From Alphaproteobacteria bacterium (lineage in GTDB: Bacteria; Pseudomonadota; Alphaproteobacteria; JASGCL01), in the NCBI GenBank assembly GCA_965203915.1, contig OZ241918.1, positions 24,639-88,638 of the forward strand: DNA of 64,000 bases, written 5' to 3'. The notes beneath the pieces are model-generated. The model was not told the DNA's origin and searched no databases. It saw only the letters and a list, made by a program, of their open reading frames with translations. A program made the position numbers and the translations under genes. This document shows, in pieces, positions 1-64,000 of the stretch (position 1 is the first letter of the stretch; each line of letters begins with the position of its first letter).

Positions 1-106
1 AAAAAAAATCAGGTTTAAGCAACGATGGCCGTTGGTGGTTGATGGCTATCGAAGAATAATTTTTTAACATTTACTATCCCCCCTCGTTCTTTCAAAAAAA
101 TATAAG

Positions 107-994
107 ATGGCAGGATCCAAAAACGCCTATCGCGCCGCGTCAACCAACCATCCCGCTATCGCCATGATTGATTCAGGGGTTGGCGGGTTGTCAGTATTAT
201 TAGCCATCAAAAAATTACGCCCGTTGCTTGCTATCAATTATTTGGCGGATGCACAAAACGCCCCGTTAGGGGAAAAGCCCCACGATTTTATTGCCAACCG
301 TGGTCAAGAATTGGTTGATTGGTTTTATAATAAAAATATTTTTGCTTCATCCCCCGCGGTTACCGTGGTGGCTTGCAATACCCTCACCGTGCATGGCATT
401 GCTACCTTGCGCGCCAACAGGCCCGATGTCAATTTTGTCGGGGTCGAGCCTGGGTTAAAGCCTGCTATCAACCTCACCCGCAATCATCGCGTTGCTTTGC
501 TGGCAACCCGCGCCACGCTTGATAGCCCGCATATCAAAGCAAAGATAAAAGATTATGGCGCAAGTCATCCTGACCTGAATATTTTATCGGTCGCGGGGAT
601 TGGCTTGGTGGATGAGATTGAAAAAAACGGCTTGGGATCAATATCCTTGGCAAGTTTGCTTAATCAATATTTAACCGAAGTCGATAGATTTGGCGCCGAT
701 GTGTTGGTGTTGGGCTGCACCCATTATTCTTTTTTACGGCCTTTGATTGCCATGTCGCTGCCCCATGTTCGCTTAATCGACACCGCCACCGCGGTCGCCG
801 AACGCACGGTGAGTTTTTTATCGCATGAGGCTCTTCCCTCCCCCAACGATAATAATAGCCCACAAAGATCAACAACCGAACATCCACCCTGCCTCTTCAC
901 CACGGGGGATATTGGTGGTATGAAGAATTTTATCGCCAGCATTCCCGACCTATCCAACATGGCTATCGAACAAATTGAAAAAATAGAACTTTGA
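107..994 (+). CDS. murI: glutamate racemase
   Basis: 295-aa ORF with IAMIDSGVGGLSV near the N-terminus and the two catalytic-Cys motifs ACNT and GCTHY, as in MurI. Confidence 0.9.
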   Translation: MAGSKNAYRAASTNHPAIAMIDSGVGGLSVLLAIKKLRPLLAINYLADAQNAPLGEKPHDFIANRGQELVDWFYNKNIFASSPAVTVVACNTLTVHGIATLRANRPDVNFVGVEPGLKPAINLTRNHRVALLATRATLDSPHIKAKIKDYGASHPDLNILSVAGIGLVDEIEKNGLGSISLASLLNQYLTEVDRFGADVLVLGCTHYSFLRPLIAMSLPHVRLIDTATAVAERTVSFLSHEALPSPNDNNSPQRSTTEHPPCLFTTGDIGGMKNFIASIPDLSNMAIEQIEKIEL

Positions 995-1032
995 TTTATA
1001 CATAACCAAGGGTATAATGGAAAAAAACAAAA

Positions 1033-2109
1033 ATGAAGTATAAAAAAAATTATGAAACCGATGTTGTTATCATAGGGGCGGGCCCCGTCGGTTTGTTCAC
1101 GGTGTTTCAGGCTGGTTTGCTCGGCATGAAAACCATCTTACTTGATTCGCTGCCCGAATTGGGTGGGCAATTGACCGCGCTTTATCCTGAAAAGCCTATT
1201 TACGATATTCCAGCCTTCCCCAAAATTTTGGCCAAAACATTGGTGGAAAATTTGATAGAGCAGATGCGCCCCATGCAGCCCACCGAACTGCTCAACACCA
1301 AAGCCATCAGTTTTAAACAAACTGGCGATACAAGGCATCCCCTATGCTTAAGTGCCGAACATGCTTACCAAGAAAAAAAAGCAAACATCGACATCAAATG
1401 CAAAACCATTATCATCGCGGCGGGGGCGGGGGCATTCGACCATAAAAAACCACCCATTGCCAATTTAAGCGAATTTGAAAATACTTCGGTTTTTTACTTC
1501 GTTAAAAACCCAAAAGATTTTAAAGACAAAACAATTGTCATAGCGGGCGGCGGCGATTCGGCGGTTGATTGGGCGGTTAATTTGGCCGAACGCGGCGCGA
1601 AAAAAATTATTGTCGTCCACCGCCGCGACGACTTTCGTGCGGCACCACAGTCGGTGGCGATGATGCGGACCTTGGCCGCCGCCAATAAAATTGAATTAAA
1701 AATTCCTTACCAGCCGACGGGGCTGGTCGCGGCCAGTGGCCATGTGGATGGCAGCAACCGTGGGCAAATTGCCGCCGTGACATTACAAAGTCTTGATGGC
1801 AAAAGCGAAAATATCATGGCCGATATTTTTTTACCATTCTATGGCTTTGCTTCGTCTTTGGGCACGTTGGCCAATTGGGGTTTGACCATAACCAACCGCG
1901 GCCAAATAGAAGTTAAAAATAGCACGATGGAAACGGGCCTGCCCCATATTTATGCGGTTGGCGATGTTGTTCATTACGAAGGAAAATACAAATTGATTAT
2001 GCAAGGCTTCGCCGATGCCGCCGTGGCTTGCCACCATATGTTCCCGCAGGTTAAGGGGGAAGAATTCCATTTCGAACATAGCACGACGCGCGGCCTGCCC
2101 AGTAATTAA
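1033..2109 (+). CDS. ferredoxin-NADP(+) reductase, thioredoxin-reductase-like type
   Basis: VVIIGAGPVGLF...GGQLTALYPEKPIYDIPAFP and a second dinucleotide fold IAGGGDSAVDWA. The length (358 aa) fits the TrxR-like FNR family. Confidence 0.85.
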   Translation: MKYKKNYETDVVIIGAGPVGLFTVFQAGLLGMKTILLDSLPELGGQLTALYPEKPIYDIPAFPKILAKTLVENLIEQMRPMQPTELLNTKAISFKQTGDTRHPLCLSAEHAYQEKKANIDIKCKTIIIAAGAGAFDHKKPPIANLSEFENTSVFYFVKNPKDFKDKTIVIAGGGDSAVDWAVNLAERGAKKIIVVHRRDDFRAAPQSVAMMRTLAAANKIELKIPYQPTGLVAASGHVDGSNRGQIAAVTLQSLDGKSENIMADIFLPFYGFASSLGTLANWGLTITNRGQIEVKNSTMETGLPHIYAVGDVVHYEGKYKLIMQGFADAAVACHHMFPQVKGEEFHFEHSTTRGLPSN

Positions 2110-2139
2110 GCCCAGACAAAACAGCTGGACAAAAAAAGA

Positions 2140-2772
2140 ATGATTAAAAAAAATCTCTACCCCATCATTTTTTTATTTTATTGTCTTTTAGCTTCGGTTG
2201 GTTATTTTACAAGTTCTAGCTTAACGGGCGCGCAAAATATTTATCCCGATAGCCATGGGGGTTCTTCGCAACCCGATTTCAAAAATGACAAGCAAGCCGA
2301 TAATCAAAACACGCTACGTATCAGCGGTCATGTTTACGTGGTCGATGGTGATACCATCTATGTCAAACCCGATAAGAATGACAAGGGAGCGCGGAGAAAA
2401 AAATTTAAGATCCGCCTTTATGGTGTGGATGCCCCCGAAATGGATACACCGCAAGGCGTGGCGTCAAGGCAAGCCCTGATGAATATATTAAGCAAAAGTC
2501 ATTTTTGGACAAGTTGTCACGTTATCACCCGCGATACCTATGGGCGGTATGTTGCCATTTGCTATTTGCTGACCACCGCCAACCAACCCAACAACAATAA
2601 TATTAATTTGATTATATTGCGCGCGGGCTACGCCTTTGCCTATCGGCGTTTTTTAACCCCCGACAATTACCGCGATTATTTAGACGCCGAACAGCAAGCG
2701 CAAAATAAACGCGTGGGTTTTTGGGCTGACGATATATTTGTGAGGAACTATCGGCTTAAGAAAAATTTCTAA
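2140..2772 (+). CDS. secreted thermonuclease (SNase) family nuclease
   Basis: N-terminal hydrophobic signal-like segment, then VVDGDTIYV...IRLYGVDAPE...RYVAICY...AGYAFAYRRF, the staphylococcal-nuclease-like pattern. Confidence 0.75.
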   Translation: MIKKNLYPIIFLFYCLLASVGYFTSSSLTGAQNIYPDSHGGSSQPDFKNDKQADNQNTLRISGHVYVVDGDTIYVKPDKNDKGARRKKFKIRLYGVDAPEMDTPQGVASRQALMNILSKSHFWTSCHVITRDTYGRYVAICYLLTTANQPNNNNINLIILRAGYAFAYRRFLTPDNYRDYLDAEQQAQNKRVGFWADDIFVRNYRLKKNF

Positions 2773-2829
2773 AAAATTTTGAATAGTTTTTACTTGATTT
2801 TTTATTGGCAAATCCAGCATAGAAGAAAC

Positions 2830-3363
2830 ATGGTATCGATAAATTTGCAACCGCTCACCGCCGAAGCCTTCCAGCCATTTGGCGAGGTTTTGTTGGCCGA
2901 CGACCGTGCGCAACATTACAGCATCAATAATAATCGGTGCGTGCGTTACCACCATTTGGCAACCGCCGATGCTGACAATGGTCAGGTCATTACGTCGCTG
3001 TTTCGCGGCAACCATGCGCCGCTGCCTTTTATGTTGGAGGTTATGGAAAGACACCCATTGGGTTCACAAATTTTTTTACCCATGACGACCAGGCCTTACG
3101 CCATTGTTGTCGCCAACACATTGCACGCCCCCGACAAAAAAGACCTGGTGGCATTTATCGCGCGACCATCGAACAATATTTTGGTGGGTATTAATTATCA
3201 TAAGAATATTTGGCATCACCCGTTGATTGCGTTGCGCGACGCCGCCGATACATCGTTACCCGCCGATACATCCGACTTTTGGGTTGTCGATAGGCTGGGC
3301 GCGGGCAATAATTTGGAAGAGGTGGATATTAGCGCTTGGCAAATATATATCGATAAAATATAA
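2830..3363 (+). CDS. allA: ureidoglycolate lyase
   Basis: LQPLTAEAFQPFGEVL...RHPLGSQIFLPM...GINYHKNIWHHPLIAL aligns well with my recollection of E. coli AllA. I take the start at the internal ATG 2830 (MVSINLQ) rather than 2779. Confidence 0.8.
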   Translation: MVSINLQPLTAEAFQPFGEVLLADDRAQHYSINNNRCVRYHHLATADADNGQVITSLFRGNHAPLPFMLEVMERHPLGSQIFLPMTTRPYAIVVANTLHAPDKKDLVAFIARPSNNILVGINYHKNIWHHPLIALRDAADTSLPADTSDFWVVDRLGAGNNLEEVDISAWQIYIDKI

Positions 3364-3367
3364 AATA

Positions 3368-3997
3368 ATGATTATCGGCATTGATGAGGTTGGTTATGGC
3401 CCGTTAGCAGGACCATTGGTGGTGATGGCGGTTGCAGGGGTGGAATATTTACCGCAAGCCATCAAACAACAACTTGATGATTCAAAAAACTTAACCGCCA
3501 GCAAACGCGAATATCTTCATCACCATTTGCTCAATCATGAAAAAGTTTTTTGGGCGCGGGCAGTCGGGTCGGTAGAAGACATAGAACAATATAATATCTT
3601 GCAAACCGCGCACCGCGGCATGGTATCGGTTGGCGAACAATTGTTGCCAAAAATAACCAACGAAGATTGTTGTTTTTTGGTTGATGGCAACAAATTGCCT
3701 TCAACATTCCTCAACCAAGCCAGCATGCAAAAAAATCACCACCGCGTTACGGCACGCGCCGTGGTGCGGGGCGATGGGCTTTATGCTTCCATCGCCGCGG
3801 CGGCCATCATGGCGAAGGTTTACCGCGACTCCCTTATGCTTGATTACCACCAACAATACCCCGCCTATGATTTTGCAAAACACAAAGGTTATGGCACGGC
3901 GCGGCATATAGAATTGGTGCGTGCCATGGGGGCTTGCCCCATCCACCGTTTATCTTTTTTAAAGAAAATTTTGGCAAAAAAAGCAAAAAACAAATAG
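3368..3997 (+). CDS. rnhB: ribonuclease HII
   Basis: MIIGIDEVGYGPLAGPLVV N-terminus, DDSKNLT and KGYGTARH motifs. The ATG at 3368 follows the allA stop. The longer ORF from 3227 overlaps allA. Confidence 0.9.
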   Translation: MIIGIDEVGYGPLAGPLVVMAVAGVEYLPQAIKQQLDDSKNLTASKREYLHHHLLNHEKVFWARAVGSVEDIEQYNILQTAHRGMVSVGEQLLPKITNEDCCFLVDGNKLPSTFLNQASMQKNHHRVTARAVVRGDGLYASIAAAAIMAKVYRDSLMLDYHQQYPAYDFAKHKGYGTARHIELVRAMGACPIHRLSFLKKILAKKAKNK

Positions 3998-4060
3998 CTT
4001 GACAAATGGCTCTCTTTGCGGTTTTTTAGAATTATTCTAAAAAAATAATTTGCACTTATC

Positions 4061-4795
4061 ATGTTGTCATCGAACACACCCCGCAACAAATTGCCCAACA
4101 TGCTGCTGCTAGAGAAATCTTTGAGCGCGATGATATTGCCCATTGAATTGATGTCCACCATGGGGGGCAGCAAACATCAACCCCTGTCGGTTAGGCGCAA
4201 CGCGGTTATTGCCGCTTTAAAAAAAATAAAACTGGCCGAAGGGGAAACCGCCAGCGATGCGCCGCGATTGGGCACAAAATTGTCGGATGTCGCCCTCAGT
4301 GGTATTTTAAAAAGTCAGAATATCATCCCCACCAAAACGCGCTTGCTGATGATGAAAATTTTATTTCAGCGGCAGCATCATCAACATATCACCGCCGAAG
4401 ATATTTTCAAAAAAATTTGTAACGAGAAAAAAGAAACAAAAGATGGCGGCAAAAAAAAGCCCCCCGCCATATCCCTGGCATCGATATACAATTGTCTTAA
4501 TCTTTTTGTCGCCCATGGATTGTTGGCGCGTCATGAATTTCCACATCTTTTTTGGGGTAAAAAAAAATCTGCAACTGTTTTTTATGACACCAATATTGTG
4601 CCGCACCATCATGTGATAGATAGGTTGTCACGCCGTATCTATGACATACCGCTGGATATTTTGGCTTTTGACAAATTGATAGAGCAAGCGAGCAGCAAAA
4701 TAAGAAATGAAACCCTTATCCCCAAAAAACTATGGCGTGCCGATGGCATCAAAAGGAATGTTTTTATTGCCCCGCTGGTTTTTGTGCTAGAATAA
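4061..4795 (+). CDS. divergent Fur-family (Irr-like) transcriptional regulator with N-terminal extension
   Basis: ITAEDIFKKI...SLASIYNCLNLFVAHGLLARHEF resembles the Fur winged-helix (xSAEDVY...ISLATVYRxLxxF). VPHHHVID sits at the position of the Fur His cluster. The start codon is uncertain. Confidence 0.45.
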   Translation: MLSSNTPRNKLPNMLLLEKSLSAMILPIELMSTMGGSKHQPLSVRRNAVIAALKKIKLAEGETASDAPRLGTKLSDVALSGILKSQNIIPTKTRLLMMKILFQRQHHQHITAEDIFKKICNEKKETKDGGKKKPPAISLASIYNCLNLFVAHGLLARHEFPHLFWGKKKSATVFYDTNIVPHHHVIDRLSRRIYDIPLDILAFDKLIEQASSKIRNETLIPKKLWRADGIKRNVFIAPLVFVLE

Positions 4796-4824
4796 TTCCT
4801 TCCCCATCAATCATCTTGCCCATC

Positions 4825-5628
4825 ATGTTGTCCATATTATTACCACATCGCGGCTTGTTTGCTTTAAGTCTTAAGCCTGGCACGGCGGGCACCGCCAACA
4901 TCATTGTCGATTTTTTAGAAAAAATTATTACCGCCGATACCGCGCCGCTACGCCACAACCAACCTATCTATTCGGCCTTGCTCACCGCCACGGGCAAATA
5001 CCTTGCCGATTTTTTTATTATCCCGCCGCCGCCAGGCAACATATTGGGTGATGGGTTTTTTATCGAAATGGATAAGTCATTGATGGCCGATTGCAAATTG
5101 CAATTACAAAAATATATATTGCGTCAACCGATCGCCATCACCAACATGATGGAGCAGGTTTATGTCAGTTTTGATAAACCAATCGCCGACCCCGAGCATG
5201 CCAACATGTTTTTCATAACCGACCCCAGGCGACAAATGAACGGCGCGGATAATAAACTTACCCAGGCTTGCTATCGTATTTATGGTCAGGTTGCGACCCA
5301 TGGCGAAGAACAGACGCCCTATCATCGCTGGCGTATAGAAAATATGTTGCCAGAGGGGATGATGGATTTCACCCCACAAGAATCGATGGTGGTGGAATAT
5401 CATTTACAAAATACTGGCGGTTTATCATTAACCAAAGGTTGCTTCGTGGGCCAGGAAGTAACGGCAAGAATGTTTTATAAACAAGCAACCGCCCATAAAT
5501 TAAAAAAACAACTTTTTCAAAAAACTTTTGACGCCGATGACCTGCCCTCCGCCCCTGACAAAATTTTATCCACCGTTACCCTCAACAATAAAAAATTAGC
5601 TTTGGTCATGGAAAAAAGACATGGATAA
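4825..5628 (+). CDS. ygfZ: folate-binding YgfZ-family protein (GcvT-like fold)
   Basis: C-terminal LTKGCFVGQEVTARM matches the K-G-C-[YF]-x-G-Q-E YgfZ signature. The start is set at ATG 4825 (MLSILLPHRG). Confidence 0.75.
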   Translation: MLSILLPHRGLFALSLKPGTAGTANIIVDFLEKIITADTAPLRHNQPIYSALLTATGKYLADFFIIPPPPGNILGDGFFIEMDKSLMADCKLQLQKYILRQPIAITNMMEQVYVSFDKPIADPEHANMFFITDPRRQMNGADNKLTQACYRIYGQVATHGEEQTPYHRWRIENMLPEGMMDFTPQESMVVEYHLQNTGGLSLTKGCFVGQEVTARMFYKQATAHKLKKQLFQKTFDADDLPSAPDKILSTVTLNNKKLALVMEKRHG

Positions 5629-6694
5629 AAACATCATGCCTTCAAGTAGCAAAGCGATAAGGCAAAATATCATGCCTTCAAATACCTTGCGTGATAACGC
5701 AAATATATTGGTGTCGGTTATTATGCCGCTGTTTAATCACGAAAAATATGTTGCCCAGGCTATAACCTCTATCCTGGCGCAAACCCATAAAAACCTTGAA
5801 CTGATAATTATCGATGATGGATCGACCGATGATTCGGGGGCCATAGCACAAACCTATGCTCGACAAGATAACCGCGTCAAATACCAATTTCAAAAAAACA
5901 CTGGCGTCGCCATGGCGCGCAACCGCGGGTGTAAAATGGCACGCGGCACGGTGGTGGCGTGGCAGGACGCCGATGATTTTTCTCACCCACAAAGGTTAGA
6001 ACAGCAATTACAATCTTTGCAAGGGAACATAGGCGCGGTGGGTTGTTGGTTGCAACCCGTCAACGCCGATGGAAAAAATTTTGCCGCGCCCGAATATTTG
6101 GCACCCACCCGCCCCGATAAAACGCCCGAAGATAAAACAAAATATCTAATAGGCGGCAAAGAATATGGCTACGCCAATTTGCCAAGTTTTTTAATAAAAA
6201 AAAAATACATCGGTCGCGGGTTTCGCAACCTGCGCGTGGGGGAGGACATGGACCTTATCTTTCGTGTGGAAGAAAAAACAAAAATGCTAACCATACCCCA
6301 AGCCTTGTATTATTATCGCCACCACGACAACAATAGCCAACAACGTTTGGTTAAAAAAAATATCTCAAAACGGCTGGAAATAACCTTCGGCAACTTGGTA
6401 TATTTCTTGTCGGCCTATGCCCGCCGCATCTATGGCACGGATCCGCTGGCGCATTTACCAATCACCACGCCCCTAGCCCAGGGGCGTTATTTGTGCTATT
6501 TTGCATGCTACCTAAGACTTTATCGTTTTATACCACGCATCTTGCGCATTAATAAAATGTCGTGGGTTGAATTCATGGGGCGATTATTATTTATTAACCT
6601 CCAAACAATATTTTTATTTTCTAAAAGACGCAATGAAAAAAAATCCTTCACTCGCAAATCATCGAAGGCTGACCCCGCCGACAAATGTAGCTAG
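5621..6694 (+). CDS. family 2 glycosyltransferase (paralogue 1)
   Basis: VSVIMPLFNHEKYVAQAITSILAQTHKNLELIIIDDGSTDDS...DADD is a GT2 Rossmann/DxD pattern. The C-terminal tail is hydrophobic. Confidence 0.85.
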   Translation: MDKNIMPSSSKAIRQNIMPSNTLRDNANILVSVIMPLFNHEKYVAQAITSILAQTHKNLELIIIDDGSTDDSGAIAQTYARQDNRVKYQFQKNTGVAMARNRGCKMARGTVVAWQDADDFSHPQRLEQQLQSLQGNIGAVGCWLQPVNADGKNFAAPEYLAPTRPDKTPEDKTKYLIGGKEYGYANLPSFLIKKKYIGRGFRNLRVGEDMDLIFRVEEKTKMLTIPQALYYYRHHDNNSQQRLVKKNISKRLEITFGNLVYFLSAYARRIYGTDPLAHLPITTPLAQGRYLCYFACYLRLYRFIPRILRINKMSWVEFMGRLLFINLQTIFLFSKRRNEKKSFTRKSSKADPADKCS

Positions 6695-7724
6695 CACAAC
6701 AAACAAACAACAACATAGCCAAGGTTCTGGGCAAAGCCGCCAACAAAAACCGTTGGTGTCGGTTATCATGGCTTTGTTCAATCATGAAAAATACGTCGCG
6801 GCCGCCATCGAATCAATGCTGGCGCAAACCTATCAACATTTTGAACTTATTATTATTGATGACGGGTCGACCGACATGTCGGCAAACGTGGCGCGGCAAT
6901 ATGCAAAAACCGACAAGCGTATTATTTATTATCATCAAAAAAATAAGGGCGAATATGCGGCGCGCAACCGCGGGTTAACCATGGCGCGGGGTGAATATAT
7001 TGCCTGGCTTGATGCCGATGATATTATTTATCCGACAAAGTTACAAACCCAGGTAGACTTCCTCGAAAAAAATCAAGCTGTTGCCATATGCGCTGTGGGA
7101 TGCGAAAGAATCGACAGCCGTGGGCATTTGCTAAGTCAAGAAACCACCGGGCCTGTTACTTTGCCTTATAAAAATAATCGTCATCAACCACGCAACCCCC
7201 TTACTGGCCACAGCAATCATGTGGTGGGTGCGACCATCATGACGCGACACGGCTGTTATAAAAAATTGGGTTTTTATCGCCCCTTTGAACTGGGGACAGA
7301 TTACGACATGTTGCTAAGGATGGAAGAACATTTCACCATTGTTGTCCTACCCTATTATCTTTACGGTTGGCGTTTGCATGCCAACACCAGCATCAGCCGT
7401 ATTAAAAAAAATGGCTATCACGGTCGTTTGGGGATTAGCATTAACCGCTTGGTGGTTAATTTATCATGCCTGGCGCGGCGTTATCATGGTGTCGACCCGC
7501 TTATGACCATGGTTGGTTTGCCGCTTGATAATATTTATTTTCCATCGTCTAACATTGCGCTGGCGCGGCCGCGCGTCTTTTTTCTTTTTTGGCGTCTGCC
7601 GTGCCTTTGGTTTTATATATTTCCTATTTTGCGTATCAACAAAATGTCTATCCCTGAATTTATGGCGCGGTTATTATGGGCGGGCATGGTGCAGTTATCT
7701 AGCAAAGTTATAAAAAAGAAGTAA
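6633..7724 (+). CDS. family 2 glycosyltransferase (paralogue 2)
   Basis: VSVIMALFNHEKYVAAAIESMLAQTYQHFELIIIDDGSTDMS...DADD. It is clearly paralogous to the upstream gene, including the ILRINKMSxxEFMxRLL tail. The start is uncertain (6567 or 6633), and both options overlap the upstream gene. Confidence 0.85.
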   Translation: MKKNPSLANHRRLTPPTNVASTTNKQQHSQGSGQSRQQKPLVSVIMALFNHEKYVAAAIESMLAQTYQHFELIIIDDGSTDMSANVARQYAKTDKRIIYYHQKNKGEYAARNRGLTMARGEYIAWLDADDIIYPTKLQTQVDFLEKNQAVAICAVGCERIDSRGHLLSQETTGPVTLPYKNNRHQPRNPLTGHSNHVVGATIMTRHGCYKKLGFYRPFELGTDYDMLLRMEEHFTIVVLPYYLYGWRLHANTSISRIKKNGYHGRLGISINRLVVNLSCLARRYHGVDPLMTMVGLPLDNIYFPSSNIALARPRVFFLFWRLPCLWFYIFPILRINKMSIPEFMARLLWAGMVQLSSKVIKKK

Positions 7725-7767
7725 TTGCAAAAATCTTTTTTTAGACTTATATAACAGGGGTATAGTC

Positions 7768-9246
7768 ATGACCAACCCGCTTATCCATCCCCAGAAGTGG
7801 TTTTTTGAAAAACTGCAGATGAGCCAAGAAGCCACCTTGGCCGAGGTCAAAACGGCATTGCACGGTGCCGACGATGGCGAATTATTTTGTGAATTAAAAT
7901 TGAGCGAAGTTTTATCATTCGATGATAATAAAATAAAGGACGCTAGCTATAGCGATGCCGCAGGTTTTGGTTTGCGCGCCGTGGTGAACGACCTGACGGG
8001 TTATGCCCATTCGTCCGAATGGTCGCCCGCCGCGTTGCAACGCGCCGCCAACACGGTGCGCGGCGTGTTAAAGGGTTATTATTTCAACAGCGATGTTACG
8101 GGTGGCAACCAACAACCCACCGCCGCCATGTCGGCCGCGCCCAGCAAAACCAACCACCAACTTTACGGGCTGGATAATCCCATCGACCTTATCCCTTTTA
8201 ACAGCAAGGTAAAATTGCTTTCGGCCATGAATGATTACGTGCGAAAGACCGACCCGCAAGTCAAACAGTTTTCGGGAAGCATCGCCATGAATTGGCAAGT
8301 GATTATGATATTGCGTGCCGATGGTGCCATATTCACCGATATTAGACCGCTGGTGCGGGTTAATATGTCGGTCATGATGGCCGATGAAAAGGGCCGCCGC
8401 GAATCGGGCGGTTATGGTTATGGTGGTCGCGGCGATATTAACCATTTGTTCGATGAAGCCAAATGGCAACATGCGTTGGATGAATCTATCCGCCAGGCGC
8501 GGGTTAACCTAAAGGCGGAGAATGCTCCCGCGGGGGAAACCACGGTGGTCCTGGGGCCAGGTTGGCCAGGCATTTTATTGCACGAAGCCGTGGGCCACGG
8601 GTTGGAAGGGGATTTTAATCGCAAGGAAACGTCGGCCTTCACCGGTAAAATTGGCAACCGCGTTGCCGCCAAGGGCGTGACGGTTTATGACGACGGCACC
8701 ATGTCGGGGCGTCGGGGCAGTTTAAATATCGATGACGAGGGTTCGCCCACCGACAGCAATATTTTAATCGAAGATGGTATTTTAAAAGGTTATATGCAAG
8801 ACCGCCAAAATGCACGGTTGATGAAAAAAAACATCACGGGTAATTGTCGCCGCGAATCATACGCCCATGTTCCCATGCCGCGCATGACCAACACATTCAT
8901 GACCGCGGGGCAACATGACCCCGCCGAAATTATTGCATCGGTGAAGAAGGGCGTTTACGCGGTTAATTTTGGTGGCGGTCAGGTTGATATCACCAATGGC
9001 AAATTTGTTTTTTCCTGCACCGAAAGTTATTTAATCGAAGATGGCAAAATTACCAAGCCGCTGAAGGGCGCGACATTGATTGGCAATGGCCCCGAAGCAT
9101 TAAAATATATTTCGATGATTGGCAACGACATGCAGCTGGATACGGGCATAGGCACCTGTGGCAAAAATGGTCAGGGCGTCCCCGTTGGCGTGGGCCAACC
9201 CACCATCAAGCTAGACAAAATGGTGGTCGGCGGCACCAGCGTCTAG
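7768..9246 (+). CDS. tldD: metalloprotease TldD
   Basis: 492 aa with HEAVGHGLEGD and a Gly-rich C-terminal half typical of TldD/PmbA. Confidence 0.9.
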   Translation: MTNPLIHPQKWFFEKLQMSQEATLAEVKTALHGADDGELFCELKLSEVLSFDDNKIKDASYSDAAGFGLRAVVNDLTGYAHSSEWSPAALQRAANTVRGVLKGYYFNSDVTGGNQQPTAAMSAAPSKTNHQLYGLDNPIDLIPFNSKVKLLSAMNDYVRKTDPQVKQFSGSIAMNWQVIMILRADGAIFTDIRPLVRVNMSVMMADEKGRRESGGYGYGGRGDINHLFDEAKWQHALDESIRQARVNLKAENAPAGETTVVLGPGWPGILLHEAVGHGLEGDFNRKETSAFTGKIGNRVAAKGVTVYDDGTMSGRRGSLNIDDEGSPTDSNILIEDGILKGYMQDRQNARLMKKNITGNCRRESYAHVPMPRMTNTFMTAGQHDPAEIIASVKKGVYAVNFGGGQVDITNGKFVFSCTESYLIEDGKITKPLKGATLIGNGPEALKYISMIGNDMQLDTGIGTCGKNGQGVPVGVGQPTIKLDKMVVGGTSV

Positions 9247-9308
9247 GCTTCGCCTAGAACCAAACTTTTTCAGCTTCTTGATAAGGGGTCTTTTTAATTA
9301 CTGACCCC
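9243..9308 (+). repeat. hairpin-AACC dispersed repeat, copy 1 (CTAGGcttcgCCTAG AACCA...TTTTCAGCTTCTTGATA + GGGGTC/GACCCC hairpin)
   Basis: It shares CTAGGCTTCGCCTAGAACCA with 29570 and with 59975 (minus strand). It contains the tldD stop codon TAG (9244-9246). Confidence 0.8.
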
Positions 9309-9360
9309 CAATATAATGCGCAACCAATTCGCTGAGTGGTGGAGAAAAAATACCCCGCAA

Positions 9361-9430
9361 GCCCCCATTGCATAAACCGCGGGGGGACGGAAAATGAAGG
9401 AGTGAAGTGACTATCATTTTCCTAGGGGAG
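9361..9430. repeat. GAAAATGAAGGAG palindromic element, copy
   Basis: GCCCCCATTGC...GGGGGGACGGAAAATGAAGGAGTGA...CGACTATCATTTTCC is shared with 59341 and 59671. It has internal GAAAATGA/TCATTTTC inverted arms. Confidence 0.8.
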
Positions 9431-9483
9431 GCGTTATCATCGTTTTTAAACAACACAAATATTTAAAAAGCGATAACGCCAAA

Positions 9484-9679
9484 CTTCCCTTGTGATACAA
9501 GGGAAGAAGAAAATGAAGGAGCATAGCGTAAGCGGAGCGACTATCATTTTCAGTTAGGTTAGACGCCTTGTCAGAATATTAAATAGCGTCTTTTAGAATC
9601 TATAGCGGGGTCTAACCTATCCGTAAAACATATTCGCTTCGCTCATTGTTTTTCTCCTTCCCTTGTATCACAAGGGAAG
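9484..9679. repeat. ~200-bp composite inverted-repeat (MITE-like) element
   Basis: CTTCCCTTGTGATACAAGGGAAG at the left end and its exact reverse complement at 9657-9679. The adjacent ~30 nt are also imperfectly inverted. There is an internal AGGTTAGAC/GTCTAACCT stem and the GAAAATGAAGGAG...CGACTATCATTTTC core. Confidence 0.75.
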
Positions 9680-9769
9680 TCAGTAGCGCGCAATTTTATT
9701 CGCCACGATATTAAAGAAAGTAGTTGTTTTTAGTTGCATAGAAAAAACGAATCGTTTTAGGTGGGGAGT

Positions 9770-11182
9770 ATGTCTAAAACCTCCCCAACCCCGATTGTCC
9801 TGACCGATGAGGAATGGGCGCGGATGACCGCACGGCGGCGAGAAGAGAATCAAAAATCAATCTCGTGGCATGAGGAGCTCATAAATCTTCATAAACTAAA
9901 AAATAAGATTTGGGGAAAAACAGAAAATACCCTTACGCCACCACCAGAGTTGTTAAAAATAGATGAGCCCGAGTATAAAGAAATGGTTGAGGCTTTTATC
10001 AATGGCACAGAGGCATGGTTCAAATGGCAAAAGTCTTTTGCTAATAATGGTTCGTCTAGTGCTCCACGCTATTATGATTTCCAATATTTAAATTTTTCTA
10101 GCTTTGAAGAAAAATTTTCTATCTTTGAAAAAAATTTTTCTATTCAATTAATTTCTATAGAATTCATTAAACCAACTTTATTTGATTATTCAAGATTTTA
10201 CTCGTTAATTCTGACTGACTGCGTTTTTACAAGAAGCGTTTCATTTGAACATGCTAAATTTTGTGCCTTTGCTGGATTTGATAGAACCTCATTTTCAAAG
10301 GACGTTTTTTTTGGAAGTGCTAAATCTCATATAGCGATTAGCTTTCAGGATGTTTACATTGAAAATATTATTGATTTTTCATCTATGAATTTTGAAAATA
10401 ATAGCAGCCTAGACATACAAACAAATTTTAAGAGAATGTCCTTTGGCAATAAAGGAAATTTAATTCTTGATAATGCTATTTTTAAAAGAACGATTCCTGA
10501 TTTTCGTTATAGCCGTATACCTGATATTAGGCTTAATAACACATCAATTCCTGCGCCAAATAATCTAAATTGGAATAAAGAAAATGAAGATATGTATCGT
10601 AAGCTAAAAGAACTAGCGATTGCCAACCATAACCATGAATATGAATTAAAATTCAATGGTTATGAAATGGAAAGCAAAATTATCAATGCGGGCAATGCCG
10701 TGCCATTCTATCATGCCATATTTTCCAACCTGTTTTTTCCTGTTGGCTTGCTTCCTCATGCTCTACTTCGCGCCATATTTTTTTCTATGGGCAAGGGTTT
10801 TTTTAACAGATTGAAAAAATACAAACATCGGCTTTTTTCTATCTGGGCATCGCGATTTTCCATTTGGCGCGCCGAAGCAAAAAAACAAATTCTTAGCTTA
10901 CCCGAAATAATTTTTTTGAAAATTTACAAATGCCTATCAAATTTCGGGCAATCCATTATATTGCCAGCATTTTGGTTGGTCGTTTTGGCGGGTGTTTATT
11001 ATTTACGATTTCATCCCGTTTCTTTTGATTTAATAAAAATCATGATGCCCATTCCTTTATTCGTAAATAATTTTAATGCGAACGAGAATATTAATGAATT
11101 GGGATTTGGCATAAAATCCCTTGCCACCATCCTCTGGTTCTTGCTCGGGCTTGGTATTCGCAACAACTTCAAAATAAAATAA
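9770..11182 (+). CDS. pentapeptide-repeat-like protein with C-terminal transmembrane region
   Basis: AT-rich ORF. The central region carries degenerate 5-residue periodicity rich in F/S/N/D (FTRSVSFEHAKFCAFAGFDRTSFSKDVFFGSAKS...). The C-terminus has several hydrophobic helices (ILPAFWLVVLAGVYY, LATILWFLLGLGI). ATG 9770 is preferred to GTG 9761. Confidence 0.5.
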   Translation: MSKTSPTPIVLTDEEWARMTARRREENQKSISWHEELINLHKLKNKIWGKTENTLTPPPELLKIDEPEYKEMVEAFINGTEAWFKWQKSFANNGSSSAPRYYDFQYLNFSSFEEKFSIFEKNFSIQLISIEFIKPTLFDYSRFYSLILTDCVFTRSVSFEHAKFCAFAGFDRTSFSKDVFFGSAKSHIAISFQDVYIENIIDFSSMNFENNSSLDIQTNFKRMSFGNKGNLILDNAIFKRTIPDFRYSRIPDIRLNNTSIPAPNNLNWNKENEDMYRKLKELAIANHNHEYELKFNGYEMESKIINAGNAVPFYHAIFSNLFFPVGLLPHALLRAIFFSMGKGFFNRLKKYKHRLFSIWASRFSIWRAEAKKQILSLPEIIFLKIYKCLSNFGQSIILPAFWLVVLAGVYYLRFHPVSFDLIKIMMPIPLFVNNFNANENINELGFGIKSLATILWFLLGLGIRNNFKIK

Positions 11183-11374
11183 TGGCGGAAAAGGTATAAA
11201 ATTTTTGCCAATACCTATTGCCACCCCGCCCCTAAATCTCTTTTTTTTATTTGACACGGCGGGGCGAATCGCGCGACTATCATTATCCAATCCAGTGGGG
11301 CAAGGGCAATCAACTAGAAAAAAAAACGGATATTAACCAACCAAAACATAAAAAAAAGCAAAAGGAAAAAAACC

Positions 11375-12382
11375 ATGTCATTATTAAAAGCCGAACCAAT
11401 TTACAAACCATTCCATTACCCCTGGGCTTACGATGCTTGGTTGTTGCAACAAAAATTACATTGGCTACCCGAAGATATTTCACTGGCCGATGATGTGAAA
11501 GATTGGCAAGGCAAGGTAACCCCCGCCGAAAAAAATTTGCTAACCCAAATTTTCCGCTTCTTCACCCAATCGGATATCGAAGTCAACAATTGCTACATGC
11601 GTAAATACGCTGGCGTTTTTCAACCGACCGAGGTTATCATGATGCTGGCCGCCTTCGCCAACATGGAAACCATCCACGTTGCCGCCTATGCCTATTTGTT
11701 GGATACCATCGGCATGCCCGAAACCGAATATTCGGCTTTCAAAGATTATAAAGAAATGAAAGACAAATATGATTACATGCAACAATGGGGCATGAAAACC
11801 CCAACCCAAATGGCAACCACCATGGCGGTGTTTGGTGCATTTACCGAAGGGTTACAATTGTTTGCGTCGTTCGTCATGTTGATGAATTTTCCGCGTTTCA
11901 ACAAAATGAAAGGCATGGGGCAAATTGTTACCTATTCGGTGCGCGATGAATCGTTGCATACCGAATGTATCATCCGCCTGCATAATATTTTTTTGCAGGA
12001 AAACCCCGAAGTCAAAACCCCCGAGTATGAAAATACATTGCTGGAAATTTGCAAAGCCATCGTCAAGCATGAAGATGCCTTCATCGACCTTGCCTTTCAA
12101 ATGGGCCCCGTGCAGGGTTTAACGGCGGAGGATGTTAAAAAATATATCCGCTATATCGCCGACCGCCGTTTGCAACAATTAAACTTGAAAACGTATTTTG
12201 GCGTCGAAAAAAATCCCTTACCCTGGATGGATGAAATGATGAATGGTGTGGAATTCACCAACTTCTTCGAAAATCGTGCCACCGAATATGCGCGCGGCGC
12301 CACAACGGGCAGTTGGGATGAAGCCTTCGTTGACTTGGTTGACCGTGCCAAAACGGTTGGCCACGCCCCCAGCGCTACTTAA
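11375..12382 (+). CDS. nrdB: class Ia ribonucleotide reductase beta subunit (R2)
   Basis: Di-iron ligands and the radical Tyr are in register: SDIEV, NMETIHVAAY (E..H...Y), FTEGLQLFASF and RDESLHT. Confidence 0.9.
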   Translation: MSLLKAEPIYKPFHYPWAYDAWLLQQKLHWLPEDISLADDVKDWQGKVTPAEKNLLTQIFRFFTQSDIEVNNCYMRKYAGVFQPTEVIMMLAAFANMETIHVAAYAYLLDTIGMPETEYSAFKDYKEMKDKYDYMQQWGMKTPTQMATTMAVFGAFTEGLQLFASFVMLMNFPRFNKMKGMGQIVTYSVRDESLHTECIIRLHNIFLQENPEVKTPEYENTLLEICKAIVKHEDAFIDLAFQMGPVQGLTAEDVKKYIRYIADRRLQQLNLKTYFGVEKNPLPWMDEMMNGVEFTNFFENRATEYARGATTGSWDEAFVDLVDRAKTVGHAPSAT

Positions 12383-12391
12383 AAACAAAAC

Positions 12392-12441
12392 CCCGCCATG
12401 GCTTGCGCAATGCGATTTTCGCACGGCGCGGTCATGGCGGG
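12392..12441 (+). terminator. possible nrdB 3' stem-loop (nested hairpins)
   Basis: CCCGCCATG (12392-12400) pairs with CATGGCGGG (12433-12441), with an inner TGCGA-TTT-TCGCA hairpin. The T-run is not immediately adjacent, so this is not a canonical intrinsic terminator. Confidence 0.3.
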
Positions 12442-12731
12442 CTTTACCCAAAATTTTTCTTAATATTTTTTCTTAATATTTTTTTTTGACAATTCTTCCG
12501 CGGGCAACTTGATAGGAAAATTTTTATTCGCAATATTCATCGATATTTTTTGTAAATAACTATCATTTTAAACTCAATTATGCTTATTATCATTCACTAG
12601 CAACCGCCATAAAGTGGCGCGGCGTATTTTTTTACCGCTATGCAACCAAGCAGGCTCAAACGATTTATTGTAACCGTTTGATTATATTTAATTATATTTT
12701 ATTTGACATTTTATAACTTTTGATTTATTTT

Positions 12732-12766
12732 TAATATGTATTCAATTTTAGGTTGAATACATATTA
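12732..12766. promoter_or_regulatory. perfect 14-bp inverted repeat (operator-like) upstream of the 122-aa ORF
   Basis: TAATATGTATTCAA-ttttagg-TTGAATACATATTA lies about 30 nt upstream of ATG 12799 and downstream of a TTGACA (12703-12708). Confidence 0.5.
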
Positions 12767-12798
12767 AAACAACAATTTTAACATATGGAGGAAATATC

Positions 12799-13167
12799 AT
12801 GCAATATAATATAGATAATAACATAGAAGATAGTGCAGAAACGCTGGCTCGTTTACAAAACCTCGAAAGCAAAATTGATAAAATATTATCGCATATCGAA
12901 ACTGCCCACACATCACGCGGCGCGCCGTTTGATGAAACCAACCACGCGCCGTCCAACATGGCCGAACAATTGCGCATGTTTATAAAAAATGGTTTTTTCC
13001 AAGAACCGCGCGTTGCCGCCGAAATAACGTTGGAATTAAGCAAGCATGGTTACAATGGCGATTCGGCCCTTATCAGCACCAACCTATCCAATTTGGTCAA
13101 AAGCAAATGGCTACACCGTTCGGGCAAACGCCGCAGCTATCAATATGTTATGAAAAAGAAAACGTAA
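12799..13167 (+). CDS. small coiled-helix + winged-helix-like protein, paralogue of 31910-32251
   Basis: GGAGG Shine-Dalgarno 7 nt upstream of the ATG. It aligns along its length with the first gene of the TIR operon (L..L...E.KID..L ... GFF....EI...L....NG..L...L..LVK...L...GK..Y.Y..KK). Confidence 0.65.
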   Translation: MQYNIDNNIEDSAETLARLQNLESKIDKILSHIETAHTSRGAPFDETNHAPSNMAEQLRMFIKNGFFQEPRVAAEITLELSKHGYNGDSALISTNLSNLVKSKWLHRSGKRRSYQYVMKKKT

Positions 13168-13178
13168 TATAAAAAATT

Positions 13179-14405
13179 TTATGAACGCAATGCGTCGATT
13201 AAAATTCTTTTTTTACCCCGCGTCAAATACCAATAATTCCACCCGTTACAACTCGGCATCTGTTCCAACTTGGCGGGCAATTGATGAATACTACCCGCCA
13301 TTTCTGCTTGGCTGCCCCCCGCGTTTTTTATACGCAATGATCCATCTATCATAACCTTGGCGCGATATTTGTTATGGTGGCTTATCAATTCATCCCCCGC
13401 CTTGACGATACCTTGCTCGACCAACGCACCAAAGGCAATACGTTTTTGTTTGGCGGGGCTTTCGGTCATCTGTAAATGCTCCAGCGCGGTTGGCTTCACC
13501 GCCGCCAGGCGCGATTTGATAATCGCCACATATTTTTCTTCCTTCTCAAAACCAATATAATGGCGTCCTAATTTCTTTGCCACGGCCAGGGTGGTGCCGC
13601 TGCCCGCAAATGGGTCCAACACCACATCGCCGACTTGGCTGGTGGCAAGTATAAGCCGTTGCAACAGGCTTTCTGGCTTTTGCGTGGGGTGGGCCGATGG
13701 CGATTTTTTATTATCATTGTCCAATTGCTTGGTGATGGTTTTTATCCTTTCGCCGCCCGAACATATCGGCAAATACCAATCAGACCGCATTTGCAGATCT
13801 TCGTTCAATGTTTTCATCGCGTGATAATTAAATTGGTATTTTGCTTTCTGGCTTTTGCTGGCCCATATCAATGTTTCATGGGCATTGGTAAAACGTCGGC
13901 CTTTAAAATTGGGCATGGGGTTATGTTTTATCCACACAATGTCATTCAATATCCAATAACCCAAATCCTGCAATATCTTGCCCACCCGAAATATATTATG
14001 ATAACTGCCAATCACCCACAACCCACCGTCGGGTTTTAATAATTTTTTCATGGCACCAAGCCATGCCAGGGTGAATGTATCGTATTCGGCAAAATTTTGA
14101 AATTTGTCCCAATCGTCATGCACCCCATTGACCATCGATTGGTCGGGGCGGTGAAGATTATTTTGCAATTGCAAATTATAAGGCGGGTCAGCAAATATCA
14201 AATCTATCGATTCGGGCGCGATGGTCGATGCCAAATCCAAAGCATCGCCGCAAAATACCTTGTTCAAGCTCTTCCCCAATAAATCCCGTGACGCATTTTC
14301 TGGCGTATCTTTACCACCAGCCTGCCCGCCAGGGTTGGCCAACTCCTTCATCGAAGAATAGGGCGCGGGATGGGCCGCGGAATGGGTTGGTTGGATCTTG
14401 CTCAT
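13179..14405 (-). CDS. ccrM: cell-cycle-type N6-adenine DNA methyltransferase (GANTC-specific CcrM family)
   Basis: IDLIFADPPYNLQL, GSYHNIFRVG, WILNDIVWIKHNPMPNFKGRRFTNAHETLIWASK, HPTQKPESLL, VLDPFAGSGTT and the C-terminal GSIHQ...CNGWNYW domain are near-collinear with my recollection of Caulobacter CcrM. The start is uncertain (14405, 14480 or a later Met). Confidence 0.9.
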   Translation of the reverse strand: MSKIQPTHSAAHPAPYSSMKELANPGGQAGGKDTPENASRDLLGKSLNKVFCGDALDLASTIAPESIDLIFADPPYNLQLQNNLHRPDQSMVNGVHDDWDKFQNFAEYDTFTLAWLGAMKKLLKPDGGLWVIGSYHNIFRVGKILQDLGYWILNDIVWIKHNPMPNFKGRRFTNAHETLIWASKSQKAKYQFNYHAMKTLNEDLQMRSDWYLPICSGGERIKTITKQLDNDNKKSPSAHPTQKPESLLQRLILATSQVGDVVLDPFAGSGTTLAVAKKLGRHYIGFEKEEKYVAIIKSRLAAVKPTALEHLQMTESPAKQKRIAFGALVEQGIVKAGDELISHHNKYRAKVMIDGSLRIKNAGGSQAEMAGSIHQLPAKLEQMPSCNGWNYWYLTRGKKRILIDALRS

Positions 14406-14704
14406 GTAAGTTAAAAGATTTTGCAAAATCCGTGCCGTATAATGCCTGCTGTTGTCTGAAGATGATAAATATATTAACAACTATATGAATGCGTGTGCCT
14501 CCCTTGATGTATTTTTCTCTTGCAACGCCGATTGTTTTGTCTATAATTGCAATGCGTTATGAAAATAACATGCTCCTGTAATCACGCGGTAAGACGGGGA
14601 CTGCTATTAAGGGGATAGTAAGGGGATAGGGGGACGACATAAGGGATTGAACAGCGGACCTGGGACGATAAGCGGGACAAGAAGGGGTATATTATTATAC
14701 CAAC

Positions 14705-16345
14705 ATGAAGGAATATCTTCGTCGTTTTTTTCAACGCGACACCATTGTTGTAACCGAAAAATATAATCGCTGGCTGGTGCCGCCCTGCGCCCTTGCTGTG
14801 CATCTTTGTATCGGTATGGCCTATGGATTTTCTGTTTTTTGGTTACCGCTTTCTAAGGCCGTTGGCATAACCGCCCCCGTTGCTTGCCCCGTGGGCACCA
14901 ACATATGGCAAGAAGCATTCTTAACCAATTGCGATTGGCGCATCTCAACCCTGGGGTGGATGTTTACACTATTCTTTTTATTGCTCGGCCTATCGGCGGC
15001 CATCCTTGGCCCATGGGTGGAACGGGTTGGGCCACGCACCACGGGTTTGGTTGCGGCGGTCTGCTGGGCGGGTGGTTTGTTAATATCTGCTTTGGGGATT
15101 CATTTGCACCAAGTTTGGCTGATGTGGCTCGGCTCGGGCGTTATCGGTGGTATTGGCTTGGGCTTGGGTTATATCTCGCCCGTTTCAACCTTAATCAAAT
15201 GGTTCCCCGATAAACGCGGCATGGCATCGGGCATGGCCATCATGGGATTTGGCGGCGGCGCAATGATTGGCAGCCCCCTGGCCAATTTGTTGATGCAACA
15301 TTTTTCTTCGGATACATCGGTCGGGGTGATGGAAAGTTTTATCGTTTTGGCGGTGGTTTATTATATTTACATGACCGTGGGGTCGTTGTTTTACCGTTTG
15401 CCACCCGACAATTGGAAACCAAAAAATTGGGTGCCAACCATCAGTAAAAAAACGTTAATCACCCACGATAATATTCATGTGTCGGACGCATGGCGCACCA
15501 AACAATTTTGGTTCTTGTGGTTTGTGTTGTTTTTGAATGTCTCGGCGGGTATTGGCCTCATCGGTATGGCCTCCCCCATGTTGCAAGAAATTTTTGCTGG
15601 CAACTTGCTGGGCACGGATAAGGTTTTTGGCGACCTGTCGCTGGATGAAAAAAAACAAATCGCCACCATCGCGGCGGGCTTCACGGGTTTGCTCAGTTTG
15701 TTTAACATCCTCGGTCGCTTCCTCTGGTCTTCGGCTTCGGATTTTTTGGGTCGCAAAATAACCTACGCTATCTATTTTGCGCTTGGTTTTGTTTTATATG
15801 CCTCCTTACCCACTTTGGGCGAATTGCACCAGGTCGTGCTATTCGTCTTGGCCATCTGCATTATCCTATCCATGTATGGCGGTGGTTTCGCCACCATCCC
15901 TGCCTACCTGTCCGATATTTTTGGCACCAAAATGGTCGGCGCCATCCATGGTCGGTTGCTTACCGCTTGGTCAATGGCGGGGATATTTGGCCCCGTGGTG
16001 GTTAATTACATGCGCGAATACCAATTACGTTTGAGCCATTCCCCTGCCCAAGTTTATAACCAAACCATGTATATCTTGGCTGGTTTCTTGGTGGTCGGTT
16101 TTATCATGAATATTTTGGTCACCAGGGTGGAGAAAAATATTGTGGCATCCTCCGCCAAAAAATTTGCTGACCTGCCCCAGGTTATTATTGATAAAGCCAA
16201 ATTGCTGCTTACCAAGCAGGGTTCTGCCGATGGCTCCTCCACCGCGACCATCATCAAATTGGTGCTGTTATGGGGCGCGGTGCTGGCACCTTTGGCGTGG
16301 GGTTTTTATAAAACTATCCTATCTTCCTTCGCAATATTTGGCTAA
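14705..16345 (+). CDS. MFS transporter, oxalate/formate antiporter (OFA) family
   Basis: 546 aa with about 12 hydrophobic helices and an N-terminal RWLVPPCALAVHLCIGMAYGFSVFWLPL typical of OFA-family MFS proteins. Confidence 0.8.
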   Translation: MKEYLRRFFQRDTIVVTEKYNRWLVPPCALAVHLCIGMAYGFSVFWLPLSKAVGITAPVACPVGTNIWQEAFLTNCDWRISTLGWMFTLFFLLLGLSAAILGPWVERVGPRTTGLVAAVCWAGGLLISALGIHLHQVWLMWLGSGVIGGIGLGLGYISPVSTLIKWFPDKRGMASGMAIMGFGGGAMIGSPLANLLMQHFSSDTSVGVMESFIVLAVVYYIYMTVGSLFYRLPPDNWKPKNWVPTISKKTLITHDNIHVSDAWRTKQFWFLWFVLFLNVSAGIGLIGMASPMLQEIFAGNLLGTDKVFGDLSLDEKKQIATIAAGFTGLLSLFNILGRFLWSSASDFLGRKITYAIYFALGFVLYASLPTLGELHQVVLFVLAICIILSMYGGGFATIPAYLSDIFGTKMVGAIHGRLLTAWSMAGIFGPVVVNYMREYQLRLSHSPAQVYNQTMYILAGFLVVGFIMNILVTRVEKNIVASSAKKFADLPQVIIDKAKLLLTKQGSADGSSTATIIKLVLLWGAVLAPLAWGFYKTILSSFAIFG

Positions 16346-16355
16346 TAGATTGGAC

Positions 16356-17432
16356 ATGGGATCTGGGCAAGATATTTTCTTTGATTACGAACTTCCCGCT
16401 GGTGCCATTGCAACGCACCCGGTGGAGCCGCGCAGTTCCGCGCGATTATTATTTTGCCAGGATGGGGAATATCAACATCGCACCGTCAGCAACCTGCCCG
16501 ATTTGTTGCCCGATAACACGGTCATTGTATTTAATAACAGTCGGGTTATTCCTGCCTTTTTAGCGGGGGAGGTGGTTAGCAACAAAAAAACCATCACCGT
16601 CAATTTGATTAGCCCCATGGGCCCCGCCATAAAAACCCAACATGCCCCCATGATGTGGCAAGCGATGGTAAAGGGTATGCAAAAACTCCATGTTGGTGAT
16701 GTCATCAATTTTGCGCGCGACAAAAATACCGACACTCCTTTCCTTGCCACCCTCATCGAAAAAACATCCGATGGTTTGGCGTGGCTTACTTTCCATGACC
16801 GAGAATATTTTTGGCAAGGATTAGAAGAACATGGGGAGATGCCTATTCCGCCTTACTTCAAAAGAAAACCCATGGCAGAGGATAAAGACAATTACCAAAC
16901 TATCTTTGCCCAACACCATGGTTCGGTGGCAAGCCCCACCGCCAGTTTGCATTTTACCGAAGGCCTCAAAGAAAAAATGATAGCGCACGGCTTCACGTTT
17001 TTGCCATTAACCCTTCATATTGGCGGGGGAACATTCTTACCCATTAAAACCGATATTGACAATCATATCATGCACCAAGAATTTGGCCGCATTAGCGAAG
17101 CCACCGCCACGCAATATAATTTGGCGAAGGAGCAAGGCAAAAATATCCTCGCCCTTGGCACCACAACCTTGCGACTTTTGGAATCGGCACTGGATAACCA
17201 TGGCAAACTACAGGCTTTTTCTGGCTTCACCGATATATTTATCAAACCGCCCTATCGTATTACCACCGCCGATTATTTGCTAACCAATTTTCATTTATCA
17301 CGCTCGACATTATTATTATTGGTCAATAGTTTTATTGGTGCCAAGGCGACAAAAAAATTGTATGAAACGGCCATTGAACAATGCTATCGGTTTTATTCTT
17401 ATGGCGATGCCTGCTTGCTAAAAAGACAGTAA
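16356..17432 (+). CDS. queA: S-adenosylmethionine:tRNA ribosyltransferase-isomerase
   Basis: FDYELPAGAIATHPVEPR, MPIPPYF and GTTTLRLLES motifs. The start is set at ATG 16356, after the MFS stop. Confidence 0.9.
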   Translation: MGSGQDIFFDYELPAGAIATHPVEPRSSARLLFCQDGEYQHRTVSNLPDLLPDNTVIVFNNSRVIPAFLAGEVVSNKKTITVNLISPMGPAIKTQHAPMMWQAMVKGMQKLHVGDVINFARDKNTDTPFLATLIEKTSDGLAWLTFHDREYFWQGLEEHGEMPIPPYFKRKPMAEDKDNYQTIFAQHHGSVASPTASLHFTEGLKEKMIAHGFTFLPLTLHIGGGTFLPIKTDIDNHIMHQEFGRISEATATQYNLAKEQGKNILALGTTTLRLLESALDNHGKLQAFSGFTDIFIKPPYRITTADYLLTNFHLSRSTLLLLVNSFIGAKATKKLYETAIEQCYRFYSYGDACLLKRQ

Positions 17433-17439
17433 TATAAGC

Positions 17440-18522
17440 ATGAAATTTGATTTGATAAAAAACAATGCCGCGGGGCGTGCGGGCGTGGTGAAGACCGCCC
17501 ATGGTGAATTTCTAACCCCTGCCTTCATGCCCGTTGCTACCCAAGGGGCGATGAAGGCCATGTCAATAAATAATTTGCAAACAACGGGGGCGGAGATCCT
17601 GCTGGGGAATAGTTACCATCTGTTCTTGCGCCCTGGGTTATCGGTGGTTGCCAAGCACGGCGGGTTGCATGATTTTATGAATTGGCATGGCCCTATCTTA
17701 ACCGATTCGGGTGGCTTCCAGGTTATGAGTCTATCCAAACTTACCACCATCACCGACCACGGTGTTTGGTTTCGTTCACCGATAGATGGCAGCAAGCATT
17801 TCTTTGACCCCGCTTTGGTGATGGATATTCAACATAAATTGGATAGCGACATCAGCATGGTGTTCGACCAATGTATCGCCTACCCCGCGGATAAAACCGC
17901 TGTTGACCAAGCCATGAAAAAATCGATGGCTTGGGCAAAAATCTGTCGCTCATTATTTGTCGAAAGGTCGGGCTATGGCGTGTTTGGCATTGTGCAGGGC
18001 GGGGTGCACCCCGACCTGCGCGAAGAATCGGCCAAGTCATTATTGAACATGGATTTTCATGGTATCGCTATCGGCGGTTTAGCAGTGGGTGAGGGGCAAG
18101 AGATCATGTTGCAAACCCTTGCCCATACCATCCCGCATTTGCCCATAAACAAACCGCGCTATTTAATGGGGGTGGGGAAGCCAGACGATATTATAAAATC
18201 GGTCAGGGCGGGGGTGGATATGTTTGATTGTGTCCTGCCCGCGCGGTCGGGGCGACATGGCCAAGTATTCATACGCGGCGCGGACGGCGAATATGATTTT
18301 GAAAATTATCAAAGCATCAATATAAAAAATGCCGAGTATCGGGAGGCTCTACAACCGCTTGACCAACATTGTTCTTGCCTGGCCTGTCGTGATTACACCC
18401 GTTCTTACCTCAGCCATTTGTTTCGCGCGGGCGAAGTATTATCGATGATGTTGTTAACCTGGCACAACCAACAATTTTATCAAGACATGATGCGTTGGTT
18501 GCGCCGCAATATTCTTGCGTAA
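17440..18522 (+). CDS. tgt: tRNA-guanine transglycosylase
   Basis: TPAFMPVATQGAMK, LTDSGGFQVMSL, YLMGVGKPDD and the zinc site CSCLACRDYTRSYLSHL. Confidence 0.95.
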   Translation: MKFDLIKNNAAGRAGVVKTAHGEFLTPAFMPVATQGAMKAMSINNLQTTGAEILLGNSYHLFLRPGLSVVAKHGGLHDFMNWHGPILTDSGGFQVMSLSKLTTITDHGVWFRSPIDGSKHFFDPALVMDIQHKLDSDISMVFDQCIAYPADKTAVDQAMKKSMAWAKICRSLFVERSGYGVFGIVQGGVHPDLREESAKSLLNMDFHGIAIGGLAVGEGQEIMLQTLAHTIPHLPINKPRYLMGVGKPDDIIKSVRAGVDMFDCVLPARSGRHGQVFIRGADGEYDFENYQSINIKNAEYREALQPLDQHCSCLACRDYTRSYLSHLFRAGEVLSMMLLTWHNQQFYQDMMRWLRRNILA

Positions 18523-18584
18523 TAATATCGCCGCGTGATATTTTTTCCATACCATTGTAAATAAGATTGTGGTAAAATGCTTGC

Positions 18585-19175
18585 ATGAAAAAGAAAGAAA
18601 ATCCTGTCGCCTTTAAAAAAATTGCACCCTTTGCCGCGGGGATGATAATCTTGGTGCTGGCGTCGAATATCCTGGTTAATTTTCCTATCAACGACTGGTT
18701 AACCTTTGGTGCTTTTTCTTATCCTTTTAGTTTTTTATTATCTGACCTTTGTAATCGCCTGCATGGTTTGCACGCGGCGCGGCGGGTTGTGTTGTTTGGT
18801 CTCATCGGTATGGGGCTGACTTTTGTTTTTGCCTATTTCAATATTTGGGGGGTGGGTTATCGGGTCGCGGTGGCTTCGGTGTTGGCTTATGTCGTGGGCC
18901 AGGGTGCCGACTTAACTGTCTTTAACCGCTTGCGCCGTTCATCTTGGTGGCGCGCGCCGTTGATTGCGGGGTTGTTCGCTTCGCTTTTGGACAGTGTGGT
19001 TTTTTACTCCCTGGCCTTTTATGGCGTGGTCGACAATTGGGCGCAATTATCCATGGGTGATTTTGCCGTCAAATTGCTTTGTGTTGCTTTTGGCTTGGTG
19101 CCTTACCGCTACCTGTTAAAAAAATTACTACCCAACTTGCCGCAAACAATAAAAAAGCAATCGGCGAGGGCTTAA
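18585..19175 (+). CDS. yhhQ: queuosine-precursor transporter (YhhQ/VUT family)
   Basis: Polytopic 196-aa protein, FGAFSYPFSFLLSDLCNRLHG. It lies directly after queA-tgt. Confidence 0.7.
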   Translation: MKKKENPVAFKKIAPFAAGMIILVLASNILVNFPINDWLTFGAFSYPFSFLLSDLCNRLHGLHAARRVVLFGLIGMGLTFVFAYFNIWGVGYRVAVASVLAYVVGQGADLTVFNRLRRSSWWRAPLIAGLFASLLDSVVFYSLAFYGVVDNWAQLSMGDFAVKLLCVAFGLVPYRYLLKKLLPNLPQTIKKQSARA

Positions 19176-19239
19176 CCCCTTCCCGCGCCATGCCAACAGC
19201 GGGTTGCAGGCCAGCGTGGATTATGATAGAAATTTTATC

Positions 19240-19548
19240 ATGTATATCAAAATTTATCCTATTATCAAAAATGCTGGGCAATCGGGTCGGGCGGGCGCGG
19301 GCCATTGGCGTTTGCAGGTAATGGGCAACCGCGGCAGCAAACCCAATTCCATCATCGGTTGGTCGGGCGGCAATGATACCCTGTCGCAAGTTGACTTGCA
19401 TTTCCCCGACAAAGAAAGCGCTATCAACGCCGCCAAAAAATTGGGCATGCCATATCACATTGTTCCCAAACTTGAGGAACGCAAAATTGAACCAAAAAAT
19501 TATGCCGAAAATTTTTCCTATCGCCGCAGCGAACCCTGGACCCATTGA
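19240..19548 (+). CDS. NDUFS4-like 'ETC complex I subunit conserved region' protein
   Basis: KNAGQSGRAG...GWSGGNDTLSQVDLHFPDKESAINAAKKLGMPY resembles the alphaproteobacterial NDUFS4 homologues. The start is set at ATG 19240. Confidence 0.7.
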   Translation: MYIKIYPIIKNAGQSGRAGAGHWRLQVMGNRGSKPNSIIGWSGGNDTLSQVDLHFPDKESAINAAKKLGMPYHIVPKLEERKIEPKNYAENFSYRRSEPWTH

Positions 19549-19735
19549 TAGTAATGCAAACAACAACGTCCATTGTATAAAAAATAAAAACCAAATTCAT
19601 ATAAACAACCCGCGCCATAACTTTCAAAACAAATTTATAATGTATTCGGTATATCACTTCGCCATGGTTGGGCTTATAGATCGTTGCAAAAAATTGCTGC
19701 CCGTCATAACAATGTTATATCCCGAACAACCTCAC

Positions 19736-19811
19736 GCGCCCGTAGCTCAATGGATAGAGCAGCAGCCTTCTAAGCTGTTGGTTGAGGGTTCGATTCCTTC
19801 CGGGCGCGCCA
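19736..19811 (+). tRNA. tRNA-Arg (anticodon TCT)
   Basis: Cloverleaf read by hand: acceptor GCGCCCG/CGGGCGC, D arm GCTC..GAGC, anticodon stem GCAGC/GCTGT with loop CT-TCT-AA, T arm GAGGG-TTCGATT-CCTTC, encoded CCA. Confidence 0.9.
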
Positions 19812-19849
19812 GCTGTTATTATCCATTTTTGTTATCATAGGTCGCGCCC

Positions 19850-21043
19850 ATGCTTCATTTTTTTTCACCAAAAAATATTGTGCGGCCTGCCATGGCTTGG
19901 TTGTTGCTGTTTTCGATGTTGCTTGCCCCGCAACCAGGTTTAACGCAAACCAACAACGCAAAAGCAAAGAAGCCAGTGGTGGTTGATGCCCCCGTTAGCA
20001 TGCCGCTGATTGACAGCAACGAATGTTTAGAAACAGGACGGGTGAGCAGCACTTTTTTTAAAGTGCCAAAAACCTATGACCAATTCTTTAACAAACAAAT
20101 GGATGTTAAATCCTTGGTCGATAGCGATACAAAGCGGCTACGCGTTGCTTATTTCAGCCCCAATGTTCCCAATTCGCGGCAACGCGGCACCGTGGTTATT
20201 ATCATGGGGCGCGCCGAATATATAGAACATTATTGCGATGTTATTGGCTACCTGCGCGCGCTACGCTACGGCGTTCTCATTTACGATCTGCGTGGTCAAG
20301 GCATGTCGGACAGGATTATGAACAAAACCGAACCACATTTTTATGACAAGGGTTATGTTGAAGATTACAAAGATTATGTCAATGACCATGAATTGTTGAT
20401 GGCGAATTTTACCTCCTCCCTCATACGGCCTATTTATTTGATTGGTCATTCGCTGGGCGGGCAAATTGCGTTGCAGGTTATGTTGCGTGAAAAAAAATAT
20501 TTGGATGCTGATAAAAAATACCGTAGCCCCTATAAAAAAATGGTGGTGTTGGCGCCGATGTGGCAATTGCATCACCAATGGGCTATCAGGCCCATCCTCT
20601 TTACCATGGGGTCGCTGGCGGGCAAGAATGCCTTTTTCCCGAGCGAGGGTCCTTACCGTCCTGGAACTTTTTTCCTTAATAAAAAAACCCATTCGCGCGA
20701 ACGTTTTTATCGCTATCATGCCATGATAACAAAAAACAAATCGCTGCGTTTGGGGGGCGTAACTTATCAATGGCTACGCGCCACCCTCGCCAGCAATGAC
20801 GAACTATGGGATACAGTGGTTACGAAGGACGCGCTAAGCACCAACACCATTCCCCTGTTGGTGGTCAATGCGGCGGGCGACCAAATAGTCAATGCCCAGG
20901 CCGCCAGTCAAATGGCAACCCACATTGGGCTTAGCAAGACCATCAACCTTAGCAACAACAAACATGCGCTGTTGCAAGAAGACACGCCGCGCCTGCAAAA
21001 TTTGTTTGACATTATGATTGATTTTTTTAATGAAAAACAATAG
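19850..21043 (+). CDS. alpha/beta hydrolase (lysophospholipase-like), probably exported
   Basis: Signal-like N-terminus (AMAWLLLFSMLLAP) and a nucleophile elbow GHSLGG. Confidence 0.75.
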   Translation: MLHFFSPKNIVRPAMAWLLLFSMLLAPQPGLTQTNNAKAKKPVVVDAPVSMPLIDSNECLETGRVSSTFFKVPKTYDQFFNKQMDVKSLVDSDTKRLRVAYFSPNVPNSRQRGTVVIIMGRAEYIEHYCDVIGYLRALRYGVLIYDLRGQGMSDRIMNKTEPHFYDKGYVEDYKDYVNDHELLMANFTSSLIRPIYLIGHSLGGQIALQVMLREKKYLDADKKYRSPYKKMVVLAPMWQLHHQWAIRPILFTMGSLAGKNAFFPSEGPYRPGTFFLNKKTHSRERFYRYHAMITKNKSLRLGGVTYQWLRATLASNDELWDTVVTKDALSTNTIPLLVVNAAGDQIVNAQAASQMATHIGLSKTINLSNNKHALLQEDTPRLQNLFDIMIDFFNEKQ

Positions 21044-21075
21044 ACAGAAAAACATTATAAAAAATATTTTTTTTG

Positions 21076-21150
21076 GGGTGCGTAGCTCAGCGGTAGAGCA
21101 CTACATTCACATTGTAGGGGTCACAGGTTCAATCCCTGTCGCACCCACCA
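21076..21150 (+). tRNA. tRNA-Val (anticodon CAC)
   Basis: Acceptor GGGTGCG/CGCACCC, D arm GCTC..GAGC, anticodon stem CTACA/TGTAG with loop TT-CAC-AT, T arm ACAGG-TTCAATC-CCTGT, encoded CCA. Confidence 0.9.
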
Positions 21151-21197
21151 AAAAGCCAAGATAACCGAAGAACAAAATAAGCAAGAGGAAAAATACC

Positions 21198-21803
21198 ATG
21201 GATAAATTTAACAAATTACACGGCGTCGCCGCGCCATTAGAAATTATCAATGTTGATACCGACATGATTATTCCCAAACAATTTTTGAAAACCATCAAAC
21301 GCACGGGTTTGGGCAAAAACCTGTTTGATGAAATGCGCTACAACACCGACGGCAGTGAGAAGGAATCTTTTATCCTTAACAAACCTGCCTATCGCCATGC
21401 CAATATTCTTATTGCGGGTGATAATTTTGGTTGTGGGTCAAGCCGCGAACATGCGGTGTGGGCGCTTTCCGATTTTGGCATCAAGGCTATCATCGCCGAA
21501 TCCTTCGCCGATATTTTTTTTAACAATGCTTCCAAAAACGGCATCTTGCTTATCACCCTACCCAAAGACCAGGTGCAATCCTTGATGAAAAAAGCCGAGC
21601 GTGGCCAAAACGCCACCATGACCATCGACCTGGAAAAACAAACCATCACCGACCCCGATGGCGCGGAAATAAAATTTGATATCGAAGAATTCAAAAAACA
21701 TTGCCTGCTCAACGGGCTTGACGATATTGGTTTAACCAGCCAGCATGAAAAAACCATCACCGATTTTGAAACCAAAGACCAAGCAAAAAGGCCGTGGTTG
21801 TAA
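21198..21803 (+). CDS. leuD: 3-isopropylmalate dehydratase small subunit
   Basis: [14 protein letters not shown]...[14 protein letters not shown]...[13 protein letters not shown]. Confidence 0.9.
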
Positions 21804-21840
21804 GCGGTAATTCTATATAGAGGGACAATCGAACGGGACA

Positions 21841-22629
21841 ATGGTAGTAGATTTAGATGTAATAAAAGAACGCGCCGCCCAAGCCGCCAAAACCAAGGCC
21901 AGTATAAAAGCTAGCACAAAAACCGATGCAAAGGTCGCAAAAAAGCATTCGGCAAATGACTCTATCAGCATGGGGGTTTTGCTAGCAGTGGGAATAGCGA
22001 TAGTTATCATCTATCATTTTTTAAAATCTTTAATTAGCCCCGTGGTAAGGGCTTCCAGAGTTAGCCTTGTATCCAACATAGGTGAATATTGGGTAAAGGA
22101 AGCTTTGGAACAATTAGACCCCGATGAATATAAAACCTTACATGATATTTTTTTACCCACCACAGGCGATATATCGCAAACCCAAATTGACCATGTGGTG
22201 ATTTCAAATTACGGGGTGTTTTGCATTGAAACAAAATCTTTCAACGGCAAGATTTACGGCAACGGCAACAAAAGCTACTGGAGTCAATTTTTGTATGGCA
22301 ACGAATATCTTTTTATGAATCCTTGTCGTCAAAATTATAAACATACCCAGGCAATAAAAGAATGTATTAGAAAAAAATGTGTTTTTTCTATTATTGTCTT
22401 CACCCATGTTATAGAGGTCAAGGTCGCCAACACCAGCGAGGTGGTGGTAGGAGTGGAGGATTTGATAAGAAAAATAATGTCGTTTCACAAAAAAATTTTA
22501 ACCGACAACGAACGAGAAGAAATATATCAGCTACTGCTTGCCAATAACATTGACAGCCCCGACATTCGCCAGCGACACCATACAGAAGTACAGATGAAAA
22601 AAAGCCAAATTCCCACTCATCATTTTTAA
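21841..22629 (+). CDS. NERD (nuclease-related domain) protein with N-terminal membrane anchor
   Basis: Lys/Ala-rich N-terminus, one hydrophobic helix (MGVLLAVGIAIVIIY), then QIDHVVISNYGVFCIETKSFNGKIYGNGNKSYWSQ, the typical NERD core. It is AT-richer than leuD and leuB. Confidence 0.7.
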   Translation: MVVDLDVIKERAAQAAKTKASIKASTKTDAKVAKKHSANDSISMGVLLAVGIAIVIIYHFLKSLISPVVRASRVSLVSNIGEYWVKEALEQLDPDEYKTLHDIFLPTTGDISQTQIDHVVISNYGVFCIETKSFNGKIYGNGNKSYWSQFLYGNEYLFMNPCRQNYKHTQAIKECIRKKCVFSIIVFTHVIEVKVANTSEVVVGVEDLIRKIMSFHKKILTDNEREEIYQLLLANNIDSPDIRQRHHTEVQMKKSQIPTHHF

Positions 22630-22703
22630 ATAAAGGTTTTATTGACAAGCCACAAAAAAGTTTTTATAAAAAATTATCTTTTTAATAGAGCCGCAAAACA
22701 AAA

Positions 22704-23798
22704 ATGACCAACAACAACATCCTCATCTTGCCTGGCGACGGTATAGGGACCGAGGTCATGGCCGAGGTCATAAAGATCCTCTCCTACCTCAAATTAAAAA
22801 ACCTTATCAATTGGCAATGGGAAGTCGAACCCATCGGCGGTGCATGTTACGATAAATTTGGCGCGCCCATCACCGACGCCATCATGGCAAAGGCTAAAAA
22901 TGCCGCCGCCATATTGTTCGGCGCGGTGGGTGGCCCGCAATATGACAATGTGCCGCGCGATAAACGCCCCGAAGCAGCATTATTACAATTACGCAAAGAC
23001 CTTGATCTGTTTGCCAATATTCGCCCCGCCAAGGTTTTTGCCCCCTTGCTCGATGCCTCGACCTTAAAAAAAGAAATTGTTGAAAACCTTGACATCATTA
23101 TCATTCGCGAATTAACCGCGGGGGTTTATTTTGGCACGCCGCGCGGCGAACAAATATTACCCAACGGCACCAAACGGGTTATTGACACGCAAAGTTACAC
23201 CGCCGAAGAAATCATACGTATTGGGCGCGTGGGTTTTGAAACGGCGCGCCAACGCGGTAAAAAACTTCATTCGGTGGAAAAAGCCAATGTCATGGAAACG
23301 GGGGCATTCTGGCGGCGCACCATAATCGCCCTGCACCAAGAATACCCCGATGTTCAATTGCAACATATGTATGCCGACAATTGCGCCATGCAATTGATGC
23401 GCAACCCCAAACAATTCGATGTCATCGTCACCGATAATTTATTCGGCGACGTTTTGTCTGACGCCGCGGCGATGGCCACGGGCAGTTTGGGCATGTTGCC
23501 ATCGGCCAGTTTGGGCGCGCGCCGCGCCGATGGTTCGGTGCCGTCGATGTATGAACCTATCCATGGTTCGGCCCCCGATATTGCGGGCAAAAATATTGCC
23601 AACCCCCTGGCGGCGATTTTATCCCTTGCCATGTGTTGCCGTTACAGTTTTGCCAACGAAACCTTGGCGCAAAAAATTGAATCGGCCGTGGAAAAAGTTT
23701 TGGCAAACGGCATGCGCACCGCCGATATAAAAGACCCCAGCACAAAAAAAATCGCCACCACCAGCGAAATGGGTGCGGCCGTGCTGGCCGCGTTGTAA
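22704..23798 (+). CDS. leuB: 3-isopropylmalate dehydrogenase
   Basis: ILILPGDGIGTEV, LFGAVGGPQYD, NLFGDVLSDAAAMATGSLGMLPSAS. Confidence 0.95.
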   Translation: MTNNNILILPGDGIGTEVMAEVIKILSYLKLKNLINWQWEVEPIGGACYDKFGAPITDAIMAKAKNAAAILFGAVGGPQYDNVPRDKRPEAALLQLRKDLDLFANIRPAKVFAPLLDASTLKKEIVENLDIIIIRELTAGVYFGTPRGEQILPNGTKRVIDTQSYTAEEIIRIGRVGFETARQRGKKLHSVEKANVMETGAFWRRTIIALHQEYPDVQLQHMYADNCAMQLMRNPKQFDVIVTDNLFGDVLSDAAAMATGSLGMLPSASLGARRADGSVPSMYEPIHGSAPDIAGKNIANPLAAILSLAMCCRYSFANETLAQKIESAVEKVLANGMRTADIKDPSTKKIATTSEMGAAVLAAL

Positions 23799-23902
23799 AA
23801 AATAATATTGAGGTAGGCAAAAATATTGCCCCACCCACCGCAACGCCCCGCGACTGTAAGGCCGTTTGAATTTATTGATACAAGTGATATGAAGACAATA
23901 TC

Positions 23903-24925
23903 ATGGTAGAAAACACTCCCCCGCAAGAAAGTTTCTGGCAAGGTTATGCCAAGGACGGAATGGAATTCTTTAAGGAATGGTTTGATAACAACCTCACCCT
24001 GCTCGCGGAATCATTCACCAACCCTGCTCCTTCACCCAACATGGTTATCTTCCCCACCGAAACCGTGTGGGGGCTTGGTGCTTGCGCGCTTGACAATAAT
24101 GAAAACCGATTATCGTTGGATAATATCTATGAATTAAAGGGTCGCGAAAAAACAAAACCCTTCTCTATCCTTTTGTCAAACGCCCGCCTCATTAATAAAA
24201 TTGCTTGCCCAACACCCCAACAAAAAGAATTATTAGAAAACATCATCCTTGCTGGTCATCTGTTTTTGGGTAAGTTATCACTTGTTTTGCCCTACGACCC
24301 CAACAACACGCTGTGGAAACTTGCCCCCCATTGTTACAGCAACCTAGATGGTGGGCAGGCCGCTGTCTGCCTCCGCCTGCCTTGTCATCCCTTAACAAGA
24401 TTTTTTTTGCAAGCCATCGAACAACGGCTTGGTTCGCCGCTTGCCGTAACCTCGGTCAATATATCGGGGCAAAAAAATGAAGTAAAAAATATAACAGGGG
24501 CATCAGATTTTATAAATATCCATCCCGATTTTTTTCCGCAAACGCCCGACATCTATCCTTTTCAATCGCCCATCATCCATTCTTTTCAACAGATTTTTTC
24601 CAGCAACCCAAGCGCAAAAATTATTCATCCCACCCCCCATGCGCCCGTTGCTTACTATTTTTTTATACGAAACATCATCAAGCCGCTGTTAAATACCATA
24701 TGGCCATTTTATGACTTGGGCGATTCTTATGACCTTCTCTCTCAACCCATTTCCTTTGCTGAATTGTTTGCCGATATAGATAAAAAATTAATGGCCGACA
24801 AAAGATTGCATGTTGGCCAACCCTCCACCGTTCTTTCGCTGCTGGGTGATAAGCCAACAATTTTACGCCACGGTGCCGCGTCAAAAAATGAAATAGAATC
24901 AACGCTGAACATCAACATCGATTAA
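23903..24925 (+). CDS. YrdC/Sua5-family L-threonylcarbamoyladenylate synthase-like protein
   Basis: VIFPTETVWGLGACA, LKGREKTKPFSILL, LRLPCHPL, AVTSVNISGQ. It has an extended, poorly conserved C-terminal part. The start is uncertain. Confidence 0.65.
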   Translation: MVENTPPQESFWQGYAKDGMEFFKEWFDNNLTLLAESFTNPAPSPNMVIFPTETVWGLGACALDNNENRLSLDNIYELKGREKTKPFSILLSNARLINKIACPTPQQKELLENIILAGHLFLGKLSLVLPYDPNNTLWKLAPHCYSNLDGGQAAVCLRLPCHPLTRFFLQAIEQRLGSPLAVTSVNISGQKNEVKNITGASDFINIHPDFFPQTPDIYPFQSPIIHSFQQIFSSNPSAKIIHPTPHAPVAYYFFIRNIIKPLLNTIWPFYDLGDSYDLLSQPISFAELFADIDKKLMADKRLHVGQPSTVLSLLGDKPTILRHGAASKNEIESTLNINID

Positions 24926-25014
24926 TTCAAATTTGGCTTTTATTATTTAATAAATTCTTTTGACAGTGTTTTTCCCTTATGCTAAATTTTTTCGATAAAA
25001 GAAAAGGAGCAGGG

Positions 25015-26652
25015 ATGACCAACCAACAAAAATATGACGCAATAATTGTCGGCTCGGGACACAACGCTTTGGTAACCGCCAATTACTTACAACGCGCTGG
25101 TTTGTCCACTTTGGTGATTGAAAAAACGGCTCATATCGGTGGTGCCGCCACTTCCATCTCTCATTACAAAACCAAAGAGCAGGATTGGCTATACAGCAAT
25201 TGTTCCTATGTCTGCAGTTTGTTTCGGTCGGAAATTTGGCGCGATTTAGAATTAACAAAATTTGGTTTGCAAGTCATTCCCTATGAAAGTGGCGGCGTCA
25301 TTGTGGATAATGGGCGCGATTATTTTTCTACCTACGCCGACCATTATGCGCAACGCCGCGAAATTGCCCGTCATAATTTGCAAGACGTCGATGCCTACGA
25401 ACGCATCGGGCAATTTCTAACCCGCCAAGCCAGGTTTATCAAAGACCTGTTGCTGCGCACCCCGCCCGATCCCGTCAAATTGGGCATCAGCGATATTTCC
25501 GAACTTATTTTCTTGGCAAAAAAATATGGCGACCTGGGGGCCAAGGATATGGCGGAAATGATAAGGTTCTTCACCATTTCGGCGGCCGATTTCGTGCGCG
25601 AATATTTTCAAACCTCCGCCATTCAATCATTGTATGCTGGCTCGGGCATTATTGGTTCGGGCATGTCGGTCGCGTCGCCTGGCACGGCCTATGTTTTGTT
25701 GCATCATTTCATGGGCGATGTTGACGGCGTCTACGCCGCATGGGGCTATGCCCGCGGCGGCATGGGTGCCATCACCCAAGCCCTTGCCAAGTCTTATGAA
25801 TCGGTCGGCGGGAAAATAGTGGCGGGCAACGGTATCAAAGAATTTTTGGTGCGCGGCAACCAAGTGCGCGGCGTGTTGTGCGACAATGGCGATGTTTACA
25901 ACGCCAAGGTTGTTGCATCGGGCATGGACGCCCGCCAAACATTTGTCAACCACATGCCCAGCGAATATTTGCCCGACGATTTTACGGCCGCGGTCAAAAA
26001 TTTTAAATTTCGCGGTTCGTCGGGTAAATTAAATGTTGCGCTGGACGGCTTGCCCAAATTTTCTTGCATCCCTGACGATGCGGCCTGCCTTGCGGGGGAT
26101 TTGCATATGGAAGATAATTTGGATGTTTATGAACAATCTTACGATGATTGGCGTCGTGGCAATTGGTCGCGCCGCCCCTATGTTGATATGCTAATGGGCA
26201 GCCTTATCGACCCCACCATGGCGCCCCCTGGCAAACATGTTGTATCATTTTTCGTTCAATATGTGCCCTATGAATTATCAAATGGCCGCGAATGGAATGA
26301 AGAAAACAAAAAAGCCTTTGCCGATTGCGTTATCAATTCGGCGGCGCGTTATTGCGACATTAAAGAAAAAATTTTGCATATGGAGGTCCGCACACCCAAA
26401 GATATCGAGCAAGAAGTCGGCCTAACCGAAGGGAATATTTTCCAAGGCGAATTATCGCTTGACCAATTGTTATTCAATCGCCCCGTGCCAGGCTACGCCC
26501 AATATCGCAGTCCTATCAAGGGGCTTTATATTTGCGGCGCGTCCACCCACCCAGGGGGCGGCGTCATGGGTGCCAACGGCGCCAACGCGGCTCGCGAAAT
26601 TTTAAAAGATTTGAAGAAACCCCGTGTCGGCATCGCCCTTAACACCCAATAA
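25015..26652 (+). CDS. NAD(P)/FAD-dependent oxidoreductase, phytoene-desaturase (CrtI)-like family
   Basis: AGGAG 6 nt before ATG 25015. YDAIIVGSGHNALVTANYLQRAGLSTLVIEK...GGAA dinucleotide fold. C-terminal GLYICGASTHPGGGVMG. Confidence 0.75.
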   Translation: MTNQQKYDAIIVGSGHNALVTANYLQRAGLSTLVIEKTAHIGGAATSISHYKTKEQDWLYSNCSYVCSLFRSEIWRDLELTKFGLQVIPYESGGVIVDNGRDYFSTYADHYAQRREIARHNLQDVDAYERIGQFLTRQARFIKDLLLRTPPDPVKLGISDISELIFLAKKYGDLGAKDMAEMIRFFTISAADFVREYFQTSAIQSLYAGSGIIGSGMSVASPGTAYVLLHHFMGDVDGVYAAWGYARGGMGAITQALAKSYESVGGKIVAGNGIKEFLVRGNQVRGVLCDNGDVYNAKVVASGMDARQTFVNHMPSEYLPDDFTAAVKNFKFRGSSGKLNVALDGLPKFSCIPDDAACLAGDLHMEDNLDVYEQSYDDWRRGNWSRRPYVDMLMGSLIDPTMAPPGKHVVSFFVQYVPYELSNGREWNEENKKAFADCVINSAARYCDIKEKILHMEVRTPKDIEQEVGLTEGNIFQGELSLDQLLFNRPVPGYAQYRSPIKGLYICGASTHPGGGVMGANGANAAREILKDLKKPRVGIALNTQ

Positions 26653-28226
26653 TGAAGAAAGATAACAAGATGTTTAAACGCAAAAAAATTATTATTATCG
26701 GCGGTGGGGTTAATGGCTTATCGGCCGCCCTGCAATTATCGCGCGCGCCATTCGCCATGCTACGCCGCAAAATAATTATTGTGGAGGCTGACAAAACATT
26801 GGGCGGTTTGGCGCGCCACGCCGATTATTGTTATGGCTTGCCGCGCCCCATTCGCTCGCAACTTTTTTGGGGTGGTTTTAGCCTGGGCAAAAAAATGACC
26901 AGCGTTGCATTGGGTGCCAACCAAGAGCAAGTGGTGGTTGCCCCCACCCGCCGTGGCACAAAATACGTCGGCAGCGATATTAGCCTGGCTAAAAATCATC
27001 AGGCATTAGAAAAGAAAATGAAAAAATACACCAGCATTTGGCAAAAAATCGTTAACCACGCGCCGCCAAAATTTGAAGGCGGCAACACAAGTGACCTGTG
27101 CAACTTGGCATCGGCGGGTTTGGCTTTTAAATTGATGGGCAAAAAATCCCAATATGATTTTTTAAAAGTTGTTGGACAAAATGTTGATGATGTTTTTAAC
27201 GAACATCTTGCCGAAGGTAGCAGCCAAACCCTGACCAGTTTATGGAATTTCCAAAGTTACCACGGCAGTGGTCTTTACGCCACCCATTCGGGCAGCATGA
27301 CCGCATTATGGTCGCGCCAAAGCCATGATAAAAATTTGGGATTATCGGCCTACGCCTTTAATCCTGAAAAATTTTTTCGTGCTTTCGAACGGGTATTAAA
27401 ACGGCGCGGCGTAACCATTGAAACTGACAAAAAGGTTGCCGCCATCTTGTCCGAATTACAGGGCAAGGAACAAAAAATTACGGGCGTTAAATTGAGCAAT
27501 GGCACGGTGATTGTCGCCGACGCGGTGTTGTCAACCCTGGCGCCGCACCGCACCATCGAACTGGTGGGGGCCAATAATTTTGATGGCGAATTGGTGCGCC
27601 GCACGCGCCATGTGCGCGGTCGCGCGTTGGTAACAAAAATGGTTATCACGCCAAAAACCATGCCGCAAATTTTTGCCGATTATAAAAAATCCCCCGTCAG
27701 AATAATCATCACGGGCGGTCGCCAAGAATTAGAATATCAATATCTTGATAGCAAATATTTATCCTACGCCGAAGAATTCCCGATGGCCATAACTTGGCGC
27801 GCGGGCAAATTATGGTTGCAAGTATTTAACCAACCACTGCGCGCCCCACAAAATGCCGCGCAGGTTAAAACCATTGTTTTAAAACAATTGGAAAAATATT
27901 TGCCTGATTTAACGGTGGAGAAGGTCGAAGTTATTTTGCCCAACGACATGTTGCCATATGCGGGCGGCGAACATTATGACGAGGATGGCAACGCCGATTT
28001 CCCCAAAGCCCACCCCGCGGCTTGGCATCATGCCGATCTAACACTGGACCAATGTTGGGCATGGCGTCCCATCAACGGCGTGACGTCGGGGGCGTCGATT
28101 GGGTTTAGCCATTATCGCACGCCGATTAAAAACCTGTATGTCGGCGGGGCAAGTTGCCACCCAGGCGGCGACTTGCACGGTATGGCGGGGTTGTTGGCGG
28201 CAAAAACCATCCTGAAGTCTATATAA
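26652..28226 (+). CDS. second CrtI-like FAD-dependent oxidoreductase
   Basis: The ATG overlaps the upstream stop (TAATG). KIIIIGGGVNGLSAALQLS and C-terminal NLYVGGASCHPGGDLHG. Distant paralogue of the preceding gene. Confidence 0.7.
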   Translation: MKKDNKMFKRKKIIIIGGGVNGLSAALQLSRAPFAMLRRKIIIVEADKTLGGLARHADYCYGLPRPIRSQLFWGGFSLGKKMTSVALGANQEQVVVAPTRRGTKYVGSDISLAKNHQALEKKMKKYTSIWQKIVNHAPPKFEGGNTSDLCNLASAGLAFKLMGKKSQYDFLKVVGQNVDDVFNEHLAEGSSQTLTSLWNFQSYHGSGLYATHSGSMTALWSRQSHDKNLGLSAYAFNPEKFFRAFERVLKRRGVTIETDKKVAAILSELQGKEQKITGVKLSNGTVIVADAVLSTLAPHRTIELVGANNFDGELVRRTRHVRGRALVTKMVITPKTMPQIFADYKKSPVRIIITGGRQELEYQYLDSKYLSYAEEFPMAITWRAGKLWLQVFNQPLRAPQNAAQVKTIVLKQLEKYLPDLTVEKVEVILPNDMLPYAGGEHYDEDGNADFPKAHPAAWHHADLTLDQCWAWRPINGVTSGASIGFSHYRTPIKNLYVGGASCHPGGDLHGMAGLLAAKTILKSI

Positions 28227-28244
28227 ATAAAAAGGAGAACGAAC

Positions 28245-29537
28245 ATGGTCTTAGCAAAAAATAAAAATTTGGTGATGGTGGAGCGTGGTTTGGAATCATC
28301 GGTGCTGTCGCATGTTACCGACAAATTGGCAAAATCCCATGCCTTCGAGGGTTGGGTTGGTCATCGCGCCCCCGTTTTCTACGAAAGCCTGTCTGAGGAA
28401 TATTTTGCCTTGCGCAATTCGGTAGGGGTTATCGATGTATCTATCCTGCACAAATATCTTATCACGGGGAAGGACGCCGAAAGTTATGTCAACCGTTTCG
28501 TAACCCGCGACATGCGAAAGGTTAAACCGCAACGCGTTACCTATTGCCTGTGGTGTGATGAGGAAGGCATGGTGATAGACGATGGCACCATTTTCTGCCT
28601 TAGCAAAAATCAATATATGCTGACTTGCCAAGAATCACAATGGGAATGGTTGCTGAATTTGCAGGAAGGGTTCGATGTCACGATAAAGGATCTAAGCCAC
28701 GATGTCGCCGCGCTGGCGGTGCAGGGGCCTGTTGCCTATGCTTTGTTAAAACGTTTGTCGGAGACAAAGTTGGAGGGATTTGAAATACCCGATATTAAAA
28801 ACATGAAACCATTTGATATTATGGAATGGCGCGCCAACGCGGGCGGCGGGTTTACCAAACCCAGCGCGCAACATGGCATGGCGTTGATGATATCGCGCAC
28901 GGGGTTCACGGGTGATTTGGGTTATGAATTATGGTGTCATCGCGATTTGGTGGAAACATTGTGGCATTGCCTGTTCGCGGTGGGGGCGAATTTGCGTATC
29001 AAACCCGTGGGCCAGGGGGCGTTGGGGTTAACACGGGTGGAGGCTGGCTTCGTTGCCACCAACCTCGACTTCATGAGTTCGCATGTTGCGTCGCGCACCG
29101 GGCGCGGCCGCACGCCGTTTGAATTGATGATGGGCAAATTGGTGCATTTCGATAAACCATATTTCAATGGCAAGGATGCGTTGATGCGTTTGTCGGGCGG
29201 GGGCGATGAAAACATCACCCGCAAAAACTTACGCTTCGTCTTGCACCCCATCGACATTGCCACCAAGAAGGAAGCCAAGGGCTCCATCATCTACTACAAA
29301 GAAAAAATTGAATGCGGCCATGTTACATCTTCGCTATGGTCGCCGACATTGAAACGCAATGTGGGTTATGCCGAATTAAAGGCACCATACGGCATTGACA
29401 AAAAAGAAAAATTATTCGCCGAAGTATGGACGAACAAAGAAAATATGTTCGAGAAGGTTATGGCGCCCATCACCCTGTGCGACCGACCATTCTTCAACCC
29501 GCCGCGCAAAAACCAAACGCCGCCAGGGCTTACCTAG
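28245..29537 (+). CDS. aminomethyltransferase (GcvT) family protein
   Basis: AGGAG RBS. EEYFALRNSVGVIDVSILHKYLITGKDAESYVNRF, ISRTGFTGDLGYELW and EAGF are typical of the glycine-cleavage T / demethylase family. Confidence 0.8.
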   Translation: MVLAKNKNLVMVERGLESSVLSHVTDKLAKSHAFEGWVGHRAPVFYESLSEEYFALRNSVGVIDVSILHKYLITGKDAESYVNRFVTRDMRKVKPQRVTYCLWCDEEGMVIDDGTIFCLSKNQYMLTCQESQWEWLLNLQEGFDVTIKDLSHDVAALAVQGPVAYALLKRLSETKLEGFEIPDIKNMKPFDIMEWRANAGGGFTKPSAQHGMALMISRTGFTGDLGYELWCHRDLVETLWHCLFAVGANLRIKPVGQGALGLTRVEAGFVATNLDFMSSHVASRTGRGRTPFELMMGKLVHFDKPYFNGKDALMRLSGGGDENITRKNLRFVLHPIDIATKKEAKGSIIYYKEKIECGHVTSSLWSPTLKRNVGYAELKAPYGIDKKEKLFAEVWTNKENMFEKVMAPITLCDRPFFNPPRKNQTPPGLT

Positions 29538-29569
29538 GCTTCACTTAAATTATCAAAAAATTGCTCCCC

Positions 29570-29650
29570 TAGGCTTCGCCTAGAACCAGGATTTTCATCT
29601 TTGTGGTTAGGGGGGTATAGTAAATATTAACGTAAAATCCTAACCGCACC
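29570..29650 (+). repeat. hairpin-AACC dispersed repeat, copy 2
   Basis: CTAGGcttcgCCTAG + AACCAGGATTTTCATCTTTGTGGTTAGGGGGGTATA..., then GGTTAGG...CCTAACC pairing. A half copy (CCTAGGCTTCAC, 29534-29545) provides the stop of the GcvT-like gene. Confidence 0.8.
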
Positions 29651-30701
29651 AACGGGCGTCAACAAACACCAACGGGCAACAACCGACCATGGCCGACCTG
29701 ACATCGACCTGACCTGGGGCCTGACCTGGGCTTGGTTGGGTGTTTTATTTTTTACCAACCCCGTTGCTGTCGCGGTTGCCATGCGGTTATACCGTGAACG
29801 AATGAACGGGGGTTGTCATATATGAATGGGGAATGAATGGGTGGGTTATGTCATGTTTGATAATTTTTGATAGGTTGGTTGTGGGGTTTGGTTGGAACTG
29901 GTTTCGAATCCGCAGCCTTGTGGTAGGCTCTGCCCGAGCAGGGTTATGTAAGTAAAGGGGATACTGACCACGAAAAAAGGGATGGTGGATTCAAAAAACC
30001 AATTTTTGCAAATTGCTTAATAAAACAAACCCAAGCCGTTTCATTACCAGCACTTGTCATGCCATTATATTTTGCGCCGTCGCTCCATCGGAAAAAAAAT
30101 GAAATGACGCAACAAAAATTTTTGACACGGAAGATTTTTTCTTTATCGCGCGACAAAAAATTCTGCCCCATGGGGACGCCATGCCCCACATCGGCAACGG
30201 GATCGCTGTTTGTGACCACGGCGATATACCCAGGGTGAATTCTTTAAGCCAGAAGCCCACCCCGCCCCGAATTGGAATTACAACACGGGGTAATGTTACG
30301 TGGTTTTTATTGCGGGGTAAGGGGACGACGACCGAGGCCTTGTTTCGCCGTTGCCTTTTTATAACGGGGTTGTTTTTAACGCAACCACCGCCAGGGGGCA
30401 AGGGGCTAGGTTTAAGCGGGCCAAACCCGCGATGATAAACATGCGCGGGGTTAACGCGGGGCAAGGCGGTCGGCCGTGTGATGAATGGTGTGCCGTTAAG
30501 CGATCCATTACCCACCAAACGGGGTGCGCCGTGCCGAATGATTGCCAAACCATCAACCAACAATAAAACCCGCGCCCTGTTGCCAACATGGATTAACAAA
30601 CCCAAAAATAACAAACAAAGGCCAGGTGGAAACGCCCATTTTTTCGCGAAAAATCAACATTCCCAATAACCACTATAAGAACAAAAATAGAACAAGTCAA
30701 G

Positions 30702-30806
30702 CAGGACGAGCCCTGCACCCAGGATCTTCAGCTTTGTGGTTATGGGGGTATATTTTAAACGCTCGCCGATTTTTTAATCTGCCACTCGCTCATAATAGAT
30801 AACCAT
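30702..30806 (+). repeat. hairpin-AACC dispersed repeat, copy 3
   Basis: GCAGGacgagcCCTGC + ACCCAGGATCTTCAGCTTTGTGGTTATGGGGGTATA..., then TGGTTAT...ATAACCA pairing. The ~45-nt core is near-identical to copy 2, with compensated stems. Confidence 0.8.
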
Positions 30807-30817
30807 CTAATTTACCC

Positions 30818-31477
30818 CTAAGGTTTTTCTGCAATCTTGCTTGCTACTTCAGCATCTGTGGTTTGTATAATACCTAGACTTTGAATAAAACCTTTGCCTT
30901 CAAATTGATTATTACTCTCTACAGAAAAATAAACTCGAACATTTTGTTTAGGATTCAAAGCAAAGCCTACCTCTTGATTACAATATGAACTTTGCCAATA
31001 ATCTCGATTGTATATAGCTACAAAAATATCCATATGCTCCATAGCGCCAACTATTAAATCGCTAAAAGATTTTTTATGATTAGCATCATCTTCTAATGAG
31101 TGCTTTGCTAAATAACACATAAATTCTCCTTTTTCTTCAATAGATTTCTTTACTGCTATGGCTCTTTTCACTACAGCATCAACATCAATATAGCTAATAA
31201 AACATTTTTTCTTATCGGTATCTTGCCATTCTCTTGGCATAGGATATGTACTTTTTCTTATCCAAGCAGTATCTTGATTGTTATATTTGGTAAGAATGTT
31301 TTCTGCTTCCATTCTAATTAAATGCCTTTTAAGCGTGTTATTATCTGTGCCTTTCCCATTATTCCTACGAGTATATTCTGTAAGCACTTCACTTAAGATT
31401 CTACCATTACCAAAAAAATTAGTTTTGTATAGATTGTTTAATATAGCTCTACATTGATTTTCTTTATTGTTATTCAT
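30818..31477 (-). CDS. winged-helix-like N-terminal domain fused to a TIR-like domain
   Basis: AAGGA 7 nt before ATG 31477 (alternative TTG at 31501). C-terminal half: KKCFISYIDVD...IEEKGEFMCYL...MDIFVAIYNRDYWQSSYCNQEVGFAL. This matches the TIR boxes (FISY, hydrophobic beta-strand, then S..[WY]C..E with the conserved Glu). Confidence 0.7.
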   Translation of the reverse strand: MNNNKENQCRAILNNLYKTNFFGNGRILSEVLTEYTRRNNGKGTDNNTLKRHLIRMEAENILTKYNNQDTAWIRKSTYPMPREWQDTDKKKCFISYIDVDAVVKRAIAVKKSIEEKGEFMCYLAKHSLEDDANHKKSFSDLIVGAMEHMDIFVAIYNRDYWQSSYCNQEVGFALNPKQNVRVYFSVESNNQFEGKGFIQSLGIIQTTDAEVASKIAEKP

Positions 31478-31522
31478 TTTATTGTCCTTATCATTATTCA
31501 AAAGCTTTATAAAATTGGTTAG

Positions 31523-31906
31523 TTAAAGAATATTTGCCACGCTTTTTTTTACTAAAAAACCACGTGTACAAGCATAGTCAAAAAAATTGCCGTCAAATTT
31601 AATTTTTTTAACATTACATTTTTTCCATCGAGTTTTAACTTCTTCGTTGGTCACTAAAGTATTGCTATTTCCTTTTGCTATTAAATAAATAAAAAGCGTT
31701 ACTAATTCTTTCCCACCCTTGTCTTTTAAAGATTGTAATTTCTTGACATTTGCTCTGTCATCTAATACTAAATCAATACCATTAGGCAATATTGATAAAG
31801 AAGGTGGCGCTACCGATAGGCTACCTGATTCGACTCCCGCTAGCGATTTTATTTTATGCAATGCGCTTTCTATTATTTCAATTTGTTCTAATAATTCTTT
31901 TGTCAT
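31523..31906 (-). CDS. small protein of unknown function (N-terminal amphipathic helix, basic C-terminal half), middle gene of TIR operon
   Basis: GGGAG 8 nt before ATG 31906, only 3 nt after the upstream stop. LLEQIEIIESALHKIK helix. The C-terminal LVTLFIYLIAKG...RGFLVKK is suggestive of an HTH or winged helix. Confidence 0.6.
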   Translation of the reverse strand: MTKELLEQIEIIESALHKIKSLAGVESGSLSVAPPSLSILPNGIDLVLDDRANVKKLQSLKDKGGKELVTLFIYLIAKGNSNTLVTNEEVKTRWKKCNVKKIKFDGNFFDYACTRGFLVKKSVANIL

Positions 31907-31909
31907 ACT

Positions 31910-32251
31910 TTAAACTCCCTTCTTGATAATATAGGTATATTTTTTAGGCTTTCCTTTTTTAAGCAAAATATTGTTTTTTACTAAAGTTTTTAGGCTTTCA
32001 TTTACTAATTGGTCAGAACCATTAAATTGACATTCTTTTAATCCCGCCTTTATTTCAGAAACATTTTTATCATTCTTAAAGAAGCCGTCCTTTGTCATTT
32101 TTTTTAACACATCAGCCATTGTTCTTTTGGGAGCATCCTTATTTCCTGTTAAATTGGAAGGCTCCTTCGTTTCAACTTTCGCATTTTTTAGCAGCGTATC
32201 AATTTTAGTTTCAATGCTATTTAATTTTTTTAATATATCATTATTATTCAT
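31910..32251 (-). CDS. small coiled-helix + winged-helix-like protein, first gene of TIR operon
   Basis: AGGAGA 7 nt before ATG 32251. The ORF track extends it to a TTG at 32284, which has no RBS. Paralogue of 12799-13167. Confidence 0.6.
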   Translation of the reverse strand: MNNNDILKKLNSIETKIDTLLKNAKVETKEPSNLTGNKDAPKRTMADVLKKMTKDGFFKNDKNVSEIKAGLKECQFNGSDQLVNESLKTLVKNNILLKKGKPKKYTYIIKKGV

Positions 32252-32433
32252 TTTTCTTTCTCCTGAATTGGTTTCGTATTGCAATTTATACGATTCTTCG
32301 ATCTAGTCCAATAAAATAAATACAACTAAAGGATTTATAAAATTTTAGTAAGGAATAATAAAAACCTAATCAGACAAGGCCAATTAATATTATCGAAAAA
32401 ATACCGCCATCGCGGGCTAATGGCAACTAGTTT

Positions 32434-32542
32434 GGTTGCAGGCAAAGCCTGCCCCTCAAGTAGCGTTAGCGATAGCGCAAATTTAATTGGTTCTAGGCGT
32501 AAGCCCGCGCTCAAGCAACGAAGTGATAGCGCAAATTTAATT
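32434..32542 (-). repeat. two tandem units (55 + 54 nt) of a hairpin-AACC-related repeat, minus orientation
   Basis: Read on the minus strand, each unit is AATTAAATTTGCGCTATC...GCAGGCtttGCCTGC-AACC (the second has a degenerate stem and CGCCTAGAACC). The unit start supplies the TAA stop of the homocysteine methyltransferase gene. Confidence 0.75.
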
Positions 32543-33604
32543 GGTGGCGTCGCCGATGGGGTCGGTGGGGGTGGGGGCCGATTTGTGGGCGTGTTTCAGG
32601 GTGTTGGGGGGAATGGGGCCGAGGATTGTTTGAATGACATCGGGGGTTATGCTATCGCGGTCGGGGTAGCGTGGGTTTTGTGCTTCGCCGCGCGCACCGT
32701 GGAGTATGGCGGTGAGGCTGGGCCCGTCGGTTCCGCAACAACCGCCAATTAAACGCGCGCCAAGGGCGTAGGCGAGTTGGCCATAATCCATCATCATGTC
32801 GGCGGTGCCGTCGAATTCGAATTGGCCATCGACATATTGGGGAATGCCGCGGTTAGCCTTCGCCACCAACAGCGGCGGGTTTTTTAATTGCATGGCGGCA
32901 AGGTGGCGTTGCCATTGCCATAGGCTGTAAACTGATTCGGCGGGGCTCTTCCCACAATTGATGCCGAATGCGACAATGTTGGGCGACATTGTTAATAATT
33001 GTTCCACGGCCTTTTCGGGGGAGATTCCCATCATGGTTTTGCCATTGGTGTCGAATGTCAGGGTGATGACGATGTTTTTTTTATTGACGATGCGGTCGGC
33101 GGCCTTGACGATGGCGGCGACTTCCTCCACCGCTGACATGGTTTCTATCCAAATAAGGTCGGCCCCCGCACGGTCGAGGGCTTCGATTTGCGCGCCGAAA
33201 CCTTCTATGGCTTCGTCCTCGCTTAATGCGCCAAGCGGCATGAGCAATTCGCCCGAAGGGCCAATGTCGCCGCCGATGAAAACGGAGCGGTCGGGCGATT
33301 TGTTTTTGATGGCTTGTTGCACATTTTCGACGGCGCGTTGGTTAAGGATGGCAAGGTCGCCCTCGGCCCTATGCAATTTTAAACGGAATGGGTTTGCGCC
33401 GAAACTGTTGGTGAGGATGATGTCGGCACCGTGTTCGATGAATTCTTCATGCACCGAAGAAATTTTTTCGGGGTGGTCGCGATTCCACAATGCTGGTTCG
33501 TCGCCCGAAATTAACCCGCGGGTGAACAGGTTTGTTCCCATGGCCCCGTCAAGCAACAAAAATCCGTTGTTGCTTTTTTCTAATTCATGGCGCAGGTCGA
33601 GCAT
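32537..33604 (-). CDS. homocysteine S-methyltransferase family protein
   Basis: LLLDGAMGTNLF, ILTNSFGAN, GINCG and IGGCCGT (zinc-Cys motifs) are typical of the Pfam S-methyl_trans domain (MmuM/BHMT/MetH N-terminal module). Confidence 0.8.
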   Translation of the reverse strand: MLDLRHELEKSNNGFLLLDGAMGTNLFTRGLISGDEPALWNRDHPEKISSVHEEFIEHGADIILTNSFGANPFRLKLHRAEGDLAILNQRAVENVQQAIKNKSPDRSVFIGGDIGPSGELLMPLGALSEDEAIEGFGAQIEALDRAGADLIWIETMSAVEEVAAIVKAADRIVNKKNIVITLTFDTNGKTMMGISPEKAVEQLLTMSPNIVAFGINCGKSPAESVYSLWQWQRHLAAMQLKNPPLLVAKANRGIPQYVDGQFEFDGTADMMMDYGQLAYALGARLIGGCCGTDGPSLTAILHGARGEAQNPRYPDRDSITPDVIQTILGPIPPNTLKHAHKSAPTPTDPIGDATN

Positions 33605-33610
33605 GGCGGG

Positions 33611-34351
33611 TTATTGATTTTTTTCCGCGGCTAGGCATTGTTGTTCGAAACCATGGCGTAATTCTTTGTCCTGCTTGAACAGACCATGGTAATGTTTGGT
33701 AATGGTGTCGACGCCGCCCTTCTCTACCCCGCGGGTTTTCATGCAAAAATGTTCGGCGGTTATCATCACGGCGACGCCGCGTGGTTTCAACGCGTGCAAA
33801 ATAGCGTCAGCAATTTGTTTGGTCATGGTTTCTTGGGTTTGTAAACGTTTGGCAAAAATTTCAACAACGCGGGCGATTTTGCTTATGCCGACAATTTTGC
33901 CCGCGGCGTGGTAAGCCACATGGGCGTGCCCAATGATGGGCGCCAAATGATGTTCGCAATGGGAATGAAACGGAATGTTGGTAAGCAAAACCATGTCGTC
34001 ATAGCCCGATGTTTCGGTGAATTGCTTGGCCAAAATATTTTCTGGCGACATGGCATAGCCGTTGAAATAATCGTCGAAGGCCTTCACCACCCGTTTGGGG
34101 GTGCCGACCAAACCATCGCGCGTGGGATCCTCGCCAATATATTCAAGCAACGTGCGCACCGCGGATTCGGCGGATTCGCGCGACACGGTGCCGCGCGGCG
34201 TGTTGCCATTGTTACCAACGGCGGATAATTTGACGGGGTTGCCACCGTTGATACCATGGTCATGGTCGGCCAACAATTGGTCGGTGCTTTGGCTGGTGGC
34301 TTGGTTGGTATGTTGATATGACATCAAAGGTTTGTTTTTTATACGCATCAC
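33611..34351 (-). CDS. folE: GTP cyclohydrolase I
   Basis: [29 protein letters not shown]. It has about 50 extra N-terminal residues relative to typical FolE. Confidence 0.9.
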
Positions 34352-34515
34352 AACATTTCCTTTTTTTGCTTCGTTGGATTATTTGGCTTAATTTTTCTGA
34401 ATGGCTTTAGCTTGATTTTTAAACCGCCGTTGTTTTATGATGTAATATGATGAGAAAGCGGGGATTTATTATTTGCGGGATTGAGAAAAATCCCATAAAT
34501 ATAATGTAATTTATT

Positions 34516-35205
34516 ATGCCCGAAAAAAAAGATTTTGTCCAGCTAGAAAAGCCCGCCGCCGAAGCCCCCACCAAACCCGCAAGCAACGATGCGGCGGGGC
34601 AACATGCGGGCGGGGCGGGGTTTATGCCGCATGATAAAACGGCGAGTGATGAGCGGCGCGAGGATAAGGCGGCGAGTGATAAGCAGCAGGCCGAGGCGAC
34701 ATTGGCATTTTATGAAGAAAAATTATTGGCGATGGCCGAAGCCCTGGCCGAAGAAAAAAAACATCGGCCACAAATTTACCCCGCCACAACCGATGGAACG
34801 GGCGCGATTGATTTTGAGCAAGCCGAAAAAACCGCGCCGCATGTTGGTAAAAAACATAGCAGGATGTGCGGCAGTGTTATCAAGGCGGCGTTTTGGTTGC
34901 ATAAAAAAAATAATGACATGGTTATCAGCGCGATTTTTTTGCAACCCCAGGCATGTTTGTTGGGGCGGGTCGCCGCCGATATAACCACCAAGGTTTTGGT
35001 GGGGGAAAATTTGGCGGGGGTAAAATTATTACGCGGGTTGTTGCGCGATTTGTTACAGGGTAAACGCGACGACATGCCCAAACCATTCGATGGTTTTAAT
35101 TGTTTTATGGCGGTGCGTTATTTGCAAAATCGGCATGGGGCTATTTTATTACCCGTCGATGTGGTAATAGAAACATGGGAAAAAGATTTAATAAAAAATG
35201 CTTAA
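34516..35205 (+). CDS. hypothetical protein, C-terminal IscU/SufU(NifU-N)-like region with a low-complexity N-terminal half
   Basis: The N-terminal ~110 aa are A/E/K-rich. The C-terminal RMCGSVI...QACLLGRVAADITTKVLVGENL...VRYLQNRHGAILL loosely follows the IscU pattern. This is a by-eye alignment only. Confidence 0.4.
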   Translation: MPEKKDFVQLEKPAAEAPTKPASNDAAGQHAGGAGFMPHDKTASDERREDKAASDKQQAEATLAFYEEKLLAMAEALAEEKKHRPQIYPATTDGTGAIDFEQAEKTAPHVGKKHSRMCGSVIKAAFWLHKKNNDMVISAIFLQPQACLLGRVAADITTKVLVGENLAGVKLLRGLLRDLLQGKRDDMPKPFDGFNCFMAVRYLQNRHGAILLPVDVVIETWEKDLIKNA

Positions 35206-35542
35206 GGACGAATTTTTAGCAAGCGTTAAGTTTGATGATAGGGGCTTGCTGCCCGTGGTGGTGCAATCGATAAAAGATAAGCAGGTGTTGATGCAAGCAT
35301 TCATGAACCGTGCGGCATTGGAGCAAACATTGGCAACGGGGCGCATGGTTTTTTGGTCACGGTCGCGCGGCGCATTGTGGGTCAAGGGCGCGACATCGGG
35401 CAATTATCAAGACTGGCAAGAATTGTTGTTGGATTGCGACGGCGATAGTTTGTTGGCGTTGGTGGTTAGCCATGGCCCCGCTTGCCACATGGGCACCGAC
35501 AGTTGCTTTCAAAGGAAATTAAGCCAGTCGCGCGGCGATTGA
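35198..35542 (+). CDS. hisI: phosphoribosyl-AMP cyclohydrolase
   Basis: GLLPVVVQ...VLMQAFMNRAALEQTLATGRMVFWSRSRGALWVKGATSGN...DCDGDSLL...GPACHMGTDSCF. Confidence 0.9.
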   Translation: MLKDEFLASVKFDDRGLLPVVVQSIKDKQVLMQAFMNRAALEQTLATGRMVFWSRSRGALWVKGATSGNYQDWQELLLDCDGDSLLALVVSHGPACHMGTDSCFQRKLSQSRGD

Positions 35543-35630
35543 GCCGCCCGCCAATGAATGTTGGATAAGAGGATTAAGCCTGATTCAAGTAAGGAACGCC
35601 GCGACAAAAAATAAATGCCACGCGGAAAAA

Positions 35631-36737
<1,107 letters not shown>

Positions 36738-36764
36738 TTATAATCAATATATTATTATCTTTGA

Positions 36765-37277
36765 TTATTTTTTAATAAAGTTTTTCGCCAATTCCAAAAA
36801 TAATTTTTTTTGGTCATTGTCGGTAATTTTATTGTAAGCAACCACCAATTCCAACACATCTTTGCGTTTGAATGGGTCATTGGCCGCCGCGCCCGTTCTT
36901 TCATAACCCCTGCTTGAATTGGCGGGGTCAAATACGCCTTCGACATTATCATTGTCTGCCATGCCCGCGGTTTGCTTGGGCATCAAATCAACGAATAATT
37001 TCTTCGTGTCGGCGGTGATATCTTGAAAAAAGAAGTCGATGGGGGTTTGCAAAATCAACGACAATTCATACAAGCGCGAACAACCAATACGGTTGCTGCC
37101 GCGTTCATATTTTTGCACTTGTTGAAAGCTTATGCCAAGCAATTCGGCAAGGTCGGTTTGCGTTAAGCGCAACATTTTGCGTCTTAAACGGATACGATCA
37201 CCCACATGTTTATCAATTGGGTGAGCAGTTTCATCATCGACCAAGTCAATGATGGCTGCGAGAGATTTTTTTACCAT
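36765..37277 (-). CDS. XRE-family helix-turn-helix transcriptional regulator
   Basis: VGDRIRLRRKMLRLTQTDLAELLGISFQQVQKYERGSNRIGCSRLYELSLIL is a canonical Cro/C1-type HTH. Confidence 0.8.
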   Translation of the reverse strand: MVKKSLAAIIDLVDDETAHPIDKHVGDRIRLRRKMLRLTQTDLAELLGISFQQVQKYERGSNRIGCSRLYELSLILQTPIDFFFQDITADTKKLFVDLMPKQTAGMADNDNVEGVFDPANSSRGYERTGAAANDPFKRKDVLELVVAYNKITDNDQKKLFLELAKNFIKK

Positions 37278-37963
37278 TTTTTTATCCTATAAAAATTAGT
37301 TGATATTGAGGTATTTGCCCCATTTATGCCCTGCCCCAGTGTATGCCCGTTTGCGTCCCGTTTTAGCCCCGCGCCCTCCATGTCCTTGAATGTCCCGCCC
37401 TCATGGTTATCCCTTTTTATGGTCAGCCCAAAAAATCTATATAAAATATATAAATATTAATGAATTATTACCAGCGGGTCCCTTAATAAGCTATAAGACA
37501 AACTAAACAAATGAATAATGTCGCGAGTTACAAAACGCCATCAAACATACTATTTATTAGTTTCTTCCCAAACCGTTTTATTTTTATAGCAAAAACTTTT
37601 GATGCAATCAAGAATTTTATTCAATTTTGAATAAAATTCTCTTTTAATGCACATTTCTTCCTGTGTATAAAATATTAACAACAATGAAGGGGTATTATTT
37701 TTTAACCTTTCAAAAATCCTCTTTCGCCCATTGGGAAATCTTGCTAAAGATTTGCTACAACCTGTAAACAAAAAATAGCAGACCCTTTTCATGATACTAT
37801 ATCAATAATAGCGCAATATTTAGGATTAATTTCATTAAAATTCAAAGATTTATGTTAAAATCTTGAATTGTTGGTAAAAATCAAATATAATAAAAAATAT
37901 CAAGAAATATTCTTATAAAAATCAATTATTTTCTACTCATTCCCTCCTGTTTTACTTCCCAAC

Positions 37964-39847
37964 ATGACTAAACTTCGTTCTCACACCACCACCCACGGTC
38001 GGAACATGGCTGGGGCGCGTGGGTTGTGGCGCGCCACGGGGATGAAGGATGGCGATTTCGGCAAACCCATTATTGCGGTGGTTAATAGCTTCACCCAATT
38101 TGTTCCAGGCCATGTGCATTTGAAAGATCTGGGCCAGATGGTGGCGCGCGAAATAGAAAAAAGCGGCGGCGTAGCCAAAGAATTCAACACCATTGCGGTC
38201 GATGACGGTATTGCCATGGGGCATGATGGCATGCTTTACAGTTTGCCATCGCGCGAACTTATCGCCGATTCGGTCGAATACATGGTTAACGCCCATTGCG
38301 CCGATGCCATGGTTTGCATTTCCAATTGTGATAAAATTACGCCTGGCATGTTGATGGCGGCGATGCGTATCAACATTCCCACCATATTTGTATCGGGCGG
38401 CCCGATGGAGGCTGGCAAAATCAATTGGAACAAAGCAACAGGCCATGTCGCCACCAATGGGGACGGCACAGTGAGGAAGGTTGACCTGGTCGATGCGATT
38501 GTTGAAGCCACCAACGACAAATTATCGGACGAAGAAATTGAGACCATCGAGAAGTCGGCTTGCCCAACCTGTGGCTCTTGCTCGGGCATGTTTACCGCCA
38601 ACAGCATGAATTCGCTGACCGAGGCTTTGGGCTTGTCCTTGCCTGGCAACGGGTCGTTGCTTGCCACCCATGCTTTGCGCAAAGAATTATTTTTGCAAGC
38701 GGGCCGAACAATTGTTGACCTGTGCAAGGAATTTTATGAAAAAGAAAATAGCGCGGTGTTGCCACGCTCCATCGCCAATTTTCAGGCATTTGAAAATGCC
38801 ATGACGCTTGATATTGCCATGGGCGGTTCAACCAACACCGTGTTGCATTTGCTTGCCATTGCTCATGAGGCTGGTTGTGATTTCAGCATGAAGGATATTG
38901 ATAGATTGTCCAAAAAAGTGCCAACGATTTGTAAGGTATCGCCCGCCACCAGCCTTTACCATATGGAGGATGTTCACCGTGCGGGCGGCATTGTTGGTAT
39001 TTTGGCCGAATTGAATCGCGGCGGACTCATCCACCATCAATTGCCCACCGTGCATAGCAAAACCTTGCTGGAGGCCTTAAACCATTGGGATATTATGGTT
39101 AGCAATCAAAAAGATGTTTCAGAATTTTACCGCGCCGCCCCTGGCGGGGTGCGCACCACCGAGGCCTTTTCGCAAAACCGTCAATACCCCGATCTGGATA
39201 ATGACCGCAAAAATGGCTGCATCCGTTCGGTGGAGCATGCTTATAACAAAGAAGGGGGTTTGGCGGTGTTGTATGGTAATTTGGCGCCCGACGGGTCGAT
39301 TGTAAAAACCGCGGGGGTTGATGAGAAAATTTTTAGCTTCGTTGGCCCCGCCAAAATTTATGAAAGCCAGGATTCGGCTTGCCGCGCCATTTTGGAAAAG
39401 AAAATTGTGCCAGGCGATGTGGTGATTATAAGATACGAAGGGCCCAAGGGTGGGCCAGGCATGCAAGAAATGCTTTACCCCACCAGTTATTTAAAATCGA
39501 TGGGTTTGGGCAAGGATTGCGCCTTGATAACCGATGGTCGGTTTTCGGGCGGCACGTCGGGCCTTTCGATTGGCCATGTCTCGCCCGAAGCCGCCGCGGG
39601 CGGGTTGATAGGTTTGGTGGAAGAAGGCGACGAAATTGTTATCAACATTCCCAAGCGTCAATTGTCATTGAATGTTGCGGCGCAAGAAATTGAAAAAAGG
39701 AAAATGACCGAACAGCAACGGGGTCGTGCCGCCTTCACCCCGCGGGAGGAGCGAACAAGAAAAGTTTCGGCAGCCTTGCGCAGTTATGCAGCCATGACAA
39801 CATCGGCCGCGACGGGCGCGGTGCGCGACGTAAGTTTGGTGGAATGA
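37964..39847 (+). CDS. ilvD: dihydroxy-acid dehydratase
   Basis: [52 protein letters not shown]. Confidence 0.95.
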
Positions 39848-39924
39848 AATCAACAAACATAAGTCCAGGAAATAAAATTGAACATACCAACCCAACCAAA
39901 TAAAAAAACCAAGCAGCCCAACCG

Positions 39925-40566
39925 ATGAGTGATAATAAAGATCCTGTGATAGATTATGACTTGATTGTCACCAACCAATTGCGTGCCGTGGTGCCCGCGG
40001 TGTTGCGCAAGGTATTAGAAAAAAACGCCAACGCGACCGAAATACCAAGCCCGCATTATTTTTACATTAGTTTTAATACCCGCGCGCCAGGGGTGGTCAT
40101 GCCGTCTTACCTCAAAAGCCAATACCCCGAGGAAATGACGGTTGTGTTGCAATATCAATTTTGGAATTTGGTGGTCACCGACAAGGAATTTTCGGTGGTT
40201 TTAAGTTTCGGCAAAACCCCTGCCGCCATCACCATTCCTTATCAATCTATTGTTCAATTTTCTGACCCCGCGGTCAATTTTATGTTAAGGTTTGATGACG
40301 AGGAAAGCGAAGGCGATGCTGCCACGCCAACCCCGCCTTTATCGAACCCCCATATTCCCCATAAACAAAGCAACCTGCCTCTGGGCTCGGCTTCATCCCA
40401 TGCTTCATCCCATGGGCATGATGTATCAGCCAAGCAACCGTCAAGGGGCGCAACGCCACCAAGCGACAAGCAAAAAAATAACGAAGCGATTGACGGCGAT
40501 CCCGCGCCAACATCGAATGTGGTTTCTTTGGCCGAATTTCGTCGGCAACGGCCTCATAAGAAATAA
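39925..40566 (+). CDS. sspB: ClpXP adaptor SspB (alpha-proteobacterial type)
   Basis: YFYISFNTRAPGVVMPSYLKSQYPEEMTVVLQYQFWNLVV...IPYQSIVQFSDPAVNFMLRF is collinear with my recollection of Caulobacter SspB-alpha. A disordered linker is followed by a basic C-terminal tail. Confidence 0.8.
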   Translation: MSDNKDPVIDYDLIVTNQLRAVVPAVLRKVLEKNANATEIPSPHYFYISFNTRAPGVVMPSYLKSQYPEEMTVVLQYQFWNLVVTDKEFSVVLSFGKTPAAITIPYQSIVQFSDPAVNFMLRFDDEESEGDAATPTPPLSNPHIPHKQSNLPLGSASSHASSHGHDVSAKQPSRGATPPSDKQKNNEAIDGDPAPTSNVVSLAEFRRQRPHKK

Positions 40567-40578
40567 GGGACGCAACCC

Positions 40579-42219
40579 ATGTCTCCCGCCTCTCATATTC
40601 TTGATGTGCTTGACACGCCGCCGCCCAAGCGTCCCATGACGCGGTTGGATTTGCCGCCACCCACGGTTGATAGGTTTCATGATAAGGATTATTTGCTGGT
40701 GGCGGAAGACTCCCTGACCGCCCTTGCCAAACTTGCTTTTCATGACATCAATTTGTTTTTGCGCCCCGACCATTTGGCGCAATTGGCGGGTATTTTACAA
40801 GATAACGAGGCCAGCCCCAACGACAAATATGTCGCCTTAGAACTTCTCAAAAATGCCAATATTGCGGCGGGCGGTATTTTCCCCATGTGCCAAGATACGG
40901 GCACCGCGATTGTGATAGGAAAAAAAGGCCAACGTATGATAACCACGGGCGAGCGTTTTGGCGGCGACGATCGCGAAGCCATCGCCAAGGGGATTTTTGA
41001 TTGTTACCAAGAAAATAGTTTTCGCTATTCGCAATTGTCGCCGTTGGGCAGTTTTACAGAAACCAACACCAAGAGCAACCTGCCTGCGCAGGTTGAAATC
41101 ATGGCGGAGGGCGACCCCGAGGCTTACGAATTTTTGTTCGTTGCCAAGGGCGGTGGTTCGGCCAACAAAAACTTTTTTTATCAACCGCCGCCTGCCTTGC
41201 TGGAAGAACAAAAAATGTTAAACTTCATCGAAAGCAAATTGCGCGAGCTCGGCACCTCGGCCTGTCCGCCCTATCATTTGGCTATTGTCGTGGGCGGCAC
41301 ATCGGCCGAGATGACGATGAAGGTTTTGAAACTGGCGACTTGTCGCTACCTTGATAATTTGCCAACCCACGGCGGCGATGAAGCCAAACCATTCCGCGAT
41401 ATCATGCTGGAAGAAAAAATTTTCAAAATAACCCAAGGGCTCGGGATTGGCGCGCAATTTGGCGGCAAGTATTTCTGCCTTGATGTGCGGGTGATAAGGT
41501 TGCCGCGCCATAGTGCTTCCCTGCCGCTGGGGATTGGCGTTAGTTGTTCGGCCGACCGCCAAGCCGTTGCGCGCATCGACCGCACGGGCATATGGTTGGA
41601 AGAATTATGCAAAGACCCCGCGATATTTTTGCCAGAAGTGGATGGCAACAAATTGTTAGGGGCCGCGGTGCCGATTGATTTAAACAAACCCATGGCCGAT
41701 ATATTGAAGGATTTGGGAAAATGCGGCGTGAAGACGCGAGTCAGCCTGAGCGGGACCATTGTTGTCGCGCGCGACATGGCCCATAAAAAAATATCTTTGC
41801 AATTACAAAAAACGGGAAAATTGCCCGATTATATCAAGGACCACCCTATTTATTATGCGGGGCCCGCCAAAACGCCCGATGGGTTTGCATCGGGGTCGTT
41901 TGGCCCCACCACCGCGGGGCGGATGGATGAATATGTTGAAGAATTGCAAAAACATGGCGGGTCGATGGTTATGTTGGCGAAGGGTAATAGGTCGAAACTT
42001 GTCGCGCGTTCTTGCAAAAAATATGGCGGATTTTATTTGGGGTCGATTGGTGGCCCCGCGGCGCGGTTGGGGCGCGATTGCATAACCAAGGTTGAAATGT
42101 TGGATTACGAAGAATTGGGATTGGAAGCGGTGCGCAAAATTACCGTGAAGGATCTGCCTGCCTTCGTGGTGATTGACAACCAAGGTCATGATTTTTATGA
42201 TGGCTTAACCGCAGAATAA
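40579..42219 (+). CDS. fumA: class I (Fe-S) fumarate hydratase
   Basis: 546 aa, [21 protein letters not shown], fused alpha and beta domains. Confidence 0.9.
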
Positions 42220-42234
42220 TGGCATCCGACATTC

Positions 42235-43161
42235 ATGACTGCCCCTATTACATTTACCAAAATGCACGGCATCGGCAATGATTTTGTTATCATCGACGCC
42301 AGAATAAAAAATAACAAACATTGGTTGGATGGTTTATCGCCAAGCCAATTGGCCAACAACATGGCGCGGTTGTCTGACCGTCATCGCGGTATTGGTTGCG
42401 ACCAAATTATTATATTGCAAGACCCGCCAAGGGGTGATGAAAATTCAAAGTTGGATATTGCCATGGTTATTTTTAACCACGATGGTTCGGTGGCGCAAAC
42501 ATGCGGCAACGCCACCCGTTGCGTGGCGCAAATAATGGGGCGCGAAAAAAATAAAAAAGAAATATATATCGACAGCCATGGTCGATTATTAACCGCCGTG
42601 TTATTAGCCAACAACATGGTGGCGGTAAACATGGGGGTTGGGGTTTACGATTGGCAAAAAATCCCCCTGAGCCAAAATTGCGACACGATGAATTTACCAT
42701 TGCTTGATATGGCGGCGGATAAAGGCGGTGTTATGTTGCGCGATATTTTTAAGCAATATAATTTTACCCCCCTGGCCCCCGCCATGGCGGTTAATGTTGG
42801 CAACCCCCATTGTGTTTGGTTGGTGGAAAACGCCGATGAGGTAGCGATTGAAGAAATTGGCAAGGCGATTGAAAACCACCCCTTGTTCCCCGAACGCACC
42901 AATGTTGAATTTGTTTCCGCCACCACCACGCCAAGCCAATTTCGTTTGCGGGTGTGGGAACGCGGCGCGGGGGCGACATTAGCCTGTGGTTCGGGGGCGG
43001 TGGCGACATTTTTGGCGTTGCATCGTTTGGCAAAAATAACCGATAAGCGCGCCACCATGGTAATGGATGGCGGCACATTACAATTAACCATGAATGATGA
43101 CCAACAAGTTATCATGAGTGGCCCCGCCGAGTTTGTTTTTGCGGGGAAGTTTGATATTTGA
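42235..43161 (+). CDS. dapF: diaminopimelate epimerase
   Basis: FTKMHGIGNDFVIID, CGNATRC, LACGSGA (the two catalytic Cys). Confidence 0.9.
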   Translation: MTAPITFTKMHGIGNDFVIIDARIKNNKHWLDGLSPSQLANNMARLSDRHRGIGCDQIIILQDPPRGDENSKLDIAMVIFNHDGSVAQTCGNATRCVAQIMGREKNKKEIYIDSHGRLLTAVLLANNMVAVNMGVGVYDWQKIPLSQNCDTMNLPLLDMAADKGGVMLRDIFKQYNFTPLAPAMAVNVGNPHCVWLVENADEVAIEEIGKAIENHPLFPERTNVEFVSATTTPSQFRLRVWERGAGATLACGSGAVATFLALHRLAKITDKRATMVMDGGTLQLTMNDDQQVIMSGPAEFVFAGKFDI

Positions 43162-43225
43162 GGTATAAAACATTTTTATTTTTCTAGCTAAACTTGCTTG
43201 GTTTTCAATTTTCTGTTAGCAAAAA

Positions 43226-44839
43226 ATGACAGAAAAAATAATGACAAAGAATTCTCGGGTTTACCTGTTTGATACCACCCTGCGCGATGGTGCGCAAACC
43301 CAGGGGGTCAATTTTACCCAACATGATAAGGTTATGATAGCCACCATGTTGGATGAATTGGGGTTGGATTATATCGAGGGCGGTTTTCCTGGCGCCAACC
43401 AAACCGACGACGAATTTTTTGCCAACCCGCCAAAGTTAAAAAATGCGGGGTTGGTGGCATTTGGCATGACGCGGCGTGCAGGGGTTTCGGCCGATAATGA
43501 CCCTGGGCTGCGCGCAACATTAAACGCCGCCGTGCCCCATGCCTGCATTGTTGCCAAATCGTGGGATAAGCAAATTACCAAAATTATGAACATCGACCCC
43601 GCCGAAAATTTGGCGATGATTGAATCGTCGATAAAATTATTATGCACCAGCAAGGAAGAGGTAATGCTTGATGCCGAACATTTTTTTGATGGGTTCTATT
43701 CCAACCCCGATTACGCCCAGCAGGTGATAGAGACGGCCCTGAACGCGGGGGCACGGTGGGTGGTGTTGTGCGACACGCGCGGTGCCATGTTGCCCGCCAA
43801 TATTGAGGAAGTTATCAAAACCGTGGCAAAAAATATCGACCTTAGCCGTATTGGCATCCACGCCCATAACGACAGCGATTGCGCGGTCGCCAACAGCCTG
43901 ACCGCGGTGCAACATGGCGTGCGCCAGGTGCAGGGCACATTGAATGGTTTGGGCGAGCGTTGCGGCAACGCCAATATTTTATCAATGATGGCCGACCTGC
44001 ATTTTAAAATGGGTATGGATATTGGTGCGGCAAAAAATAATTTATCATTGATGACAAAAATATCGCGCCAACTTGACGAAACATTGGCACGCGCCCCCAA
44101 CCCGCATTTGCCATTTGTCGGCGGCAATGCCTTCGCCCATAAGGGTGGTTTGCATGGCTCCGCCGTGATGAAGGACCCCGAATCTTACGAACATATCAAC
44201 CCCGAATCGGTCGGCAACGAACGGGTGGTGGTGATGTCGGACCAATCGGGCAAGGCCAATTTGCGCTGGCATTTGCAAAAATTTAACCTGACGATAAAAG
44301 CCGACGAAGAAGAAAAATTGTTGGCGGCGATAAAAAACGCCGAATTCAAAGGTTTAAATTTTGACGGCGCGGAGGCATCGGTTGAAATTTTTTTGCGCCG
44401 TCAATTAAAAAAAATGGATGAGTTTTTTTCCTTAACCCGTTGCATGATTAGCCATGGCGCCATCATGACCGATAAGAATGATGACGGCGGCAGCAGGGTG
44501 CAGGCCACCACCGAAGTCAAGGTGGGGGATAAAACAACCCTTAAAACGGCCGAGGCCGAAAACAATGGGCCCGTGTATGTGCTGGACAAGGCTTTGCGCC
44601 AAGCGTTGTTGGAACATTTTCCCCATTTGGAAAAAGTTCAATTGGTGGATTACAAAGTTCGGATTATTCCACCCAACAAACAATATCAAAGCACGGGGGC
44701 GTTAACCCGCGTGATGATAGAATCAAGCGATGGTAAAAATAATTGGACAACGGTCGGCATATCGCCCAATATCATTTCCGCGTCGGAGATTGCCCTGACC
44801 GATGCTTATCGTTATTATTTGCTGAAACACACTGGTTAA
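43226..44839 (+). CDS. cimA: (R)-citramalate synthase / LeuA-family 2-alkylmalate synthase
   Basis: LFDTTLRDGAQTQGVNFT, HAHNDSDCAVANSL. The ~537-aa length and C-terminal regulatory domain are typical of CimA. Confidence 0.8.
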   Translation: MTEKIMTKNSRVYLFDTTLRDGAQTQGVNFTQHDKVMIATMLDELGLDYIEGGFPGANQTDDEFFANPPKLKNAGLVAFGMTRRAGVSADNDPGLRATLNAAVPHACIVAKSWDKQITKIMNIDPAENLAMIESSIKLLCTSKEEVMLDAEHFFDGFYSNPDYAQQVIETALNAGARWVVLCDTRGAMLPANIEEVIKTVAKNIDLSRIGIHAHNDSDCAVANSLTAVQHGVRQVQGTLNGLGERCGNANILSMMADLHFKMGMDIGAAKNNLSLMTKISRQLDETLARAPNPHLPFVGGNAFAHKGGLHGSAVMKDPESYEHINPESVGNERVVVMSDQSGKANLRWHLQKFNLTIKADEEEKLLAAIKNAEFKGLNFDGAEASVEIFLRRQLKKMDEFFSLTRCMISHGAIMTDKNDDGGSRVQATTEVKVGDKTTLKTAEAENNGPVYVLDKALRQALLEHFPHLEKVQLVDYKVRIIPPNKQYQSTGALTRVMIESSDGKNNWTTVGISPNIISASEIALTDAYRYYLLKHTG

Positions 44840-44878
44840 GAAAATACATTGCCCCATAAGCCAACAGGTTCGTTACCC

Positions 44879-45601
44879 ATGAATAACCCAACCATTGTTT
44901 TGGTGCGGCCACAATTGGCCGAAAATATTGGTATGGCCTGTCGCGCCATGTTAAATTTTAATTTTCAGAACCTAACCCTGGTCGCGCCGCGCGACGAATT
45001 CCCGTCGGTCGAGGCCAGCAGCGCCAGCGCGGGTGCGGAAGCCATTATTTTCCCCAAGGTAAAAGTTTTTGACGGGCTGAAACCCGCCCTACAAGATTTT
45101 CATTATATTGTCGCAACATCGGTCAGGCCGCGCGAGCAAGCCATCAGCGTGTTAAACCCCACCGATTCATTAGCCAATATAAAATCGGCGATGGCGCAAG
45201 GCAACAAGGTCGCGGTGCTATTTGGCCCCGAACGGACGGGCCTTACCAATGATGATTTGGTTTATGCCAACCATATTTTGGAATTCCCCACCAACCCCGA
45301 TTTTTCATCGTTAAATTTGGCGGGCAGCGTGTTGCTTTTTTGTTATCTGTGGTTTCAATTGTTGGGCGGGCAAGATAAATTATCGGCCCCTGCCTTCACC
45401 GAAACGGCGTCGGTGGAACAGCGGCAACATTTTATTCATCGGCTTTTAACTGCTTTGGAAGAAAATGATTTTTTTAAATCACCACCCATGAAGCCCGCCC
45501 TGTCGCGCAATATTGCGCAAATGATAAATCGCGCCCATTTTTCGGAACAGGAAATGAGAACATGGCAAGGCATCTTAAGCAACTTACTTGAAAAAAAATA
45601 A
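44879..45601 (+). CDS. SpoU/TrmH-family RNA 2'-O-methyltransferase (TrmJ-like)
   Basis: IVLVRPQLAENIGMACRAMLNF...LFGPERTGLTNDDL...SLNLAGSV. ATG 44879 is preferred to TTG 44849. Confidence 0.75.
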   Translation: MNNPTIVLVRPQLAENIGMACRAMLNFNFQNLTLVAPRDEFPSVEASSASAGAEAIIFPKVKVFDGLKPALQDFHYIVATSVRPREQAISVLNPTDSLANIKSAMAQGNKVAVLFGPERTGLTNDDLVYANHILEFPTNPDFSSLNLAGSVLLFCYLWFQLLGGQDKLSAPAFTETASVEQRQHFIHRLLTALEENDFFKSPPMKPALSRNIAQMINRAHFSEQEMRTWQGILSNLLEKK

Positions 45602-45656
45602 GAATTCGTCTATAAGCAAACAACAAACATTGGCTAAAATCAATTAAGAGGGCTCC

Positions 45657-46292
45657 ATGGAAAATTACCTGCATTCAATGTTATCACCCGAGGTTTTTGC
45701 CTTCTTCAGCGTGGTTATCATCGACCTTGTCCTAAGTGCCGACAATGGATTGATAGTGGGTTTGGCGGCGGCGAGCCTGCCCCCCGAGCAACGCAAAAAA
45801 GCCATTGCGGTGGGTATCCTCTTGGCAACTTTGTTCCGTATATTATTTGCCGCCTTAACCGTGCAATTGCTAAAAATTCCGGGCGTTTTGTTGGTTGGTG
45901 GGTTGCTGTTATTATGGGTCGCCTACAAAATGTGGACTGACTTACGCGGGCAATCAGGAAATGATAAAAAACATAGCGCGCAATTAACCAAAGGCAGTAA
46001 AAAGGTCGAGCGTAAATCCTTTGCCGCCGCCCTGTGGCAAATAACCCTGGCGGATATTTCCATGTCTATCGACAATGTGTTGGCGGTGGCGGGGGCTTCT
46101 AAAGAACACCCTTATATCATGATGTTTGGCTTGGGCCTATCAATTGTCTTAATGGCAACCGTTGCCACCATGATAGCCAACTTGCTTAAAAAATACCCTA
46201 TCATCGGCTACATCGGCTTGATTATCATTGTTTACATCGCGGGCAAATTAACGCTGCAGGGTGTCGAACAATTGATGGGTTATTTTCAATAG
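45657..46292 (+). CDS. TerC/YjbE-family integral membrane protein
   Basis: Repeated DLVLSADNGLIV and DISMSIDNVLAV motifs in a polytopic 211-aa protein. Confidence 0.8.
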   Translation: MENYLHSMLSPEVFAFFSVVIIDLVLSADNGLIVGLAAASLPPEQRKKAIAVGILLATLFRILFAALTVQLLKIPGVLLVGGLLLLWVAYKMWTDLRGQSGNDKKHSAQLTKGSKKVERKSFAAALWQITLADISMSIDNVLAVAGASKEHPYIMMFGLGLSIVLMATVATMIANLLKKYPIIGYIGLIIIVYIAGKLTLQGVEQLMGYFQ

Positions 46293-47308
46293 CGACTTTT
46301 GCTTATTTGTAAAAAAAGTCTTTCGGTTAATAACCGACTAGGCAAGGATGATTTAACCTGGTCTTCGAGTTGTAACAATTTGCCGCGCCAAAACGGTAAT
46401 TTATGGCGTTGAAACAACCCAAGCGATTTTCTGACAATGGGGCGATTTTTAAAAAATGGCACCGCCCGTTCTATCACGCCATCAATATCGCCGCCCTTGG
46501 CAACCTCGTCATGAATATTTTGCAGGCGGGTTAGCTCCATCATCATGCGGCGAATGATCTGCATCGTTTCAATTTTTTCAACGCGCAATTTTTCTTGCAG
46601 GCTTATCACCAGCGGTGTGTCCTTGGTCAGCACCGCGTTGATAAACCTATCGAGTGTTTCATGGCTAACATTGATGAAGGGGCGCACATCGTCCAGCGTT
46701 AATTCTTTTTCACCAAAACCGTAGAGGCATATTTGTTCGATAATTTGTTTGGTTTCTAATCGGTTGCCGCCCAATTGTTGGCTTAACCAATATTGCGCAT
46801 CGTTGGTCATGGTTACATCGTAATGACGCAATTGGTCTTTTAACAATTGCAGGATGGTTTTTTCATCATCCTGGTAAGCGGGCAAGGCCATGGCGAAGTC
46901 GCTTGTTTCAACGGCTTTGCGCAGGGCCGACCGTTTGTCCAAATTGTTGGCGACCAACAATAGATAATTATCACCCATCGGTTCTTTAAAAAAATCTGCC
47001 AGGGCTTTTTCATAAAGCCTTTCATCAACATCGGTTATCACCAACAATCTTTTGCCGCCGTCAAATGACATGGCAAGCATTTCGTCAAAAAAACGACTGG
47101 GTTTTTCGATGATGACATTTTGCGCTAGTTGCGTGAAACGAAAGGGATCTTTGTCGGGCGCGAGGGTTGCCACCATGGTGGCTTGCCGTTCGGCGGACAG
47201 GCCAACCTCTGGCCCATAGAGCAACCAAACGCGGTAAGGATTTTTGCCCAGGTCGCGCGCAAAATTCTTAACAAAATCATGAACTTTGTAGGCAGGTAAA
47301 GATGACAT
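46286..47308 (-). CDS. holA: DNA polymerase III delta subunit
   Basis: 340 aa, YRVWLLYGPE N-terminal clamp-loader pattern. Its position after leuS-lptE is the conserved proteobacterial arrangement. Confidence 0.8.
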   Translation of the reverse strand: MSSLPAYKVHDFVKNFARDLGKNPYRVWLLYGPEVGLSAERQATMVATLAPDKDPFRFTQLAQNVIIEKPSRFFDEMLAMSFDGGKRLLVITDVDERLYEKALADFFKEPMGDNYLLLVANNLDKRSALRKAVETSDFAMALPAYQDDEKTILQLLKDQLRHYDVTMTNDAQYWLSQQLGGNRLETKQIIEQICLYGFGEKELTLDDVRPFINVSHETLDRFINAVLTKDTPLVISLQEKLRVEKIETMQIIRRMMMELTRLQNIHDEVAKGGDIDGVIERAVPFFKNRPIVRKSLGLFQRHKLPFWRGKLLQLEDQVKSSLPSRLLTERLFLQISKSRY

Positions 47309-47314
47309 GTTTTT

Positions 47315-47836
47315 TTACGGGGCGGCAGGCGAAACCAACAGACGATTGCGTGCCTCCAGCGCGATGGCACTCATGGCGAATTGTAATTTCTTTTTCCGTG
47401 CTTCGGATTGACTAAACCCCGACAAGGACGCCACGACATAACTGCTGTTCTGGCTTATCGTGAATTCGTCCAACACCTTGCCCGATGATTTTTCATAAAG
47501 CACGAAATTAACATTAACCACCAATTCCGCCACCTGGTTGACATTGGCGACCGAAATATCGCCGATGTTGCTTTCGTTTAATTGAATGCTGGCGCGTAAT
47601 CCTTTTTTTAGGCCGCCAAGTTTTTTTCGCGGGCCAAAAGCATAATCCAATTCATTTTTTAATATTTGGCCTTCGCGCGCGGCAATATTATCAACCGCAA
47701 TATCTTGCAAGATATTAGGTTTCATCTCGCCCGTTTTTTCATCAAATTGGTAGGCCGCATGCAACCCACAACCTGCCAACAATAACATCAAGGCTACGCC
47801 CGTCCCCCCCCATAATATTTTTTTGACAATGTTCAT
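47315..47836 (-). CDS. lptE: LPS-assembly lipoprotein LptE
   Basis: Lipobox LLLAGC|G, about 170 aa, immediately downstream of leuS. Confidence 0.65.
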   Translation of the reverse strand: MNIVKKILWGGTGVALMLLLAGCGLHAAYQFDEKTGEMKPNILQDIAVDNIAAREGQILKNELDYAFGPRKKLGGLKKGLRASIQLNESNIGDISVANVNQVAELVVNVNFVLYEKSSGKVLDEFTISQNSSYVVASLSGFSQSEARKKKLQFAMSAIALEARNRLLVSPAAP

Positions 47837-47848
47837 ACCATCATAACC

Positions 47849-50410
47849 TTACAACAAATTGATAATCCGATTTGGCACATATATCACTTTTTTTGGTGCT
47901 TGCCCACCCAACCATTTTTGAACATTATCAAATTTTAACGCCATCGCCAAGGCATCATCTTGGCTGATGTCTTTTGGCAAATGCAAGGTCGCACGCAATT
48001 TGCCCTTCACCTGCACCGCCAGGGTGATGGTTTCCGCAGTGAGGTATTGTTGGTCGGCACGCGGGAAATCGCTGGTCGCCAACATATCGCCATGGCCCAA
48101 CATGCGCCACATTTCTTCGCTGACATGCGGGGCGGCGGGGTTAAGAACCTGGACCAATATTTCGATGGCTTGTTTCCTTGCTACATCGGCATGTTTGTAA
48201 TTATCGATATGGTTTGCCAATTCATGGGCGCGCGATATCAGCAAATTAAAATGAAATGTTTCTATCGCCTGACGCGCGGCGTCGATGGTGCGGTGGGCGA
48301 AGGATAACAGATCCTTGGCATTGTTTTCATCCAGCGAGGTGGTGGATAGGTTTTCGGGCAAGTCGACCACCATTTGATAAACCCGCGCCAAAAAGCGGAA
48401 GGCACCCAGCACCCCTGCCTCGCTCCATTCCAAATCTTTTTCGGGTGGCGAATTGGAAAGAATGAAGACCCGCGCGGTGTCGGCGCCATATTTTTCAATA
48501 ATTTCTTGCGGGTTGACCACATTTTTTTTCGACTTACTCATTTTGATAGACATGCCAACCTTCACCGCTTCGCCGTTATGGATAAGGAAGGCCTTGCCCG
48601 ATCTTTTTTCAACATCATGCGGGGCGACCCATTTGCCATTTTTGTCTTGGTACGTTTCGTGGCACACCATGCCTTGGGTAAAGAGCCCGCGGAAGGGTTC
48701 GGGCGGTGCATGCCAACCGCATTCTTTCAGGGCGCGGGTAAAGAATCGCGCGTAGAGGAGGTGAAGCACCGCATGTTCTACCCCGCCGATATATTGGTCA
48801 ACGGGCATCCAATAATCTGCGCGTTCGTCGCTATAGGGTGCGGCAGTATTTTTGTTATCAAGGTAGCGCAAGAAATACCAAGAGGATTGAAAGAAGGTAT
48901 CCAAGGTGTCGGTTTCGCGCCGCGCCGCCCCGCCGCAGGTTGGGCATGGGGTGTGTTTCCATGTTGGGTGATGGTCGAGCGGGTTGCCGACCTTATCAAA
49001 CGTAATATCGTCGGGCAACAGCACGGGCAATTTGTTTTCGGGCAAGGGCACCATGCCGCAATGGTCGCAATAAACCACGGGAATGGGGCAACCCCAATAA
49101 CGTTGGCGCGAAACGCCCCAATCGCGCAATCGCCAATTTACTTCGCCATGGCCCAACGATAATTTTTCCAATTCGGCGATGGCGCGTTGCTTGGCTTCAT
49201 CAACCGACAGGCCATTTAAAAATTGCGAATGAAATATAACCCCGTCGTCGACGAATGGTTGGTCGTCAACAGCAAAATTGTCATCGGCCTGTTTGGGCCG
49301 CACCACGGGGATGACGGGCAAATTGTATTTTTTGGCAAACAGCAAATCGCGTGCGTCATGGGCGGGGCAACCAAACAACGCGCCCGCGCCATAATCCATC
49401 AACACAAAATTGGCAACATAAACTGGAAAATGTTTGTCGGGGGCGAAGGGGTGGGCAACCTTGATAGGCAGGGGGTAGCCTTTTTTCTCCATCGTTTCGA
49501 TGTCCATGGTGGCGACCGAGCCCGCGGCGCATTCTGCTAAGAATTTTTTTAGGTTTTCATCGCCCCCCGTTGCGGCGATTTTTTTTACGATAGGATGGTC
49601 GGGGGCGAGGGCAAGGAAACTCATCCCAAACAATGTATCGGGGCGGGTGGAAAAAACCTCGATGGTTTGTTTTTCATTCATGGCATCGCCGACGATGGGG
49701 AAGCTAATACGTGCCCCCACCGAACGCCCCAACCAATTTTCTTGCATCACCCGAACTTTTTCGGGCCAGGCAGGCAATTGTTGCAACCCCGCCAACAGGT
49801 CGTCGGCGTAGCGCGTGATATTAAGATACCAGCCGTTTAATTTTTTCTTTTCCACCACCGCCCCCGAACGCCAACCGCGGCCATCAACCACCTGTTCATT
49901 GGCAAGGACGCAATTATCCATCGGGTCCCAATTGACGATGGTTTCTTTTTGATAGGCTATTTTTTTTTCTAAAAACTTTAAGAAAATTTTTTGTTCTTGG
50001 TGGGTGTAGGCTGGGTCGGAGGTTGCCAATTCCAAATCCCAATCATAAGAAAAACCCAGCCTTATCAATTCGGCCTTCATGCTGGCGATGTTGTCGTAGG
50101 TCCATTTTTTGGGGTGGACACCATTGTCGAAGGCGGCATTTTCAGCGGGCAAGCCAAACGAATCCCAACCCATGGGGTGGATGACATTGAAACCGTTGGC
50201 GCGTTTGTAACGCGCCACGACATCGCCCAATGTGTAATTGCGCACATGGCCCATGTGAATTTGCCCCGAGGGGTAGGGCAACATTTCCAGCACATAATAT
50301 TTGGGCTTGGCGGTGGCGGATGCGCCAGGGTGCGCCGTGGCAAAGACGTTTTTTTCGCGCCAGGTTTTTTGCCATTGTAATTCGATTTTTTGTGGGTGGT
50401 ATCGCGTCAT
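47849..50410 (-). CDS. leuS: leucyl-tRNA synthetase
   Basis: 853 aa, [15 protein letters not shown] (HIGH) and KMSKSKKN (KMSKS). Confidence 0.97.
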
Positions 50411-50623
50411 GTTATTACCCGATAGGTGATAAGCAAACTTGCCCCGAAAATCAAGCTAGGCGAGAGAGGGGGGCGTTCGCTTGCCGCGCCGAAGTATAAG
50501 CATGGTCGCATGAGCAATATAACGAAGTGGCGAGCAATACTGTCTTAGCCTATATAAATATGCTATAAAAAAATACATAACAAGCGGCGATAGTATTCCG
50601 CTAACAATATCTTATGAAATCTT

Positions 50624-51685
50624 ATGAATGAATCCAGCCCGACCGACCCCGCCGCCATCACCAAAAATTTTGTGGTGGAGAAATTGCCGCCCGCGCAAAA
50701 ACGGCTTGATAAGTTTTTAACCATGATGATATTGTCCGACCCCGATATGGCGGGCGTCAGCCGTAACCAAATTCAGGGTTGGATAAAATCGGGCGCGGTA
50801 ACAATCAACCATGCCCCCGCCCGCGACCCCGACCAAAAAATCAAGCAAGGCGACGCCATAACGGTCGTCATACCGCCGCCGCGCGACATGACCATTATCC
50901 CCGAAAAAATGCCGTTGGATATTATTTTTGAAGACAAAGATATTTTGGTGTTGAACAAACCAAGCAACCTGACCGTGCACCCCAGCATTGGCAATTGGAC
51001 GGGAACATTGGTGCATGGTTTGTTGCATCATTGTGGGAAGGATCTTTCGGGCATCAACGGTATTATGCGCCCAGGGATTGTGCATCGGCTGGACAAGGAT
51101 ACATCGGGCATTATGGTGATTGCAAAAAACGACATGGCCCATGCCGCCCTGACTCGTGATTTTGCGGCGCGGCAAATTAAACGCCGTTATGTTGCCTTGG
51201 CTTGGGGGAACATGGCACTGCCCCTTGGGCCAGACAATGTGGGTATTATTAACCAGCCGTTGGGGCGCAACCCCCACAACCGTTTACAAATGACCGTCAT
51301 ACCCGTGGAAAAGGGCGGCCGCGTTGCCGAAACCCATTACAAAATATTGGCGCAGAATAACGATGTAACATTGCTTATGTGCCGTTTGATGACGGGGCGC
51401 ACCCATCAAATTCGCGCGCACCTCACCCATATTAAACACCCATTGGTGGGCGACGCCATATATGGTGGGCGAGGCCGCCAGGTAAGCAAGAACACCGATA
51501 CCACCACCGCCGTTGCGTTGATGGGTTTTCCCCGCCAATCTTTGCATGCTTTCGAATTGGGGTTTCATCACCCGCGCAGTGGCAAGGAAATGTTGTTCTT
51601 GCAACCCCCGCCCCACGATATGATGACATTATTCACCCAGCTTGGTTTTGCTGACAAGGTTATCGGCTTAGCAAAGAATCCTTAA
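50624..51685 (+). CDS. rluD: RluA-family 23S rRNA pseudouridine synthase (RluD-like)
   Basis: S4-like N-terminus, HRLDKDTSGIMV catalytic Asp motif, GRTHQIRAHL. Confidence 0.85.
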   Translation: MNESSPTDPAAITKNFVVEKLPPAQKRLDKFLTMMILSDPDMAGVSRNQIQGWIKSGAVTINHAPARDPDQKIKQGDAITVVIPPPRDMTIIPEKMPLDIIFEDKDILVLNKPSNLTVHPSIGNWTGTLVHGLLHHCGKDLSGINGIMRPGIVHRLDKDTSGIMVIAKNDMAHAALTRDFAARQIKRRYVALAWGNMALPLGPDNVGIINQPLGRNPHNRLQMTVIPVEKGGRVAETHYKILAQNNDVTLLMCRLMTGRTHQIRAHLTHIKHPLVGDAIYGGRGRQVSKNTDTTTAVALMGFPRQSLHAFELGFHHPRSGKEMLFLQPPPHDMMTLFTQLGFADKVIGLAKNP

Positions 51686-51702
51686 GAAAAATTATTGCGC
51701 GG

Positions 51703-52113
51703 TTATAAACCCTCGGCCACCGATCTTAATTTTACCAAGGCATCGCCCCACATGTTATCCATCATGGTGTAATAATCTTCCAAACAATCCATTGCCAATT
51801 CAAATTCGGTTTGTGCATCATTGATTTTTTTGAAACTGTAGTTTTCATAAGCCCCAGCCCATTCATCGTGGCGGATAGAAATAAATTCGTGAAGTTTATT
51901 TTCGGCTATGGTGCTTTTTATTTCCATTACCTTGCCATCTTTATCGGGGGTGGCAAAAAATATTATGGTTGCGCCCTTATCAAATGAACCTGAAAAATCG
52001 CTGCCTTCTTTAAAAGCACTCGCCCATTTTTTATAATTGTCACGTTCCACCACCGCCTGCCATACCTTGGGGCATGGCGCATCGATGATAATTTTTTTTA
52101 TGAGTTTTTTCAT
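51703..52113 (-). CDS. SRPBCC (AHSA1/START-like) domain protein
   Basis: 136 aa. IDAPCPKVWQAV...W and the length fit the Aha1/BPI-like SRPBCC family. Judged by eye only. Confidence 0.55.
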   Translation of the reverse strand: MKKLIKKIIIDAPCPKVWQAVVERDNYKKWASAFKEGSDFSGSFDKGATIIFFATPDKDGKVMEIKSTIAENKLHEFISIRHDEWAGAYENYSFKKINDAQTEFELAMDCLEDYYTMMDNMWGDALVKLRSVAEGL

Positions 52114-52192
52114 GAATTCATTGTAGAATAATCATGGTCATTTGCAAATTAAAATTTACATTCTACAACCTAACTAACGATACAAGAAAGTC

Positions 52193-52221
52193 TTGACTGC
52201 TCTTATTTAATAATATATAAT
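52193..52221 (+). promoter_or_regulatory. near-consensus sigma70 promoter (TTGACT-17 nt-TATAAT) predicting a leaderless transcript
   Basis: TTGACT at 52193-52198, a 17-nt spacer, TATAAT at 52216-52221. ATG 52227 begins 6 nt after the -10 element and has no Shine-Dalgarno. Confidence 0.65.
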
Positions 52222-52226
52222 GAGCC

Positions 52227-52784
52227 ATGGAAGAAAAAATTGTTTTCTTGCCCAATTATAATCGTATTATTGATATTGTGTGCCTATTGGCGCAAAAACA
52301 AAAATCTGACGAACCATTGGGCATACATAAAACCATGAAACTGCTATTCTTTGCAGATGTTGAGCATATCAACAAGCATTATGTTCCCATAACAGGCGGT
52401 CGTTATTTAGCCATGCGATTTGGCCCTGTCCATAAAGAAGCCTATGATATTATCAACGGAAATTCTATTAATTTACCTGATGTAGGTAATGTGCCCTTTG
52501 CACGTAAAGACAACCATATTATTATTACACAATCCAGCAACGATTTACACAAGCACTTATCTAAAGACCATATTACAATTATTGAATCAATTTGGGATAA
52601 GTATGGTAAAAAAGATTTTATTGAACTTACAGAATTATCGCATCAACACCCCGCTTGGCAAGACGCATGGGGGAATCGCATTAATGATGCTCCTGAAATG
52701 GATTACGAAAAATTTTTTGAAAAAGTAATAGACAACGAAATTATAAATGAATTACGAGAATCCGCACGATTTATCACGCTATGA
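52227..52784 (+). CDS. Panacea (DUF4065, SocA-like) domain antitoxin candidate
   Basis: HKTMKLLFFADVEHINKHYVPITGGRYLAMRFGPVHKEAYD and ELTELSHQHPAWQDAW match the DUF4065 pattern (KLLYfad...pit...y.a...GPV; sH....W). Confidence 0.75.
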   Translation: MEEKIVFLPNYNRIIDIVCLLAQKQKSDEPLGIHKTMKLLFFADVEHINKHYVPITGGRYLAMRFGPVHKEAYDIINGNSINLPDVGNVPFARKDNHIIITQSSNDLHKHLSKDHITIIESIWDKYGKKDFIELTELSHQHPAWQDAWGNRINDAPEMDYEKFFEKVIDNEIINELRESARFITL

Positions 52785-53176
52785 TGTCGCCACAACCGCC
52801 TCGTTTAATGATAGGTGGCGTTTATAAACTCACCAATAAAAGTTTACATTCATCGCGTCGCCATAATAAGATGCATGTTTATATTGGCAAATACCAATCA
52901 GCCGACCAATTCTTGCTAATAAATTCAGAAGAAAAAGAAATTTATAATCCCCACCATCTTATTCTAAAAAAAGATTATCCGTTCCTTGACCATGATAGTT
53001 ATATAGGGTGCAATGCCAGTGGCGGGATACAAGCCCTTAGCCCGCCATATGAAATTAATAAATTTATGGATCGTTTAAAGAAAGACGATTTAGAAAAAGC
53101 TTTTAATTTATTATGTCAGAGCGGACTTGATGATGCTAAGAAGCAATGCTTAAATTCTAATATAGAACGATATTAG
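52781..53176 (+). CDS. unknown 131-aa protein, candidate toxin partner of the Panacea-domain gene
   Basis: The start overlaps the upstream stop (ATGA, 4-nt overlap). AT-rich, with no motif I can name. It may have a small beta-barrel pattern (GGVYKL...HVYIG...FLLINSE...SYIGCN). Confidence 0.5.
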   Translation: MMSPQPPRLMIGGVYKLTNKSLHSSRRHNKMHVYIGKYQSADQFLLINSEEKEIYNPHHLILKKDYPFLDHDSYIGCNASGGIQALSPPYEINKFMDRLKKDDLEKAFNLLCQSGLDDAKKQCLNSNIERY

Positions 53177-53184
53177 ACTTGACT

Positions 53185-53679
53185 TTACCCCGCCAACTTG
53201 GTTTTTATCATATCGGCAATGTCTTGGCCAACGAACGGCGCAATATTACCGCCCAACGATGCAACCTGCTTCACCAATTGCGATGAAATGAAATGGTGGC
53301 CCTCGCCCGCCATCAAAAAAATAGTTTCGATATTTTTATCCAACCTGGCATTCATTTCCGCCAATTGAAATTCATATTCAAAATCGCTGATGGCGCGCAA
53401 GCCACGCACAATCACCCCCGCCCCCTGTTGCTTCATGAAATCTATCAACAAACCTTCGACGGGTTGCACCGTGATTTTTTTTGCCACCGCGGCATCCATT
53501 TTTTTTAATGTCATGTTCACCATCGCCACCCGTTCGCTTAAAGAAAACATGGTCGATTTGCCACTGTGCCCCGCCACCCCAACTATCAATTGGTCGCATA
53601 ATTTGGTTGCGCGCGATAACACATTGATATGCCCCAAAGTAATCGGGTCAAATGTTCCAGGATAGACCGATATTTTCAT
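53185..53679 (-). CDS. coaD: phosphopantetheine adenylyltransferase
   Basis: ISVYPGTFDPITLGHINV, ISSQLVKQV. Confidence 0.92.
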   Translation of the reverse strand: MKISVYPGTFDPITLGHINVLSRATKLCDQLIVGVAGHSGKSTMFSLSERVAMVNMTLKKMDAAVAKKITVQPVEGLLIDFMKQQGAGVIVRGLRAISDFEYEFQLAEMNARLDKNIETIFLMAGEGHHFISSQLVKQVASLGGNIAPFVGQDIADMIKTKLAG

Positions 53680-53699
53680 GATGCTGCTTGCTGTGATAT

Positions 53700-56516
53700 T
53701 TATTCCGCGGCTGTTTCTTCTTCTTCGATAAAACTGATATGGGCGACCGAGGCAATTTTTTGTTCACCGTCAAGGCTGGCCAGACGCACCCCCTTTGATT
53801 TGCGCGACACACGGCGGAGGGATTTGGTTTGAATGCGAATGGTTTGCCCCGCGTCGGTGACCACCATCACCTCGTCATGTTGCGGATTAATAATGAAGGC
53901 TTCGATAATTTTTGCCGTGCTATCCATGTTGCTAATTCCCTTGCCGCCGCGGTTGGTGGTGCGATAATCGTATGACGAACATAATTGACCAAAACCCGCC
54001 TCATTGATGGTTAAAACAAATTGTTCTTCCTCGCCCATTTTTTGGAACAATGATTTGTCAAATTCTTGCACCTTGGCTTTATCGCGCGTTGCATCTTCTG
54101 ACCCGCTGGCGGCATAATCTTTATCTTTTAATCGCGCCTTGGCATTGACCGCGGCAAGGTAACCATCGCGTTTTTCAGAATCCTCTTCGCCGCGATTCAT
54201 AATATCCATCGCCACCACCCTGTCGCCCGTTGCCAATTTTATCGCCGTCACCCCGTTGGATGCGCGACCAGAAAAAACCCGCACGCCCTTTTCATCGCCG
54301 TCTTCGCTTTGGCGCGATATAGGAAAACGAATCGCCGCCGATTGCTCGGTCGCCAAGAAAATATCTTGTTCGGCGGCGGCTATCAACACGCCAATCAAAC
54401 TATCGCCATCGTCTAACTTCATGGCTATCTTGCCCGATTTGCGTTCGTCAGAAAAATCAGACAACAGGTTGCGCCGCACATAACCCGACGCGGTGGCAAA
54501 CACCATGAATTTGTTTTGCCAAGCCGCTTCATCGGCGGGCAGGGCCAGCACGGTGGTGATGCGTTCGCGCGCCGACAGGGGCAAGATATTAACCAAAGCC
54601 TTACCCTTGCTGGCGAGCGAGCTTTCGGGGATTTCATAAACCTTTAATTTGTAACAACGACCGCTGGATGAAAAAAACAACATGTCGGTGTGGGTATCGG
54701 CCACGAAGGCTTTCCAGACAAAATCATCTTCCTTGGTCGCCATGCCAGCCTTCCCCTTGCCGCCGCGTTTTTGGGTGCGATAGGAATCGAGCGGCACGCG
54801 TTTGATGTAACCGCCGTAGGTTACCGAAACCATCATGTCTTCTTTTTCTATCAAGTCGGTTATTTCCACATCTTCCTGGGCGGCAACAATTTCGGTGCGG
54901 CGCGGGGTATCAAATTCTTTTAAAATATCTTCAAATTCTTGCACCATCACCGCGCGGCGTGCCTTTTCATCAGCCAATAATTTTTCATATTTGTTAATAG
55001 CCTCCGACAATTCTGTCATTTCGTTGCCTAGTTTATTTTTTTCCAGGGCGGTTAAGCGGTGCAGGCGTAAATCCAATATCGCCCGCGCCTGTTCGTCGGT
55101 TAATTTGTAAGTGCTACCGCTTAGGTTTTTATCGGCCTTATCAATCAATTTTAAAAATGGCACCACATCGTTAGCTGACCATTGTTTGGCGGTCATTTTT
55201 TGTCTTGCTTCTTCTGAATCTTTTGACGATTTAATCATGGCTATCATCTCGTCAATATTTTCGGTGGCGATAATAAGCCCCGCGACAATATGCGCCCGCG
55301 CCCGCGCCTTGCCCAACAAAAACCGACTGCGACGTTGGATAACTTCATCGCGGAATTCAACAAAACGCCGCAACACGCGTGGCACGGGCAACATTTCGGG
55401 CAAGCCATTGTTTAATGACAACATGTTGACGCCAAAACTTGTTTCCAGCGGCGAGAATTTATACAATTGTTGCAATATAACCTGGGCCGTGGCGTCGCGT
55501 TTTATTTCCAACACCACCCGCACCCCCGTGCGGTCGGATTCATCGCGAATATCGCTGACGCCTTCGATAACTTTGTTTTGCACCAACTCGGCCATTTTTT
55601 CTATCATTGTTGATTTGTTCACTTGGTAAGGGATTTCGGTGATGACAATCATTTCGCGGTCTTTGCCAAAACTTTCGATGGTGGCGCGACCACGCATTTT
55701 TATCGAACCACGCCCCGTGGCGAAGGATTGGTTAATACCGTCGCGCCCCAATATCAACCCGCCCGTGGGGAAATCGGGGCCTGGCACGAATTTTTTGATA
55801 TCATCGTCCGACAATTCGGGATTATTAACCAGGGCTATCAAGGCGCGCAACAATTCGCCCAAATTATGCGGGGGAATGTTGGTGGCCATGCCGACCGCAA
55901 TACCCGACGCGCCGTTGGCCAACAAATTGGGAATACGCGCGGGCAACACCAATGGTTCGGAAATGGAATCGTCATAATTGGTGCCAAAATCGACGGTGTC
56001 GCTATCAATATCGGTCAGCAATGTTTCGGCGGATTTTGCCAAGCGGGCTTCGGTATAACGCATGGCGGCGGGCGGGTCACCGTCGAGCGAGCCAAAGTTT
56101 CCTTGCCCTGCTATCAGGGGTAAACGTAGCGAGAAATCTTGCGCCATGCGCACCATCGAATCATAAATGGCTTGGTCGCCGTGCGGGTGATATTTACCCA
56201 TGACTTCCCCCACGATACGCGCCGATTTGCGAAATGGTTTGGACCAATCGTAACCATTTTCATTCATGGCGTAGAGGATACGGCGATGCACGGGTTTTAA
56301 CCCGTCGCGCACATCGGGCAGGGCGCGGGCGACAATAACACTCATGGCATATTCCATGTAGCTTTTTTTCATTTCATCGCCCAAGGCAATGGGGGCAACG
56401 CCACGCACCATGCCTTCGGTTTTGGAACCCGTGTTTACCGTGTCATTTGTTTCGGCAACATCGGCGGGGGTTGCGGCATCGCCCGCGCCATCGTTATCGG
56501 TGGGTTTTTTTGTCAT
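53700..56516 (-). CDS. gyrA: DNA gyrase subunit A
   Basis: 938 aa, [32 protein letters not shown], active-site AAMRYTE, C-terminal beta-pinwheel repeats. Confidence 0.97.
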
Positions 56517-56851
56517 GGATAACCATTATGCCGATTCCGCGCAAAACACAACTGTTTAGCGGGGCGGACATAAAAAAATCCTAAGGGCGTTGGGGGAGCT
56601 GAGGGTGATTAATTTGATTGGTTGCATGGTTGCAATGTCATCTACATTAATTCGCCTTGGAAAAAATACATCACCCATTTTATTATTGTATTTTTATCGG
56701 CCGTTATTATGCTATAAATGGCGGAAAATAAGCCATGATAATAAAAATAATCATATCAACCGCTTACAAAAAGTTGCGTTATTTTTTTTAGAATGATAAA
56801 AGCAAAAATAAAATATGGAATAAAAGCCAAAAGCCAGGATAAAAGCCAGCC

Positions 56852-59266
56852 ATGAAATTTTTACACGCCAACCCACCCCAATTTGCGGCGGAGGATATTG
56901 CCGCCGTCGCCTTGCAACATTATGGGGTGCAGGGGGCGATGAAAAACCTCTATAGCGAGCGCGACCAGAATTTTTATCTGCGCCAGGGTGATGGGGTTGG
57001 CTTCATGTTAAAAATTGCCAACAGCCAAGAGGATGCCTCGATTATCGATTGCCAAATAAAATTGTTCGACCATTTGGCGCGTATTGACCCCACATTGCCC
57101 ACCCCGCGCGTGATAAGGAGTAAGCAGGGCGAGGCTAGCCTTGTCCTGACCAGTGCCAAGGGCGAAAAACATTTGTTTTATATTTTAAGTTATTTGGAGG
57201 GGGAATTGTCGCGCAACATTACCCTGACCCCCGCGATTGGCCATGAGATAGGAAAAATGATAGCCCGTTTGGGCCGCGCCATGCGCGGGTTTTTTCACCC
57301 CGCCGCGGGCGGGCGCGAATTATTGTGGGATATGCGTATTGCGCGCGATTACTTGCCCTTCCTTAACGAATTGCCCGATGTCATGGTGGGGACGGAAACC
57401 CTGGCGCAACTTGCCAGAAAACAGATCGATGTTTTTTGTAACAATACCCTGCCGAAACTTGACGCCTTGCGCGCGCAAATTATTCACAGCGACATTCATG
57501 AACATAATTTAATATTGAATAAGGAAACCCATGGTATCACGGGTTTGATTGATTTTGGCGATGTGTTGCACGCCCCGTTGATTTTTGATTTGGCCGATGC
57601 GGTGTGTGATTTTTTAAACAAACCCGAAAGAATCGACAGCATGATGAACCCGCTGGTCGCGGGTTATGCCGCCATAACAAAATTGGAAGAAGAAGAAGTG
57701 GAAGTTATTTACGATATCGCCCTGATGCGTATGATTATCGGCGTGGTGGTGAATATATGGCGCGCCGCCCAAACCCCAGGCGAAGAAAATTATTTGCACG
57801 CCAACACCGCCAATATTCTTAAAACATTAGAGGTTTTTAAATCGTTAGGCCGCGATAAGGCGATAAAAAATTTCCGCATGGCGGCGGGTATGCCCGAACA
57901 ACAATTTTATCGTTTGCAAGACGGGGTGCAAACCACCGCGTCACCCGTTGCCACCGCACCCCGCCCATTAAGCGACCTGGTGGCGCGGCGCAAAAAATTC
58001 ATGGGGTCGCATTTGTATGTTTTTTATGATCCGCCGTTGAATATCGTCAAGGGTGAAGGGGTGTGGTTGTATGACGCCACGGGGCGGCGTTACATGGATT
58101 GTTATAACAATGTTCCCATTGTTGGTCATTGCCACCCCTATGTGGCGGAGGCTATCAGCCGCCAAACCCGTATTCTTAATACCAACACCCGTTATTTGGG
58201 CGAAGAAATATTGGCCTATGCCGAACGCCTAAGCCAGACCACGGGGGGCGAATTGAACACCTTCGCCTTCGTCAATTCGGGCAGCGAGGCCAACGATATA
58301 GCATGGCGCATGGCGGTGGCATGGTCGGGGCAACATGGCGCATTGTGCCAGGAATTTGCCTATCACGGCGTGACCGAGGCTATCGACGCCGTGTCGCCGT
58401 CGGCCAATAAAATAAGCGAAGCCGCCCATTGTAAACGCTACCCCCATGTGCGCCCCATTTTGGCACCCGATGCTTACCGCGATAAATTTCCCAACAGCAA
58501 GAACAAAGCCATGGATTACGCGGCCGATGTTGACCGCGCCGTAGCGTCGTTGCAGGAAGCCAACATGAAACCCGCGGCTTATTTTTTGGATTCGGCCTTT
58601 ATCACCAATGGTATTTTGGAAGCCCGCGCCGAACCCATGAAAAATTATGTGGCCGAGGTTTTTAAAAAAGTAAGGGCGGCGGGCGGTTTATGTATTGGCG
58701 ATGAAGTGCAATCAGGTTTTGGCAGGATGGGCGAAAAATTTTGGGGTTATCAACACCATGGCGTGATGCCCGATATTATCACCATTGGCAAACCCGCGGG
58801 TAATGGCCACCCGTTGGGCATTGTTATCACGCGGCCCGACATTTACGAAAAATTTATCAAGAGCACGGCTTTCTTCTCGACCTTTGGCGGGAACAATGTT
58901 TCTTGCATGGCGGGTTTGGCGGTGTTGGATGTTATTGAACAGAATAATTTGGTGGCGAGCGCGGCCACGGTTGGCGATTATTTAAAAACGGGGTTAAAAA
59001 AATTGATGAACAAATTTACCATGATTGGCGATGTGCGCGGCACGGGGTTGGCGATTGGCATTGAGATTGTTGCCAACCGCGAAACCAAACAGCCCGACAA
59101 ACCCGCCACCGACAAATTGATTAATTTGTTGCGACACGAAGGCATGTTGGTGGCGAGCGAGGGGGCTCATAACAGCCTTATCAAAATGCGCCCGCCGCTT
59201 ATTTTCACCACGTCCGATGCCGACTTCGCCCTAAGCGCATTTGAACGGGCGTTGGGAAAAATGTAA
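56852..59266 (+). CDS. fusion protein: APH-like small-molecule kinase domain + class-III (AGXT2L-like) aminotransferase/phospho-lyase domain
   Basis: The N-terminal ~340 aa carry IIHSDIHEHNLIL (HxDxxxxN) and GLIDFGD. The C-terminal ~440 aa carry FVNSGSEAND, GDEVQSGFGRMG and ITIGKPAGNGHPL (PLP-Lys). Confidence 0.8.
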   Translation: MKFLHANPPQFAAEDIAAVALQHYGVQGAMKNLYSERDQNFYLRQGDGVGFMLKIANSQEDASIIDCQIKLFDHLARIDPTLPTPRVIRSKQGEASLVLTSAKGEKHLFYILSYLEGELSRNITLTPAIGHEIGKMIARLGRAMRGFFHPAAGGRELLWDMRIARDYLPFLNELPDVMVGTETLAQLARKQIDVFCNNTLPKLDALRAQIIHSDIHEHNLILNKETHGITGLIDFGDVLHAPLIFDLADAVCDFLNKPERIDSMMNPLVAGYAAITKLEEEEVEVIYDIALMRMIIGVVVNIWRAAQTPGEENYLHANTANILKTLEVFKSLGRDKAIKNFRMAAGMPEQQFYRLQDGVQTTASPVATAPRPLSDLVARRKKFMGSHLYVFYDPPLNIVKGEGVWLYDATGRRYMDCYNNVPIVGHCHPYVAEAISRQTRILNTNTRYLGEEILAYAERLSQTTGGELNTFAFVNSGSEANDIAWRMAVAWSGQHGALCQEFAYHGVTEAIDAVSPSANKISEAAHCKRYPHVRPILAPDAYRDKFPNSKNKAMDYAADVDRAVASLQEANMKPAAYFLDSAFITNGILEARAEPMKNYVAEVFKKVRAAGGLCIGDEVQSGFGRMGEKFWGYQHHGVMPDIITIGKPAGNGHPLGIVITRPDIYEKFIKSTAFFSTFGGNNVSCMAGLAVLDVIEQNNLVASAATVGDYLKTGLKKLMNKFTMIGDVRGTGLAIGIEIVANRETKQPDKPATDKLINLLRHEGMLVASEGAHNSLIKMRPPLIFTTSDADFALSAFERALGKM

Positions 59267-59340
59267 AAAAACTCTGTTGCAGGGAAGATGCTAGCCGCGC
59301 TTGCTTTGGCAATATCATTATAAAAACAAGATGCCGTCAA

Positions 59341-59428
59341 AGCCCCCATTGCTTTAGCAAGGGGGGACGGAAAATGAAGGAGTGAGCAAAGCGAACGACT
59401 ATCATTTTCCCAGGGGGGTTCGCAAAAC
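59341..59428 (+). repeat. GAAAATGAAGGAG palindromic element, 88-bp copy A
   Basis: AGCCCCCATTGCTTTAGCAAGGGGGGACGGAAAATGAAGGAGTGAGCAAAGCGAACGACTATCATTTTCCCAGGGGGGTTCGCAAAAC, identical to 59671-59758. Confidence 0.9.
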
Positions 59429-59670
59429 ATCTCGACATCGTTGAGGGTTAAAAGGAACATCGAGCTAGCTTCGGTTATAAAAACTCGGACGCTGTTTGCA
59501 AACACTCGCCCTTAACTTGGTCTAAGCCCGTCCTGGGAATGGTTCCCCGATATTTTTTACAAATTTATTTATAATAATATTGCTGATGCAATATGATTAT
59601 ATCAGGTTAAAAAATTCGAGGATGACGGGTAGAGAGTAAAAAAAGCTTGTTATAAAAAAAATACCACCAG

Positions 59671-59758
59671 AGCCCCCATTGCTTTAGCAAGGGGGGACGG
59701 AAAATGAAGGAGTGAGCAAAGCGAACGACTATCATTTTCCCAGGGGGGTTCGCAAAAC
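59671..59758 (+). repeat. GAAAATGAAGGAG palindromic element, 88-bp copy B
   Basis: Identical by eye to 59341-59428, 330 bp downstream in direct orientation. Confidence 0.9.
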
Positions 59759-59803
59759 TCCTCTCTCTATTCTTATAACTTCTCTAATAAAAAAATCACG
59801 CTG

Positions 59804-59833
59804 GCGAACCCCCCTTGCTAAAGCAAGGGGGGC
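59804..59833. repeat. palindromic fragment GCGAACCCCCCTTGCTAAAGCAAGGGGGGC
   Basis: Self-complementary CCCCCCTTGC-TAAA-GCAAGGGGGG. It joins, in inverted form, the two ends (GGGGGGTTCGC and the TTGCTTTAGCAAGGGGGG hairpin) of the 88-bp copies. Confidence 0.7.
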
Positions 59834-59934
59834 TTCTACCCCGCCATTATATTTTTGCCGAACGCAAGTTTGAACGGTCTCTACTAGACGTTGCACGCCA
59901 CGACTTATTAAGGTTTGCAATCTGAAAAAACTTT

Positions 59935-59976
59935 TAATCAAGAAGCTGAAAAGCCTGGTTCTAGGCGAAGCCTAGC
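59935..59976 (-). repeat. hairpin-AACC dispersed repeat, copy on the minus strand
   Basis: The reverse complement reads GCTAGGCTTCGCCTAGAACCAGGCTTTTCAGCTTCTTGATT, matching copy 1 at 9243. Confidence 0.8.
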
Positions 59977-60150
59977 AAACAAATTGGTCTTGCTTTTTTT
60001 TAAAAAAACTCTTAAGTGTGGCGTGAAGGAAAGGGCGGTTTTTTTCAACCCAACAATTAATTTATTATTTGCTTGTGGTTGAATCGGAATAGAACTGCCC
60101 TTTTCTTTATATTATCATTGTTGTTATCAAATATTATTTTAGGACGCACC

Positions 60151-61827
60151 ATGGCCACCGTTCCCAGCGATATTGAAATTGCCCGCGCGGCGAAAATGAA
60201 ACCCATCGTTGATGTGGCGAAGTCTTTGGCCATCCCCGATGAAGCCATCAACCCCTATGGCCGCACCAAGGCAAAAATTGACCGCCAGTTTTTAGACAAA
60301 TTACCCAACAAAAAAAGCAAATTAATATTGGTTACCGCCATTTCCCCCACCCCCGCGGGTGAAGGGAAAACGACAACCTCGGTCGGGTTGCATGACGCCC
60401 TATGCCGTATTGGCAAAAAATCTATCGTTGCGTTGCGCGAACCATCGCTTGGCCCATGTTTCGGGGTTAAGGGCGGGGCGGCGGGCGGCGGCTATGCCCA
60501 GGTTGTCCCGATGGAGGATATCAACCTCCACTTCACGGGTGATTTTCACGCCATTACTTCGGCGCATAATCTGTTGTCGGCCTTGATTGATAACCATATT
60601 TATTGGGGCAACAAACTTCGTATCGATAGTCGCCGCGTTTCTTGGCGTCGCGTGCTCGACATGAATGATCGTGCTTTGCGCCAAACCATCATCAGCCTGG
60701 GCGGCGCCAACAATGGCTACCCCCGCGAAAGTGGTTTCGACATCACGGTGGCATCAGAAGTGATGGCGATATTTTGTTTGGCAACCTCGCTCGAGGATTT
60801 GCAAAAACGCTTGGGCGAAATTGTCATTGCCCAAAATATGGATAAAGAACCCGTGCGCGCCCGCGATTTAAAGGCGGAAGGGCCCATGACGGTGTTGTTA
60901 AAGGATGCCTTCTCACCCAATTTGGTGCAGACCCTGGAAAATAATCCCGCCATGATCCATGGTGGGCCATTCGCCAACATTGCCCATGGTTGCAACAGCG
61001 TTTCCGCCACCACCGCGGCATTAAAATTGGCCGATTATGTGGTGACCGAGGCTGGTTTTGGTGCCGACCTTGGTGCTGAAAAATTCTTTGATATCAAATG
61101 TCGCAAGGCTGGGTTAAGCCCCGCCGCGGTTGTGGTGGTTGCCACGGTGCGCGCGTTGAAAATGCACGGCGGCGTCGCCAAGCCCGATCTGGGTAAGGAA
61201 GATGTGGCGGCGTTGGAACGCGGCCTGGCCAATTTGGAACGGCATTTACAAAACCTTGGTAAATTTGGCGTGCCCGCGGTGGTTGCCATCAACCGTTTTC
61301 ACCAAGATACCGAAAAGGAATTACAAGCCATCCAAGCCTTCACCCAAAAAATGGGCGTTAGTGCTTTCCCCTGCACCCATTGGGGCGAGGGGAGCAAGGG
61401 CACCGAAGCCCTGGCCAAAAAAGTGGTGGAGATAGCCGAAAGCAACATGGCACAATTTAGGCCGCTTTACCCCGACAACATGTCGTTGTTTAACAAAATC
61501 ACCACCATCGCCCGCGAAATTTATCGCGCCGATGAAGTTCAGGCCGACAGCGCGGTGCGGCAAAAATTAAAAACCTGGGAAGAACAGGGTTTTGGTCATT
61601 TGCCGATTTGCATGGCAAAGACCCAATATAGTTTTTCGACCGACCCAAAATTAATGGGCGCGCCGTTGAACCACACCGTGCCCGTGCGCGAAGTAAGGTT
61701 GGCGGCGGGGGCGGGATTCATTGTTGCCATTTGCGGCGATATCATGACCATGCCAGGGTTGCCATCGGTGCCATCGGCGGAAAAAATTCAACTCAATAAA
61801 GCAGGCGAAGTCGAAGGATTGTTTTAA
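60151..61827 (+). CDS. fhs: formate-tetrahydrofolate ligase
   Basis: [53 protein letters not shown]. The start is set at ATG 60151 rather than the upstream 60073. Confidence 0.95.
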
Positions 61828-61868
61828 TTGTTGCCAAGGAAAATAACAACAAGACAAGGCAGGGAATC

Positions 61869-62240
61869 ATGATAATTGATCACATTGGTATCGCCATCAA
61901 CGAACATAAGTAAAGCAAAGATTTTTATACCAAAGCCCTGTCGTCGCTCGGCATCGACTTGATTACTGAATTTGAAGGTTGGTTGGGTTTTGGCAAAAAT
62001 GGCAAGGCTGAACTGTGGATGAAACAGACCGATAAAGCAATAACCCCCATTCACATTGCCTTGGTGGCGACAACCCGTGCTGAAGTTGATGGATTCTATA
62101 AATCCGCCCTCGCCGCGGGTGGCAAAGACAATGGCGCCCCAGGTTTACGCCCCGAATATCACGAACATTATTACGGCGCGTTTGTCATCGACCCCAATGG
62201 CCATAATATCGAAGCCGTTTGTCACAAGCCGCTATCATAA
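61869..62240 (+). pseudogene. glyoxalase/VOC-family gene interrupted by one in-frame TAA
   Basis: ATG 61869 gives MIIDHIGIAINEHK, then TAA (61911-61913). The same frame continues SKDFYTKALSSLGIDLITEFEGWLGFGK...HIALVA...YYGAFVIDPNGHNIEAV, a complete VOC fold apart from the stop. Confidence 0.7.
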
Positions 62241-62370
62241 TTTTATTACTGGTTGTTTATTTTTTTAAGCAGTGATTGTTGCTATTGCCTAGGCCCCGCA
62301 TCTCCATGCGTTATTTATATTATAAAATTTATCAATTGCCAAAATAATTTTTTATGATAAAGCTGATACC

Positions 62371-63669
62371 ATGAGTGGTAAAACAATTGCTTTCTTTCCT
62401 GAGGCTGCCTTTGGCCCCGCCCTTAATTCGGTGGGCATTGCCCAGGCCGTGGAAAAATTGGGGCATCGCGCCGTTTTTTTGTGCGACCCTGGCTTCACGG
62501 GGGTTTTTAAAAATTATAATTTTGCCGAATATCATGTTCCCATGTCGGAACCCATGCCCGCCGAAGAAATGGCAAAATATTGGGTCGATTTTATCAATGG
62601 CCATATTCCCAATTTTCGCAAATCGCCCTACGACCAAATTGATAATTATGTCAAAGACTGCTGGGCCGCCATTGTTTCCACCGCAACATGGGCGCAAAAA
62701 TCATTGCCAAAAATTTTGCTGGAAATAAAACCCGACATGATATGCGTCGACAATGTTATTTTATTCCCCGCCATCAAACATTACAGCCAGCAACATGATA
62801 AACCGTGGGTGCGAATCATATCCTGTTCCGAAAATGAAATCCCCGACCCCATGATCCCGCCCCATTTATCGGGTTGCAGCGAACATGACAAAGCGGGTTT
62901 CAAAAAATTTGAAGACCATTTTAACCAAGTGATGAAACCCATCCACGATGATTTTAACAAGTTTTTACAAAACCATGGCGAGCCACCCTACCCCGTGGGG
63001 CAATTTTTTGAAGCCTCGCCCTACCTCAACCTGCTGCTTTATCCGACCGCGGTAAAATTCAACAGGCAAAACCCGCTGGATAGTAAGCGATTCCAATATT
63101 TGGAAGGTTGCGTCAGAAAAGAAGCCGATTATCAATTGCCTGTATTCAGCAAAAATCAAGACAAACCCCAAGAAAAGCCATTGCTTTATATTTCTTTTGG
63201 TTCGCTGGGCGCGGGCGACACGGCTTTGCTCCAACGGCTGATAACATTGATGGGGCAGTTGCCTTATCGTGCCCTGGTCAATGTGGGGGATTACATCGAC
63301 CAATATCAAAATATACCCGCCAATGTTCATGTGGCGAAATGGTTCCCCCAACCGTCGGTCATTCCCCAGGTTGATGGTGTCATCCACCATGGTGGCAACA
63401 ATTCCTTCACCGAATGTCTTTATTTCGGTAAGCCCGCCATTATTTTGCCCTATGTTTGGGATGGGCATGACAACGCCACCCGCGTTGCCGAAACTGGTCA
63501 TGGCTTAACCCTGCATCGCTATGATTGGACCGAACAGCAAATGACCTCGGCCATTGCCACCATGCTGACCGACAAAACAATCGCCGCCAACCTGGCCAAA
63601 ACTTCGCGCATGATGCAAGCCAACCCTGGGCCAGAAAAGGCCGCGGCCTTGCTTGCACAATTATTATAA
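62371..63669 (+). CDS. GT1-family UDP-glycosyltransferase (MGT/UGT-like)
   Basis: The GT-B N-terminus FFPEAAFGPALNSVGIAQAVEKLGH and the C-terminal donor-binding motif VIHHGGNNSFTECLYFGKPAIILPYVWDGHDNA. Confidence 0.8.
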   Translation: MSGKTIAFFPEAAFGPALNSVGIAQAVEKLGHRAVFLCDPGFTGVFKNYNFAEYHVPMSEPMPAEEMAKYWVDFINGHIPNFRKSPYDQIDNYVKDCWAAIVSTATWAQKSLPKILLEIKPDMICVDNVILFPAIKHYSQQHDKPWVRIISCSENEIPDPMIPPHLSGCSEHDKAGFKKFEDHFNQVMKPIHDDFNKFLQNHGEPPYPVGQFFEASPYLNLLLYPTAVKFNRQNPLDSKRFQYLEGCVRKEADYQLPVFSKNQDKPQEKPLLYISFGSLGAGDTALLQRLITLMGQLPYRALVNVGDYIDQYQNIPANVHVAKWFPQPSVIPQVDGVIHHGGNNSFTECLYFGKPAIILPYVWDGHDNATRVAETGHGLTLHRYDWTEQQMTSAIATMLTDKTIAANLAKTSRMMQANPGPEKAAALLAQLL

Positions 63670-63722
63670 ATTCATTTTTTAACCATCGCTTCACGGCATC
63701 ACGCCCTTACCTATCGCCCTTC

Positions 63723-64000
63723 ATGACCAATTTGCTTTCCACCGCGCCGCATATTCATCATGCTGCTGAATATAATGACTTGGTTGATTGGGGCGCGCAA
63801 CCGAATGCCCTGCCCCATGCTGGCGGGCTTGCTTCACATTCTTATGGTCGCCTGTTATGGAAAACCCCCGTCAGCCGCCCCGAGGTTGGTTTGTGGCATT
63901 GCACGCCAGGGCGTTGGCGTCTTAGCGTGCCGCGCAACGAATTTTTATGGGTGATGGGCGGCAAAGCCACTTACAAAAAAGATAAAACCAACGGCGATAT
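63723..64000 (+). CDS. cupin (DUF861-like) domain protein, 3'-truncated by the window end
   Basis: My own translation from ATG 63723 stays open to the window end: ...EVGLWHCTPGRWRLSVPRNEFLWVMGGKATY, the cupin_3 pattern (G.W.C.PG.....dE...vl.G). Confidence 0.5.
   Translation, partial: MTNLLSTAPHIHHAAEYNDLVDWGAQPNALPHAGGLASHSYGRLLWKTPVSRPEVGLWHCTPGRWRLSVPRNEFLWVMGGKATYKKDKTNGD

Follow-up and report, generated by a model that had tools for sequence, protein, structure and literature searches.

Three open reading frames, designated here A, B and C, lie head to tail on the minus strand of the window, the 64,000-nucleotide stretch of DNA that was analyzed (Table 1). The packed arrangement described in an earlier note, referred to below as the sequence-only reading, was re-derived from the DNA: A and B are 3 nt apart (TAA AGT ATG), B and C are 45 nt apart (21 nt with a TTG start of C), and each gene is preceded by its own Shine-Dalgarno sequence (AGGAGA for A, GGGAG for B and AAGGA for C) located 7–8 nt 5' of its ATG. 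Use of alternative TTG starts at 32284 for A and at 31501 for C would lengthen the products to 124 and 227 aa, respectively. The ATG starts are favored by alignment with the orthologs from a second locus (L001, see below).

The genes fill a block of 1.7 kb (30753-32440) set between core-metabolism genes. Its GC content is 30.3%; the flanks have 47.5% (~48%) and the window as a whole 46.4%, in keeping with the earlier impression that the block is much more AT-rich than its surroundings. At this composition, a stop codon is expected every ~11 codons (a stop-codon frequency of about 9%), and the per-start chance of the open runs of 114, 128 and 220 codons is ~2e-5, 4e-6 and 6e-10, respectively. 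The sigma-70-like promoter match upstream of gene A comes after a hairpin (32427-32403) that resembles a terminator and belongs to the methyltransferase gene upstream. It should be read as a plausible promoter at most, because the count of promoter-like sites is not above shuffle expectation.

Table 1. Features of the triad and its genomic site. Coordinates are positions in the window; L003 and L004 are the closest and a more distant relative used for comparison.
Feature	Coordinates	Strand	Description
Gene A	31910..32251	(-)	ORF, 113 aa from ATG, pI 9.8; no family match
Gene B	31523..31906	(-)	ORF, 127 aa, pI 9.4; no family match
Gene C	30818..31477	(-)	ORF, 219 aa from ATG; N-terminal helical domain + TIR domain
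N-terminal domain of C	31214..31477	(-)	Residues 1-88; three helices predicted
TIR-encoding region	30848..31213	(-)	C residues ~89-210
Putative catalytic Glu169 codon	30973-30971	(-)	GAG, read from the sequence
Sigma-70-like promoter match	32355..32383	(-)	TTGGCC-17-TATTAT, ~100 nt upstream of gene A
GcvT-like aminomethyltransferase	28245..29537	(+)	Left flank; Pfam GCV_T 2.7e-52; conserved in L003 and L004
Homocysteine S-methyltransferase	32537..33604	(-)	Right flank; Pfam S-methyl_trans 3.2e-55
Hotspot cargo	29568..32440	.	Stretch without counterpart in L003 (blastn)

A variable site with different cargo in related genomes

The flanking genes had been read as core metabolism, and Pfam assignments agree: they encode FAD oxidoreductases, the GcvT-like aminomethyltransferase, the homocysteine S-methyltransferase, GTP cyclohydrolase I, HisI, IlvC and IlvD. 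To the closest relative, a metagenome-assembled genome with ~94% nucleotide identity (L003), synteny by blastn extends over 22703-29567 and 32441-41157, and the homocysteine S-methyltransferase is 98% identical. At the same site this relative lacks the triad and has 970 unrelated bases with an unrelated AT-rich gene of 250 aa. In the more distant relative (L004, in which the homocysteine S-methyltransferase is 73% identical), the site is occupied by a GmrSD type IV restriction enzyme (Pfam 8.8e-34 and 7.2e-21; PADLOC 2.6e-122). Together with the low GC content of the block, these comparisons identify the site as a variable hotspot carrying different, partly recognized defense cargo in relatives, and the triad as accessory and horizontally acquired; they span three genomes, with a recognized defense gene in one of the two comparison genomes (L004). 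The presence of GmrSD at the hotspot in a relative makes a defense role for the triad more likely.

The cargo of the window is made up of the AT-rich triad (1.7 kb) and an ORF-less part of 1.2 kb with a GC content of 49%. RNA folding z-scores of the ORF-less part were -1.9 and 0.0, and it had no match in any locus retrieved for comparison or in plasmids. Rfam searches of 29400-32600 returned only two chance-level matches, even at E<=1. This stretch adjoining the triad looks like decayed DNA.

The TIR domain of protein C

According to the sequence-only reading, the C-terminal half of C is a TIR domain with the glutamate that is catalytic in NAD-cleaving members, and the motifs quoted there (KKCFISY, MDIFVAIY and SSYCNQEVGFAL) are present as given. 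With the Pfam TIR_2 model (PF13676), C itself reaches 27.2 bits, marginally (0.8 bit) below the cutoff of 28, while its ortholog P0002 (53% identical) obtains 38.2 bits. A family profile of C built from 16 sequences matches more than 50 TIR chains in the PDB, with Cat1 (9mud, 5.2e-7), a plant ADP-ribosyl cyclase TIR (3e-4) and SpbK (9phb, 3.9e-4) among them, and L6, SARM1, ROQ1 and AbTIR among the weaker-ranked matches. Residues A106, S163, E169 and G171 are invariant in all 16 family sequences. E169 is carried by the motif S-x-[W/Y]-C-x-Q-E-x-G and, in the profile alignment, falls on the Glu of Cat1 SDWCWDE and of plant TIR SSWCLDE. The match to ROQ1 (profile positions 96-168 to residues 13-87) places the motif Glu at ROQ1 E86, the catalytic residue of that protein.

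The AlphaFold model of C has a mean pLDDT of 76, rising to 87-96 (~90) in the core (residues ~81-130 and 141-170), and it shows strands at 90-97, 119-126, 151-155 and 181-186 with helices in between, i.e. a flavodoxin-like fold. Foldseek searches with this model returned TIR and flavodoxin-like folds, including B. cereus TIR, MyD88, RPS4 and ThsB; the TIR matches 8fz9, 8w8m, 4c6t, 5uzb and 9b7d (ThsB) have E-values from 2e-3 to 2e-2 and TM-to-target values of 0.5-0.7. The E-values are weak (about 2e-3 at best) owing to the N-terminus, which is part of the model but poorly predicted. Taken together, the TIR_2 scores, the PDB profile matches, the well-predicted core with its Foldseek matches and the invariant E169 bear out the earlier assignment and identify the C-terminal domain of C as a genuine TIR domain of the predicted NAD-cleaving type.

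The N-terminal part of C had been described as a winged helix. AlphaFold places helices at residues 3-21, 25-38 and 46-65, at a low pLDDT of 41-70, and predicts no wing; searches with this domain gave no significant Pfam or PDB match of any kind, and no profile or structure match to a winged helix-turn-helix was obtained. It resembles the C-terminal domain of A weakly and in register (hhalign E 0.0085; shuffle p 0.005-0.23). Paralogy among the C-terminal domain of A, the C-terminal domain of B and the N-terminal domain of C was considered using hhalign and shuffles and is not established, the A versus C comparison giving the only weak hint (p 0.005 in one of four pairs).

Two small partner proteins and the recurrence of the triad

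The proteins encoded by A and B are basic (pI 9.4-10.1) and soluble-looking, and they share a general layout. In A, an N-terminal amphipathic helix of ~20 aa with heptad (a/d) spacing is followed by a polar linker and a basic C-terminal domain of ~65 aa. In B, the N-terminal heptad helix is joined by a linker rich in Pro and Ser to a C-terminal domain in which the motifs IAKGN and WKK are conserved. Neither the full proteins nor their isolated domains had a significant match among Pfam, PADLOC, PHROG, NCBIfam or PDB profiles; the sole PDB profile match of the A C-terminal domain (residues 46-97) was to ArsR at a non-significant E of 0.6. The single-sequence AlphaFold prediction for B had a pLDDT of 41.5 and was unusable as a model. 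The profile libraries detected no SLOG, Macro, SIR2, SAVED, CARF or transmembrane domain in A or B, and the TIR domain is favored as the effector because no signal-receiving effector domain was found in either partner.

The triad was found, in the same A-B-C order, on one other public contig (Logan SRR13639655_3025, referred to as L001). All three proteins are homologous there: the A ortholog has 119 aa and is 31% identical (E 1e-17), the B ortholog has 132 aa and is 31% identical (E 8e-11), and the C ortholog is 53% identical. Heptad positions 6/7-10-13-17-20/21-24 of A are kept in the second locus, and those of B (5/6-9-12-16-19-22/23) are identical in both orthologs. The genes that the sequence-only reading had treated as a unit therefore do co-occur elsewhere, once; with two loci known, co-occurrence statistics are minimal.

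Relatives are otherwise scarce. Word-index homolog searches with A, B and C returned the proteins themselves and one C ortholog only. A phmmer search with C over 1.84 billion representatives gave 15 matches at E<=1e-3, and those other than the query covered mainly the TIR part at 25-36% identity. No A- or B-like partners lie beside the C-like proteins in the five contexts that were inspected (P0005, P0006, P0007, P0010 and P0014). Pattern and tblastn scans with C, A and B profiles over genome, metagenome and viral contigs found nothing, and tblastn of C against plasmids and phages gave no match. Three candidate relatives were rejected as chance matches: in L087 only a 21-aa helix matched, inside an ion-channel-like ORF, and neither L085 nor L086, both from a scan with back-translated YCNQEVGF, encodes a TIR.

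Possible function and relation to known TIR systems

Our preferred reading, to which we give somewhat better than even chances, is that the triad is a horizontally acquired anti-phage module of the abortive-infection type, with a TIR effector controlled by A and B. It would then probably be a rare variant, not described so far, among the numerous TIR-based systems against phages. We infer NADase activity for C, a defense phenotype and the functions proposed for A and B; purely by deduction, A and B might serve as sensors or regulators. The module would occupy a variable defense hotspot that lies, in its uncultured alphaproteobacterial host, between the gcvT-like gene and the homocysteine-methyltransferase gene. 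C would be the effector, its TIR domain consuming NAD+ by means of E169 once TIR domains are brought together. A and B would be non-catalytic subunits whose conserved N-terminal heptad helices pair as a homo- or hetero-oligomeric coiled coil. With their basic C-terminal domains they would either bind a trigger, which could be nucleic acid or protein of a phage, or hold on to C by its N-terminal domain, so that the timing of TIR oligomerization in C would depend on A and B. A need for oligomerization is known from TIR NADases such as SARM1, SPARTA, TIR-STING and Cat1.

TIR domains are an immune currency common to bacteria, plants and animals, and the systems that employ them differ in the mode of TIR activation. 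In the triad, a TIR of the catalytic type is coupled to two small, conserved proteins for which no relatives were detected beyond the triad loci. Should the module prove functional, the TIR repertoire would gain a new activation architecture, and the gcvT/mmuM intergenic site would stand out as a defense hotspot in a lineage of uncultured alphaproteobacteria that is streamlined (~1.6 Mb contig). Its general importance is limited by the extreme rarity of the family (two loci in public data). It is a bolder and rather unlikely proposition that A and B form a new small coiled-coil sensor/adaptor pair that recognizes phage nucleic acid or protein through its basic domains and templates the assembly of C into an active NADase oligomer, or else that A or B is a minimal effector of a new kind, responding to a signal made by the TIR. 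If the sensor/adaptor version is true, the triad would be a TIR system of three components whose logic of sensing was previously unknown.

Signal generation is common among bacterial TIRs, and the TIR of C could likewise, in a Thoeris-like way and without depleting NAD+, produce a nucleotide messenger such as a cADPR isomer or His-ADPR; A, B or an effector encoded elsewhere in the genome would then be activated by it. The only PADLOC and NCBIfam matches of C are indeed weak and of the ThsB type: the PADLOC ThsB profile gives E 0.013 and 13.4 bits (2.6e-6 for the ortholog), and the NCBIfam Thoeris type III ThcB4 profile gives E 0.006. The ThsB structure is also among the Foldseek matches of C. 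However, these scores are far below the family cutoffs (15.5 versus 220 bits for ThcB4), none of them places C in the ThsB family, and Pfam ThsB_TIR gives 14.1 bits versus 21.2 for the ortholog. No ThsA-type effector (SIR2-SLOG, Macro-TM or another ThsA/ThcA) is adjacent, A and B being without matches and the flanks being core metabolism, and none appeared among the best 25 families listed in a PADLOC scan of 40 other ORFs of the window. A and B, small, basic and soluble-looking, also lack a recognizable effector or ligand-binding domain. We therefore regard Thoeris-like signaling as improbable.

A toxin-antitoxin or addiction module, with C as a TIR toxin and A and/or B as antitoxin and possibly autoregulator, would have stabilization of the island, not phage sensing, as its main role. 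Small genes upstream of an enzyme gene in a compact layout would suit such a module, as would the basic character of A and B, which may bind DNA, the AT-rich, horizontally acquired nature of the islet and the fact that A, B and C alone are conserved together. On the other hand, two different small partners would be atypical, the islet contains no mobility or plasmid genes to stabilize, and TIR toxins are not known as an established class in classical type II toxin-antitoxin pairs. Such a module seems about as improbable to us as Thoeris-like signaling, and it is not cleanly separable from the abortive-infection reading because the two functions overlap. Least probable of all is an absence of any defense function, with the TIR serving in interaction or regulation without being an enzyme, or with the islet as a functionless or decaying acquired remnant: the extreme rarity (two loci and 15 phmmer matches) and the decayed look of the adjoining ORF-less DNA would fit, but three ORFs have stayed intact despite the high stop-codon frequency, the proteins are conserved across a large divergence (31-53% identity), the catalytic-type Glu and its surrounding motif are invariant, and the Shine-Dalgarno sequences are intact.

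The preferred anti-phage reading has to be set against the TIR systems already described. The sequence-only reading could not map the triad onto Thoeris, CBASS-TIR, SPARTA, Pycsar-TIR or retron-TIR and reported that the usual TIR partners were lacking, and the searches concur on both counts: the defining partners and domains of these systems were not found, the operon contains no ThsA-like gene, cyclase, STING, Argonaute, reverse transcriptase or NTPase, and A and B match no family. For the cyclase-dependent systems (CBASS-TIR and Pycsar-TIR), A, B and C contain no CD-NTase, pyrimidine cyclase, STING/SAVED or cNMP-binding domain. Likewise, there is no Piwi/MID or APAZ match as in SPARTA or short pAgo-TIR systems, C having just 219 aa, and neither a reverse transcriptase ORF nor an msr/msd-type Rfam match as in retron-TIR. 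Thoeris ThsB (types I-IV) resembles C as a small TIR protein found in defense islands and through the weak profile and Foldseek matches. The difference lies in the partners, a ThsA-type effector in Thoeris and, in the triad, two proteins (113 and 127 aa) without annotation.

Cat1 (CRISPR-associated TIR 1) is the best PDB match to the TIR of C, and its F-S-H/Y strand and S-x-WC-x-x-E motif align with those of C. It is an NAD+-degrading TIR that acts in filaments. Unlike C, however, Cat1 carries a fused CARF sensor and needs type III CRISPR cOA signaling, whereas the triad has no CARF domain or CRISPR context. SpbK from ICEBs1 of B. subtilis has the same general architecture as C, a non-catalytic N-terminal domain of ~90-100 aa followed by a C-terminal NADase-type TIR, and both SpbK and the triad are on horizontally acquired DNA. 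SpbK consists of an N-terminal sensor domain and a TIR NADase and is activated by binding the phage portal protein YonE (PMC11984713). Its likeness to C is confined to the TIR: the match spans this domain and a short upstream stretch, so that full-length homology was not found; the profile of the C N-terminal domain gave nothing significant in the PDB, and the two N-terminal domains have no detectable relationship. Moreover, SpbK acts as a single gene, whereas in the triad the TIR gene follows two small, conserved genes.

TIR systems whose small partners lack annotation already form a large class. In E. coli alone, 64 TIR clusters were described, with new systems named TIR-I to TIR-IX (Wang et al. 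2024, PMC11350192). These consist of a TIR gene with zero or one unannotated partner and were validated as anti-phage and abortive-infection-like; in the two-gene systems, both genes and the TIR active site were needed (PMC11350192). Compared by description and not by sequence, TIR-I to TIR-IX appear to be the class conceptually closest to the triad. They comprise one or two genes, whereas the triad has three, two of which encode small subunits with predicted coiled coils.

A three-gene operon ending in a TIR-domain protein

Three minus-strand genes, A, B and C, lie head to tail in the window. The sequence-only reading had described three such open reading frames, each with its own ribosome-binding site, and the coordinates, gaps and Shine-Dalgarno sequences were all found in the sequence. 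A and B are separated by 3 nt (TAA AGT ATG as read from the sequence) and B and C by 45 nt, or 21 nt with the TTG start of C, while AGGAGA, GGGAG and AAGGA are located 7-8 nt upstream of the ATGs of A, B and C, respectively. The AT-richness noted for the block was also borne out: the GC content of 30753-32440 is 30.3% versus 47.5% for the flanks, which encode core metabolism (two FAD oxidoreductases, a GcvT-like aminomethyltransferase, homocysteine S-methyltransferase, GTP cyclohydrolase I, HisI, IlvC and IlvD). At the composition of the triad, a stop is expected about once per 11 codons. Because the per-start probabilities of the open runs are very small (~2e-5 for 114 codons, ~4e-6 for 128 and ~6e-10 for 220), the three genes are not chance ORFs.

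Positions of the operon, its orthologs and neighboring features (L001, Logan contig; L003 and L004, loci of two relatives)
Feature	Sequence	Position	Strand	Length	Remarks
Gene A	window	32251->31910	-	113 aa	from ATG; alternative TTG at 32284
Gene B	window	31906->31523	-	127 aa	
Gene C	window	31477->30818	-	219 aa	from ATG; alternative TTG at 31501
A ortholog	L001			119 aa	31% identity, E 1e-17
B ortholog	L001			132 aa	31% identity, E 8e-11
C ortholog P0002	L001			245 aa	53% identity
Insert ORF	L003	9233-9985	-	250 aa	AT-rich; two CxxC pairs
GmrSD-family enzyme	L004	9039-11207		722 aa	type IV restriction
ORF-less segment	window	29568-30752		~1.2 kb	49% GC
Direct repeat	window	29579-29619; 30712-30752		41 nt	85% identical
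Short repeat	window	32468-32491; 32522-32545	-	24 nt	
AT-rich patch	window	~37250-38000			GC 0.28-0.34

The same genes co-occur elsewhere: the 2,036-bp Logan contig SRR13639655_3025 carries them in the order A-B-C, with an 8-nt overlap followed by 4-nt spacing. The operon is therefore conserved, and retention of the homologous triad indicates that A, B and C are all under protein-level constraint. At window positions 31907-31912, A and B share a reading frame with TAA AGT alone between them. Since the Logan orthologs overlap in different frames, fusion by read-through is not conserved. The family is known from these two contigs only. An exhaustive phmmer search with C over 1.84 billion representative proteins returned 15 proteins at E<=1e-3, with P0002 as the sole close homolog, and searches with A and with B returned the query alone. 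Profile scans for A, B and C in genome, metagenome and viral contig collections found no further triad members, a scan with back-translated YCNQEVGF found no further family member, tblastn against plasmids and phages gave no match, and the GTDB representative genomes, including the MAG of L003, contained no relative of C. Five distant TIR relatives, viewed in their own contigs, are stand-alone genes or have unrelated neighbors.

C carries a genuine, catalytic-type TIR domain in its C-terminal half, as the sequence-only reading had proposed. Pfam TIR_2 scores 27.2 bits over residues 101-189, just below the cutoff of 28, and 38.2 bits against P0002. In a 16-sequence alignment of the family, A106, S163, E169 and G171 are invariant and the motif S-x-[W/Y]-C-x-Q-E-x-G is kept. 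The PDB matches of this profile include the NAD-consuming TIRs Cat1 (5e-7), a plant ADP-ribosyl cyclase TIR (3e-4), SpbK (4e-4), L6, SARM1, ROQ1, AbTIR and TIR-STING. Profile alignments pair the motif Glu with that of Cat1 SDWCWDE and plant SSWCLDE, and by the range matched in ROQ1 it falls at residue 86, the catalytic Glu of that protein. AlphaFold2, given the same alignment, modeled C with a mean pLDDT of 76 (87-96 in the TIR core) and the alternating strand/helix topology expected for TIR. Foldseek of this model against the PDB retrieved TIR and flavodoxin-like folds (B. cereus TIR 8fz9, MyD88, RPS4, MAL and ThsB 9b7d); the best E-value was ~2e-3, weak because the N-terminus is poorly modeled. 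A TIR profile match and a flavodoxin-like fold, whose joint absence would have spoken against the domain, are both present.

The winged-helix label given to the N-terminus was not confirmed. Residues 1-88 are modeled by AlphaFold2 as three helices (pLDDT 41-70) without a wing, and their profile has no significant match in PDB or Pfam. From its pattern, the region may be an HTH-type domain.

Six of 14 distant TIR relatives (P0007, P0008, P0011, P0012, P0013 and P0017) have at their C-terminus an acidic D-[D/E]-[I/L/F]-[P/D]-F tail (e.g. DDIPF, DDEIPF), similar to the C-terminal tip with which bacterial SSB recruits genome-maintenance proteins. The tail, absent from C of the window, could mimic that of SSB; no description of such a mimic on TIR proteins turned up in a literature search.

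A variable insertion site

The closest genome found, MAG CBDHFT01 (L003, ~94% nucleotide identity), is syntenic with window positions 22703-29567 and 32441-41157. Between these stretches it has 970 unrelated bases versus 2,873 in the window, and its insert is a single ORF, a candidate defence or phage-derived gene. The only matches to its product are function-unknown PHROG families (phrog_26326, 8.7e-9; phrog_19960, 1.8e-7). In a more distant sea-cave MAG (L004, ~75% identity), this intergenic position is occupied by a type IV restriction enzyme of the GmrSD family (Pfam GmrSD_N 8.8e-34, GmrSD_C 7.2e-21; PADLOC 2.6e-122, Orf5/HEC-06/SspE-like). Judged from these three genomes, the site is a hotspot whose cargo varies and includes defence genes. 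Because it differs in both relatives and the GTDB representatives lack a relative of C, the triad is strain-specific, horizontally acquired accessory cargo. Its position at a site with a recognised defence gene in a relative is the new evidence that best supports a likely defence role, drawn from a comparison of three genomes. One rival reading gives the triad no defence function.

Directly downstream of C, a segment of normal GC has no credible ORF and is bracketed by a direct repeat with two copies in the whole window. It belongs to the region absent from L003. Rfam gave no match, predicted RNA folding was not strong (z -1.9 and 0.0), and neither plasmids nor any fetched locus contained a similar sequence; the segment could be decayed earlier cargo or an unknown element. 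On the other side lies the 24-nt repeat ACCAATTAAATTTGCGCTATC[A/G]CT, a second copy, 54 nt further downstream, of the sequence that closes the homocysteine S-methyltransferase gene (its final codons and stop). L003 has several copies at the corresponding place (~9060-9200), and none was found beyond the opposite end of the island; repeated insertions could have left it as an att-like scar. A second AT-rich patch, between an HTH_3 gene and ilvD, is probably a divergent promoter region and no island, since 35631-41157 aligns continuously with L003.

The partner proteins and a possible mode of action

A and B have no match in Pfam, PADLOC, PHROGs, NCBIfam or PDB; the partners of this TIR protein are novel proteins. 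Both are basic (pI 9.8 and 9.4; orthologs 10.1 and 8.6) and share an architecture of a ~20-residue N-terminal helix, a Pro/Ser/polar linker and a ~65-aa C-terminal domain. Hydrophobic residues in the helix follow strict 3-4 heptad spacing at the same positions in the orthologs. Prediction of B from its single sequence gave a pLDDT of 41.5, too low for a usable model. The C-terminal domain of A aligns weakly, in register, with the N-terminal domain of C (hhalign E 0.0085); the likeness had a shuffle p of 0.005 in one of four ortholog pairs and was not significant in the others, a hint of shared ancestry rather than an established result.

TIR NADases in general need oligomerisation, as in SARM1, SPARTA, TIR-STING and Cat1. 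C would be the effector, consuming NAD+ once its TIR domains are brought together, and A and B may pair through coiled coils and act as sensor or regulator subunits controlling TIR assembly. This reading is suggested by the lack of a detectable signal-binding or effector domain in A and B, together with the lack of a visible ThsA-type partner. A rival casts C as a TIR toxin with A and B as its antitoxin and regulator. Another rival is Thoeris-like signaling by the TIR of C to an effector, and no sign of a ThsA-type partner was seen among the window matches listed (operon, flanks and a PADLOC scan of 40 ORFs of at least 150 aa). One of these ORFs matched PADLOC models for type II and orphan methyltransferases (~1e-150) and may encode an orphan methyltransferase of the CcrM-like kind common in Alphaproteobacteria; the best 25 families listed included no further match to a defence family.

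Relationship to known TIR systems

The view that the operon does not map onto described systems was upheld, as it lacks features that define each of five system types, SpbK among them. It differs from Thoeris (ThsA is missing and the scores for ThsB lie far below cutoff), CBASS and Pycsar (no cyclase), SPARTA (no pAgo or APAZ) and retron-TIR (no RT or ncRNA). SpbK, an N-terminal domain plus TIR activated by a phage protein (PMC11984713), shares this logic with C without full-length homology. E. coli by itself has 64 catalogued TIR clusters, and nine new systems found there (TIR-I to TIR-IX) have been validated; five of the nine consist of two genes, which are both required along with the TIR active site (PMC11350192). 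Conceptually, the triad joins the many TIR systems with unannotated partners and is not a new category.
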